The notes beneath the pieces are model-generated. The model ran no database searches, had not been told where the DNA came from, and saw nothing but the letters and a program-made list of their open reading frames with translations. This document shows positions 1 to 64,000 of a stretch of 64,000 nt of DNA, piece after piece; positions within the stretch are counted from its first letter, which is position 1, and every line of letters begins with the position of its first letter. The translations under genes were made by a program, and so were the position numbers. The DNA is from Nageia nagi (lineage: Eukaryota; Plantae; Pinophyta): positions 149,730,001 to 149,794,000 of the forward strand of contig JBITNC010000001.1 in assembly GCA_050084985.1 (NCBI GenBank), written 5' to 3'.

Positions 1-376
1 GCATTTTTAGCTTTATTTTATCATACTTCTAGTTTTGAATTCATGTAATACATGATTATATTTAAACTCTAACATCTAGTTTTATTAGCTTATTAATAGT
101 TTGGAGAGTCATCATTTTTTATAATACAACTCTTACTAGTCTTATGAAGGCATCAACACTAATAGAAGCCTAATTATCGACATAAGAAACATTATTTTCA
201 CATTTACTCTTTTGAGATGTAGATCCTTATTTTAAAGATTGTAGATAAATTTTAAAGAGGAAATGATATAGTGGAAAATATTATTTTTTGGCATAATAAT
301 TTTCATCCAACTTTGTCTTTATTAATTTTTATACATTGCATCATGTTTCACATGGGACATTTTTCTAAATTGATCT

Positions 377-1097
377 TGTTATGATTCACTATATAAAATA
401 TAGTTGACTAATCAATCTACTTTAAACCAGAAGAAAATAATCATTTAGATCACACAAATAAGATAATACAAACCATGTAATGTGGTTCACCTAATGTAGG
501 CTACATCCATGGAGAATATCCAATCCTTGATTAATCAATCCAAAATACCAAAGGAAACAACCAACAACTAAATTGTTTTACCTTCCAGATTGGTTCTTAC
601 AAGGAATCCTCACTACAACAGTCTCTCTCATAAAGGATTAACCTCCTCTTCCTAATCCTCACACCTATGCAAATTCCACTCCCATGATCTTACCATCATC
701 CTCTACAAGAATTTCACATACATTTATAGATTTATTTAATCTTATTTTTAGTAATCTTAACTAGATTATTTTTACAAGTTTAAAATTTTCCACCCATGCA
801 TTCTAAAGTTCATACAGTTAGAATAGCCCAAGAGCAAGTTTCTAACCTCAAAATAAAGTATGCCTATCTCTGGTTTATTGTTGACCACCATCAGGATGAT
901 TGGGTTATTGGGATTGGTTGTCATAAGGTTGAATCTAATAAATATCTTGATCAGTCGATCAACTTAAGATAGAACTAAAGATCAAAACTATTGATCAACA
1001 CTATAGATCATTGTATCGATCGATCATGTGCATGATGATTGCAAAACAGAGAGTTGAAAATATCACTTAGCCAAAAAATCTGGCTCCATTCCTAAAA
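377..1097 (-). repeat. 3' LTR of the copia element at 377-3226
   Basis: Starts TGTTATGATTCACTATAT, aligns with 2520-3226 and abuts the PPT. Confidence 0.8.
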
Positions 1098-1639
1098 ATA
1101 TCCTACTTGGAGATTGGTTTCATTACAACACCCTATAATACTAGATTGAAATATTCTCATATTGATCTCTTATTCCTTGAGACCAATTGAAATTAGAAGA
1201 ATCCATAATTATTTCTTTCCAACCACCTTTGCATTCGCCTTTGACAACATGTCCCTCACCACTTCTTCATAAAATCTTTGATTTTGATGTTCCATGAACC
1301 TTAACTAGTTCACACCTCCCACTCCATGGGCCATACCAATATCCTCTTTCTCAAACACTTTCATCCTAATCCCTTCTTTGTATAATTATTGATCTCATTT
1401 CTTTTCTTTCATCTTGTATGCATACACATCATGCAAACCTTCCATATCTCTAGGTAACTTAAACAAATCACATTAGTTTTGCATTAAGGAATTCCCTCCT
1501 TATCCCTGCCAAGGTCCCACTTCTTCTTGGTTTCCTTTTGCACACCTTTTTCAAAACACTCACCATCATAAGTATATAACACATAAGAAAATATGAGCAA
1601 ATAATTGCTTACTCTTCTACATCTTCCAACATCCCTTAG

Positions 1640-2445
1640 TGGAGTTTAGGAATCCTAATGTTGAAGATCTTCTTGCACCTTTGGTATCCACATCTTCTTC
1701 ATCTTGGAAAAATCATTTCCATCCTTTAGAAATATTACCCTCCTTTGTTTTGCCAAACTTGTGGTGCCCCATAATCACATTCTCACCTATAGAGGCTAAG
1801 TCCATATCAATGTTAGAAGTGTTAGTAAGTGAATATAGCATACCAAGCATATTACCTCTAGCAACAACCATGGAGTCTTTAGTCACCTTTCAAGCCTTAT
1901 TATTGAATGCACCCACGTAACCCTCATCATCAAGCTTACTAGAAATAATAAGATTTCTCCTCAAATTTGGTATGTACCTCACCTCATTGGGCACCCATCA
2001 ATTTCTATTAGGAATTTTAATCCTAATCTTCCTCATCCCTACTATCTTGCATTGTTGATCATTACCCAACAAAACCTATCCAAAATCTCGTTGAACATAA
2101 TCCATGATAGACTCACCTTGACCTATTTGCATGTACAACCTTTTCATGAGGAATACTTGATCTTCCCCTTAGTCACCTTCCAATCCTTATTACCAAATGC
2201 AACCATGTAATCCTCACCATCAAACTTACTAGTTGAAATGAAATTTCTCTTCAAATTTGGTATGCGCCTCACCTCCTTGAGCATCCATCATTTTTTGTTA
2301 AGTAATTCAATCCTGATCTTCCCCATTTCTACTATCTTGACGTATCCAAAATCTCCTTGAACATAATCCATGATGGACTCACCTTGTTATATTTGCATAT
2401 AACTTTTTTTTATGAAGAATATTTGATGTTTCCTTCTTCTGCCAT
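1640..2445 (-). pseudogene. gag start fused to a tandemly duplicated copia protease/GAG-pre-integrase remnant
   Basis: Minus strand reads MAEEGN.., then two copies (about 1930-2160 and 2160-2400) of DYVQ.DFG..(LLGNDQQC)KIVG..KIRI....EVR(Y/I)PNL(R/K)RN.IS. No integrase, RT or RNase H recognised. Confidence 0.75.
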
Positions 2446-2519
2446 TGCTCTCACTTGATCCATAAACCCTTCTTGTCCTTTCTATTGAGTACCCACTAAA
2501 ATAAAAATTTGATACCACT

Positions 2520-3226
2520 TGTTAAGATTCACTATATAAAAATATAGTTGAGCAATTAATCTACTTTAAACTAGCAGAAAATAAGCAATAAGATCACACA
2601 AACAAGAAAAGATAAACTATGTAACATGGTTCACCCAATGTGGGTTACATCCATGGAGAATATCCATTCCTTCATTAATCAATCCAAGCCACCAAAGGAA
2701 ACAACCAACAGTCAAACCATTGTACCTTCCTCTTGGTTTTTATAAGGAATCCTCACTACAATAATCTCTCTCAATAAGGATTCACCTCCTCTTCCTACTC
2801 CTCACACTTATGTAAATTCTACACTTATGATCTTACCATCATCCTCTATAAGAATTTTACATGCATTTATAGATTCATATAATCTTTTTTTAGTACTCTT
2901 AATTGAAGTAAATTTATTAGTCTAAAATTCATAACCCATGCAACCTCAAGTTCACATACTTAGAATAGCCCAATAGCGAGTTTCCAACCTCAAAATAGAA
3001 TTTTATGGTCTCTAGTTTACGATTTTCGGGATCAGCAGTCACAAGGTCAACTACGATAAATATATTGATCAGTAAATTGAATGCAGATGGCATTGCAGAT
3101 TAAAACTACGGATTAGCCTACTGATTGGCATTACAATTCGTTCGATCGATCAATCCTATGCATGTCGATTGCGAAATAGAGTTGAAAAATGTCACTTGGC
3201 CAAAGAGTCAAGCTCTATTCCTGACA
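2520..3226 (-). repeat. 5' LTR of the copia element at 377-3226
   Basis: TGTTAAG...CTGACA, adjacent to the PBS. Confidence 0.85.
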
Positions 3227-3879
3227 TATTTATCCTCTCTCGTTTTTACATAATGCTTCACAAGGACACTAACTTGATATAACTTATCCCTCTTTTGTAC
3301 CTTTCTATACAAAGGGCATGATCACATCTTTTTCTCATACCATGCTTTGCATGGAATGTTGTCTATAAAATATTTTATTTTGAATGATTACGATTTATGA
3401 GTAAAAAATTTAACATCTAATGCATATGCAATTATATAAAATAAACATCATTTATCATTTGAAAAAAATATTTTTTTTCTAAAATATCTAAATATTGAAG
3501 AAGCTTTATAAAAGAATCTTTCATTGATGTGATCAATAAATCCTATCATATCTTTGAGTACATTGGCAATCCACAGTCTTTAACATTATGATACCATTGA
3601 CTCTACACATATTCAACATTGATCTAATTTATTTGTATATTATGTTTTATTTCTCATTATTGCTTATTATTTATCGAATCTTATCAAAATGAAAACCAAC
3701 AATAAATTATTTTTCGATATCAACAATTCATATGTTGACCTAGCTACAACATGTGTCCCATGTTTCATTCCCATAATGAGACATACATGCTATGTAATAA
3801 CCTACTACAAGCTGTAGGTCCCATAGACGTTAATATAATTTACCTTTACCTTTACCTTTACCTTTAAGATAAAAATAAA

Positions 3880-4440
3880 AACTAAATTAGTGCTGATTTC
3901 TAATTTTATGTTGTACACACATTCCATTATAAATATTTATAATGGAGATGACAGAAGAGAAATTTACGTACTTTCTGTATATCATTACCCGCTTGGTCGA
4001 AAACTTACCAAAGACAATGATGTTGAATACAACGAATGCAGAGAGAGCTCCATTCAAACGTCAACCCTTAAGAGTTGAAACACCCAAATCGCGGCTGAAA
4101 TTTAGCTGAACGGGCCAACCTTCATTCAATCTTGGTCAAGTTGGCCCAACAAAACAGAATTGGCATGCAGCTTACGTGACTGCTGCCTTCGTCAATGCTC
4201 AAATGTCAATTTTTTCGTGTTTGCAGAGTCAGAATCAAATATCATTGTTACATAAAATGCACTATGAGCAACAGTACTCATTTGGTAGTAAATCAAATAT
4301 CATTATCACTACCAACCTACAAGAGTGGCCGTCAAATTCATCTTACTTTTTTGTATACAGTAATTCAGTTTGACACCTGTATCGTATCATCATAAATACA
4401 AATTAAGCACGTGAAGTTTGTATATAAGTGAAAGTTCCAA
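3880..4440. promoter_or_regulatory. CpG-retaining, cis-motif-rich core of the backbone unit (putative promoter/enhancer)
   Basis: Many CG dinucleotides in a CG-depleted window. CGTCA/GTCAA (TGA/W-box-like) at about 4060, 4190 and 4330; G-box CACGTG at 4408; GGCCCA at about 4143. Paralogous cores at 35700-36190 and 41940-42520. Confidence 0.4.
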
Positions 4441-4529
4441 CATTCTAAATTCGAAATGTTGGAATATTTCGAATTAATTGTCTAAGTGTTTAAAATAAAT
4501 TTTTATTTGTGTTATTAAATATATTGTAT

Positions 4530-4753
4530 TATTTTTTACGAGAAAATTATATATTTCAGAGAAAAGAAATTCGTAAAATTAGATTTCATGATTGAGGGGT
4601 ATTTACATCGTCAAAATCTATCGAGGTATAATCTCGACTTTATCCACATCTACTATGAACTCGATAGAATTTTTGGTATGTTTAAGAAGGCTACGGGGAG
4701 ACATAAACTTGGGGCTCTCATTTCTCGAGAGTTTCAACTACCCATCTCCAACA
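4530..4753 (-). mobile_element. Short 5'-truncated non-LTR retrotransposon 3' end
   Basis: ~225-bp segment absent from paralogous copy C (about 36230). It begins with a T-run (minus-strand poly(A)) and is flanked by TTATT. Confidence 0.5.
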
Positions 4754-5654
4754 TTATTTGTATTAATTTGAATTTGTATAAAAAAAATATTTAAAAATTA
4801 TATAAGATATACGTCTACTTTACTATTATATATATATATATATAACACAATTTTTTACTAGAATAATTGAAAAAGATAAGATTGAAATATTTGTTCATAA
4901 ATAATTTTTAAAAACATACTTGATATTAATTTATTTATTAATAATAAAAAAATTGATTGATATTCTATATTTATTTTTAAAAAATTAATAAAAGCAAAGT
5001 AGTGGATCACTTTATAAAACTCAAATCAATTTGTCAATTCATTGGCAACAACAATAAATCTAAAATAAAAAATTACGAAATGAAAATAACGAATTGGGAA
5101 GCCCAACAAACTAAGTATCACTTATAAATTTATTTCATTAACCACATTCGTTGTTATGTGAATAGTTAGTAAAATTTGGTGTTTTCTATAATACATGTAC
5201 ATCGTTTGTAATATAATTGCTAACTGATATTTTATCGCTTTGTAATTTTTATATAACAATGATAAATGTTCCTGATGAAATTGCTATCCAAATATGATTT
5301 TTTTTTTTTTTTTATTGTATAATTTTTTGTAAGTTTATATAGTTTATGAAATTTCAAAAAAATATTATGACAATATTTAAAGTATACATTTTAGAATTAT
5401 AAAGTCAATCAAAATTTATACAATGAATAATCATTAAAATATATTATATAAATTTAATTTTACATATATAATGTAACATTAAATCATCTTTGATAAGATT
5501 GCAAATCAAATATCATTATAACATAAAATGCATTATAAGAAAATGTACTCATTTGGTAGTAAAGCAAAATGCATTGGTCATGTGTGCATCTTAAATTATA
5601 GAATGACAAAACAATAATTAAATACAAAGTAAATTCCTAAAATTTGTATATAAG

Positions 5655-5899
5655 CATCTAAGGGGAGTTGGAGAGTAGTTCAAAACTCTAAAGTTGAAAA
5701 AGAAGGGCCCCAGGTTCAAAACTATCCCCCTTCACATGCATGTGGATATGCTATATTTAGTAGATAGTTTCCAACTAGTATGAATGTAGTTGGGTGTGAC
5801 TCCTAGGTGACTTTGTCGAAAGAGAACCCCACAAATATGAACTATAAGTTCAAGGTTTCACTCTCATATAAGTGAATGTTCCAACAACAACAACAAAAA
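5655..5899 (+). mobile_element. tRNA-derived SINE-like insertion with (CAA)n tail
   Basis: Degenerate A-box (TGGAGAGTAG) and B-box (GGTTCAAAAC at 5713), tail CCAACAACAACAACAAAAA, flanked by AATTTGTATATAAG/AATTATATATAAG, and absent from the paralogous backbone site (about 4415). Confidence 0.55.
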
Positions 5900-5924
5900 T
5901 TATATATAAGTGAATGTTCCAACA

Positions 5925-6212
5925 TGTAAGGCTCACTCTTAACTTTGCAAACCTAAATTCTATTAACTTCAAAATTCACTATTACATTCAATATGATATT
6001 AAAAAATAGAGGAGAAAATGAATTATCATTTCCCCTTCTTCCAAAGACTCTTTAACTCCCTAAAGAATCTATAACTTCATCTTCCTATGACCTTTGGGAT
6101 TTCTCCCATAGATAAATTTGAAAATACAGAAATATTAAATACTTTTATCATGCTTACACACTTATAATAATATTACAATCAACCTTAATCCATAAGGATT
6201 AGGTTTCCAACA
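5925..6212 (-). repeat. 3' LTR (288 bp)
   Basis: TGTAAGG...TCCAACA; aligns with 17493-17723 plus 19504-19590. Confidence 0.85.
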
Positions 6213-6361
6213 TTCCCCCATTAATACAAAAGAGACTAAAAAAGAAATTGGAAAACAAAAAGATGTTCCTCAAGGTGTGTAAAATAATTTTCATCAACAA
6301 AAACTCCACTTCAAGGATTAAGTCCAACTTTTCCCCCTTAATTTGAAGGGGTTAATGAAGA

Positions 6362-7256
6362 CTAAAATATTGAAAATTTTGTTATTACATTCTCCAAAGA
6401 TAACATGAGCAGAATCAAAAGCATTGTTTGCATAGGTTGCCTCATCTTGATCTTTATTTTACTCCCTCTTTTCTTTAATCTTTTCCCATAGCGCCTAACA
6501 ATTTTTAGCATTATGACCTTTTTGCTCACAGTAATCACAAAAAGAAATAGTTTTTTTTCATTTTTATTTTGTATATTCCCTTTTTCTTTATTTTTCCCCA
6601 ATTTGAGCTACTTTCTTCTTAAGAATGATTCTTTCATTTTTGAGAAACATAAGGAGTTACACTAGGAGAATCAAACATCTTCTTTCCAAAAGCCTTCTCA
6701 TGTTTCATATTTTTTTCAACCAAAAGATCAAATATAAGAGTCTTGATGTTACCACTTTCTTGAAGTGATTTAAGATAGTTGGAAGAGGTAGGATATAGCT
6801 CTTTGATGTAGGCCATAAGAGAAATATGAACTTTGACATACGAAGTGTCAAGATCATGGATAACAACTTTGACTTCAAAGTAAGAGCCATGGGATCACTA
6901 TCCTTCAACTTAAGGTTGAAGAGATTAAATTGAAGTTGAATAAATTTTGACTCGAGTGAGAATCATACAAGTCCCTCAATTTCTTCAAAGCTTTTCAAGC
7001 TTCATCTATAATGGACTTGATGTGGCAACTAATTTTCTCTCACTGAACAAGAAATCAAGGAAAAATCTTTTTTATTCATTACATTCCATATTGCAAGATC
7101 TTTTGCATCTGTTGGATTAGTAGGAGAAGTGTCACCATCACAAACAACATCCAAAAAATAATTGAAAATGAGAGTGATTGTAATTTTTCTATACCATTAT
7201 TCTTGATTCTCCTTTTTGGTCAAAACAATACTAACAATAGAAACAAGGGAATGCAT
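6362..7256 (-). pseudogene. gag: Decayed copia-type gag (UBN2-like region plus CCHC zinc knuckle)
   Basis: ..KALKKLRDLYDSHS.., MKDSDPMAL.., AYIKELYPTSSNYLKSLQ.., zinc knuckle CDYCEQKGHNAKNC at about 6500-6540; frameshifts and stops. Confidence 0.75.
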
Positions 7257-7669
7257 TTTTGTGAAAAGATAAATGTCTTTTAGAAATATGTAACCATTAA
7301 AATATGAGCACCTAAAGACTATTAATTAAAATAGTGTCCTTAAAGCAAGGAAAATTTTAAGGTACGAATTGTCGAATCAAAGTTATATTTTTGGATTTTC
7401 ACTTTTTGATTTGGCTAGTATAGTGCATGGTGGGTCCTACCTTAGAGCCAAAATTTTATAGAAAAAACTTATATTCTTGACCCATGTAGCCGACCTTTCA
7501 ACACAATTTCAAATATATTAGCCCTTTTTCCTAAACTTAATTTAGCTCGTTTGACTTGAAAGTACATATAAAAAAACTCTCACCTAATATCCACTTATAG
7601 GTTAGCATATATATACATATCAAACTCCCCTATATGGATGATACCACATCATTGAACCGCAACATCGAA

Positions 7670-8240
7670 ATATTTCCTCTACATCCAAGTTGAAAGCATT
7701 TACTCTGCAACTAGGTCAAATGCATTTTCTCTGCAATCAAGTCAGATGCATTTTCTCTGCAGCTAGGTCGAAAGCATTCCTTTGCAGCTGGGTTGGAAGC
7801 ATTACCACTATAGTCAAGTTAGGAGCATATCCTCTGCACATAGGTAGGGATCATATCTTTTGTAACTAGGTAGGTAGCATTTTTCTACAATCAGATCAGG
7901 AGCATATTATCTACAATCAGGTTGGGAGCATTTCATAGTAGCTAATAGCAATCATTTTCTCGACAACTGTGTAGGAGCATTCCTCTGCAGCTAGGTTAGG
8001 AGCATTTATTTTGCATTTGGGCAGGGAGCATTTCCACTACAACTAGGTTGAAAGCATTTCCTCTACAACTAGGTTGGGAGCACTTCCTCTACAATCGGGT
8101 CAGGAGTACTTTCTCTACATCAGGGTCAGGAGCACTTCCCTACAATCGAGTTAGGATCACTTCCTATATAATTGGGTTAGAAGCACTTCCTCTGTAACTA
8201 GGTCGGAAGCACTTCTTTTGCATTCTGGTTGAAAGCATGT
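7670..8240. repeat. 26-bp tandem array (about 21 units), consensus near GCATTTTCTCTGCAACTAGGTCGGAA
   Basis: GCAT recurs at 7696, 7722, 7748, 7774 and 7799. Confidence 0.9.
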
Positions 8241-8509
8241 CTACATCTGATTCAAATGAAATCCTACCCATTCCTAAGAGTGATGTAAAGCTTAGTGGTA
8301 ACGGAGGTCTAACAAGAGACAATTCCATAAAACCTAAAAGCAATTTATCATATTTTAAATAGTCAAAAAAGGTGCAACAACCAACTCCTATCATACAAGG
8401 TGTGTAACTTTAATTTTTTATTTTAAGTTTATTTTAAATTGAATTATTTATTTAAGATAGTTTTAAATGCATTAAAAGTGAGAATATTTTAATACAAAAA
8501 ATACATTAG

Positions 8510-11010
8510 ATGTCAATCCTTGTGAAGAAGACATATTTGATGATGAAATGTTGGATGAATTTCAACCCAATATTACTCCCAGTGAGCAGGAACATACTAG
8601 CAAGAGTGATGATAGTTGAAAAGGATCTCAAGAACATACAAGTAGCAAGAAGTCATCCAATAGAAAGAGAAAATGAAAATGGAATTTAGGTAGAACATTT
8701 CAAGATGAATGGGTTGGAACATATCCTTTAATAGAACCTGTAATTCCTAAAAATAGTTTGAAAGAACCTACAGAATGCATATGTGTATGTTGCAGTTGGG
8801 AAACAAAAAAAGAACACAAAATGCAACTAAAAAAAGATACAATTTAGAAACATTGTGGGAAAAAATACGAGTATGAAGAAGTAGATGGTAAGCGAATAAG
8901 GGTTATTAAATAGAAAGATAAAATAGAATGCTTACATCTGAAATATCAGGATATGTATGAAAAGAAATGAATAGATGAAAGAAGATTTCTAAAAAAGGTG
9001 GAACCATAAATCAACATATGGATAAAGCAAATCAAGAAAATCTAATTACTAAGACTATTCAATTTTCTGTTATATTTCAAATTTTAAAAAATGGTAAGCC
9101 AATTTTTGATATTTTGTTATACAAAGAATTTTTCCATTTTGTTGGTATACAAAATTTTAAATTACCATAATACCATTAGTTTGAGAGAAGTGCATGAGAC
9201 ATTGTAAACAGTATTGAAGCTATTGAGATGTAGGATTTACGAGAAAAGGTAAGAGATGCAAAATTTATTTCATTATCATTGGATGAAGTTACTATTGTTG
9301 ATCATATTTATTAAGTTTGCTTACATGTTTACACCTTTCAAGAATCTAAACACATGAGGCAACCTCACTTGCTAGCAATCCAAAAAATATCTCAAAGTTG
9401 CAATTCTGAAAATTTATGCAATCTTGGAGTTAGTTGTCTAAAGGAAATAACAGGAATGGAAAATTATGCCATAGCTATGAAGTTGTTATGTGTTGGGGCA
9501 GATGGTGTATCTATAATGTAAGGAAATAAAAATGGACTTTATGTTAAGCTTCAAACAACAAATGCTCTGTACATGATAACAATTCATTGCATGGCACATA
9601 GAATGAATATTTCATATAAAATAGTTAACAATTTTGAAATTGTTGTTAAGGTGGAGAAATTGGTTCATGATATTCATTCTTATTTTGTGCATAGTTCAAA
9701 GTGAATTGTGAAATTTCAATAATTTTCTATAGGTCTAATAGATAGCAAAAAAATGCTTAACGATGTTGATACTAGATGGATTTCTTTGTATATGCGTACA
9801 CTAAGAGTATGTAAAGAATATGTCTCATTAAGTGGGTATATGTGGGAAAATTGAATAGAAGTTGATAAAGCAAAAGATATATTGTACAGGTTAATAGTTA
9901 TTGAAATGTTACTCACTTTATGTGGAATTCTACCAATGCTGAACGATATGCACAATGTGATGAAGATAACTCAAACAAGACATATTTATATTGTTGATTT
10001 TGTGAGGGCAAGAAAACACACTTGTCTTATTCTAGACAACTTGTATCTTGGCAAGGATAACATTATGGGTGATAGATTTGAGGCATGGCAATATGTTATT
10101 GATTTGAAACATCCAATTTTTTTTTGAAATTTGATATCACGAGTAAGCTTTGTATAAGTGTTCATAATAAATATATCCCAATGCATTGTTATTACAGGAG
10201 AGATGATATTTATACTGAAGGATTAGAAGAAATCCTTGTAACATCACAATTATTTGATTGTCTCATTTTCGATGTAAGAAGAAAATTATGAAAAGTATCA
10301 GAGATTGTGTCAAGTGAAATAAGAGATCGATTTAGCAAGGACAATTTGGTTAAGTCAATGATTATTATGCACCCAAATTTTTGATAAACAGAGAGTATGA
10401 GTTCAATTTATAAGAAATATCTTAGTAATCTCATGAAACACTTTTGTCGATGAGTTGAAATCAGTAGTCTTAAAATTATACGTATTTTGGATAGAAAGTA
10501 GTTGACAGATCAATCAAACCAATTTGGTGTTACTATGTATGAACAATATAAGCAGTTGAGTGAACTAAATAAAAATGGCTCAATAGTAAGATTATGGGAT
10601 AGACTATATCCGAGAACAATACTGCAAACATAAATAAGTCAATATTTTCACCTATATGAATTATGTCAAACTATGATTTTGGGATCAGTTGAAGATGAAT
10701 AGGTTTTTAGTGCTTTGGCTTATATTAAATCAAAAGTTTGCAACAAATTGGATAAGAATTTGGAAACATGTTTAAGACTTTATATATCTAAATATGCCTT
10801 AGATAATTTTCCATATGATAGAGTTGTTTCTACATGGGATTCAATTTCAAACAAGAGAGGAGCATCAAGGATTGATTGTGCTAAAGATGGTGAAAATAGG
10901 GAAGTAGAAGTAATTCAAAAATATGAGTTTTACTAACAAATTGTTGAAAACAGACTATTTCAAATGCAAGAGGGAGATGGAGATGAAAATGAAGAAATTC
11001 CAAATTCATA
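8510..11010 (+). pseudogene. hAT-family transposase (ZNF862/DUF4371-like), decayed
   Basis: RTFQDEW; AKFISLSLDEVT (first D); CVGADGVSIM (second D); IHCMAHRMN (CxxH); DVDTRWISL; C-terminal dimerisation region ILGSVEDE*VFSALAYIKSKVCNKL. Confidence 0.9.
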
Positions 11011-11699
11011 ATTTTCTTTTATTTTTGTTAATCATTTTCATTATTGGTATAATATGTTTCAATTTCATAGAGATTGAAACTTAAACTATTATTTGAACTG
11101 TTATTTGATTATATAAATGATTTTTTAAGTTGAATTATTAGTGTAATGTCTTATTTGAACTATTATTTGATTATATATAAATTATAAATGAATTTTTTAT
11201 TTTTAATTTCCAAAATTTATATGATATGATTAGCATGTTGTAAACTATACATGATATTTTTATCATACTTTTATTTTTTTACAAGTTAGCATTTCAATTG
11301 TAAACTAGATGTGATATGATACAATAATTACAATTTAGTTGCAAAAACCATAGCTAAACATGATGTCGTTTCGACTACATGCTATTACTTTTAGTCTAGC
11401 TACATGTTATTGTAGTCAAATCGTATGCATGTTATTGCAATAGATCCAGCTTCAATAACATGCACCCCAAATTTAGCAATATTCTAATTTACTAAACAAC
11501 AAAAACTATAAAAGGATAATAATATCAATATTAAAAAAAAATTAGCAATTACCAATTTCCATGATTTTAACAAATGTCACATAATCAAAATTCAAAATAA
11601 TATATATAAATACGTTATATAAAAGTCTTTCAAATAAAATGGCAAGCCTCTCACATTGCCAATTTTCCAAAATGATACAACTAAACTAAAAGTAAAAAA

Positions 11700-14441
11700 G
11701 TTCCCCCACTTCAAGCTGATGGTTTTTGAGCCGAGGTTGATGCTTTTGCATGCTCTTTAGTTTATTCTCTCCCAAATACATTTTCCTTTTATAGGTCGAT
11801 AGCAACTGAATCCATTTTCAAAAGTAGATTAAGGTCTTCCTTCGTTGGATCAACATTATTGGGTTGCACAAATGAAGTAATCTCATCTTTCTTCTTCAAT
11901 AGAATCTTGAAATCCATGTTCTGTTCTTGGATGATCAATTTTAAAAGTTTATTTTCCTATTGAAGTTGAGCAACATTTTTCCTTTGCTCTTCTGATTCAA
12001 GTAGGCAGGCCTTTGCATTTTTGAAATGTTGTTGCATCACTTTCGTTGTGTTCTTCAAATTTTCATATCTTGCCTGCATTCAGAATTAAAAATTTTAGTA
12101 TAACTTTAAAATATGAAGAATACCAAAAAATCATAAATTTAATTGTAATTATTAAAACTTACATTAGCTCTTTGCTTTTATGTGTTTGATTTATTAAGCA
12201 ATTTCAAATTATATGTCCATTTATCAAAATAAACTTGGGCTTCAGCATTGATATTTTCTAGTCTATCCAAAGCCATGTTCAGAATTTCATCAGCTGTTCT
12301 TTTTTTAAACTTAAAACTCCCCTCCTTTACATCTTTCATAAAAGAATCGATGACACTTGGGTTATGTGTAATGGCCTCATACAACTTCTCCCTCCAAATG
12401 TGATTGTGATATCGAGCATTGATATCTTAGATCAAAGTTTTTACCTATTTTCCCCATATAATTAATTTTTTCAAATCTAGAATGAGAAACTGATTCACAT
12501 TTTTTGATGTAGACTCTACAACATCTAATGAATTTTTAAAATCCAATACTTCATCTCTTAATTCTTTGATCGACTTTTCCTAAGATATCAAGGGTGTTTC
12601 TTATCTCTCGATCATCGTAGTGGGTTTAGACTATTTGGACATAGGTTGCTCTCATCCAATTACATTTTGTGCCTCAACTAGTTATGTGCTATCACTAGCA
12701 GGTGTGCCAAAAAAATCTACAAACATATTTGGCAACTTTGAATCTTTCAAACCATCAATCTCTATATTGCACAAACTATCATCTAGCACCTCGAGGCCAA
12801 AATGCGCATGGGGAAAAGTAACAGGAATATCAACTTTAAAAATCTCTAGACAACTTATTCCTAGTGCTTTACTTGGTTGGGGGACACTTCCTCTCATTCT
12901 TTGTTATTTTTGTGGTGGTGGTGGTGGTAATAAACATTTACCTCATCGTAGAGGTATTTTCTGACGAGTTCCTACAAAAATGAAATGCAATATAGTTAAA
13001 TCCACCAAACATTTTATAAAAAAGAATAATAAAAATAACTTAATTAATAAAAATTTCTTACCCAATGATTGAGATGATGGTGTAGTAGGATTGGCCCAAA
13101 CATTAGGTCCATGAATGACTTTCAACAAGGGTATATCTTGAACCATTATTTCAACAACCGAATCTACATTCAAGAATTTTAATCAATTACAAAAATGATT
13201 CTAGTTCCTAAATACAATTTTAATATTTACCTTTCTTCTCTTGCATGGGTGTCACCTCCGATTGTTGTTGAGTAGGAAGAGAAGATTCCTCTTCAACGTC
13301 ATCTTCTGCTATCTTAGAATCAATTACATGCATCTATCTATGAGTCTTACGATGCTTCTAAGAATCAATTTGAGAACTAGGAGCTTGAGATGTTGTGTCT
13401 AATTCTCCTTGAACTTCCTATGGCTATTTTCGTCTCATAGCAACATCCCTTCTATCCTTCACAGCATCAACTCTTTTTTGAAATAAAATGCATTTAATTA
13501 ATACTATCAAAATAGATAAAACAATAAAATTTAAAAAATTTCTATTAAAATTGCATGAAAGGATATTACAAACCTGCAACTGGATAGGATACAAGCATAT
13601 TTGATTTGAAGAAAACACCAATTATTTGATGGTATTGGTGTTTTCTTCAAATCAAATAATGCCTCATAGTATAGAGAAAGAATGAAATTAGTGGTATGTA
13701 CCTTTCTCACACCTATTAGTTTTACTTTAATCAATTCATTCTTTATCTTAGATGAAATATAAGAAGACCAGTCATATCAAGTTCCATCAAAGGAACATAT
13801 AAGACAAGATATTACCCTAAAAGGCATATTGCCTATTTTTCCTTGAAAAATCAATTAACTAGTATAAATTTCCATGGAATCCCTCAGAAATTCATTCTCA
13901 ATCCAAGACATCAGAAGACCTCTTTTCACCTTGTTCGAAATCACTACAAATAAAATAACAAAGTTTTAAATATTTAGAATGAATCAGTTGAATAAAAATT
14001 AAAGTATAAAAATAAAATTGTATTCCAAAAAGAATTCATACCTTGTAAAAAATCTATATTTACATTATAATGCTCTTCAAGGTAGCATTTATCTTCATCG
14101 CTAATGAGTATACTGAAATGCACGTGCTCTCCTCCTTGAAATGGTAATCCAATTAAGTGAGCTATGTCCTTAGGGTTGAAGGAGAAAGTAAAATTATTCT
14201 TCTTTTGTGTCATAGTCATCGAATTATTGTTTATATCATAGTTCTTAACAATATTCTCCATTAGTGCATTCTCTGAAGTAATTTTAGGAATATAAATCAA
14301 CCCATGTAAAAATGTGTTGTGCACCCATTCCTTAGTTGAATCCTTCATTTGGTCCAATGGAAGGATCAAATCGTTGGTTGGGTGACACTTGAAGTTAATA
14401 CCCTTTCTCCTAACTCTAGATCCACTATAGCTACTTTCCAT
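11700..14441 (-). pseudogene. Intron-containing accessory gene with an N-terminal plant-mobile-domain (PMD)-like region and a C-terminal coiled coil
   Basis: ORF 13974-14441 (LMENIVKNYD...FSFNPKDIAHLIGLP..G) with a GT donor at about 14042; next exon has YDWSSYISSKIKNEL; further exon-like pieces at 12178-12900 and 11700-12075 separated by AT-rich GT-AG introns. Confidence 0.55.
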
Positions 14442-14669
14442 TGCCTAATTATTTGATATAATATTTTCTATTAAGTTTGAAACCCTCTTTCTAAGGTTCC
14501 TTTTTTTGTTGCAGAATGATACTCGTTCAAATGAACTAAATTAAATTGTATCTAGGCTATATATAGAGGGGGCATTAATTGCAATATATATTGGGACATG
14601 TGTCATCATCATATTAGTGTATAGAAAACACCATTTACTACAAGTCCATAGGTCCATCTGCATTCCATA

Positions 14670-15160
14670 TATAGCTTGATTGGTTGCATTTAAGATGCAA
14701 TTAGATTGGTTGCATATGGAATGCAATTGGTCCATCTACATCTGAAATGCAACTGATTTGGGTGCATCATGAATGCAACCAGTTTGACTACATTTGGAAT
14801 GCATACAATCTCGATGCATCATGAATGCAAACAGTCTATATTTATCTAGAATGCAATCACTTTGGTTGCATCTAGAATGCATCCATTTGGGCTACATTCG
14901 GAATGCAACCGATCTAGTTGCATCTTGAATGCAATCGATCCTTTTGCATCTTGAATGCAACTAATTCGGATGCATTTGAAATGCAATTATATTGGTTGCA
15001 TCGTAGATGTAGTCAGATCAGTCGCATTCCAGATGCAACCAGACTAGTTGCATTTCAGATGTAGCCATACCGATAGAATTCATGATGCACCCAAATCAAT
15101 TGCATTTTGGATGTAGCCAAATTGGTTGCATTATGTATGCAACTATATCGATTGCATTTT
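14670..15160. repeat. 26-bp internally palindromic tandem array (about 19 units), consensus near GCATCTAGAATGCAACCGATCTAGTT
   Basis: ATGCAA recurs at 14695, 14721, 14747 and 14773; TTGCAT...ATGCAA dyads. Confidence 0.9.
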
Positions 15161-17492
15161 AACATACTTTATACGTTTGCACATGTGATATATCTTTTCA
15201 ACATGCAAAATGTTTTAGCATCTATCAGATTCTACCATTTTTTCAGTTTGAAGGATAAGTTTTGGCAAAAACCCTCTATAAAATATCGACTTATCATTCA
15301 TTTTAATGCAATCTCTCATTCCTTGTCAGGTAATGCTTAGTGAAGAATGATCTCTAGGAAGAGTAGTTGCATCTTTTCAACCTATTCAAGGATAGAGTTT
15401 CAAATAATCATAAAGATTATTTTGAAACACTATCTAGAACAGGAAGAGATTACCTGTAGATTAAATGTATGGAGGTTTCTTACAATTTCAATCAGATATG
15501 GTCAACTACCAATTGGTAATAATTTTCTAGTTTTATTTTAAGTTAATATTTTCACCATTTTAAATATTATGTATATAATTTTTTTACTTAATTAATTTGC
15601 AGGACTATATGGTAAACTTTTATTTTGAAACTCTATTCTCAAATATTTCCTAGTGTTAGTTTGTTCTTGAATTTCGTGCAGGTGCAAAGGATGTCTTCCA
15701 TGATTACAACAACATAGAGGATACATCTTCCATGGTGGAAAGAAGTTGCAGGGAATAAGTAATATTAGAGCCTGCTAAACTTGATATTTGATCAAGTTTA
15801 TTCATTTCCACTTTTTCCTTGCACTTGAATCTATGGAAGTTTGAACTCTACCAGGAGACATCATCGATGGTGGAAAGACTACTTTGTACTAAAATCTTAA
15901 TCATTTAATGTATATGTATATATACAAGGTTTTATATACTAAATGGTTTGTGTTCAAAAATTTACAATGATATTTTCACCAAGTTTTTACATTTATTTTG
16001 CAAAATTGTTCAAAAATCACCCAATAATTTACATTGTTTTGGAAAATTTGCTTCAATTCGAAATAGGTTTCGTCTACATTCACCTAGGATATATAGGTCC
16101 ATTTTGGACAAGGGGTCTTAAAATTTTCCTTGTCTCAAAGGTTTAAAAAAGATAATTGATAAAAAGTAATAATTTAGATATTAAAATTTTTGAATATAAG
16201 AAATTTTAAATATTTAAAGCTCTAATATTTAAATATTTTCTAATGTTACTAAATTACCAAATAAAAGAATGAAATGGCTTAAGTAGAAAATGAGTGGAAT
16301 TTAAAATGACCAGGATATAAGTAGTTCAGACATGTGTGTGGTAGATAAATCATGATGTGGTCTCACAAAGGAACAACATATGTAAGTTTGAGGCATAATA
16401 GCAGGGTTGTAGGTGATACAAGAAACCATGATCCAGGTTTGGAGTGGAACCAAGCATGTCAAGCTTTATGATTGGTAATATACTATATAGGAGTAATAGA
16501 CACAAGTTGTTGGGATTCCACAAATAACGAACTAGTCTACATCTCTAATTGATTCATGAAAAATGGAAGTTATACAAGCTTGGGCGATAGACAATGCATA
16601 GAGATGGTGGTATCCAACTGCATAAATACTACCACATAGTACAATAACAAGAGTCTCATAATAGTCACATTGGGAGCCAACAACAACAACCCATAAGTAG
16701 AAACATACATGAGGTTTCACCAAAATGAACAAGTCCACATCATTCATCAAATACAAAGGATGAAGCTATTGAAAATATACAGGACTTCCATAAGAACAAA
16801 ATAAATGCAATCAATTTTTAAATACCTTTACAACACATCTAAACTTCCTCCAAATAATGTGCAGGCAAAATAAGTCCATGATCCATTTTCAAACCATAAA
16901 GGATATCAAAGGATACCAAAAATCCATGAGCCAACAAAACTAATAGAATTTTAATTCCATATGATATATGATAAGCCTCCAACAAAGGAACCAAATACAA
17001 CTATCACACACGACATTCACTTCCTTCAAAGAAGTAACACAAATATTCTTCCTAATATTTATTCATAATGAAATAACATAGAAATAACTAGCCCTATTGC
17101 ATGGTGGATGATTAAATCTGTAATTTGAGTTGATATAGCCTTGATATCATAAAATTAGCTAATAAAAATAATCCAATAATATTTATACCACTATCAAAAG
17201 CACATACAACAAGAGGAACAATGATAGTTTCACCCTTGAAAAATAAAAATAATGAAGAACCCAATTAAACATCAAAACTTCAGAAGTGAACTATGAAAGA
17301 AATTGAGGATGATAACCTCTAAAATCTTGAATACTATAATTTAATGGAAATGGGTATCCAATAATTTTCAAAAAAATATAGATGAATAACCATATTAAAA
17401 TTTGTGGAGAAAATGGAAGATTGAAATCTACTTGGATTTGCAAAACAAAATCTCACATGGTGAGCTAAAAATTCATTAAGCTCTGATACCAC

Positions 17493-19590
17493 TGCAAGGC
17501 CCACTCTTAAGTTTGTAAATCCAAATTATAATAACTACAAAATTCATTATTACATACATTATGACATTCAAAAATAGAGGAGAAAATAGCCTATCTCACT
17601 TTCCTCAAGAGACTCTTTAACTCCCTAAATAGTCCAGAACTTCATTATCTTATGACCTTTGGGATTCCTCTAAGACATAAGTAAGAAAATACATAAATAT
17701 TAAATACTTTTATCACACATACATAACTTTTTGTATTAGTCCTAGAGATTTTATAGTCTTCAAACTTGTACAAAATTGGATTGTATACCAACCTATGTAA
17801 GCATTATTTGTAACATAGCATACCTAAAATAACTTGCTAGTTTATAAAACATAACACCTTAAATAAAAATAAAATAAACCTAGAACATAAAATTTAATTA
17901 TCACTCTTAACCTTCACCCTATATGACTCCCCTTTCTTATCTTCATCAGTCTACCGTAGAAATTCAGTTGAGGCCTGATATGTAGAGCCAATTTAGCTCC
18001 CAACAAATTCATGCATATCATGGTGGTTTGTATGTTATGCGATAAGTCCATCATCAACTTGTCATTGATTCTAACTTAATTAACAATGATATTCCAAGGT
18101 TCCTCTACTAACTCTTCCCCTCTCCCAATAATAGTCCTTAGAGGGATGGGGATTATGTTAACTACCTCCTTTGCGACCTCTTGAGAATTTTCTACCTCCT
18201 TAGATGAAGTTGCCTCCACTGCCTCCTCTATATTATGCTCTTTGGTTGCTTCTCTTCCACCTCTTACGGTCCTTCTACCTTCTTTTCTCCTCTTACCTTC
18301 TTAGTCTCTTCCTTCTTATTAGTTAAGGATTTTGCCAACTTTTAGTCCTCCTTATTTAACTTATCATTGTATTCCATAATATTTTTATTATTCCCCTTAT
18401 TAATTATTGTTGAGCTATGAAATCCTTTAGATAAATGCTTCTCTTCCAATGTAGAAAATTTCCCCCTTTTGCTAATAGGAATATTATCATCCTCATCCTT
18501 TGACTTTAGCACCTCTTCAACCATCACCTCTTTCCCTTTTGTAGTCTCATTGTCCTTCCATTTGTCACCTAGTAATAGTTATGTTGAAGAGACTAGGAAC
18601 CCACTCTTCCTTGGAGTTCTTTATCCTTTCTTACCATGCTCCTTTTCTAACCTATGGTAGACAACCATCTTGATGATCCCTTAGTGCAAAGGTAGTTTTT
18701 GCTCTATCATTTTCTCCTCATTCATATATTTATCCAGGTCATGGAATAAAAATATTGTTAATCTAACCATCTCATTATGATGAATTGAATTCAAAATCAC
18801 GACATGGTAGTTAAAATTTCTTTGGTACTTTTCATCTAGGGTTGGATACTTCATCACTTCCTTCATTACCCAAACCTAAGGATTGAAAAGGGACTCATGG
18901 GTGATTCCTAACTATAACCAACAAAATATCTCTTTCCCCTCTAGAAACTTTTCCAATTTCTTCATTTGTTTAGTTTTTTTCTAATGAATAAATTCTTCAA
19001 CCTATGGTATCCTTGAAACTTGCGCTATGAGTTATGGAGATATTATAAAGTGCAACCCCTCTACCTCATCTTGAACCTAATTCCATGAGCTATAAATCTA
19101 TCTCATGATCCTTTGATCAAACCCATAAAACCTTCTAAAGAATTGGAGATCAAACCTTGAGGGCTCCATCAATGGGATAATATCCCTTCCATTTCCAACA
19201 CAAAGGGCTTTGCCTGAACAAGCTCACCTCCCATTCTTTCCCCTTGCAAAATTGAATTATATATAGCAAATTTGTCCAACTATTCAAGCATGGGCTTCTT
19301 ATAGAACACACTCCCTTCACCTCTTCCATAAGGTGATGACCTCTCGTACCTCCACTTGTTCTTGGCATGGGCTATAATTCTTGTTAAAGTTCGCTCACCC
19401 ATGCAAGTTGGTGATAATGAAAAGTTTACAATTTGTGCTAAAACTTGTAATTTTTAAATGAACCCCAATCCCAACAATCATGACTCTGATGGGGGCCAGA
19501 TTGAATACCTTATAACACCTACACACTTATGAAACCTAAAACTAATAATATTGCAATCAACCTTAATCTCTAAGGATTAGGATTCCAACA
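17493..19590 (-). repeat. 5' LTR of the gag-only element, split by a 1.8-kb insertion
   Basis: 17493-17723 and 19504-19590 together align with 5925-6212. Confidence 0.8.
17724..19503 (-). mobile_element. Poly(A)-tailed single-ORF retro-cassette (PMD-like/TE-associated ORF, no RT)
   Basis: ~20-bp imperfect TSD AATACTTTTATCACACATACA / AATACCTTATAACACCTACA and a T-run at the left end. Minus-strand remnant MGGELVQAKP..FYGFDQ..VEGLHFIISP*LIAQVSRIP..VMKYPTLDEKYQRNFNYHVVILNSI..IFLFHDL..PLH*GII. Confidence 0.65.
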
Positions 19591-19595
19591 CAACA

Positions 19596-20357
19596 TTGTA
19601 AATTTTAAATAAATAAAAGTGTTTACAAAAATATTATAAATTCTATTTGTATTAATTTAAGGTTGTATAAATACAAATATATATAGAACTTATATAAGAT
19701 ATACTTATCATTCACTATATAATGAAGGATATGATATAAGGTTTTAGTATAATATATTTAAATATTACTAATTATAAAGCTATATATTTTAATTTTTTAT
19801 GTTATATTTTTCCTTTTATAATTATTTTATTGAATTGAAGGATTTTTATTATATATTGTTAATATAATAAATATATTGTATTAATATCAACATTTCATTT
19901 ATTTTCACTTCATAATAATTAAATTTTAATTTTTTTTATTGAGATTATCTCATATAATATTAAAAGTAGCAAACAATTAATCCAAAGCAAAATAAACAAT
20001 TTTAAGAGTATTCTAAAGTGAAAAGTATGATATGGGTCAATTTTAATGTTCTAGACCAACATGTCAGATATAGAGTAACAATGAGTTTCAAAGATCATTA
20101 TAGCTAAGTAAATTTATTTGTGTTAGTTTACTCATTATAGATCTATTTGTTATTATCTTTATATCATTTAATATTATTTTTATTCCTATCATTTATTATC
20201 CTATTATGCATTATCAATTATCTAAATTGCACCTACAAAATAATATTATTTTAATTAATCTTACATTAATTTTAAAACTTATTATCTTCATATGTTTAAG
20301 TAAACTTGAATACCAATTTCTTTCTAGTAAATTCATATTTTTATAAAATTGATAACA
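19596..20357. repeat. Backbone copy B (continues from 5480-5924 and resumes at 29687-30010)
   Basis: Aligns with 42560-43170 and 31910-32560; 29710-30000 aligns with 44497-44790. Confidence 0.75.
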
Positions 20358-20817
20358 ATTTTTTGAAAATTCTTGGGAGGACATTTGGAGAGGGAGCTAT
20401 GGAGTCGAGCAACTATGCAGGTAGGGTTTCATACCACATTAATTTTTGTGTGGGAGTGCTTTTTCATTGTTTAGGTGGTGTTTTGCTTTATATTATGGAA
20501 AAATTCCTTTCATAAACTTCAACCCCTCTTGGAGATGTTGGAAGAAACAATGGTGTTGGGTAAGGAACTAACAAAGTTCATCCTGAAGGTGTTGTTAATC
20601 ACTTTTTCTTGTAGAAGCAAAAGGAAATAGTAAAGGATTATACAATCCTTCTTTTTAACTAGGTGGTCGTCAAATAATAAATATCTTGTTATTCAATTGG
20701 ATAAAAAATTGAAAGGATTTCCTGCAAATGAATCTCAATTGTAGATTATCTTTTCCCAATGTATAACTAGTTAGAAATCATTTTAACCTAGTTGCTAAAC
20801 TTACCAAGCTAAACAAT

Positions 20818-22414
20818 CACTACTAGTATACAAGAAAATAACATTTGAGAGAACATAGTTTTCCTATTTATTTATTTTTTTTCTCATGAGATGATGTTAT
20901 CGTTGACGCTAAGTGATACATTGAACATAGCATCGATATCTACAATGGTTATAAATTCATATATAACATAAAAATAGTCATTTTACATCGCTTATAGAGT
21001 CAAACATAGCATAAAAAATAATGTCATTTTGCATTAGAAATAGAATCACTTTTGAGTAAAAAAATAGTCACTTTTGTGTCGAAAATAGAGTCGTATTTAG
21101 AGTGAAAATTAAAGTCAAATTTAGATTCAATTATAGCATTAGAGTTTAATTTTCTTTGAAAAAATTAGAAACTAGAATCCATGGTGGATTCCAGTTTCTA
21201 TTTTTGTATTTTTTGGTTTGTTGTTAGGGTTGGTTCCTAGGTGCTTCATCAGATCTGTAATCTATGAAATCATGTTCACATCATGCATCTTGTCAAATAA
21301 TTTGCATGCCTCTATACTTCCACATTTAACTACTCTTTGATGCACATTCGTGTCTTTTTTTGAAGCGTACATGGTGGCACATACTGAAGGATGTTAGTTT
21401 AAGTTATGGAGTTTAACTTTACTCCTGATAATTGTATCTACTTAAAATTCTCTTGAATCTTTTCAAAAATTCCATTTTGTGCATTTTTAGTGCTCATTGT
21501 AGTACAAAATACTACATTATGAGGATGCATTGGTTAAACAATTCGTAAACCCTTTCATTGTATCCATTTTGTGCATATCCTGCAACCATTGTAGTCTAAA
21601 AATAGTGTCTACATCATACATCCTATCAAACAATTCATGGATCTCTCTACACTTTCATATTTTGCGTACCCATCCATCAAGGCACTCACAACCAAAACAT
21701 TAAAGGCAAAACCATTTTCAACTACTCTTTGATGAATTACATACCTTCTTTTACAACTCTCATAATGACAAATGCTAGGATAATGCCTGCAAGGGTTATT
21801 GAGTTTAGTTTTACACTTGATGATTGTATCTGCCCAACAGTATTTAAGGTCCTTTCAGAAAACCCATCTTATGCATATCTTACAATCATTGCATTCCATG
21901 AAAGTGTGTCTACATCATGTACCTTGTCAAATAATTTGTGTGTCTTCTCTATTCTTACACATTTTGCAATAAAATAGGGTTTCCCACCATTCAATGATGA
22001 TCATTGATCAAGTTTTTTTTTATCAATATTCAATAATAAATCAACATCAATCCATGTATGTGATTCACATTATTTTTTTCATACATTTACATTTTCGATA
22101 ATAGGTCTGATAGAAATTTAGCATCGAATATAGTGTCATCAAATATAAAGTCAGATATAGTGTTGTATATATACTCAGATAAACTTATTAGATTTAATAT
22201 CAAATATAGTGTCATATATAGTGGTAGATATAGAGTTGGATATAGTGTCAAACATAGTGTCAAATTTAGTGTTGAAAATAGCATCTGATAGCATTGAAAA
22301 ATGGTGAAACTAGATGTTCAATGCCAAACAACATAAAATAATGCTATTAGCATCATAAATTAACATAACAAATGGACTTATACTTCGACATTATAATCAT
22401 GAATCATAGTAGTG
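20818..22414. mobile_element. Non-autonomous Pack-CACTA element carrying PPR gene fragments
   Basis: TIRs CACTACTA / TAGTAGTG, perfect 3-bp TSD AAT (20815-17, 22415-17), short subterminal repeats at 20900-21140 and 22100-22300. Confidence 0.8.
21265..21975 (-). pseudogene. Captured fragments of a PLS-class pentatricopeptide-repeat (PPR) gene
   Basis: AKCVRIEKTHKLFDKVHDVDTLSWNAMIVRYA*DG...VVSALMDGYAKYESVE..ELFDRM..TMVAGYAQNG, plus a separate piece KCGSIEACKLFDKMHD at about 21270-21330. Confidence 0.85.
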
Positions 22415-23269
22415 AATCAAGATTAATTGTGAAAATATAATTGAATGATATAATGATAATTATTGTATTTCATCAATCTAACAACTCAAATTAATACTAA
22501 TAAACTGGTATTAAACTTCATTAATATTCATAGATCTTACTATAAGGTTTGTAAAATCTATTAACAATAAAGCAATCACATGCAAATATCATATTATTGA
22601 TAAATTATAAATGGAAATATCCATGCAATAGTAATATCAACATAATGGTAATAAAATGAAAGCCAAATCTCCTTTATTAATATAAGTTTTCAAATAAATA
22701 GAACTTGGTCACCAGTAAGAGAGAGTTAGAAAAATGCTTTCCTCCTCCTTTTATAAGAATTTGAAGGTAAATGGCCTTATCTTTCACCTACTTTAACTTC
22801 TTGAGACTCTTCAACTTCCTCCTACCCTAACTGAAAAGACTACTCTACTTATTTAAGCAATCTACTCTATTGAGTCAAGCAATTTACTAACTATGGCTTA
22901 CATCAATTTTTTTATTTTTTGAAATTAAAAATAAAAATTTCCCTATCCAAGGGGTGCCATATGTTTGTTATGAAGTCTTCAAGAGATAACTGAACTTTTC
23001 TATAGTGAATGATACTAATTTATCTATTTGCATCTTTAGGTCGTCAAAATCCATTGATGTTTCCTCCTCCAATATTTGAATTTCAACTATTAAATATCAT
23101 AATTAAAGTTAAAATATGATGAAGGTACAAGGTTATATGTAAGAAATTTTGAAAAAGTAAAATAAATAAAATAGTGGCAAAATGATTTCAAAATCTTGAT
23201 GATTATATCTCAAAATCGAGTAGAAGAAAAGGCAATATTTAAGAACTATGTTATAAAAAAATGGTGACA

Positions 23270-24212
23270 TTTCTAATAAATATATTTTTATTAATTTATA
23301 CCATATTTTATCTCTAAATGATACAAAAAATTCATCATTAGATATATCTCATTGAGTACATGTGAAACAAGTGGTCACACAACCCCCTTTGGATCAAAAT
23401 GAAGCTCTCTAAGATGTGCATCTTGTTACATAAGAAGATGCATATCTTGTTATGTAACAAGATGTGCATTTTCTTATGTAACATGATGTACATCTTCTTA
23501 TATAACAAGATGCACATCTTGTTATGTAATACGATGCACATCTTGTTACATAAGAAGATGCACATCTTGTTACGTAAGAAGATGCACATCTTGGTACATA
23601 ACAAGACATGCATCTTGTTATGTAACAAGATGCACATCTTGTTATGTAAGAAGATGTACATCTTGTTATGTAAGAATATGTGCATCTTGTTACATAACAA
23701 TCTATATACATCTTCTTATGTAATAAGACATGCATCTTTTTACATAAGAAGACATGTATCTTCTTATATGAATATGCATATATTATTATGTAACAAGATG
23801 CACTTCTTGTTACGCAACAAGACGTGCATCTTGTTACATAAGAAGACACACATCTTGTTACATAACAAGATGTGCATCTTGTTACATAACAAAACGTACA
23901 TATTCTTATGTAAGAAGATGTACATCTTGTTACATAAGAAGATATACATCTTGTTACATAAGAAGATATTTCTTGTCATGTAACAAGATGCACATCTTCT
24001 TACGTAATAAGATGTGTGTCTTCTTACGTAACAAGATGTGCATCTTCTTACATAGCAATACAAACATATTAGAGAGATTGATTTTTATCCAAAGGAGATC
24101 ATGTGAACACTTATTTTGTATGGACTCGAAGAGACATATCCAATGCTAAAGTTTTTGGATCATTTAGAGATCATATTTAGTCAAAATTGCCATAAATATA
24201 TTTACTATAGAT
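23270..24212. repeat. Foldback structure: ~140-bp inverted arms around a 24-bp palindromic tandem array (23411-24060, about 27 units)
   Basis: AAGATG at 23411, 23435 and 23459; unit AAGATGCACATCTTGTTACATAAC. Arm 23270-23415 is an imperfect reverse complement of 24065-24212. Confidence 0.85.
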
Positions 24213-26147
24213 CTATAATTTAATTAATTCATTATTTTAAGTCTATATTTTATCTTATTATGTTTCTATAAATGCTTATCTCGACAAGTTGCTCATCTCC
24301 TTCTACAAGATATTCATCTTCTTCTACAAGACACTCATCTCCATAAGATTTTTGTGTCCTCTTACAATATGCTCCTTATTTATCTCCAGGATGCCTTTAT
24401 TTAGCGAATACAAATTGTGTTCTTATTTTACTTGATATGGTTCTAGTTCACTATCTCATTTGGTATATATATATATATACACTTGGGTACAATAGGCGAT
24501 TTACTCGGGAAGAATAATTATTTATAAAATCTAGGTGATATGGTAAAAAAATCAAGAGTATAATTGGCTAATTTATAAAAAAAATACTTTGAAGTTGTAA
24601 TATTTTGTCTAGCCAACCAAGAAAAAGAAATACACTTAAAAATATTAGCCTACTTGGGCCCAGGTTGGTGACCAAAATAATAGCAAATTAAAAAATTAAG
24701 AATCTTCAAAAATTGTTATTTTGTGATAAATCACCACTATTCATTTTTCTTATGAAAGTATCATACATTCATAACAAGATCTAATCTTGGAGGGTTTTAA
24801 GATCATTGGTCAATATTTGGGATTTAATTAAACTTTTTACATTATCCTTTAACTTTTCTTCTCCATTGTTTAAGATTTACATATTTGCAGTAGCTAGAAT
24901 CGTATTTAATTTCTCATATATAACTCCATATTTTGAAATGATAGAACTATATTTCACCTCTGCAGTTGGTATCCATCCATGGAAGAAAAAGAATTTATCA
25001 TAAACTTTGAACTATTGTAAGGATTTATCAACTAATTACTTCCTTGCATCTCAAATAACTTTTACATTGGTTTCCTAGAGTTCCTTTGAAGTTGATATCT
25101 TTTTATCCATATCCTTCATTCCTTTCCTAATCATGAGAATCCAAGAGAAAATATCATATATAGTATCAAAAGTAATAAGAAATTGACTAATAAGGGATTG
25201 GGAATTTTTGGAGAAATATTATCCTTTGTAAGAATTCAATTTTACAATATTTTCATATGCATTCAAGACTTCCCAACCTTTCCCTTTTTCCTTTTCTTTC
25301 TTTAATTATTCTTCCAACTCTTTAGCTTTTTGCTTGTGTTTATTTACCAACTTTTTTGGGTGTTTCATAGATGATTTATCTATATATGTTGTACCATATT
25401 TATCTATTCATTTTATTTCTATTGTATTAGTGTGAACCTTCAATACCTTTGCATCCTTTGATCGTCTCAAGTTACTATATACTTTGCTTACAGAAATTTT
25501 TCCATCTTATTCAATATTGGTAAATATCTGAAGGAGTGTTGTTGACCTCACCTATGTAGATGTTTCATAATCATTATTTTTATATCTATCATCATCATTA
25601 CTCCCAATCAAATCTTGTAGGCTTTACAAGTATGCATTTAAGCCTACTCCTTTTAACCAAGTATCATCACTTATTTGTTGAGGAGCTTGTTCTTATTTTG
25701 TAGGGATGAGATATTTCTTCAAAAGCTTGATCATTCTCATCCTAATCATCATCATCAACTGATCCTTCTACTCCTATATTTTGACTCTATGTTTTTAGGA
25801 ATGTTTGAGATTATTCTCAAGGGATTTTGAACTTTTTGAGATGGATTCTTCTAGGATGATGTTGATTCTGAGATGGATGTTGAGTCTTTACCAACATCAT
25901 CCTCAAATTCATCATCATAAATATTCCTTTTTTGCACCACTTGACCTCAATTTACCATATTTGTAGATTTTTGAATCTTATCCCTCGACCCTCTAGGGAA
26001 TAGATTGGATTGAGTAGCAACATGATGCAATAATTTGTACCACCTTTATTTTGAGGGTCCTTAGGATGAAACTTACCCAACTCTACAAGAGAGCCAATAA
26101 CACTATGAGAATGGTGGCTAAAGATTTAATTCATCTTAATGAGGCAT

Positions 26148-29100
26148 GCCCAATGATCATTCCTCTTTAGTAATATGTGACTTCTATCAAACTTGAGCTA
26201 AGGAAAGTTGAATTATATGAAACTAAAGGTACTCATATCTGGGCCACGATTCATTAGCTCAAATATAGAGATAAGATATCTAAAGATTTATTTCAATATA
26301 TTATACCCTCATAAAAAAATTCTCAATTCAAAACCATTGGTGATTCAATCTTGAGATTTACAGAGCCTCGAGAGATTGCTAAAGTTTTTGTTAAACACTA
26401 TCAATATGTCTTTACTACATAAGAATTTTCTTTAGATAGACAAGCTACTCTTGTATATTGTTGGGGAGTGATGCTAGAAAAGCTTTTTACTTCTCAAAGG
26501 GAGGCTTATGGAAACCCTATTTCTCTTGAAGGCTTACTAGAATCCCTTTCTTACATGGATAATGAGAAAGCACCCAGCCTAGATGACTTTCACTATGAGT
26601 TTTATAAGGAGCTCTAGGATATATGGTTAGTACTGTTCTCTTGTGTGTCTACTAGGAGGCCCTAGCCTCAATATTTTTAGGGTATTTGATAAATACAGGA
26701 AACATCAAATTCATTCCTAAGCTCAAAGATCCTAATCTTATCACTAATTAGTGTTTGATCATTATGCTCAATGTGATATATAAAATTATTGTTAAAGCAC
26801 TAGTTTTATATCTTCAACCCTTGCTCCTATTTATTGTCATACCAAACAAAATAGGTTTCATTTGTAACAATTATATTATTTAAAATATAATTGTTGTTTG
26901 GGAAGGTATGGAATTGTCTATAACCTCTCAACAATAGTAACTTTTCATAAAGATCACCTTTGAAAAAGCCTATGATAGAATTGAATAGGATTTCATCCTG
27001 GCCATGCTCAAGCTCTTGGTTTTGGCCCAGGTTTTTAATGTTTGGTTCATATGCTCTTTATCCATGTCTTAGTGGTCATCATGTATGGCATACAAATTTA
27101 AACTATTGACCTTTTTAGGTCTTTAAGACATGGGTATTCACTAGCCCCTTCTTTGTATGTGCTTGTTGTTGAACTTTTTGACTATTTCCTAATCAACAAA
27201 GTTATCCTTTGAGGATAGTTTTAGAAATTTATCTTCCAAGAAACTATGGGAAATTTATAAACAATCACTTTGTTAATTATTCTTTTCTTACTCTTAAGGA
27301 AGATAGCTAATAGTCTCTTAGGCCCTTTCTTATTTGCACACTTTTTCAAATCTTTTAATTCTAGTATTCAATGGATAAAGACTTAATATTTGTATAAATA
27401 GTCTCCAAAGGAGATGTCAAACTATATTGATCAATTTAAATGGTAATGGATTCATCCCAAGGATATGTTTAAGCTTTTGGACATCTCTTTTGCTTTACAA
27501 AATACTCTCTCCCAATTGTGGGACTATGTAATACAAAGAGTTTATAAAAAGCTATCTTATTGGATTACCAAAAAACTCTCACTTGTTGGTAAACTTTAAA
27601 TTTTCTCAAAGGTTCTAGTCTCAATGTATGTTTATTCTTCTTCTTATTGGGTTCCCTCTTTTTCATGTTACAAAAAACTAGAAAATATTCTCAAAGACTT
27701 TCTTTGGGCCAAATCCAAGTAAATAAAAGGCTTTCATAGGGTATCCTAGGAGTTTTGTTTCCTCCATAAGGATTCTACAGGTTTAAGGCTTTTTGATTGC
27801 TAGCACCAGGGGCTAGCCTTGATAATTAAGTGAATTATTAGATCACTTAAAGGCTTTGAAGCATGGAAGGTGTTAATTAAACATTATATCTCCTAAGACC
27901 TACCTTATGGGAGGAAAACTTGGAAAGGCTTGGACTTACCTTCGATTATTATGGTCCCAATCCCTATCAAAATTATGGACTCCTTTTTTGTTAAAAGCAT
28001 ATGGAAGTATTGGAATGCAGTTAATTCATGGCTTCAGTGGAAAGGAAATGACCATCGTAAAGGAGCTTCTATAGATTTCCTTTGTATTTGGTGTTTCCCT
28101 TGGATTTAGTTTCAAAATAAACCTTTGGCAAAAATCTAGTAGATACGTCCTAAGAGGTTTTAAAAAAAGGAGTTTATTATATTTTTAAAATTTTTACTTT
28201 TCTTTCATAGATTGGATTCCTTGGGATGATTTCAAATGGATTCGTGTGTTGAAAACAAAAGATAAAATTACTTATGACATAGTGACTTTCTATACACTAT
28301 TTTCTCTTTTGTCCAAGCTCGAACATCAAGCTAACATCTTTGGTAGTCATAATGGAAATGGTTTAGAAATATTCATTTGATTAATTAGAGAGCTAAGCAT
28401 GGATATTATTATTTCTTGCCTAACTTGCCCATGGTTTGCAATTCAATGAGCGGTGGGACTTATTCTCTTCTAAGACAAAGTGGTGATCTTGGTTTAAGTT
28501 AGTTTGGGAAAAGTATATTAAGCCTAAGCATGATTTTTCATGATCTTCCCCTTGGCCATAGACTTAATAATTTGGGGGTTAGCAATCCCAATTTCCCCTT
28601 CTATAGGGAAGAATAATTGACCATGCATTTGTTCTAGAGTTGCAACAAAGATAAAAAGTCATGGGATTGGATGGAATCCTTTTTTAGGCTATTTTTGCAT
28701 CATTTGCTAACTTGGTTTCATAACCTCTTAGGAGATTATCTTGAGTTTTTCAACCTCTTTTAGAATTCTACTATATTTTTAGAATTAAGATTTTATTCCA
28801 TATTTGTACATCCAAAAAAAAGCCTATTTGTAGAGAAAATCCCTTTTGTAGATTTATCCCTTGTTGATAAGATTATTGTGTTTCATGATACTTAGTTACA
28901 AATCTCAGCTCAAGTTACCAAACTCAACTTGGAGGTCAGCAATTTACAAGAGCTTATCAAACATTGGGATAACACCTTTGCACTATTAGTATAATGTCAC
29001 TTGATTTAGAGAATTGGTACAGATTAAGGTTTAGAAAATGTCATTGCCCTCCTCCTTGGGGGTAGGATTGGATTCCAATTCGTGCAAGAATGTAGTCACT

Positions 29101-29686
29101 CTAAAACCATGATTTGTGGTTGCTAAACCCCAATTTCTCTCATCGCTCTGATGGATAGGGAGCTCACCTAAGCTCACTTTATCAAGTTAATGGTTGGGGA
29201 ACTCATACAAGATCTTAATGCCAGATTGATGGCATTGATTAAGGAGGAAATATTTGGATCTTTAAGTGCTTGTATTGATGAAGGTAGTGATGATGATACT
29301 ACAATGAGCAATGGATAGAATACAATTGATCAAGCTATAGTTAATGAAACCACTACCAGCCAACTTGGCCTATTTTGGCACGAGGTGTATGATAGCCTCT
29401 CAAACACTAGATGAGTTATGATTTCCAAGAATGTATCAAAGCATAATGATGAGGTACAAGATCCTCCTGAAGATAACTCTCCCATATCTTAATGGCTTAA
29501 TTTGATATTTACTCATTTTTTATGGTAGTGGAGTATTAATGGACTTGTGATTCTCACCATTGGTTTTGTTATGATAGTATAATATGTTATTATTATTATT
29601 AATTATTTAGCAATTATTGTTCTTGTGTATGGGGTCTGACATGTTCGTTCACCTCCCTTTTGTATGATTAAGCCTTTATCAAAAAA
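26148..29686 (+). mobile_element. 5'-truncated L1-clade LINE (decayed ORF2 RT, 3' UTR, poly(A))
   Basis: KAPSLDDFHYEFYK, LNVIYKIIVKAL, FEKAYDRIE*DFI, RSLRHGYSLAPSLY; ends TTTATCAAAAAA, followed directly by backbone sequence. Confidence 0.85.
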
Positions 29687-30444
29687 TTGGTAGCATCATA
29701 AATTTTAATTATTACATTTTCACACATTTTAAAACTTTAAAGTCTATCAGATTTTTAAAATGTTTATAATATATTATAGTGATTGTGAACTTAGATATAT
29801 ATTATATATATCATATTTCCTTTCCAAACTAAATCTCTCATCCTTAATAAAAATCTAACAATTTAATGTTTATACTATATTGATCATGATAAATCATACA
29901 AAGATCATAAATAATATTCAAAATATTCCTAAAAATATGCAAAAATAAAAAATGCAAATATAAATGTAAAATAAGATATCAACCCATTTTCTTATGATAC
30001 GAAAAATAGATGACATGAGAAGAAAGTATATCCTTATGCAATTTGCAAAAGAATGAATGAATGAAAGATTTTAATAACATCTACGAGACCCAAACATGAT
30101 CTATGGAAACATCAAACATGGCTAAATTTGTGAATGTCAGTATATTTGAGAAGAATGTTCCTCCTCCTACTGATTTAGATTAGTAACTCACCCAGGTTTT
30201 AGTTTACTCACTTCAAATAGCTCTATCATAGATCCTTTTTGAGTGTTTCCTTATATTTTCCATGAATGTCTAAGAAACTTAGGCACTTATAAATGAAATA
30301 TTCCTTTGTATCTATGGCCCCTGTATTGTATAGAGTACATATCTTTTCTTCCCATTATTGTTTAGGCATAGCCCATCTCCCAGTTTCACATTTGAGCCTA
30401 TGAGAGCTAGTCCTCATTTGAGCAATAAGAATTTTCTCCTGCCA

Positions 30445-31900
30445 TTTTTTTTGGTAAGGGTAAAAAATATTTAAAATGGGTTTTCAAAAAATAGGGCCCC
30501 AAAACCTATATATACAAGATACTAGATATTCAATAGATTTGCATTTGAGACAAAAAGAAACAACACTAACTTTCCCTCATAGCTGAACTAAGAACTATGG
30601 GCTATAGGTTACCATCTTTCTTCATTGGTTCCTGGTCACACCACCCATGCACCGAATGAACAATTGAACTCCAGTAAACTTCAAAGTTTGATCCCTTATT
30701 GTTGAAGTAATCCCAAAGTAGTTCCATCTGCATATTTTTCAATCCTTTTGAGTTTGGAATCGAAATGGTTGTAGGGACTTCTTTCTGGTAAGAGCCCAAT
30801 GTCACCTTCCATCTATCCCCACCAAAACAGTTTCTTACCATTTGATCCCAGCACCTATATATCCCTTTTCCTTGTGATCATATGTTAGGTTAAACTTGGC
30901 AATGTAGTATTCTCTTTTCTTGCTTGCATTTTTCCACATTCCACTTCTAAGCTTTTCATTCATATATTGTTTTATATCTTTATTGAATTTTGGGCATTCA
31001 CTTATGTTGATTTCCCAGCATTTCATCCATTTATGATTTTGCTTCATCCATGTTCTCTTCCACATATGTAATTCTTCATCTCTAACTACTTTAGGCCATC
31101 TATTGTTTTTCATGTTTCTTATTTTTTAAAGTAACAAAATAGTTTGGTCATAGTAGTTGCTTCTAAAGGGAACATTCCAAATTTAGCTAGGATAATTTTA
31201 TAAGGAGTTGTGGCCTTAATTTTGAGAAAATTTATGATTAGATATTTTGAATCCTTTATATTTTCCTCCATTTTGAATTTGTCATGTCGCTTGCTCCCAC
31301 TTTACAGCCATACAACAAAATAGGTGTAACAAGTAGGCCAAATAAGACCTTTATGATCTTCGAATCCCACAATGCAACGATTAATAGTTGAGTGCTTAGG
31401 CTTAAAACATACTTTCCTTTTTTCTCTCTTTACCTTTTCTTGTACTCGTATGCTAATCCTGTGTTATAACATACTCCCAAACAACTTTGCAAGGAGAAGG
31501 TTGATCATTATAGTTCGATAATTTGAGGGATTATTCACATCTCCACTTTTAAATAAAGGAATTGTCAGGCTAGTTTTTCCATTCAACAGGAAAGCCAATT
31601 TGGATTACTTCATTAAAAATTTCTTTGTTTTTCAGTGTCAGAATATCTACCCCCCATTTTATATGTTTTACTTTGAGGTTATCTATGTCATGAGTTTTAC
31701 CATTATATAAGCTTCTTCGTTGGAGACAATGAATGAAGAGAGAGCTACATTCAGATGTCAACCCCTAAAAGCAAGTGAAATCTGCATCAACACCTAATAG
31801 TTTAATAGCACATTAAATTTGGTGGGATAAGCTATCCTTCCTTCAGTAACCCACTAAAGCTTATATGCCATGTAAGACTTTTCCTTCTCAAATATATAGA
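30445..31900 (-). mobile_element. RTE/RTEX-like LINE fragment with the RT core deleted
   Basis: T-run at 30445. Minus-strand GFPVEWKN*..IPLFKSGDVNNPSNYRTIMI..LAKLFGSML, FKPKHSTIN, then a jump to LFGLLVTPILLYGC and the C-terminal ORFs at 30602-31113. Confidence 0.75.
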
Positions 31901-32589
31901 TGAGAACTTTAAATTTCATTTGTATTAATTTGAGATTGTATAAAGTAAAATCTATAATAGTTATATAAGGTATACTTCTTCTTCATTATATAGTACAATA
32001 TATAAAGATTATATTTTAGTATAAGATATTGAATTTATATTATTTTAAAGTATATATAATTATTTATATTGTTCAGAATGAGATCTTTGTGCATGTTAAT
32101 ATTTATTTATATGTTGTATTTATATTTTATAATTATTTTATTAGAATTAAGGATTTTTATTATATATTATTAAAATAATAGATATATTATTTTAATATCA
32201 ATATTTCATATGTTTACTAATAATAGTTTAAAATATTTTTCAACATTTATTTTTCTTAGAGTTTATCTCAAATAAGGTTAGAAGAGGTAAACTATTTAGT
32301 TTGAAGTAAAGCAATCAATTTGAGATATTTCTAAAGCGAAAAATAAAATATTGAAAAGTTCTAATGGTGTGGTCTAATATATTAGTTATAGGTATGAATG
32401 AGTTGTAAACATCATTACAACTAAGTATATTTATTTGTAGTAATTTACTCATTGTAGATCTATTTATTATCACTATTTTATCATTTAATATTATTATTTC
32501 TAATATTTATTATTATATTTAATACATCATCAATTATATTCAATTTATTTTTAATAAAAGTATTCATATATTAACAAATGAAATACTCC

Positions 32590-34326
32590 ACACATGGACC
32601 ATAGATGATGGCAGTTAAGCAAAGGTGGGATCCTCTTGATGATATGGATGTAGGATGTGACACATACTTGGGGGAGAGGGATGAGCTACGAGGGAGTATT
32701 GAGATGGCAAAAAGACTTGCATTAGAATCAAAGAAGACACATGATCTAGGTAACGTGGGATGGACAACTACATTTTTTGAAATGGAGAATCAACTTTGAG
32801 GAATACTTGCTTTGATTACAATGAGTGGAAATGTTTATGATGTTTGTAATTCAAGATGTAGGATAGAGAACCTAGATTTTGTGGATTCGATCAAGGTGAT
32901 GGAGGTTACATGTATACAAGATAATAAATTTATATGTAAGGTATGACATCTCTTCCATGCAAATTCACTGGTGTTGTTGAGCCTATTGAGAGCTTCCAAG
33001 ATGGTGAATATATCTTATTGTATTGATCTTGCAACTCTCTAGGTTGATGAAAGTACTAAGGAAATTTTGATAAAGGTAGAATGGATGCACTTCTTGGAGT
33101 TGTTCCAAAATGTGGATGGAGATCTAACCCTCCATTTGGTGCTATCATGAAAAGAGGATAAAATGGAAGTTGATGGCCTTTTTTTCATAATTAATTCAAA
33201 GCTAGAAAATTGTTTGAAATAATCTCTCCCTTGTTATTGAGTTACAGGTGTTTAAAGGGAAGAATTAGAACTTACAAAATCTATAAGGTATAATCAATAA
33301 GGAATAGTTAGTAGCAAAGTGAAAGAACCTAGCCATAATTGTGATGCAATATATCACCTTGGATAATCAATCTCCTATTCTTCAAAGATTCCATCTAATG
33401 TTATTGAATTTATTTAGGAGAGTAAAGGAGGTGAACATCCCCTTTTATTTATTCCATTCCCTTCAAAAGTCAATTTTGGAGCTCGATGAGGGGAAATCGG
33501 TAGGACCATGCCACCAAGGATTATTATACGCACTATTCAACCATGAAGCTTCAATGAGATCCAAATTGATCCTTCTTTTAGGTTGGATTATGATGACTCA
33601 AATGATGAGTATAGGGAGGATGAAGAAGAGGATTTGAACATTGAATATGTTAAGGATTTCATAATCTCAATGGAGGATAACATCACTTAGGAAGAGGATT
33701 GATGCCTAAAAAAGAAGTTCCCTTAGTGAGAAAGAGTTCCATGCTCAGATCGTCTTGTTGAGCCCAAACTATTATTATAAATGAGGGTAAGAAGAAGGTG
33801 GAGAAGGAATTAGAGGACTCGAACCTAATTCCACCCCTAAGAAGAAACCACATTAGTTTAGGGAGAATATTTTGGATTGAAGGTTTCGAAGTTGGTTCTA
33901 GGTTCACTCCAATGAAGGAACCATATAAGGGAGCAAAGGAATGGACAAATTTTCTCTATGTATGGATCAAGGCAAAAAAAGCTTCTTTGTTCTCTGTTGA
34001 GCAAACACCACACAAGTTGGAGGATCATCTTACGATAGAAAAAGAGGTTTCCCATGGGAGACCAACTCAAAGAAGCACTAAGGGAAGGGAAAGACCATAT
34101 TTTAAGGTTTGGTTTTACATGCATGTAGTTTGTTTATTTTATTATAGTTGCAGACTTAAATAGACGTTCTTTTTTATGTATTCTTTGAATAGGGATAGTT
34201 GCACAACCCTATTAGCTCCATTTTGGATATGCTCTATTTTGTTTATGGGAACAATGAAAATATGTTGATGATGTAAAAGGTTATGGGTCCTACCAAAACC
34301 CTTATTTCTATTATTTATCAAAAAAA
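32590..34326 (+). mobile_element. Second poly(A)-tailed single-ORF retro-cassette of the same ORF family
   Basis: WMHFLELFQNVD..EVDGLFFII; MQYITLDNQ...FHLMLLNLFR...VNIPFYLFHSL...CHQGLL (33341-33637). LINE-like 3' end GGGTCCTACCAAAACCC...TTATCAAAAAAA. Rough TSD ATATTAACAAATGAAATACTC / ATATTTAAATATGAAACTC. Confidence 0.65.
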
Positions 34327-34699
34327 TATTTAAATATGAAACTCATTTTGGGACTAAGGGAAGTTTGAAATTTATGGGAAAATAATTTCACCATTTGTAA
34401 ATATTCATAATTAGTTATAAATTAGGTAAAAGGCACATATTAATAAAACGAAGATAAAATCGAATTATATAAATAATTGTTTGATATTCTTCTTGTATAT
34501 TTTAAATAATTTGATATTGATAATATCCCTAAAATGAATGATAAGTATATAGATGTCATGGCTAGTTGATATAAAAATAAGAATGTGTTAATGTTTCACT
34601 TGTTCTATTGAAATAGGTAGAAAATGACTATTGCAAAAATGTAAGGATAGATTCTATTAGCAAAATAGAAAAATTATAAAAAATGCAAACATCCTAACA

Positions 34700-36480
34700 T
34701 TTTAAAATAGATTTGACACCAACATAAAATACACAACAATTAGACAATATCATCCTTTGTGCATTTTTAGCTTTATTTTATCATACTTTTAGTTTTGAAT
34801 TCACTTAATGCATGATTATTTTTAATCCCTAACATCTAATTTCATGAGCTTATTAATAGGTTGGAGAACCATCATTTTCTATAGTATAACTCTTACTAGT
34901 CTTATCAAGGCATCAACACTAGTAGAAGCTAGATTATCAACATAAGCAATATCATTTTCATATTTACTATTTGGAGATGTAGATCCTTACTTTAAGGATT
35001 GTAGATATATCTTAAAGAGGAAATAATATAGTAAGAAAAGATTAATTTTTTGACATAATAATTTTCATCCATCTTTATCTTTGTTTTTAGACATTGTATC
35101 ATGCTTCACATGGGGCACTATCCTAAAGTGATTTATCTTTTGTTTTTTTTTACATAATACTTCATAGAGATGCTTGATAGAACTTATCCTTCTTTTGTAT
35201 GCTTGATAGAACTTATCCTTCTTTTGTACCTTGCTATACAAAGACATGATCACATGTGTTTTTCTCATTCCATGCTTTGCATGTTATATTGTCCATAGCA
35301 TAATATAACATATTTAATTTTAAATACTTAAACTTATGAGTAAGAAAATTTAACATCTAATACATGTAAAATTATATAAAATAAACCTCATTTATCATTT
35401 GAAAATAACTATTTTTTTAAAAAGATATCCATATATTAAAGAAGCTTTATAGAAAAATCTTTTCATTCGCATGATGGAAAAGTCCTATCATATCTCTTAG
35501 TAGTATATTGAAAATCCACTCTTAACATTGTGGTACCATTGACTTTACACATACTCAATATTGATCTGGTTTATTTGTATACTATCTCTTACTTCTCATG
35601 ATTACTTACTAAATCTTATGAAAGTCAAAACCTTAACAATGCATTATTGAAACAATACATTATATTTCGATATCAACTATTGAGCCTATGAGATAAAAAT
35701 AAAAACTAAAGCAATGCCGGTGTCTAATTTCATGCTGTACCCCATTTCATTATAAATATTTACAGCAGATATCAAAGACAATAGAGAGAGCTCTATTCAA
35801 ACGTTAACCGACCCAGATAGCGGCTGAACTTTGGCTGAAGTTGACCCAACAAAGCAGATTTGCCATACAACTTACAACGCTTCATTCACATTCCAAATCT
35901 CAAATTTTTCATGTTTGCAAAGTCAGAATTGTATAATATAAATATCCTTCATTCAAATCAAATGTCATTATTACATAAAACGCACTATGAGCAACTGTAA
36001 TCATTTGGTAGTAAAGCAAATATCATTATCACTATCCCTATCGACCGACAAGAGTGGCCGTCAAATTCATCGCATGCTTTTCGTAAAGTAATTCAATTTC
36101 ACACCTGTATCGTATCATCATAAATACAAATTAAATATGTAAAGTTTGTATGTAAGCGAAATATTGGAATATTTCGAATTAATTGTCTTAGTGTTTAAAA
36201 TAAATTTTTTTAATGTGTTATTAAATATATCGTATTTGTATTAATTTGAGTTTGTATACAAGAAATCTTTAGAAATTATGTAAGATATGCGTCTCTTCGC
36301 TATTTTATTTTTAAAAAATTAATAAAAGTAAAGTAGTGGATCATTTTATAAAATGCAAATCAATCTATAAATTTATTGATAAATAACAACAAATCTAAAA
36401 TAAAAAGTGTGAAATGAAAATAACAAATTGGAAAGTCAAACCAACAGTTATAAATTTATTTCATTCAAAAGGAATTTTCA
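34700..36480. repeat. Backbone copy C
   Basis: Uninterrupted paralogue of 1-376 + 3232-5140. Confidence 0.85.
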
Positions 36481-36735
36481 TTCAGATACTCATGCTTGAA
36501 TAATGAGGACATTAAACATTGGAAGAGCCTATCCTCCCGTCAACTTCGCTTATATACGTCCAAGGTATATGTATAGCCCCGCCACTGCCCGTTGTACAAT
36601 CCACCACCATCCCGTCGCTTGTCTATATACGCCCAAAATTTATGAGGATATACACCCAAGATATATTGTGATATACATCCATGGTATATTGTTCAGAATA
36701 TAGAAAATTTAAAACTTTTCAGCATGTTGTTTTCG

Positions 36736-36805
36736 ACTCAATGGTATACTGGCTAACTCGTTGCACCCAAAAATGGTGACTCATGTTCGAATCTTGCCCA
36801 AGCCT
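36736..36805 (+). pseudogene. tRNA-like Pol III head, copy 1
   Basis: A-box TGGTATACTGG and B-box GTTCGAATC at tRNA-like spacing; acceptor and anticodon stems do not pair. Confidence 0.5.
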
Positions 36806-37066
36806 TTTGTATCAACACTTGGAAATTTTTTGTTCCATATTTTTGCATATTTTGAAACTGATATACGCCCATAGTATATGCATTAAATTAATAAACACCT
36901 AGAATTTATGCATTCAATTGACATACGTTCATATTTTGAACCTAACATACATCCATAGTATATGCATTAAATTGATATATGCCCAGAGTTTATCCATTAA
37001 GTTGATATACATCCATGGTATATTATTCGAAATATACAAAATTTAAAACTTTCACTACATGTTACT

Positions 37067-37138
37067 GACTCAATGGTATAGTGGTTAATGCATTGCACCA
37101 AAAAAATGGTGACTTGTGTTTGAATCTCGCCTTGGACT
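37067..37138 (+). pseudogene. tRNA-like Pol III head, copy 2
   Basis: A-box TGGTATAGTGG, pairing D-stem GTAT/ATGC, B-box GTTTGAATC. Confidence 0.5.
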
Positions 37139-37423
37139 TTTGCATCAACACTTAGAAATTTTTGGATCCATTTTTTTGCATGTTTTTAATATTATATACG
37201 CCCCAAATTTATGCATTAAATTGATATATGCCTAGAATTTATGCATTCAAGTGATATATGCCCAACATATATGTATTTAATTGATATACACCCAGAATAT
37301 ATCTATCGCCATCATCACATCACCACTTCGCCAGCTCAACTTCATTGCTTCGCTTCGCTTGTAGATATACTATGGGCATATATAAAAGAATTTGGCCAAA
37401 GGATAGGCTCTTCCTTAAAAATT

Positions 37424-40112
37424 GTTGTGAATGATTGAATGATTCTAAAAACTTGTCTTAGATTAATCCTTATGTGAGATTATTTTTTCTCAAAGTCATA
37501 TTGCATTTTTGTTTCTCTTCGGATCATTCTTTTGAATCCATGTTGTTGGATTAATTTTTTTATGGTCTTATGAATGACTTTTTCTTATTGCATTTATGTT
37601 TTGTAAGTTGATTAAGCATGTGGTGATCCAAAGATTAGATTATGTATGTGGATTTTACAAGAGGTTCCCATGATATAATTTGATCTTATTTTGATGTTTA
37701 TCTGGTGTTATTTGATATTTTCCAACTTTGTTGTAAGTTGGTGGATGTGTTTTAAGTATTACTAAAAGTTATCATGCACTATAAGGTTGTTATGCTCTTT
37801 GTCATGATCTGGAACATTGTTCTTGATGTCATTATCTATCGTGGTTTGAGAAATGCATCTTTGTTGAGCTTCACCTCTTGTGTTGTCGTCATTAGCCTCA
37901 TGGTGCGATGTTTAGTGTTAAAGGCTTTGTTGGAGTGCAATATCTCTTTTGTTGATGTCATCAGCTTCACAGTGTGATGTTCACTATTGAGGCTTCACTG
38001 GAGTATGACATCTCTTTTGCTGGTATCATCAACTTGTTGGTGCAACATTTAGTATTGAGGCTTTCTCAGAGTACAACATTTTTTTTGTTGGCATCATCAA
38101 GTTGTTGGTGCGATGTTAAGCGTTAAAGGCTTTATTGGAGTGCAACACCTCTTGTGCTAATTTCATTAGCTTCACAACATGGTGACTAGTGTTGAGGCTT
38201 GCTAGAGTGTGACATAGGTGATGCTGACATCATATTTTCACGATGTGGTATTGGTTGACATGGTTTATCATAGTACGATATATAGGGTGTTGACATCATC
38301 AACTCCAAGTGGCAACATCATTCTTAAATGACCTAACTTTCTCAGAAATAGCCCAACAACTATTGATCTTCTCATAAATGGTCTGATGATAATTGATCTT
38401 CTTAGAAATGACCCAAATTTGTAAATCATAACATGACTACCAAGATAAGGCTTGAATTTCTTGGAAATGACCCAATAACCATTGATCTTCTCCTCCAATC
38501 GTATTATGACCTTACATGTATCGAAAGGGAAGTTAAATTGGTTGGAGATGAACTCAACTGACTTCAAGGGAGTTAAAAGGCAATTTGCGAAGTTATTACA
38601 ACAAAATGGAGCATGAATTTAACTTTAAAGAGAGAAGGAGATGAAGGTTAGAGAGTTTTGAAGGCCAAAACCATTTGCGGATTATTTTCCATCAAGGGTT
38701 GTAGTTGTTTGCTTATTCCAAGTAATTTATTCTTATGTTAAATATGTTGTAAAGGAATTCTTCCTTGTTCTAAACTTCTGCATAGTAATCGATGGATTTG
38801 ATGGTTGCTATTATGGGGGACATACTCTCATAATAAGAGGAACCTCTTAAATACTTATATCAATTATTTTATAGATGCCTATTATTTCGTTTCTATTTTA
38901 CCGCTATAGTAGATGAATAAACTTGCATGTTAATTAAATTGTTGATGCGCATCTCTATTGGGAATTTTGTTTATTTAACAAAAGCTCATCATTCTAGCAT
39001 TTGAGGTATTAAAATTATTTGACTTTATTTTAAAAAGAAATGAAGATATTCTCCAAGCTTCCTCTCCTTCGTATAGCATATGAGAATATTTTTCATAATA
39101 TTTAATATCAAAATTATTCCCTCTAAAGTCAACATTGATTATCAATCATGTGTGGGCCAATCCTACAATGATGTATGTAGAGTACACATTCTTAGATTAA
39201 TCTCTTGGGTGGCTCTCTTATGCATTTAACATGAGTTTAATACATTGTAACATATAAAATATATTCCTTAAGGATTTTAAAAAATAATATTTTATTACAA
39301 AATCCTTCCTATTATGGGTGAGTGTCATGGATATGAAGGATTACTCATGATAATTTAAAAGAATACTTTGTTCTATTCCATCATTAGCTTGTTGGATGTT
39401 GACCTACATAAATGATGTTGAAGTTTCCGTAGATAACATTGATAAATTTATTTGATGATTTCCCCATTTGAATATTGAGCATTGATCTGGACAGGTAATG
39501 AATATTTTGATTTGATAAATCATAGGGTAATATTTTAAGAGAATGTTTGCTCCACCAAATTGAATAAAATAATGTAAAATCAAGCAAGAGTTGGTAAAAA
39601 TGAAGAAATAACAACATTTGAGCACCCTTTCTCTCCAACATAAGTTAATGCAGACTAGAAGCTTCTTAAAAAATTGTATTCTCAAAAGCTTGAGAAGAGT
39701 GTAGCATAGAGAGTTGGCAAAAGGAATGATAAGGAAGTAGTCTTTATCAAGTTTAAAGGTTTTATGGAAAGTTAAAAGATGCAAGGAGTCCTTCAACAAT
39801 TACTAAGAATGATTATAAATTAAGCATATAGAAATAGAGCTAAGGAATAAGCATGGGATAGTATTGTAATTAGTTTTTGCATTATCAAAAAGGGGCAATT
39901 GATGACACTAAGATATGTATGTAATTGATTTAAGAGAAATTAAATAAAATAAGAATTAAACCATGGTAATTAGCCTTCTCATGGGTTTTTCTTCACGACA
40001 TGACTTTGGAAGTTTTCCACATAAATCAAATTTTGTGTCTCCTTGTGTGAATGGTGATTATTATTAATGCTCGATTGGTTTATCTTAAAAGTATGTGAAT
40101 TATATTATATCA
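37424..40112 (+). mobile_element. Degenerate LTR-retrotransposon remnants
   Basis: PPT-like ATCAAAAAGGGGCAAT followed by TG at about 39885-39901 and an LTR-like tail (GTTTTCCACATAAATC..TGTGTCTCC); coding-like debris at 39400-39830. Confidence 0.45.
37860..38260. repeat. ~68-69-bp tandem repeat (about 6 units)
   Basis: TCAT(C/T)A recurs at 37889, 37958, 38026, 38094 and 38163, each followed by GAGGCTT/AAGGCTT..GAGT. Confidence 0.75.
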
Positions 40113-41382
40113 TATAATGATTTGAGTAATATCTTAGTTAGTGAAATAATGGATCAAGTACTTGGGTTCAATGATCAATTGATATGGTTGGATATAAAAA
40201 TTATGAATGCCTCCCTTTAATCTCAACATAAGGGTACCTTGAAAATAATATCATAAGCATGAAATAATATCCTAACTAATGAGGGAAAATTACTTATTTA
40301 AAAGGAGAATAATGTATATGTTGTTTAACTTAGCAAACTCCAAAACTATCTTTGTACATAGCATAGCATAAACTTGTTTAACTTGATGAAAGATTAACAA
40401 TAGTCTTTATATTAAAAATAAATTATTTTTGTTCAATAAAAAAATAACCCATAAAATTATTCATATAATATGGTAATGGTGGGTGTATAGGAAGGAATCC
40501 ATTACACAACAATTTGAAAATATCATCCTTTACGCATTTATAGCTTTATTTTATCATACTTTTAGTTTTGAGTTCATATAATACATGATAATATTTATGC
40601 TCTAACATTGACTTTCATCAACTTATTAATATGTTGAAGAGTTGTCATTTTCTATACTACAACTCTTACTAGTCTTATTAAGGCACCAATACTAGTAGAA
40701 GCCTAATTATTTATATAAGTAACATCATTTTCATATTTACTCTTTTGAGATGTAGATCCTCACTTAGAAGGATTCCAAATATATCTCAAAAAGGAAATAA
40801 TGAAGCAAAAATTTCTTCTTTTTTGATATAATAATGTTTATCTAACTTTTCTTTATTATTAAAAATTGCATCATGATTCATAGGGGCATTCTAGTCGAGT
40901 AATTTATACTTATCTTTTTTTCAGCATAATGCTTAACTTGGGGATACTAGCTTGATACAAATTATACCTATTTTGTACCTTGCTATGCAAAGGGCATGAT
41001 CACATTTTTTTATCATAAAATGCTTTACATGGGGTATCATCCATGGCATCATATAACATATTTAATCTTGAATGCTTACTAGTACAAAAACTTAAAATCT
41101 AATACATGTATATAAAATAAACATCATATGTCATTTGAAAATGATATTTTTTAAAAGATATCTAAATATCGAAGAAGCTTTATAAAAAATTATTTTCATT
41201 TCCATGTTTGAAAAGTCTAATCCTATCTCTTGGTAGCATTGTGGTACCACTGGCTCACATGGACTCAAGATTGATCTCCTTTATTTGCATATTATGCCTT
41301 ATCTCTGATAAATACTTACCATTTATTGAATCACACCAAAACAAGGACCTTGACCATGCCTTACTGAGATAATAAATTCTTT

Positions 41383-41558
41383 GTTGTAAGGATCATTTCC
41401 CGTAGTGTGTTTAGTAGCAACTACGATGACTTTTAGAAGATAGTATTTGGAACATATGTAATATTGTTGAATATCTATAAACTTTTTCATATACAAGTTT
41501 TGAGGCTCTTATCTCTTTGAAAACCCTTTGTAAAAATTTTATCCTTCTCAAAAAAAAA
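41383..41558 (+). mobile_element. Short 5'-truncated LINE 3' end
   Basis: Ends in an A-run, flanked by the TSD AAATTCTTT; empty site in copy A at about 3705. Confidence 0.6.
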
Positions 41559-43174
41559 TTCTTTTTCGATATCAACAATTCATCCCTTTTATCTTATAAC
41601 GATTTAGAACTAACTTTCATCATTTATAGCTTTTTTTCTGACATTAATCTTATATACTTGTAAATGATCTATTACAACTATCCATCCCATAGATCAATTG
41701 ATCTCTAGTAAACATTAATATTTAGCTTTACTTTTTATATGAAAACAAAACCAAATAATAATTTCAAACCTATTACAACTTACCTTCATTTATTATGAAA
41801 TACATTAATATTTCTTATAATACTCTTGAAATTAATTTAAATTGACATCTTAACTCTTCGTTGATAACCACTCTTTTCTTTTTAAATTCAACTATAAGCA
41901 CAGTGTGATTTTATTGTCATGACACAATTTATTTCAAAGTAGTAAAAACTGAATTACTGTTGTGTCTAATTTTATGCTCTATGGATATATTGTGAGACAA
42001 TTTGCAACTGGTCAAAAACATTGTAAAGACAATGAGGGTGAATACAATTAATGCAGTTGACCGACCCAAATATGGTGTGATGAGCCATCCTTATTCGCTA
42101 ATTATGAATGTCAACCCATCAAAGCAGATATGCCATACTAGACTTCTGCCTTCCTAGATGGAAAGTCAATACTTCACTCAAATACCAAATCTCAAATTCT
42201 TAATGTTTGCATAGTTAGAATCCTATAATATTAATATAACTCATTCAAATCAACAACATTTATTGAAGTACAAAACATTGATGTAACATTAAATCACTTT
42301 GATAAAATTGCAAATAAAATATTATTATTACATAAAATGCACTATAAGCAAATGTACAGCAAATATCATTATCACATGTGTGCATATTGCTCTATCGACC
42401 AACAAGAGTGGCCGTCAAATTCATCACATGTTTTGCAAACAGCAGTTAAATTTGACACATTTTATCATCCTAAATACCAATTAAATACATTTAAATTTTG
42501 AGATAGTGGAATATTTCAAATTAAATTTCTAAAGTGTTTAAAATAAATTTCTAACTTTGTTCTTAGTAGGTTCGTTTAACACTTTTAAATATATAGATAG
42601 GAATTTTAAATTTTATTTGCATTAATTTGAGGTTACTCCTTTCACAATATACCATTAGTTATTAAATAAAGTTTTAGCTTAATATATTTAAATGTTAAAA
42701 AAATATAATTATTAGTATTAACAAATAGTTATGTTATTTTTTAAAAGTTATATTTATATTTTTATGATTATTTTATTGAAGTGAAATGTTTTTATTATAT
42801 ATTGTTTAGATAATAAATATATTGTATCAATATCAGTATCTTACTAAAAGTCGTAAACTATTAATTTAAAGCAAAATAATTAATTTAGAGTGTTCTAAAA
42901 TCAAAAGTAAGAAATTGCAATGTTCCAGTAATATGGATCAACATGTTAATTATAGGAAAACAATGAATTGCAAAGGTTCAGTATAATAGTTTACTCATTA
43001 TAGATCTATTTATTATCATCATTATGTCATTTAATATTATTTTTATTTCTATCATTAATTATCCCATAATGCATTATCAATTATCTAGGTTGTATCTAAA
43101 AGTTAATATTATTTTAATTGATCTTAGCTTAGTTTTAAAGCCTATTACTTTCATATAATTAAGTAACTTTGACC

Positions 43175-44410
43175 TTTTTTTTGAGTAATTTATATTGAGA
43201 TGTTGAGTTTTGAAAGGACTAAATACCTTTTTTACATTTTTTTAAATATTTCAAATGTAAAATACATTTATAACTACTAAACTTCATACTAAGATGTATC
43301 TATCACCCGCAGGTCCTAGGTTCCAATCTAGGTGTTGGATGTGTGAGTTGTGTGAATCTGGGTATGTGTAATTAAAAAAAATGACAACCCAAAAGACATT
43401 TAATATTTCTAATCTAATTTGAAACTAGGGCTTGAAAACTTGGAACTAGGATTATCCCCAAATACAAAATTACTCCTAGTGAGGTCTCCTTCACAATTGT
43501 TGGTTGAGTTGGTCATGATGTGACCCTACTTTCAAATTCCATCAAGAGTGATACAATGTACTCCTTGCGGTTGTCCCATAAACGTTAATAAAATTTCTTT
43601 CTTTCTTTCTTCAAAAAGATTCATGAAGTCCACCAAAAATCTTCTCCATAAAAAAATCTTACCAGCAAAGAGCTAAGAAAAAAATAAGACTAAGAAGAAT
43701 CTCTTCTAATGCAAAACTTCCTTCATTTAAAAGTATTCGAATGCTACTCCAAAATGAGGTCGATCAGGGGACTGAAAAAATAAGTATAACTCCATCAGAA
43801 GACAAAACCATGTTTGAAAACTCTGCATCCTCCCAAACAATAACACCTACCTCAAACCTCTTCCAAATATGGCTAAAGAGGATCCCAGGCCTCGATGTTT
43901 CAAGAACCCGAGATGGGTTTTTAGAAAATGGTTGGTGAATCAACTGTTGCACAAAAGCCCGGATCTAAAACTTCTGGATCCAAAAAACCATGCAAAATAA
44001 TTTGAGAGAACCGATTTAAATCTAGAAATTAAAGTGGTTCAACACACAAAAAAAAAAAAAAGCTTTCAATCTCTGAAGGAGAGAAACGTACATCTAAATA
44101 AAAGTCATAAGGGCTTCTTTGGCCTCAAAGGTGTTTCAGCAAGGAAGAAGCCTTGGATCTCATCTGGAGAGAACCAAGACTTCATGGAGATGTCGAAAGG
44201 GTTTGCTCAATCTTTGCAAAACATTTCATGACATGTCCTTTGATCATCTTGGGTATTACCCTTCAACAGACTGTTATGACCATAGAAGGATTATTGGAGG
44301 GGTAGAAGTCGTCAGGCATCCCGTCTCCATCCGTCATCATCCTTCCACTTCGTCGAACCCTAACCCTAACCCTCCTCTGCTACGCTCCATTTTTTAACTT
44401 TTATCAAAAA
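43175..44410 (-). mobile_element. Poly(A)-tailed retroposon of unknown type
   Basis: T-run at 43175; TSD-like TTAAGTAACTTT (43159) / TTAAGTAAATTT (44416); absent from copy B; CG-rich 5' end with ATGGAGCGTAGC and TTAGGG repeats. Confidence 0.55.
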
Positions 44411-46111
44411 CTTATTTAAGTAAATTTTCTTTCTTCTAAATTCTTTCTAGCAAATTTGCATTTGTATAAAATTTTGGAAAAAACCTAAGTTTTCATTATT
44501 ACATTTTTCACGCATTTTAAAAATCTAATATCTATCAAAATTTTAAAATGGTTGAGATTCGTTATAATGATTATGAATTTGGATGTGTATGTCATATTTC
44601 AATTCCTAAATAAATCTCTTGTAGAAGTATAATAATTTAAGTTAAGATTTTATATGTATATTATATTGACCATGAGAAATTATAGAAAGATCATAGATAA
44701 TATTTAAAATGTTCTTATAAATTTTGAAAAAAAAAAAAAAAAACAAATACTAATAAAAAAGAAGATATCAATTCATTTTCTTATGATATGTATAATAGAA
44801 AATATTGTAAAATTAACTAGTTTAGTCGTTTATAATTATTTAGGTATATCAAATATTATTATTATTCTTTTTTGTTAATATTGAAGGTGGTTTTTAGGGA
44901 ACTGATAATCGCTTTACATTTAAGGTAATTTTGAATTTATCCCTCGACCTCCCCAGGGTATGAACAATAGTCCCTTAACCTAAAGGAGGGCTCAAACACA
45001 TTCAAAACTTGGAAAAAATATATCATTTTAAGACCTTGTACATATATTAAGATAGGCATTAAAACTTGTACACTTTCAAAAAAATATTTGAAACTACATG
45101 CTCAAATCTGAAATTTGAAATTTAGACTTCCTGCTCAAAGAGAGAAGTTGTGAGCCTTAGAGGTTGTGGTTCTGAATCTTAAGCCCAACCTTCCAAACTG
45201 TTGGATAGGCTAGGAAGATTCCAGTTGCTGCTCACCTAAGCAAACTAAGCAAGTCCCTTCTTGCATCTTTCCTACTTTTGGGTCAAAACCAGCTCCACCA
45301 TTCCTCCACCTCGACCTCAAACCCCTATGAGCACTTCTAATATACCTTGATTTGCATCCTTTTATGGATTAGAATCCTTTGTTATTATTTTTATTTTTTT
45401 CTCTAATTTTCGACACAAATTTTGACGTAAGTAATATAATTGAAGTTGTGTTGATTTTTGCATCCTTTTTGGTTTTGTTTTTTGCATCATTTGTGCCACT
45501 TTTTGCATCTTCAAGTTGCGTTGGATTGCATCAGAAATGACATTTGATGGTGTCTTTTTTACATCTCTTTTTAAGCATTTTACCCCCTCATACCTAATGT
45601 TACATCTTTTTTGAGTCTAAAATTGCATCGATTTTGTTGAAAAATTATTTAAAAAAATTAATTTTAATATTTAATGTAATTTTTTCTATTTCCATTAATA
45701 CATCAATCATACACCAAAATAATACACCAATCGTATGCCAAAATAATATGCCAATCATATGCCAATAATACATTAAAATAATATGCAAATAATACACCAA
45801 TAATATGCCAAAAATATGTTAAAAATACACCAAAATAATATACCAATAATACGTTAAAATACACCAAAATTGAGTCAAAATACGCTAAATTATGCTAAAA
45901 TATATATGCCAAAATATGGGTCGATAAATAATGATAACATCCACATCAAATTATGTCGAAATAACATACATATATATGTCTGAATACAACAAAATGATAT
46001 ACATTATACATCAAAATATATCAAAATGATATACTCATATGTATCAATACATACAATATATCAAAAATGATATAATGGTATTGTCTACATCATGAATACA
46101 TGATAGTATTA

Positions 46112-47790
46112 CTAGTCCTCAATATTAACCTCCTCTTTATATGCAGACTCACTACCTAAGCCAACACTTGATGTACCACTTGAGGATGCACCACCTAAGG
46201 CACGATCATGACTTGACGACTCACCACCTGACTCACTACCTGAGCCACTATAATGATTAGGTGTTTCCCTACTAGGATGTGTCAACTCATCATCAAAGAA
46301 ATCATCGAATCTCACGTCTCGAGTAGACAACAAATCACTCTCCTTCGATGCACCCTCCTATGATACACCTCAACCCTGTGAATCATGTTTATGATGTAGT
46401 ACTTGCTTGCAAATAATAAAAAATAATTATTAGTGTACATACAATTACACTTACAAAAAATATGCATCACCTACAAGAAATTCATATGCCTTTATTAATT
46501 AAAATAATTGAAATTACTTACACCAGCATTCAACCTATCCCTCAAGACCTAGTAACCATATGTGATGCCATATTATCATTCATTATCATTAGGAAATCAA
46601 TTGAAATTTCTTAATTGTAAAAAAAATTAATTAGTACTATATTAAAGACCATTTATCTATTCATTTTCAAAAATTAAATATCATTGAAAATCACATGTAG
46701 TAAATATACTTACAAATTGGATATCCACATACTTCGCCCCTCCACTTCCTGCTTGATGCATAATATTGCATCCCAATTTGACAAGTTGAGATTTCATCGC
46801 TTTTTCTTACAGCATCTCCAAGCCTTCCACTTTCCTTTCATCCACCTCAGCTACTTTCTTCATTAGCATCTTCCAAACCTTTTTATAAAATAATTAATTA
46901 GTATTATTTTAAAAAAAAATTAATTAATCATGTTCAAATATTAAATATCAATGATAATATTCCATACCTTCTTATGGATGTCAACTGGTTTCTATGCTAT
47001 ATTTTTTTGTCAGGAGAAAGTTTCATCACTTTTCATCTGACATGATCTCTAACCCTTTTTAGATTCAATCTTGCTTGTTGGAGTGCTTTCTTCTTGCTCC
47101 ACCCTTCACCGAATTCATGTTTCAAGTTTTGTTATTATTCTTTTTTTTGCTACAAAAACATAAATTATAACAAATTAGTTTTAGTCTCTTGAAATATTAA
47201 ATGAATAAAAGCAAAACATACACACCAAAAATAATACAAATAATTAAAATAAATACATACCAAAATCATCTTGTTTCTTCCATGACTTGTCAAGAGTTTC
47301 TGCAAATTCTACTATTGTAGCATTCTTGAGAGATTTGTAAAATAGTTGAACCTAAAAAATAGTCGAAATGATATTAGTAAATCAATATACTTATAATCAA
47401 TATGTAAATTTATATTTTTCAAATGTAAACTATTACAATTTTCATCTTTTAGGACCTCTCCATTTGGCCTCACAAAAATTTGAAGATTTTTAGAACCTTG
47501 AGTCATTGTCAACCTAATTTGTTGATTCACTAACTCTACACATACATATATTACATGGATCACATCAAAACATGCTTAAAAATATAAATTAGAATAATTT
47601 TTTATTAATTCTTAATAAATTAACTAATTATAAATAATTACCTGAAGGAGCAGCGCCTTGTCTCTATTGTGTGGTAACACCACCTGCTCCTCTAGCCTTG
47701 TCACCCTCAAGTATTAACATCAACTCATCATGGCTAAACATGCATTTAGCAAATTTGACAACCCCCTTTAACTTCTTTATTTGTTCAAGA
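46112..47790 (-). pseudogene. Multi-exon TnpA/Ptta-like CACTA gene remnant
   Basis: Short exons between AT-rich GT-AG introns; ..FGEGWSKKKALQQAR.., ..IMHQAGSGG.. (similar to the H..GS.G motif of Transposase_24), Ser/Gly-rich C-terminus (ORF 46112-46333). Confidence 0.4.
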
Positions 47791-48814
47791 AATTAAATAA
47801 ATAAGTGATTACATGTCCTATTTAATGAAATATATATAGTATAATTGTAAACTATATTGAAAATAATATCAAATTTACATTTACTAAATTATATTAAATT
47901 TAATAAATGTACTAAATTTACATTTACTAAATTAATGCCAAATTTACTAAATTTTATTTTACATAATTTAGTATATAAGCAAGATTTGTGAAATTGTGAG
48001 TTTAAGAAGCAACATTTTGAAGCATAAGAAGAGTTTTAGAAATTAGGAGCAAAAAAACTTTTTTGGAAAACAAGGAAGTTGAGAATTTCATAAGTATGTC
48101 CCAATTTATGTCGACATTTCATTTTATGGTACAATGTAAAGAATTTATCATAATTTTTTGGTGCATTTTCAATTTTATGGTGCATTGTTGAGAAGGAATG
48201 GATTTAATTTCGATTTTTTTGGTGCATTGTTGAGAAGGAATGGTTTTAATTTCATATTTCATGGTGCATTGTTGATAAGTTCAAGTAAAAATTCATGAGT
48301 AATTCAAAAACCCCTAGCATATGGATTTAATTTCTGATTTTAGGATGCATTTTTGATAATTTATAGTAAAAATTCATGGAGAATTTGAAAAACCCTAGCA
48401 TCTGTAGTGTAAATTCATGGGAAATTGAAATATGCAAGCAAAAACTTACATATCTTGTGAAAAATAAGAATAATGGAGAGGAAATTACAAGAAACTTATT
48501 TACCTCCATCAAAATGCAAAATCCTATGAGTAAACATTCAATAAAGTAAAATAAATTAAAATCAAGTGAAATCAAGTAAAAATTGAGTTAGATTCAAGTG
48601 AAATAAGCTAGAAGGCCACTTACTTGGTGCTCTCCCACTAGCAAATCAAATTTGTATCCTCTTTGACCAAGAAATGGTTATGAGGAAAGTGAAAAATGAC
48701 CCCTATTTTTAATTTTTGAATTATTAGTGTAATCCAATGCAAAAAGGAATGCAAATTTGCATCTAATTATGCTTATTTCGAAAAAAATTAAAAATTTAAG
48801 TTAAAATCATTATC

Positions 48815-49274
48815 ATTTGAGTTAGCAGTTAGGGTTTGGGTTAGCAATTAGAAATTAGGTTAGGGTTAGGGTTAGCAGTTAGGGAGGGTTCGTAGTTACA
48901 ATTACAATTAAGTTTAGTGTTAGTGTTAGGGTTAGGGTTAGTAGTTAGGGTACTTAGTGATTAGGGTTAGGGTTAGCAATTAGGGTTTAGGTTAGGGTTA
49001 ACAGTTAAGGTTTAGATTATGGTTAGCAATTTAGGTTAGGGTTAGTAGTTATGATTATAGTTAGGATTAGGGTTAGTAGTTAGGGTACTTAGTGGTTAGA
49101 GTTAGGGTTAGTGTTAGGGTTAGAGTTAGTAGTTAGGGTACTTAATGGTTAGGGTTAGGGTTAGTGTTAGTAGTGGTTAGCATTTGGTTTAGGGTTAATA
49201 GTAGTTAGGGTTAGGGTTAGATGTGGTTAGTGATTAGTAGTTAGGATTAGGGTTAGTGCAAATTAGGGTTAGTG
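48815..49274. repeat. Degenerate (TTAGGG)n array (resumes briefly at 50258-50272)
   Basis: Runs of GGTTAGGGTTAG mixed with TTAGCAG/TTAGTAG/TTAGTG variants. Confidence 0.9.
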
Positions 49275-50251
49275 GGGTAAGTGTAAGAAGATGAGTCCCA
49301 CTTTGGAGGAAGTCTTATGAACTGCTAGGTTTTTGTATTTTTTAATACTTTTTTATTTTTTTGGAATTATGAAAAAAATATATTTGCATAATCTGCATAC
49401 AATTCTTCATAAGTTAAATAAATAATTAATTAAAAATGATAAGTTTTATTCAAATTATACTTGCCAGACACAAGCATTTTTTGAAACGATAATCATGGCT
49501 AATAAAAATTAATAAAAAATAAAATATTCATGAAAAAATACAAAAAATATCCTCCATAATATTTAGTGTCTTAGGTATCTTTAACCAAAAGTATTTAAAA
49601 AATATTTAAATTTAGGTCTAATTATGTTTGACGAACATGATGGGTATGGTCCTAAAATTGTATTTTTTAAATAATGGGTTTTGTATTTATTTACTAACTT
49701 TTTATTTTTTTTGAATTATGAAAAAAATAATACAATCTACACATAATTCTTCATAAGATAAAAAAACAAATTAAAAATGATAAGTTTAGGTCAAATTATG
49801 CTTGTCGAACACATGCAATTTTTGAAATAGTAATCACGATCAATAAAAAATTAATAAAAAATAAAATATTCATGAAAAAATTACAAAAAAATATCCTCCA
49901 CAATCTTTAGTATCTTAGGTATCTTTTATTTAAAGGATTTTAAAATATATTTTAATTTAGATCAAATTATGCTTGTTGGACATAATGGGGGTATGGTCTT
50001 GAAACTATATTTTTTGAACAATGAATTTTAAACATGCCTATCCAATATTAATTTATATCATTTGGGTATTAGAATAAATTACATATTTGAAAACTAGACT
50101 TTAAGAACTACATTTTTACCAAAGTGACCATTTTTAAGAATTAAACTCTAAGTGCTTCAAATTTTGAGATCAACTATGACTAAACCTAAAAATCAGGGAA
50201 AACACTTCCACTTTTTGGCCAAAAGTGGGACTCATCTTCTTGCCCTTACCA
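49275..50251. mobile_element. Non-autonomous TIR element (MITE-like) with a 4-bp TSD, possibly Sola superfamily
   Basis: TIRs GGTAAGTGTAAGAAGATGAGTCCCACTTT / AAAGTGGGACTCATCTTCTTGCCCTTACC (27/29), flanking AGTG/AGTG, internal ~355-bp tandem duplication. Confidence 0.8.
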
Positions 50252-50284
50252 AGTGCTTAGGGTTTGGGTTAGAATATTTGTAAA

Positions 50285-51704
50285 TGTATAACTATATCTC
50301 TCAAAGCGAATGAGGCCTATAAAATTTTGAAATACCATTACATCTCTTATAGACTACCTCATGGGTTCAATATTTGTAAAAGGATGAATTTTCCATTTAT
50401 TTTGACATTTCCTATTCTCATCAAAACATTGTATTTCAAAAGATTATAATCTATAAAACCTTATCTTAAGTGGGATGGTAATCACCTTGGAAAAGGTTTT
50501 TTCATCAACCAATATTACATCTATTATTTATCCCTTATGATCGTAATTTGGGGCTAACCTTTAGGAGAGATTTTATGGATACATAAAAATTAGAATTTAT
50601 TCAGATAAGGAATTCACTTTCTCTCTAACCTCATTTGTTGATAAACCAAGGAATATATTCATTAGGATAAAATTTGTATCGATTTCAAACTGACCAACAT
50701 AAATAAGGATTCTTTTAAGTATCTAAAAGAACATTTCCCTCTTCACTTACAATAAAAGATGGATAGTTTATTCTAAAAATCATAACAAAATGATTGGATA
50801 TGGTATCTTAACACCCCAATTCATAGTTATAAAGCCTAAGTTTGGTGATTAGTGGATCTCTTCCTACCTCCTTATGATGAATACTTTTAATAAATTTTGG
50901 CTTCTCCATTCACCTAATTAAAATGGGAAGTTAATTTTTTTAACTTTATAAGACCCCTACCAAGTAAGGCTAGATAAGACACTTTTACATGAATTTTTTT
51001 TCTAGGGTCCCCAAATAAGCACCTAATTGAAGGACTTGTACATCATTGATTCTCTTTACCCATAATGATAACTCCAAAAAGAATTTTTGTATACCATCTT
51101 AGCATGTCAAAAATATTATTAGGTTGAATGGATTTGGATATTTCTTTTCTCTCTCTAATTCTTCACTCAGGGTTCCTATGGTGATACATTATATTATAAT
51201 ACTTCATTCCTACCCCCTATATACTTCAAAGTCTAGCATTTGTTTTGATTGGGGATACTACTCTTGATATGAAAATCAATTTTTTTAATTTTCTCCAACC
51301 TACTCCTAATAAATTTGACTATCTTGATATAATGAGAGTTTATTGATATTTTGTTACAAACCTAAAAGGTAATTATGGAGGTAACCTATTTAAGGGTATA
51401 TTTTAATGACACATTGAGGGTAGGCCCAACTAGCCATTTTGAAAACTTAGTATTATTTTATGTTTCCATAAAGGTTATGCAATATTTTTACAAATATTGC
51501 ATGGATCATCACTTCTTATACCCTAATCTAACCATGGGTTATGATGACTTTACAAACATTCCCACTATCACCGTTATCATGATCATTAAGGAGGGGGAAA
51601 TGGTTTCTAACTATAGATGGGTAGAAATTGAGCCCATGTTGCATATGATTGATGATGTGTCCTCTATTACCTTTAGCCTTGATCACAAATTTTTTAATCT
51701 CTAA
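50285..51704 (+). pseudogene. Unidentified decayed ORF inside the CACTA element
   Basis: Coding-like composition over 1.4 kb ending in ORF 51375-51704; no motif recognised. Confidence 0.3.
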
Positions 51705-52299
51705 TTATTGAATAGTTCCCATCAATATATTGATCCCATATAAACATATATGTATAACCTTATTAGGAATAAAATCAAATCTAATACTATATTTCAAACA
51801 ATTTGTTATTCATAATTACATTCATTGCATAGAATGTATATCATCATTTTATATTTGTAGTTGAAAAAATAAGAGTGCAAATGGGAGTGGAAGGATACAC
51901 ATTCTAAAGCATATTGTTAATAATTATATATAGCTTTGGAATTAAATAAATATTTAAGAAAAATATTTTTATAATATCATGGAAACAAAGGGACAATGAT
52001 TTTAGTAAACTTGCATATCATGGAAACATAGTTGGAAGCATCCAAATCTTGAATTAAATATTTTCAAAGTACTCTCATAAGCATTTCTTAATGGTATTTG
52101 AACTTCTTTAATAATTCTAAAAGTAAAAATTTTGCTTACGTATTTTTGAGTTGGTCTAAGATTGAAAGATTTATTGATTATTACTATTCATGTACTAATC
52201 TCTTTTTTTCTTTAAATTGTAAAACATGTTAGTGACTTGGGTTATATCATTATGCTAATGCGTGGGAAGATTTACATGTTATTAGATTAATATATTTAG

Positions 52300-53636
52300 A
52301 TATCACTACCTCAACATCAGAGAGTTATTAGGAGTGATGTGTCATTTGATTCAGATGAGTTGCCTACATCAGCTACTAGGAGATTGAGAAGTGATGTGTC
52401 ATCTAATTCAAAGGAGTTTTCTACACTAGGTACTAGGAGGCCAAGGAGTGATGTGTCATCTGATTCAAAAGAGTTGCTTGCACTAATTATTAGGAGGCCA
52501 AGGAGTGAAATGTCATTTGATTCAAAGCTAGATATATTTCATGTAGGTATCATGAGGAGTGATGTTTAATCCGATGAGAATGAGGTAAGCTAAATATTAT
52601 TATGTATGATGTAGAAATGTGAGATCATTTAAATTCTTACTTTCATGATATTATTTGTAATACTTAACTTTATTTTATTGCTAATGTTGCAAGAACAAAA
52701 TGTGCAAAGGATCAATGAGTCATCCTCATCATCAAAATATGATGATTCCCATGAGGTAATTAATTAGGATTAAAATTTGAATTGATTTTTGTATTCTTAT
52801 ATATTGAATTATATCAAATAAAACTAAATAAAATCAATATGTAGATACAATAAATGAAGCTAAAATAATGTGTAGGTCCATTAGATGAAGTTAAAGATAT
52901 GTCTACAAGAAGAAAATTTCAAAATTTACTTCATCAATTAGTAATGGATGCATGTTCTAGTGCACATAAGGAGCTAATTGATCTACCAGAAGAGGATGTT
53001 CATGATTTGGTTTTGATGCACATGCCACAAAAGCTACAACTTAAATATCAACATAGATATGATCATGGGGCATATGGTGCATGGCCAACTGAAATACCTT
53101 TTCCAAAGGCTTATGAGATCTTTCCTTATTGTGGTCATTGATACATGATCAAACCATTTGAAAAGTGCTTTGGATATGGATTTTCTATACGTAGTATTGT
53201 GGTTGTTACTCCATGTTCTAAGATAGAGCCATTGATGCCATTTTGTGGGCCAATTTACATAACAATGAATTGAAAATAATTAGCATCACATATGTATAGG
53301 ATGTCCTCATATGGATTATGTACAAATGATTTCTATATTCCATATTTGAAGCATTCAAAACTCTTATACATTGATGGTCGACCAAAAATACAAGGAAACA
53401 TAGCTGGATACGTAAACATTTGTGTAGGCAAAGAATGGGCACCAAATTGTGAATTTAACCAATGTACTAATGATAAATAAGCCTTAATGGGTAGACAAAT
53501 CAGTAATTATATAGTTGTTGTTCCTATTAAAACTCTTAATGTTGGTGATGATCTACTAGTTCACTACAATTATAGGATACCTACTTTAAGATGTAATATA
53601 AGAAGTTTGGAGTTAGGAGGTGATCAAAATGTATAA
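52300..53636 (+). pseudogene. SET-domain protein (putative lysine methyltransferase) carried by the CACTA element
   Basis: One frame from 52899 to 53636 with four internal stops: IKPFEKCFGYGFS..LMPFCGP..YIDGRPKIQGNIAGYVNICVGKEWAPNCEF..YIVVVPIKTLNVGDDLLVHY, i.e. the SET motifs in order. Short upstream exons include a 57-bp (19-aa) repeat at 52332-52565. Confidence 0.75.
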
Positions 53637-53869
53637 TTCATCTAGGACCAAATTCGAAAAATAAAAATAAAAATTAATATATTATTAATGTGTATGAATG
53701 GATGTATCAATTTGTATGTATGGATCATGTGTACGCTTGTATATATCAATTTATTATATATATGGATGTATCAATTTGTATGGATGTATCAAATTATATG
53801 TATGGATCGATTATGTGTATCAATAGATGTATCAAATTACTTTGCACTTGTTACACTTATTTTTTATTA

Positions 53870-56232
53870 TTTTGAATTAATGGTTTGTAACAACAGGTTT
53901 ACCAGGCAATAAATTGTCATTATGAGCACTTAAGAATGATAATTATTACACCAACATTGCTTCGAAATAATGTAAGTAGGAGAGATAAGAAGATACTACA
54001 AAAAGTATGGACCCCTAAATAATGTGCAAAGTTTATGTCTAAACCTAATCCAATAGATCCTATTCAAATACCTATGTAGGATTCAAGCACTGATGATGAT
54101 GAATTAATAGAGGATAATATTGGTCATGATGATGATGATAATAATGTTGATGAAGAAAATTGAATTGATGGTTTACTTGAGTCTCTCTATGTTCATGTTG
54201 ATGATGATGAAAGAGATGATGATGAAATAAATGATGATTTACAAAAGGATAGCATGTATAGTGCTTCCAAAACTAAATTATATGAAGGAACAAATAGAAT
54301 TGTATTATCGATGATCCTACTTCTGATGAACATAAAAGCCAAACATGGATGGTCAAATATAAATTTCACTTCTCTTCTGACAAATTAATTTTATTTTATT
54401 TTCTGATATTTTAATTTTTAATTTCAATCAAATTAATTATATAAATTATTTTTCATTGGTATTATAGGTTACTAAAAGAAAAGTTGTTTTCAAGTGATAA
54501 TGTCATCACAGATTCATGCAAAAAAGCATGTGACATTATGAAGGATGTAAGGGTCAAGTATAATTCATACTGTGAATGTAATAATGATTTCATATTGTAT
54601 ATAAGAGAAGAATATGATACAAATACTAAATGTCCAAAGTGTAAAGAATCAAGATACAATAAAAAAGAGAAAAAAAACTCTAAATAAGGTTGTTCGCATA
54701 ATGCCAATCCTTCCTAGGTTAATATGGATATTTTAGTGTAAGTCACTTACAAAAATTAATGGACTAGCATGTAATAAATAGAAGAGAATAAGGTGTGTTG
54801 TGTATACCTACAAATGGTAAAGCAATGAAACATATAGAGGAGAAGTGGCCCGAGAAATTTAAAAATGAACCTATGAGTGTTAGATTAGGTTTAGCAATGG
54901 ATAATGTCAATATATTTTTGAACAAACATCCACTTATTCATGTTGGTCTATTGTTATAATCAATTATAATATACTTCCATGGATTTTTATAAGAAAAGAG
55001 CATTTGACATTGGTTGTTATAGTCCCTAGAAGGAAACAAGTTAAACACATGGATGTCTTACTTAAACTAGTAATTGGTGAGTTGTAGCTCTTGTGGAAAG
55101 AAATTCAAATATATAATTTATATAAACCTATCAATTAGAGGTCATTCAAATGTTATGGCATACTATATTGGACTATACATGATTATCCAAGGTTTTCTAT
55201 TTATGTAGGTATGCATATATATAGTAGTTCATACATGTGAATATTTAATTTTTTTTATTTGTGTAGGTATGCATTCTATAATAAAACTTATCATAGGCCT
55301 TCATACAAAAGGTTATCATGCTTGTCCATGATGTGTAGAAAATCTTTCATCAAGATTTTCTAGTCAAATGTGTAAGATGGAATATATTGGCCTATGGTCA
55401 AGTAGATAAAACCCCTATTCCTATTTATGAAACTCCTATGATTTGGTTCATAAAATACTAGGAATGTGTGAAAAATGTTAGGAAAAGATCCCAATATGAA
55501 TGTACTAATTTAGGATCAGATGATGAGATTATTCTTGGCAAAAATGATTTACTAGTAGGTGAAATATTATACAATACAATATATTTGTAATATATTTATT
55601 ATTTTGAAAATATGTAGGTTTGTAAAGTTTCAAATTCATAAGTTTGCCAATTAAATGATGAATTAGTTACATGTTTTTAGGCATGAATAGATTATTAGTA
55701 TTTTATACATTGAAATATTGGAAGGAGTTATTAGTGATACATTTAATGGATCATATGCATATTGTAAAGAATGTTGCATCTTTTTGTATCTGTATATAAC
55801 AAGCAAAGAAGAAGATACTGATGCCATGATAAATGACTTAAAATATATTCAAAAAATGAGATCTTTATGGATAACATAGTATCAACATTGAAGAAAAGAA
55901 ATACCTATGAATACATGGCTTATGAAAAAGATGAAGTGAAAAAGTTACACAAACTTATTCAAAACATCAAAATACCAACAAATTATGGATCATCTCTAAG
56001 AAGTGCATTCAATGCTTATGGTAAAATCACAGGATTCAAGACTCATGATTACCACAACTTCATGAAGGTATTGATCTCATATTATATTTTTCACATTTTT
56101 TATAGAAATAAAAATATTTTCTATATTTATGCAAATACTTTCTCAACATATTTTTTCAATTGCAATTCGTGGATGTGGGGATCTATCTATTGATCTTATA
56201 TATGCAATCGATCAACTATCATTATTTCTAAG
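53870..56232 (+). pseudogene. tnpD: CACTA TnpD/Tnp2 transposase (Transposase_21), with introns; resumes after 63868
   Basis: KAKHGWSN..FTSLL; CNNDFILY..CPKCKESRY; SVRLGLAMDNVN; YSCWSIVIINYN; WTIHDYP; KGYHACP*C; DHMHIVKNV; GFKTHDYHNFM. Confidence 0.9.
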
Positions 56233-56249
56233 GCATATCATGTTATAGT

Positions 56250-56668
56250 TGGATAAATTAACCCTTTTTGAATTAACTTCTACTCTACCAATATCTCAAG
56301 AAGACACTTTTAACATCAACATAATAGCACAATAACTCAATCCAATCTCACAAATAACACAAGATATAAAATGGTTCCTCCCTTATTGGGAGTACATCCA
56401 CTAACTAAGATCTTATTCTTAAGGACCTCTTTTACAAAATCTTTTCTCTCTCTCATACACTCTAAACTTATAGAAAATCTTGCATTAAAATTATGTAACT
56501 AGAAAAGGGGAGGGTTCTTCTCTTTTTATAAGAAGAAACCCACTCTATACTTAATATTTTTAATCTTCTTCCTATTTTTATTTCTTTAATAATTTAAGGT
56601 ATCTAATGATAATTTAAGTACTAAATGAATTTACATTAAATAGAAATATTACATTACAAATTCTAACA
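56250..56668 (-). repeat. 3' LTR
   Basis: TG...CA direct repeat of 63404-63862. Confidence 0.9.
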
Positions 56669-57689
56669 CTCCCCCTTAATGTAATATTGGGATAGATTGT
56701 AGAGAGAAGAAGAAAGATAGAGTAAGAGAGAGTTCTCCAAAAAGATACACATAGAGATGAGAACTTTTACATCATTGAGAAATAAGCAAGATATTAGTTT
56801 AAGACTCATTACCATACCATTTGATAAAATGGTTTACAATACAATCATTAACCATAGTTGATTTCATTGTAAGTGTAGTCGATCAATACTAAGTTGACAT
56901 ATGAGCCTTCATGATCCTACCCACATGAAGTAAGTAACCTACACTCTCAAGATGAAACCTGCAAACTACAAGTGGCTCATAAACAATATCAGTTATATGC
57001 ATCATATAACATTCATATCAATCATAAGATAAATAAACTAAGTAATTCATCCATAAACTGATCAATGATGCACTATAAGTCATCATAAAGATTTCAAGCC
57101 AATACTTATATTCATTTGTTGTATATAGAAATATGTGTTGATCAATAATAAAAAAAGTATATGCACATATATAAGTTACTCACATATGGATAACTAAATA
57201 GTGCTAATAAACATATATTGATTCCTCACATAGTGATAACAAAAAAAAATGTATTATGAATTCCTCACATAGAGTGAACTAACCACGATGGTGTATATTT
57301 AGATTAACACTATACAATAAAAAAGCCTCCTAGGGATGAAGTTTTTATCACATATATGAATTCAACACAGAAATTCAAACTTCACTCCCTCTTGAGAATA
57401 ACTTCACTTCCATAAGAAACTTTCAAAGTGTGCATAATAACGTTTCTAAAGCGATTAGTGAATTAATCAAAAGAGTCAAAGTTAGATGAACAAAGCTACA
57501 ATTATTCCATAAAAACCTTTATTATTGATATAATGTGCTTAAATTTATGGTACACTATAATTCATCACTAATATGCCAAGCCCATACTTATAGTTATCAA
57601 ACAGAGGAATGTATAAACAAAGTATACAAATAAAAAAAGTTCAAAAAAAATATTAAGGAAGAAATTACAATGGATTCAAAAAGAATTTA

Positions 57690-60600
57690 ATAATTACTCT
57701 CTTTTTGAGTGCAACTTCAAGAAATGAACTTCAAGAAGGAGCTAGGTAAACAAATCAAGAGAGTTTAGGATTGATGGATAATACTGCAAGTGTAAAAGAC
57801 CATCCAAAACCTTCTCTCTAATGAAGTGGGCTTGGATTTCTATATGTTTTATTCTCTGGTGAAAAATAAGATTCTTTTTCAAAGTAATAGCTGATTGATT
57901 ATCTGAAAAAATTTGAGATGGATGAACTTTCTCATAGTTAATTTCTTTCAAAATATACCTCAATAAAATGGCTTCTTGAGCTGCAACTAACATTACATGA
58001 TATTCAACTTTAGTGGTGGAGAGAGAAAAAGTAGGCTACTTCTTGTATGCTGAAGAGATAGCACCTAAATCAATGTTAAACACATAAGTAGAGGTTAATT
58101 TCCTATCATCTCTATCTTCCCCATAGTCAGAATCAGAGAATCCTAAGAGAAAAATGAGGGCAACTTGTTATACTTGAGAGCAAGATCCTTAGTGCTCACA
58201 ATATACATCAAAATTTGTTTAACAACATTGAAGTGCTCAACATATAATTTTTTTATAAAACGTGTCATCAAATTGATAACAAAGACAATATCTAGCTTGG
58301 AGATAGTCAAATAAAGAAGACTACTAATTAGTTGATTATAAGTTGTAGCATCTATCAACTAAGAGTTGGAACTAAGAAATAAAATGATTCTAGGAGAGAC
58401 TAAGATTGCAGCATGCTTGCACTCCTCCATTCCAAAATTTTGCAAGATATTTAAGATATGCTTGGATTGACTAAGGTAAGTACAATCCTTATATTGGTAC
58501 ACTTGCATACCAAGGTAGTAGTGCAATATATCAAGATCAATCATTTCAAAAGTTATCTTAAGTTTAGATATGCAATCTTATATGAGGACTATATTATTCC
58601 CTATAATCAATAGATCATCCACATAGAAAAGAATCAAGATCAAGTCTTGTCCTTGGTTGAGCACATAAATATCTGAGTCAAAGAAGCATTTAGAAAATCT
58701 AATGTCCTCAAAGTATCTTAAAATCTTTCTGTACCAAGCCCTAGGTGCTTGCTTAAGTCTATACAAAGACTTCTTTAACTTGCATATAAAAACTTATTTG
58801 CCTTTAACAACAAACCCTTCTCATTGGTTTATATAGATTTCTACATCTAATTCACCATTGAGAAAAGCATGCTTGACATCAAGTTGAAAAATTTTCCATC
58901 CCTGAGTTACTAAAAGAGCAAGGATTACCCTAACAATAGGCATCTTTACCACTAAAGAAAAGGTTTCCTCATAATCAACTCCATATTTTCAAGAGAAACC
59001 CTTATCTACTAACCTTGCTTTGTATTTCTTAATCTCTTCAATTGAATTATATTCTACCTTGTAAATCCATTTGTTACCAATCACATTTCATTCATTGGGA
59101 TAAAGAACCAAATTCCAAGTTTGATTCTTCATTAAAGCCTCATACTCCATATTCATTGCATTCATTTAACACTTATGCTTTGAAAATTCTTTGTAGTATG
59201 AGGGCTCATTCTTGTTATCAATTTTAACAAATAAGTATTTATTAATGGTCATACTCTTTTTTATCCTTTATGTTGGAGAGTTTTATTCCTTGGATGACAT
59301 ATCCACACTAACATCCAACTAGTTAGGAGCAACATAATAATCATCATCCTCATCAAGGTTCTTATAAGAAGTAGACTCTTCAGGTAGTTCATTGAACTTT
59401 ACATCCCTTGATATAAAGATTGCATCGGAATAAGGTTGATATAGCATGTAGCCTCTATGTTGATTATCATTACCCATAAAGATACACTTTTTGGATATTT
59501 TATCTATTTTCTTCCTTTTCTTAAGAAAAATAAAGGCATAAGCATTATAGCCAAAGATCCTAAAGTGAGAGATGTTAGGTTTCTTTTCTGACCATGCCTC
59601 ATATGGAGTTTTACATTCAACTATTTTTATAAGATACCTATTTAAGATATAGATTTCAATGTTTACAACTTCACCCCATAAGAAGCTAGAAAGATCTCCC
59701 AACATACATCTAGCCATTTCTTGAATGGTTCTATTCTTCCTTTTAGTTACACCATTTTGCTAAAGAGTGTAAGGGATAGTAAACTACCTCTTGATTCTAT
59801 ACTTGGTACAAAAATTATTGAATTCATTCTTATTATACTCACCCCCATTATTAGATCTTAACATCTTGATTTTGAATCCAAACTGATTTTCTACCAAGGC
59901 TTTGAAATCTTTGAACCTATCAAAGGTTTGATCCTTATGCTCTAAAAGATAACCAAATGTCATCCTACTAAATTCATCAATAAAGGTCAATACATAAGAT
60001 GTTTCTCTAAGTGACTTAATTAAAAAGAGACCCATCAAATCTGTATGCACAAGTTGAAGAGGTTGAGTTGCTCTAGTTGCCTTATCTTTTGAAAATTTTT
60101 ACCAATTCATTTTACCTAGAATGCACTTCTCACAAAGATCAATTGTAGGTGATATTGTAGGCAAACCTTTGACAAGTTCATGATATTTTTTGACTTGAAT
60201 GTTCTTATGGTTTAGGTGATCTAATTGATGATGCCAAAGATTTTGTCTAGAACAAACATGAGTTACAAGGTACATCTTTGTTGGAGATTGATCTACAATG
60301 TAAAGGTAATCTTTCACTGAACCTTTCATCAAAGTGGTAAGACTCTTTTTCATGCACCAAGAGTGTAAGTTAAACTCAAAGGAGTAATCCTTTCTTACAA
60401 TCTGAATTACAAAAAAGAGATTCATAGTGAGTTCAAGAATATAAAGCACATTAACAAGAATCTTCCTTTGTATCAACACATCCCAATACCTTTAAATTCA
60501 AGGATTAAACTATCATCTACCATAATTACATATTTTCTATACTTATGAAAGTTTTTAAACTTATCATTTTCAAAACATATGTGATTAGTGCATTCAAAAT

Positions 60601-61560
60601 CAATAATCCAATCACTTACTAAAGTGTGAGAGTTGGAGTAAAAGGTAACAACATAAGTAAAATTCTTATTCTTATTCTTATTATTAGATTTGTTTGGTTT
60701 TTCAAATACTTTTTCACCTTGCCTTTTCTTTTTTCTAAAGCAATCAACTTTCATATGACCATAGATGCTATAAAAATTACAATTTTTGTCAAATTTAGCT
60801 TTAGTTTTCTTTAATTTATCATGATCATAATTCTTATTGTTCATACCTTTCTTAAAATTCTTCTTAGGAGCATTAGAACCCTTCTTTTGGTTATTGTTCA
60901 TCTTTTTGAAGTGAAGCTTCATTGGACCAAGTGCCATAGATGGCTCCTTAGGTGTGGTGATCAACACTTTATTATTAAGTATTTTCTTATACTTAAAGAT
61001 AAGCCTTGATAGATTTTCCAAGGAGAACACTTTTTTTCATCATCAAGCCTAGTTTTAATAATAGTTACAAACTAACTAAACTTAGCAGAGAGGCTTTTGA
61101 AGGATAATAAAAGTTAAAAACTCATAATTGATCCAATTACAACCACACCCCACAAGTTATTTCCTAAGTTCAACAACCTTATTTAGATATATAGCCACAC
61201 TTTTATTTTTTTTTTCACATGATTAAAGCAACTTTTGAAAAATGGTGAACCTCCTAGAAAATTTTGTGCCAAGGTAGATACTCTTTAATTTATCCAAGCT
61301 TCCTTTGTAGTGTTTTAAGAAGATATCATAAGGAGGATCTCATTTAAAACTGTAACAAAGATCATAGAAGTTGCCAAATCATTCTTAGTATTATAAGCTT
61401 CAAGTTTCTTCTCCCTTGATGGAGCAAATTTGTTTTCATTGATAATCATCTAAAGTTTTTGTGCTTAAAGTTCTGTCTTCATCCTATGTTTCTAAATACC
61501 ATAGTTAGAACGATATAAGATATGGTTTAGTGCAAAAGAGTCTCCTATTGCTACAAAATA
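57690..61560 (-). pseudogene. copia gag-pol polyprotein (gag, PR, IN, RT, RNase H), disrupted
   Basis: WIIDFECTNH (PR), LWHHQLDH/HTDLMG/FIDEFSR (IN), YRLKQAPRAWY and FYVDDLLI (RT), SDNQSAI..KHIEIQAHFIREKV (RNase H), in copia order. Confidence 0.95.
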
Positions 61561-63403
61561 ATATGAAGGAGATAAATAATTTAAGCATACATGTTGAATT
61601 TAAAAATATTAATTATACAAATACATATTTAAACTAATCAACAAATCAAATGCTTAATTGTAAATAAGAATTAAAATCGTACATCCAACATCTTCATCAC
61701 CAAGTATAACTGAAAGAGAGAAAAATTAAGGTTTATTTTTTTGTTTAAAATTAAACCTTTACCCGGATGCCCACAAGGAGCCCAAGTCCTACCAATCCTC
61801 AACCAGTTTCCCTTGGGCAACAATATACTCTCACAAGGAGAAGTACTAGTTATTTTCTTAGGTTGTGACATATATTGGATTGACCAAATTAATTATCTTG
61901 ATCAAGTTTTCAATTTTTCTCTTAGGTTATCAAGATAATCTCTGAATGGATAGACGAACATGTGGTATCATTACACACATGCATGTCCATCTATATGGAG
62001 TTAAATCCAAACTTACAAAGGACTTAAGGGTAATTAAGAAGTACAAACTTTTTACCACTTGGAACGTCGAATTAAAAAGCTCCAATCCACCTTATCCTCA
62101 TCTCATGGCTCCCCAAACAAGTCATATTGTAGAAAAAATATGCAAATATGTTCATTTTAAGGGAAACTAATTTTTAATATTTGCATATTTTACATATAAA
62201 GTAAAATTGAAAAATAAATAAAATACTTTAAAAATAAAACTATATCCAACATCATCCATAAGTATGAACCAAAGAGTCCAATAGGTTTTGTCACAACCCC
62301 TAATGGATCTTTTTAGAAAATTTCATTAATTTTAAGTAATAAATGAGCCTAAGAGTCCAATAGATTTTGTTACAACCCTTATTAGAACTCTTTACAAAGG
62401 TCTATTATCAAAAATGATGAATTCTCCCCCTTGTTACTTAAAATTAGATTTAAAATAATTCCTTATTTGCAATTTATCATCAAAAAATAAGGTAAAAATA
62501 TTTAAGAAAATGTTATCCATTCACATGCATTAGGATAAAATATTAAATCATGCATTTAAAAGTTGTATCTAACCATATGTCTGCATCACACATACATTAA
62601 AATAAAATATTAATTCATACATACATAATTAATCCATGTATTATTAATATTAATCTATGCATAATTAATTAACATTAATCCATCCATGCATAATTAATTT
62701 TCCACTTGAAAGCATGCTATTTTTAAAAAATTCCTTAAAATAATTTGCACTTATGGTAAAATTAGCAAATAAAGACTCAAATTTTAGATAGCAATTAATG
62801 CAACATTTACCTCATACTATTTTTAATAAAATGAACTATATATATATAAAGTTTTTTAAAAAAATGCATGCATTATTTTTCTATTTTTAAAAAATGTATG
62901 CATGAATTATTTAAAAAATGCATACATGTAATTTATGCAATTATTAAAATGTATTATATTGTAAATTTTTTGCATATAACATTATATTAAAAAAATTTGT
63001 AAAATTTTTAACTATCTCTACACTAAATAGAAACTTGCAAATTTAAGCTATAATAACTTATTATTGCTAAATTTAAGCAAATCTAATTTTACTTAAAAAT
63101 TTTGCAACTAACAAACTATTGTTAGTGAAATTAATGCATAGTAATAGCTTAAAAATAGAACTAACATGTTAGTATGAAAAAAAATATGGCAGTAATATCT
63201 AATTTGAATAAATTTTGCTAAATAAAATTTTATAATAAAATAATCACAAATTGGTTAGTAATAAAGCAAAATTTGATAATGGACAAGGTAGAAGGGAAAT
63301 TATACCTTCAAACCCTTTTACCTCAACAAAATAGATGGAGAAAGAAGAGGAATGACCTTTAAAGATGTTGATGAGGAGCCTCCATCCATGTTCTGATACC
63401 ACT

Positions 63404-63862
63404 TGAAGAAATTAACCCTTTCTGAATTAACTTCTACTCTACCAAGATCTCAAGAAGGCACTTTCAATATCAATAGAATAGCATAATAACTCAAGCTAAT
63501 CTTACAAATAACATAAGATATAAAGTGGTTCCTCCTCCCTTGGGAGTACATCCATTAACTAAGATCTTCTTGTTCTCAAGGACCTCTCATACAAAATCTC
63601 TTCCCTCTCTCACACACTTTAAACTTGTAACAAAGCTTGCATTACAATTGTGTAACTAGGAAAGGGGAGGGTTCTTCTCTTTTTATAAGAAGAAACTCAC
63701 TTTATATTTAACCCTTTTTCTATTTTTAATATATTACCTATTTTTAATCCTATTTCTATGTTTATTCCTTTAATACTTTAAGGTATCTAATGATACTTTA
63801 AGTATTAAATGAATTTAAATTAAATAGAAATATTACATAATATTACATTACAAATTTTAACA
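63404..63862 (-). repeat. 5' LTR
   Basis: Adjacent to the PBS; TGAAG...TAACA. Confidence 0.9.
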
Positions 63863-64000
63863 ATAGTACGGCTCTATGAAAAATAATATAGCATGTGTTT
63901 ATTCTTATTTTCTAATATTTTATGCATTTTGGCATTTAATATTTTAACGATATTATATTTTCATGTAATAGATCAATAGCATAGAGAAATTGTTAAAATT

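Follow-up and report, generated by a model that had tools for sequence, protein, structure and literature searches.

The question raised by this locus is whether a plant CACTA transposon carried, beside its TnpD transposase, a gene of its own for a SET-domain protein, and what such a gene may have done for the element. The window considered here, namely the whole stretch of DNA that was analyzed (64,000 nt), contains a long-dead copy of an old and very abundant plant CACTA (En/Spm-type) transposon family, and the plus-strand reading frame at 52899-53636 has been described in an earlier note as encoding a SET-domain methyltransferase. The reading that we favor, with a probability of about 0.8, is that the ancestral autonomous CACTA carried both a SET gene and TnpD, and that the window contains one dead copy of this family.

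The SET-like ORF spans 245 codons and is recognized from its stop statistics, its homologues and its collinear alignment with them. Four internal stops interrupt it, which we confirmed to be TGA at 53139, TGA at 53271, TAA at 53277 and TAA at 53478, whereas the other five frames over the same positions contain 14-29 stops and shuffled sequences contain a mean of 19.8 (P(≤4) = 0.0002). All four had been considered compatible with C>T or G>A changes; three of them are (CGA>TGA, TGG>TGA and probably CAA>TAA), but the stop at 53478 is a G>T change, since the equivalent codon is GAA in four other copies. The SET motifs follow one another in the order previously reported and can be aligned column for column with SET relatives that are positive in Pfam: GYG (~53181-53189) with the GLG of their GxG motif, PFCGP (53241-53255) with PYVGP, LYIDG..GNIAGYVN..PNC (~53367-53450 from IDG) with TYIDG..GNLAGFVNSS..TNC, and GDDLLVHY (~53538-53561) with GDELFIQY. 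The ORF is complete from start to stop, is collinear with full-length relatives of 272 aa and terminates ~25 residues past the last motif, with no Cys-rich pre- or post-SET region, again as described before.

None of the stop-free pieces of the window ORF matched a Pfam family, and the SET assignment thus rests on homologues. These were retrieved among 1.84 billion proteins with E values of 6e-6 to 1e-4; with the piece at 53280-53477, 13 of them reached E<1e-3, among which P0008 is intact and 272 aa long. When its pieces were joined with X at the stops, the ORF matched intact proteins of 191-272 aa at 92-95 bits (P0008, 92 bits; P0019, 95 bits), shuffled versions reaching 4.2 bits at most, and its scores against the five Pfam-positive homologues range over 65-95 bits. 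The latter are P0007 (30.2 bits with PF00856), P0008 (28.2), P0010 (25.8), P0021 (24.4) and P0019 (24.1), all above the gathering cut-off of 22.4 bits, so that the profile check proposed earlier succeeds with the relatives of the window ORF but not with its own pieces. In the sister copy L003, SET is the sole family reported at 10520-10780, with a sub-threshold score of 14.3 bits. The lack of Pfam matches for single window pieces might suggest an AT-rich non-coding stretch in which SET-like motifs occur by chance; against this stand the deficit of stops, the alignment scores in comparison with those of shuffled sequences and the conservation of the frame in five other copies, and the probability of a chance resemblance is negligible. 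Our results therefore support the identification of the frame as a decayed gene whose product was a divergent protein of SET type (lysine-methyltransferase-like).

The extent of this divergence emerges from wider comparisons. Used as queries in a word-indexed homologue search, P0008 and the family alignment returned family members only, and the best matches outside the family, in databases of 1.84 billion plus 5.8 billion proteins, are unnamed sequences with 33-49% identity. Among PDB sequences, the family profile found just two weak matches, both to the Legionella SET effector LegAS4/RomA (E 0.025), while feature searches of the Atlas placed P0008 and P0019 among SET clusters, which account for 10 of the 10 best named matches. 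A structure model of P0008 based on an alignment of 18 rows was unusable (pLDDT 35). The AF2 model of its relative P0019 has low confidence too (pLDDT 54, pTM 0.58); searched with Foldseek, it gave SET domains in every row shown, the best being MLL1 (probability 0.99, E 1.7e-3, TM ~0.3), and VIA-align against 48,161 chains gave SET/PR methyltransferase domains in 26 of the top 28 rows, with a best Z of 4.4. (The exceptions are BurB, 9l4t_A, at rank 10 and a Toxoplasma conoid-ring protein, 9ya0_IA, at rank 28.) These fold matches are individually weak because the P0019 model is only partly confident; the structure prediction advocated in the earlier note thus yields a consistent SET/PR pattern but no single strong match.

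Whether the protein was an enzyme is a separate matter. Both the canonical His and Cys of the NHSC segment are absent from the alignment of the whole family, which has NSS in the relatives and NIC in the window, and all relatives have Ser or Asn (GF/YxNSS) where RFINHSCxPN has its His. Catalysis is uncertain because this His is missing in every family member. Its replacement would fit a protein that adopted the SET fold without ever being a methyltransferase, and whose role was to bind other proteins or to act as an adaptor, for instance by recognizing a histone tail or the transposase; the absence of a post-SET region that would close the lysine channel, as well as Pfam scores barely above threshold, point in the same direction. 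Conversely, GxG, the Asn of motif III and the Tyr of ELxxxY are retained across relatives that are 33-49% identical, and LegAS4, the best sequence match in the PDB, is likewise non-canonical after the motif-III Asn, where it aligns N-F-S. LegAS4 is an active methyltransferase, as are some PR/SET proteins that lack the His. We consider it unlikely that the product was a pseudo-enzyme from the outset, and place its having been catalytically active a little short of even odds.

The boundaries of the element were deduced from comparison with L003, one of five independent metagenome contigs (L001, L003, L005, L006 and L007) that carry sister copies. Local alignment of position 3653 of L003 (CACTACTAAATTATGCC) with position 45332 of the window (CACTTCTAATATACC) shows that homology begins exactly there, which identifies the decayed CACTA 5' terminus at 45332-45345 on the plus strand (CACTTCTAATATAC); the end common to the two copies reads CACT(A/T)CTAA. 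The 3' end of the window element lies beyond the 64,000 nt, and the terminus pair was judged from L003, which closes with an inverted ...AGTAGTG at 11982. A 3-bp target-site duplication could not be recognized in L003, its flanks being GTA and TCC; this mismatch may reflect a decayed duplication or a misplaced 3' end. The subsequent subterminal region (45346-47860, unstranded) contains repeats of a GCATC motif, tandem arrays rich in A/T (45696-46074) and, at 46491-47860, a block conserved in the family that matches L003 4073-6190 at 70-74% identity; Pfam found no match on the minus-strand segments tried in this region. A degenerate telomere-like array of TTAGGG type follows on the plus strand at 48816-49275 (TRF periods 6 and 53, plus sequence). 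This array is also present, internal to the element, in L003, L005 and L007, and in L003 and L006 it recurs in inverted orientation on the downstream side of the coding core. The segment at 49276-52111 (unstranded) is partly private to the lineage of the window and L001, as deduced from insertions relative to L003, L005 and L007: L001 is collinear from 50427, L005 matches in short pieces only and in L003 the leader exon follows the array directly. No Transposase_24 (TnpA) or other domain was recognized in the conserved upstream block and leader exon 1.

TnpD lies on the same strand as the SET ORF, as reported earlier, and its conserved coding blocks start ~250-530 bp downstream. The 5' two thirds of this multi-exon gene, which contains many stops, extend over 53891-56249 (plus strand) and are collinear with L001, L006 and L007; they include a Cys-rich CxxC block at 54445-54684 and Transposase_21 (PF02992) at 54792-55237, with E values of 2.7e-9, 2.6e-5 and 0.085 on three consecutive pieces. 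(The AG at 53895-53896 was considered as acceptor of the first TnpD exon and discarded, as most family contigs differ there.) The gene is split by a nested minus-strand LTR retrotransposon of Ty1-copia type (56250-63862), which was recognized from its LTR pair, empty sites and ORFs. Its LTRs, at ~56250-56654 and 63403-63862, have TG..CA ends and are 82% identical, its minus-strand ORFs encode integrase and reverse-transcriptase-like sequences including YVDDL, and it is flanked by a 5-bp target duplication, ATAGT, L001 and L006 representing the empty site. TnpD then continues on the plus strand at 63863-64000, where it is 90% identical to L001 11262-11364, and runs off the window; in L001 and L006 it goes on into DUF4218 (E 1e-14 to 1e-16) and DUF4216 (E 3e-4).

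Evidence for the SET gene being part of the transposon comes from the sister copies. L001, L005, L006 and L007 agree in having leader exons, SET and TnpD in this order, whereas L003 is a derivative devoid of TnpD in which SET is retained; position and orientation of SET are constant in all six copies, i.e. the window plus five, which belong to two subfamilies ~22% diverged. We regard the SET gene as family-wide cargo, since this order recurs in the sister copies and the shared 5' end encloses the ORF, which lies ~7.5 kb inside it. These copies were fetched with the SET piece as query, and the sample is limited to SET-bearing ones, SET-less members of the family being unable to surface in such a search. 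The 4-kb stretch treated in the earlier note (52300-56232) matched 17,000-41,000 contig pieces with at least 80% likeness in every one of three DNA runs, and the number of contigs over SET positions was similar to that over TnpD positions. Adjacency alone could be explained by an ordinary host SET gene that happens to adjoin a CACTA insertion; yet the same junction, spacer and leader exons recur in five contigs with differing flanks and nested insertions, the ORF sits well within the terminus, and contig pieces number thousands per DNA run, leaving this explanation with a vanishingly small probability.

It was also proposed that the ORF is not a random captured exon, and the results bear this out: it is complete, occupies a fixed site in six copies and lies inside the 5' terminus. 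The alternative of a one-off host fragment was contradicted by the same arrangement in these six copies, with no close parent found. CACTAs are known to capture host sequences. A Pack-CACTA host fragment was nevertheless rejected, since partial or chimeric exons and a close parent would be expected, and the ORF is complete with no parent found. A less extreme form of this origin is that an ancestral CACTA picked up a host SET gene, or a retrocopy of one, on a single occasion, in the manner of Pack-CACTA transduplication, and then copied it along as a neutral passenger that never served the element. A possible parent family exists in a Streptophyta cluster of SET proteins of ~263 aa, the nearest neighbor of P0008 in the Atlas. 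The patterns of decay also lend themselves to such a history. All six copies of the SET ORF are broken, and some stops are common to several of them, TAA 53277 being found in five of the six, across both subfamilies, and TAA 53478 in the window and L001; the gene may thus have been dead already before the family had finished spreading. Pairwise dN/dS values are 1.0-1.65 for SET versus 0.5-1.15 for TnpD in the same pairs, and the N/S ratio of shared SET changes is not below that of private ones (5.3 and 4.7, respectively). The comparison of dN/dS among copies, suggested previously, thus fails to reveal purifying selection on SET, but the test has no power because TnpD, once necessarily functional, shows no constraint either, and its outcome does not prove that SET was never functional. 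Further points that are difficult to reconcile with a passenger are the cargo's matching full-length relatives from start to stop, rather than being a fragment or a chimera, its fixed site by TnpD in two diverged subfamilies and even in the TnpD-less L003, and the lack of a close parent among 1.84 billion plus 5.8 billion proteins. We regard a neutral passenger as a tentative explanation, clearly short of even odds.

Returning to an ancestral CACTA equipped with its own SET gene, the element would have contained two genes on the same strand: an intron-less one for a minimal SET protein of ~245-272 aa, without pre- or post-SET regions and of the NSS rather than NHS subtype, and ~250 bp further on a multi-exon TnpD with Transposase_21, DUF4218 and DUF4216. 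The SET gene was presumably acquired once, before the split of the subfamilies, and may have been expressed from the element, possibly behind two leader exons with conserved GT-AG sites. Putative leader exon 1 (52300-52584, plus strand), conserved in all six copies, contains a 57-bp tandem repeat found by TRF (3.4 copies, 52333-52526) that encodes a 19-aa unit rich in R, S and D; it has a stop at 52567 in the window, where other copies have TCA, and a GT donor at 52585 within GAG|GTAAG, which is kept in six copies. Putative leader exon 2 (52693-52755, plus strand) is Ser-rich and 63 nt long, with splice sites conserved in sister copies: its GT donor at 52756 has GAG|GTAAT in six of six, whereas its acceptor, TAG|GAAC in L001, L003 and L006, is mutated or shifted at the AG in the window copy. 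Splicing of these exons in frame to the SET ORF was examined and discarded, the conserved GT-AG sites leading to the wrong phase or to a stop; they would be a putative leader or part of an alternative product.

The SET product would have been a SAM-dependent lysine methyltransferase or else a SET-fold binding protein, and its gene would later have undergone neutral decay, with heavy C>T mutation, as did all other parts of every inserted copy. Enzyme activity and an anti-silencing role are inferred; an effect on chromatin or a partner protein that benefited the element appears rather doubtful. The earlier proposal of histone marks written by the element to counter silencing was not supported by the analysis. 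The window copy is inactivated by the four SET stops, the many TnpD stops and the LTR retrotransposon inside TnpD, every other copy of SET is broken too, purifying selection was not detected and the NHS His is absent. None of the RNA runs searched contains the stretch; in one presumed-RNA run, three contigs with less than 90% likeness cover TnpD only. A bolder version of the story would be that a land-plant CACTA lineage used an active SET methyltransferase of its own, expressed together with the transposase behind common leader exons, to place a mark on the element or to modify a host or element protein, and thereby to escape silencing or steer its integration, the intact P0008 and P0021 (272 aa, 87% identical to each other) being living versions in other plants; we consider it quite improbable.

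In the searchable literature we found no land-plant CACTA carrying a SET gene, and in this respect the previous statement that such cargo has no precedent stands; it does not extend to other elements, given that HarbingerS, Phytophthora MuDR, Helitrons and red-algal Plavaka have SET. HarbingerS and Phytophthora MuDR families encode a SET histone methyltransferase (Kojima and Jurka 2014, Repbase Reports, as reported in PMC12730594). To the extent of that description, they resemble the present case in having SET as accessory cargo beside the transposase of a cut-and-paste element, but belong to PIF/Harbinger and Mutator in other hosts, whereas the carrier here is a classical land-plant CACTA with TnpD. 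Closer is Plavaka PAG2 of the red alga Bostrychia moritziana, an element of the EnSpm/CACTA superfamily with a SET (PF00856) accessory gene (bioRxiv 10.1101/2025.02.11.637652); Plavaka, too, forms giant families of high copy number in which most copies are degenerate. PAG2 differs in combining SET with a DNA methylase (PF01555) and two further accessory genes in elements of 17-19 kb (bioRxiv 10.1101/2025.02.11.637652), while the gene in the window encodes a minimal SET protein on its own, in an ORF of ~245 codons that immediately precedes a TnpD of plant type. The possible logic of a transposon protein acting on its own chromatin recalls VANC of VANDAL (Mutator) elements, as outlined in PMC12730594, even if there is no relation in sequence or fold and VANC is not an enzyme of the SET kind.

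Transposons bearing their own chromatin enzyme are rare and provide the clearest cases of elements acting on the host silencing machinery, and SET cargo is uncommon for transposons of land plants. The present family shows that a SET gene once became fixed in a lineage of CACTAs, which subsequently expanded to thousands of copies, and it points to intact SET relatives that can be assayed; these considerations carry limited weight, every copy seen being a fossil with a putative function. As a protein, the predicted product resembles SETD8, S. pombe Set7, PRDM PR domains, giant-virus SET proteins and LegAS4/RomA in consisting of a SET core that lacks Cys-rich regions of the pre-SET or post-SET kind. 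Proteins of this group are what the fold searches returned, and LegAS4/RomA is the best match among PDB sequences, but the product is only 13-24% identical to such minimal SET proteins over the aligned parts and has a longer insert between motif III and xNC. As an element, its carrier shares with En/Spm, Tam1 and Caspar the CACTA-type terminus, arrays of subterminal repeats and a TnpD that comprises Transposase_21, DUF4218 and DUF4216. It departs from these TnpD plus TnpA elements in having a SET-like gene upstream of TnpD and no recognized gene of Transposase_24/TnpA type, and from classical CACTAs also in the internal TTAGGG-like arrays that flank its coding core.

The window is AT-rich (about 30% G+C throughout). 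Its plus-strand frame at 52899-53636 stands out for its paucity of stops: the 245 codons contain exactly four internal ones, namely TGA at 53139, TGA at 53271, TAA at 53277 and TAA at 53478. The remaining five frames of the interval have 14-29 stops and composition-preserving shuffles give 19.8 +/- 4.1 (P(<=4) = 0.0002), thereby excluding a chance reading: the frame is a relic ORF, and the four TGA/TAA stops given in the earlier note are confirmed. The accompanying claim that all four stops fit single C>T or G>A changes requires a small correction. The stop at 53139 corresponds to CGA>TGA and shows CAA, AGA or TGA in sister copies, a variety that would fit a CpG hot spot, and that at 53271 corresponds to TGG>TGA. 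At codon 53277, five of six copies have TAA and the sixth, L006 (one of the sister loci found on metagenome contigs), has AAA; protein relatives show a sense residue there (Q, K, H, R or N), which in the family fragment P0015 is Q. Codon 53478, however, reads TAA in just two copies, the window and L001, to which it is most closely related, and GAA in the four others; hence, the window stop is due to a G>T change. Shared stops may reflect either recurrent C>T hits or a gene already dead while the family was still spreading, and the window and L001, instead of being separate insertions, could represent an orthologous or a duplicated locus.

We searched the window ORF as separate stop-free pieces, none of which matched Pfam by itself. 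Exhaustive HMMER comparison of the 66-aa core piece (53280-53477) with 1.84 billion representative proteins produced 13 matches at E<1e-3. Three of these (P0005, P0006 and P0012) were set aside as long repetitive proteins without SET domain that matched over short stretches only; the rest include fragments of the same transposon family, remoter proteins and the intact, 272-aa P0008 (E 9e-6). Five relatives pass the curated Pfam threshold of 22.4 bits for SET (PF00856): P0007 (30.2 bits), P0008 (28.2 bits, over positions 2-104 of the 105 in the model), P0010 (25.8 bits), P0021 (24.4 bits) and P0019 (24.1 bits). For a longer stop-free sister piece, L003:10520-10780, SET is the sole family reported, with a sub-threshold score of 14.3 bits. 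The four window pieces are collinear with P0008 from 'YGAWP' through the C-terminus, with each motif matched, and alignment of the window ORF, with X at its stops, gives 92 bits for P0008 and 95 bits for P0019, the best of 2000 shuffles reaching 4.2 bits. The only PDB sequence matches of the family profile are to the Legionella SET effector LegAS4/RomA (E 0.025). Language-model feature searches group P0008 and P0019 with SET clusters, and the one closest to P0008 consists of Streptophyta 'SET domain-containing proteins' of approximately 263 aa. The SET assignment can be considered established for the family and, by homology, for the window copy.

Structure prediction was unusable for P0008 (AlphaFold pLDDT 35), and for P0019 (191 aa) gave a model with pLDDT 54 and pTM 0.58, in which the N-terminal and C-terminal strands are confident. 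All the Foldseek rows listed for this model are SET domains, including those of MLL1, LegAS4, EZH2, SETD8, NSD, SETD2 and SET7/9 (best row: prob 0.99, E 1.7e-3, TM ~0.3). In an independent structural alignment of the model against 48,161 chains, SET/PR methyltransferase domains account for 26 of the top 28 rows (best Z 4.4); rank 10 is taken by BurB (9l4t_A) and rank 28 by 9ya0_IA, a conoid-ring protein of Toxoplasma. Although each match is weak singly, the pattern they form is consistent.

The alignment with relatives depicts a minimal SET lacking any Cys-rich pre-SET or post-SET region, as previously noticed. Among the SET motifs formerly read in order along the frame, the family retains GxG, the Asn of motif III, an xNC element and the ELxxxY tyrosine, but the His and Cys of NHSC are replaced throughout (NSS; NIC in the window copy). 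The family SET is an unusual subtype, the catalytic activity of which is putative.

On the same strand, the CACTA transposase TnpD does lie where the earlier note placed it, about 250 bp 3' of the SET frame. Its conserved blocks start around 53890-54160, that is 250-530 bp past the SET stop codon, and between 54792 and 55237 (+) three successive pieces free of stops hit Transposase_21 (PF02992), following the order of the model (E 2.6e-5, 2.7e-9 and 0.085); in sister copies TnpD extends into DUF4218 and DUF4216. The window TnpD is split at 56249/56250 by a minus-strand Ty1-copia-type LTR retrotransposon (56250-63862; TG..CA ends, 5-bp duplication ATAGT), then resumes at 63863 and continues beyond the window edge. 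The empty site of this insertion is preserved in L001 and L006. Since the LTRs are only 82% identical, the insertion must be old and the CACTA copy older still.

Word-indexed searching with the N-terminal piece picked up three fragments in JGI and ENA metagenomes, and scanning metagenome contigs with the alignment yielded seven loci, five of which are distinct (L001 = L002, L003 = L004); because the SET piece served as query, copies without SET are invisible to this search. The order leader exon 1, leader exon 2, SET ORF and TnpD blocks is common to the window, L001, L005, L006 and L007. L003 keeps leader and SET, misses TnpD and passes directly to its 3' arrays and terminus; hence, it represents a deletion derivative. 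It also displays both termini, CACTACT...AGTAGTG (3653-11982, identical to L004), together with upstream block, arrays, leader and SET ORF. The copies form two subfamilies with a nucleotide divergence of about 22%, the window with L001, L005 and L007 versus L003 with L006, and their private insertions differ: the LTR element in the window and 5.3 kb within the SET ORF of L001 (3211-8540), breaking its last part. Homology between window and L003 starts exactly at CACTTCTAA (window 45332) and CACTACTAA (L003 3653), and L003 ends in ...AGTAGTG; no 3-bp target duplication could be confirmed. In three DNA runs from three organisms, 17,000-41,000 contig pieces per run match this 4-kb stretch at a likeness of at least 80%, with similar contig numbers over SET and TnpD positions. 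The same order, shared 5' end and similar counts thus indicate that the SET ORF is complete and lies within the element as a gene of the whole family. As judged from the sister loci found with the SET query, it would predate the subfamily split; a complete ORF at a fixed position in copies of both subfamilies sustains the proposal of an integral CACTA gene over that of a random captured exon.

The window copy and all other copies seen are fossils, for stops, frameshifts or deletions break all six, and the stretch was found in none of the RNA runs. The dN/dS comparison envisaged in the earlier note reveals no constraint on SET (pairwise 1.0-1.65); TnpD, which must once have worked, is likewise without constraint (0.5-1.15), so the few decayed copies are uninformative on selection of SET in transposing lineages and the test is weak. 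The N/S ratios of changes common to two or more copies and of private ones are alike, being 5.3 versus 4.7 for SET and 3.3 versus 3.9 for TnpD. The motifs are deeply conserved between the family and relatives only 33-49% identical, which shows that selection has acted on the protein at some point. P0008 and P0021, both intact with 272 aa, are 87% identical. Together with P0017, they are intact 272-aa relatives of the transposon SET protein, 87% identical to one another, on short Logan and ENA contigs (1.1-1.4 kb) that could be transcripts.

Transposon-borne SET genes are already a known kind, as also seen in Helitron captures. HarbingerS and Phytophthora MuDR elements carry them (Kojima and Jurka 2014, as cited in PMC12730594), and PAG2, combining DNA methylase and SET, occurs in Plavaka elements of a red alga, within the EnSpm/CACTA superfamily (bioRxiv 10.1101/2025.02.11.637652). 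In the literature that we searched, no classical land-plant CACTA is described as carrying a SET gene, in agreement with the earlier note. The overall interpretation advanced there stands in part: the frame is a SET-type gene, complete and integral to a CACTA family; an enzymatic or anti-silencing role of its product we infer only.

Upstream of the SET ORF, every copy retains two blocks, 52300-52584 and 52693-52755 (+), as putative leader exons 1 and 2, with conserved donors GAG|GTAAG and GAG|GTAAT and acceptors TAG|. Their in-frame joining to the SET ORF is impossible through these sites, and the ORF starts at its own conserved ATG (52899). We read the exons as a probable leader or part of an alternative product; they might form a shared leader as in En/Spm. 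Exon 1 contains a 57-bp tandem repeat (3.4 copies, 52333-52526), which codes a repeated R/S/D-rich unit of 19 aa; all sister copies have this repeat. Further upstream, still inside the CACTA element, lies a degenerate TTAGGG-type, telomere-like hexamer array of about 460 bp (48816-49275, +), and inverted arrays of the same type follow the coding core in L003 (11325-11844) and L006 (5618-6032), so that the genes are bracketed as if by subterminal repeat fields. Between the 5' terminus and this array, a 1.4-kb block (window 46491-47860; L003 4836-6190) is 74% identical between subfamilies and has strong negative GC skew. The segments of it tried against Pfam gave no match; the block may represent a gene on the minus strand, for example the element's equivalent of TnpA.
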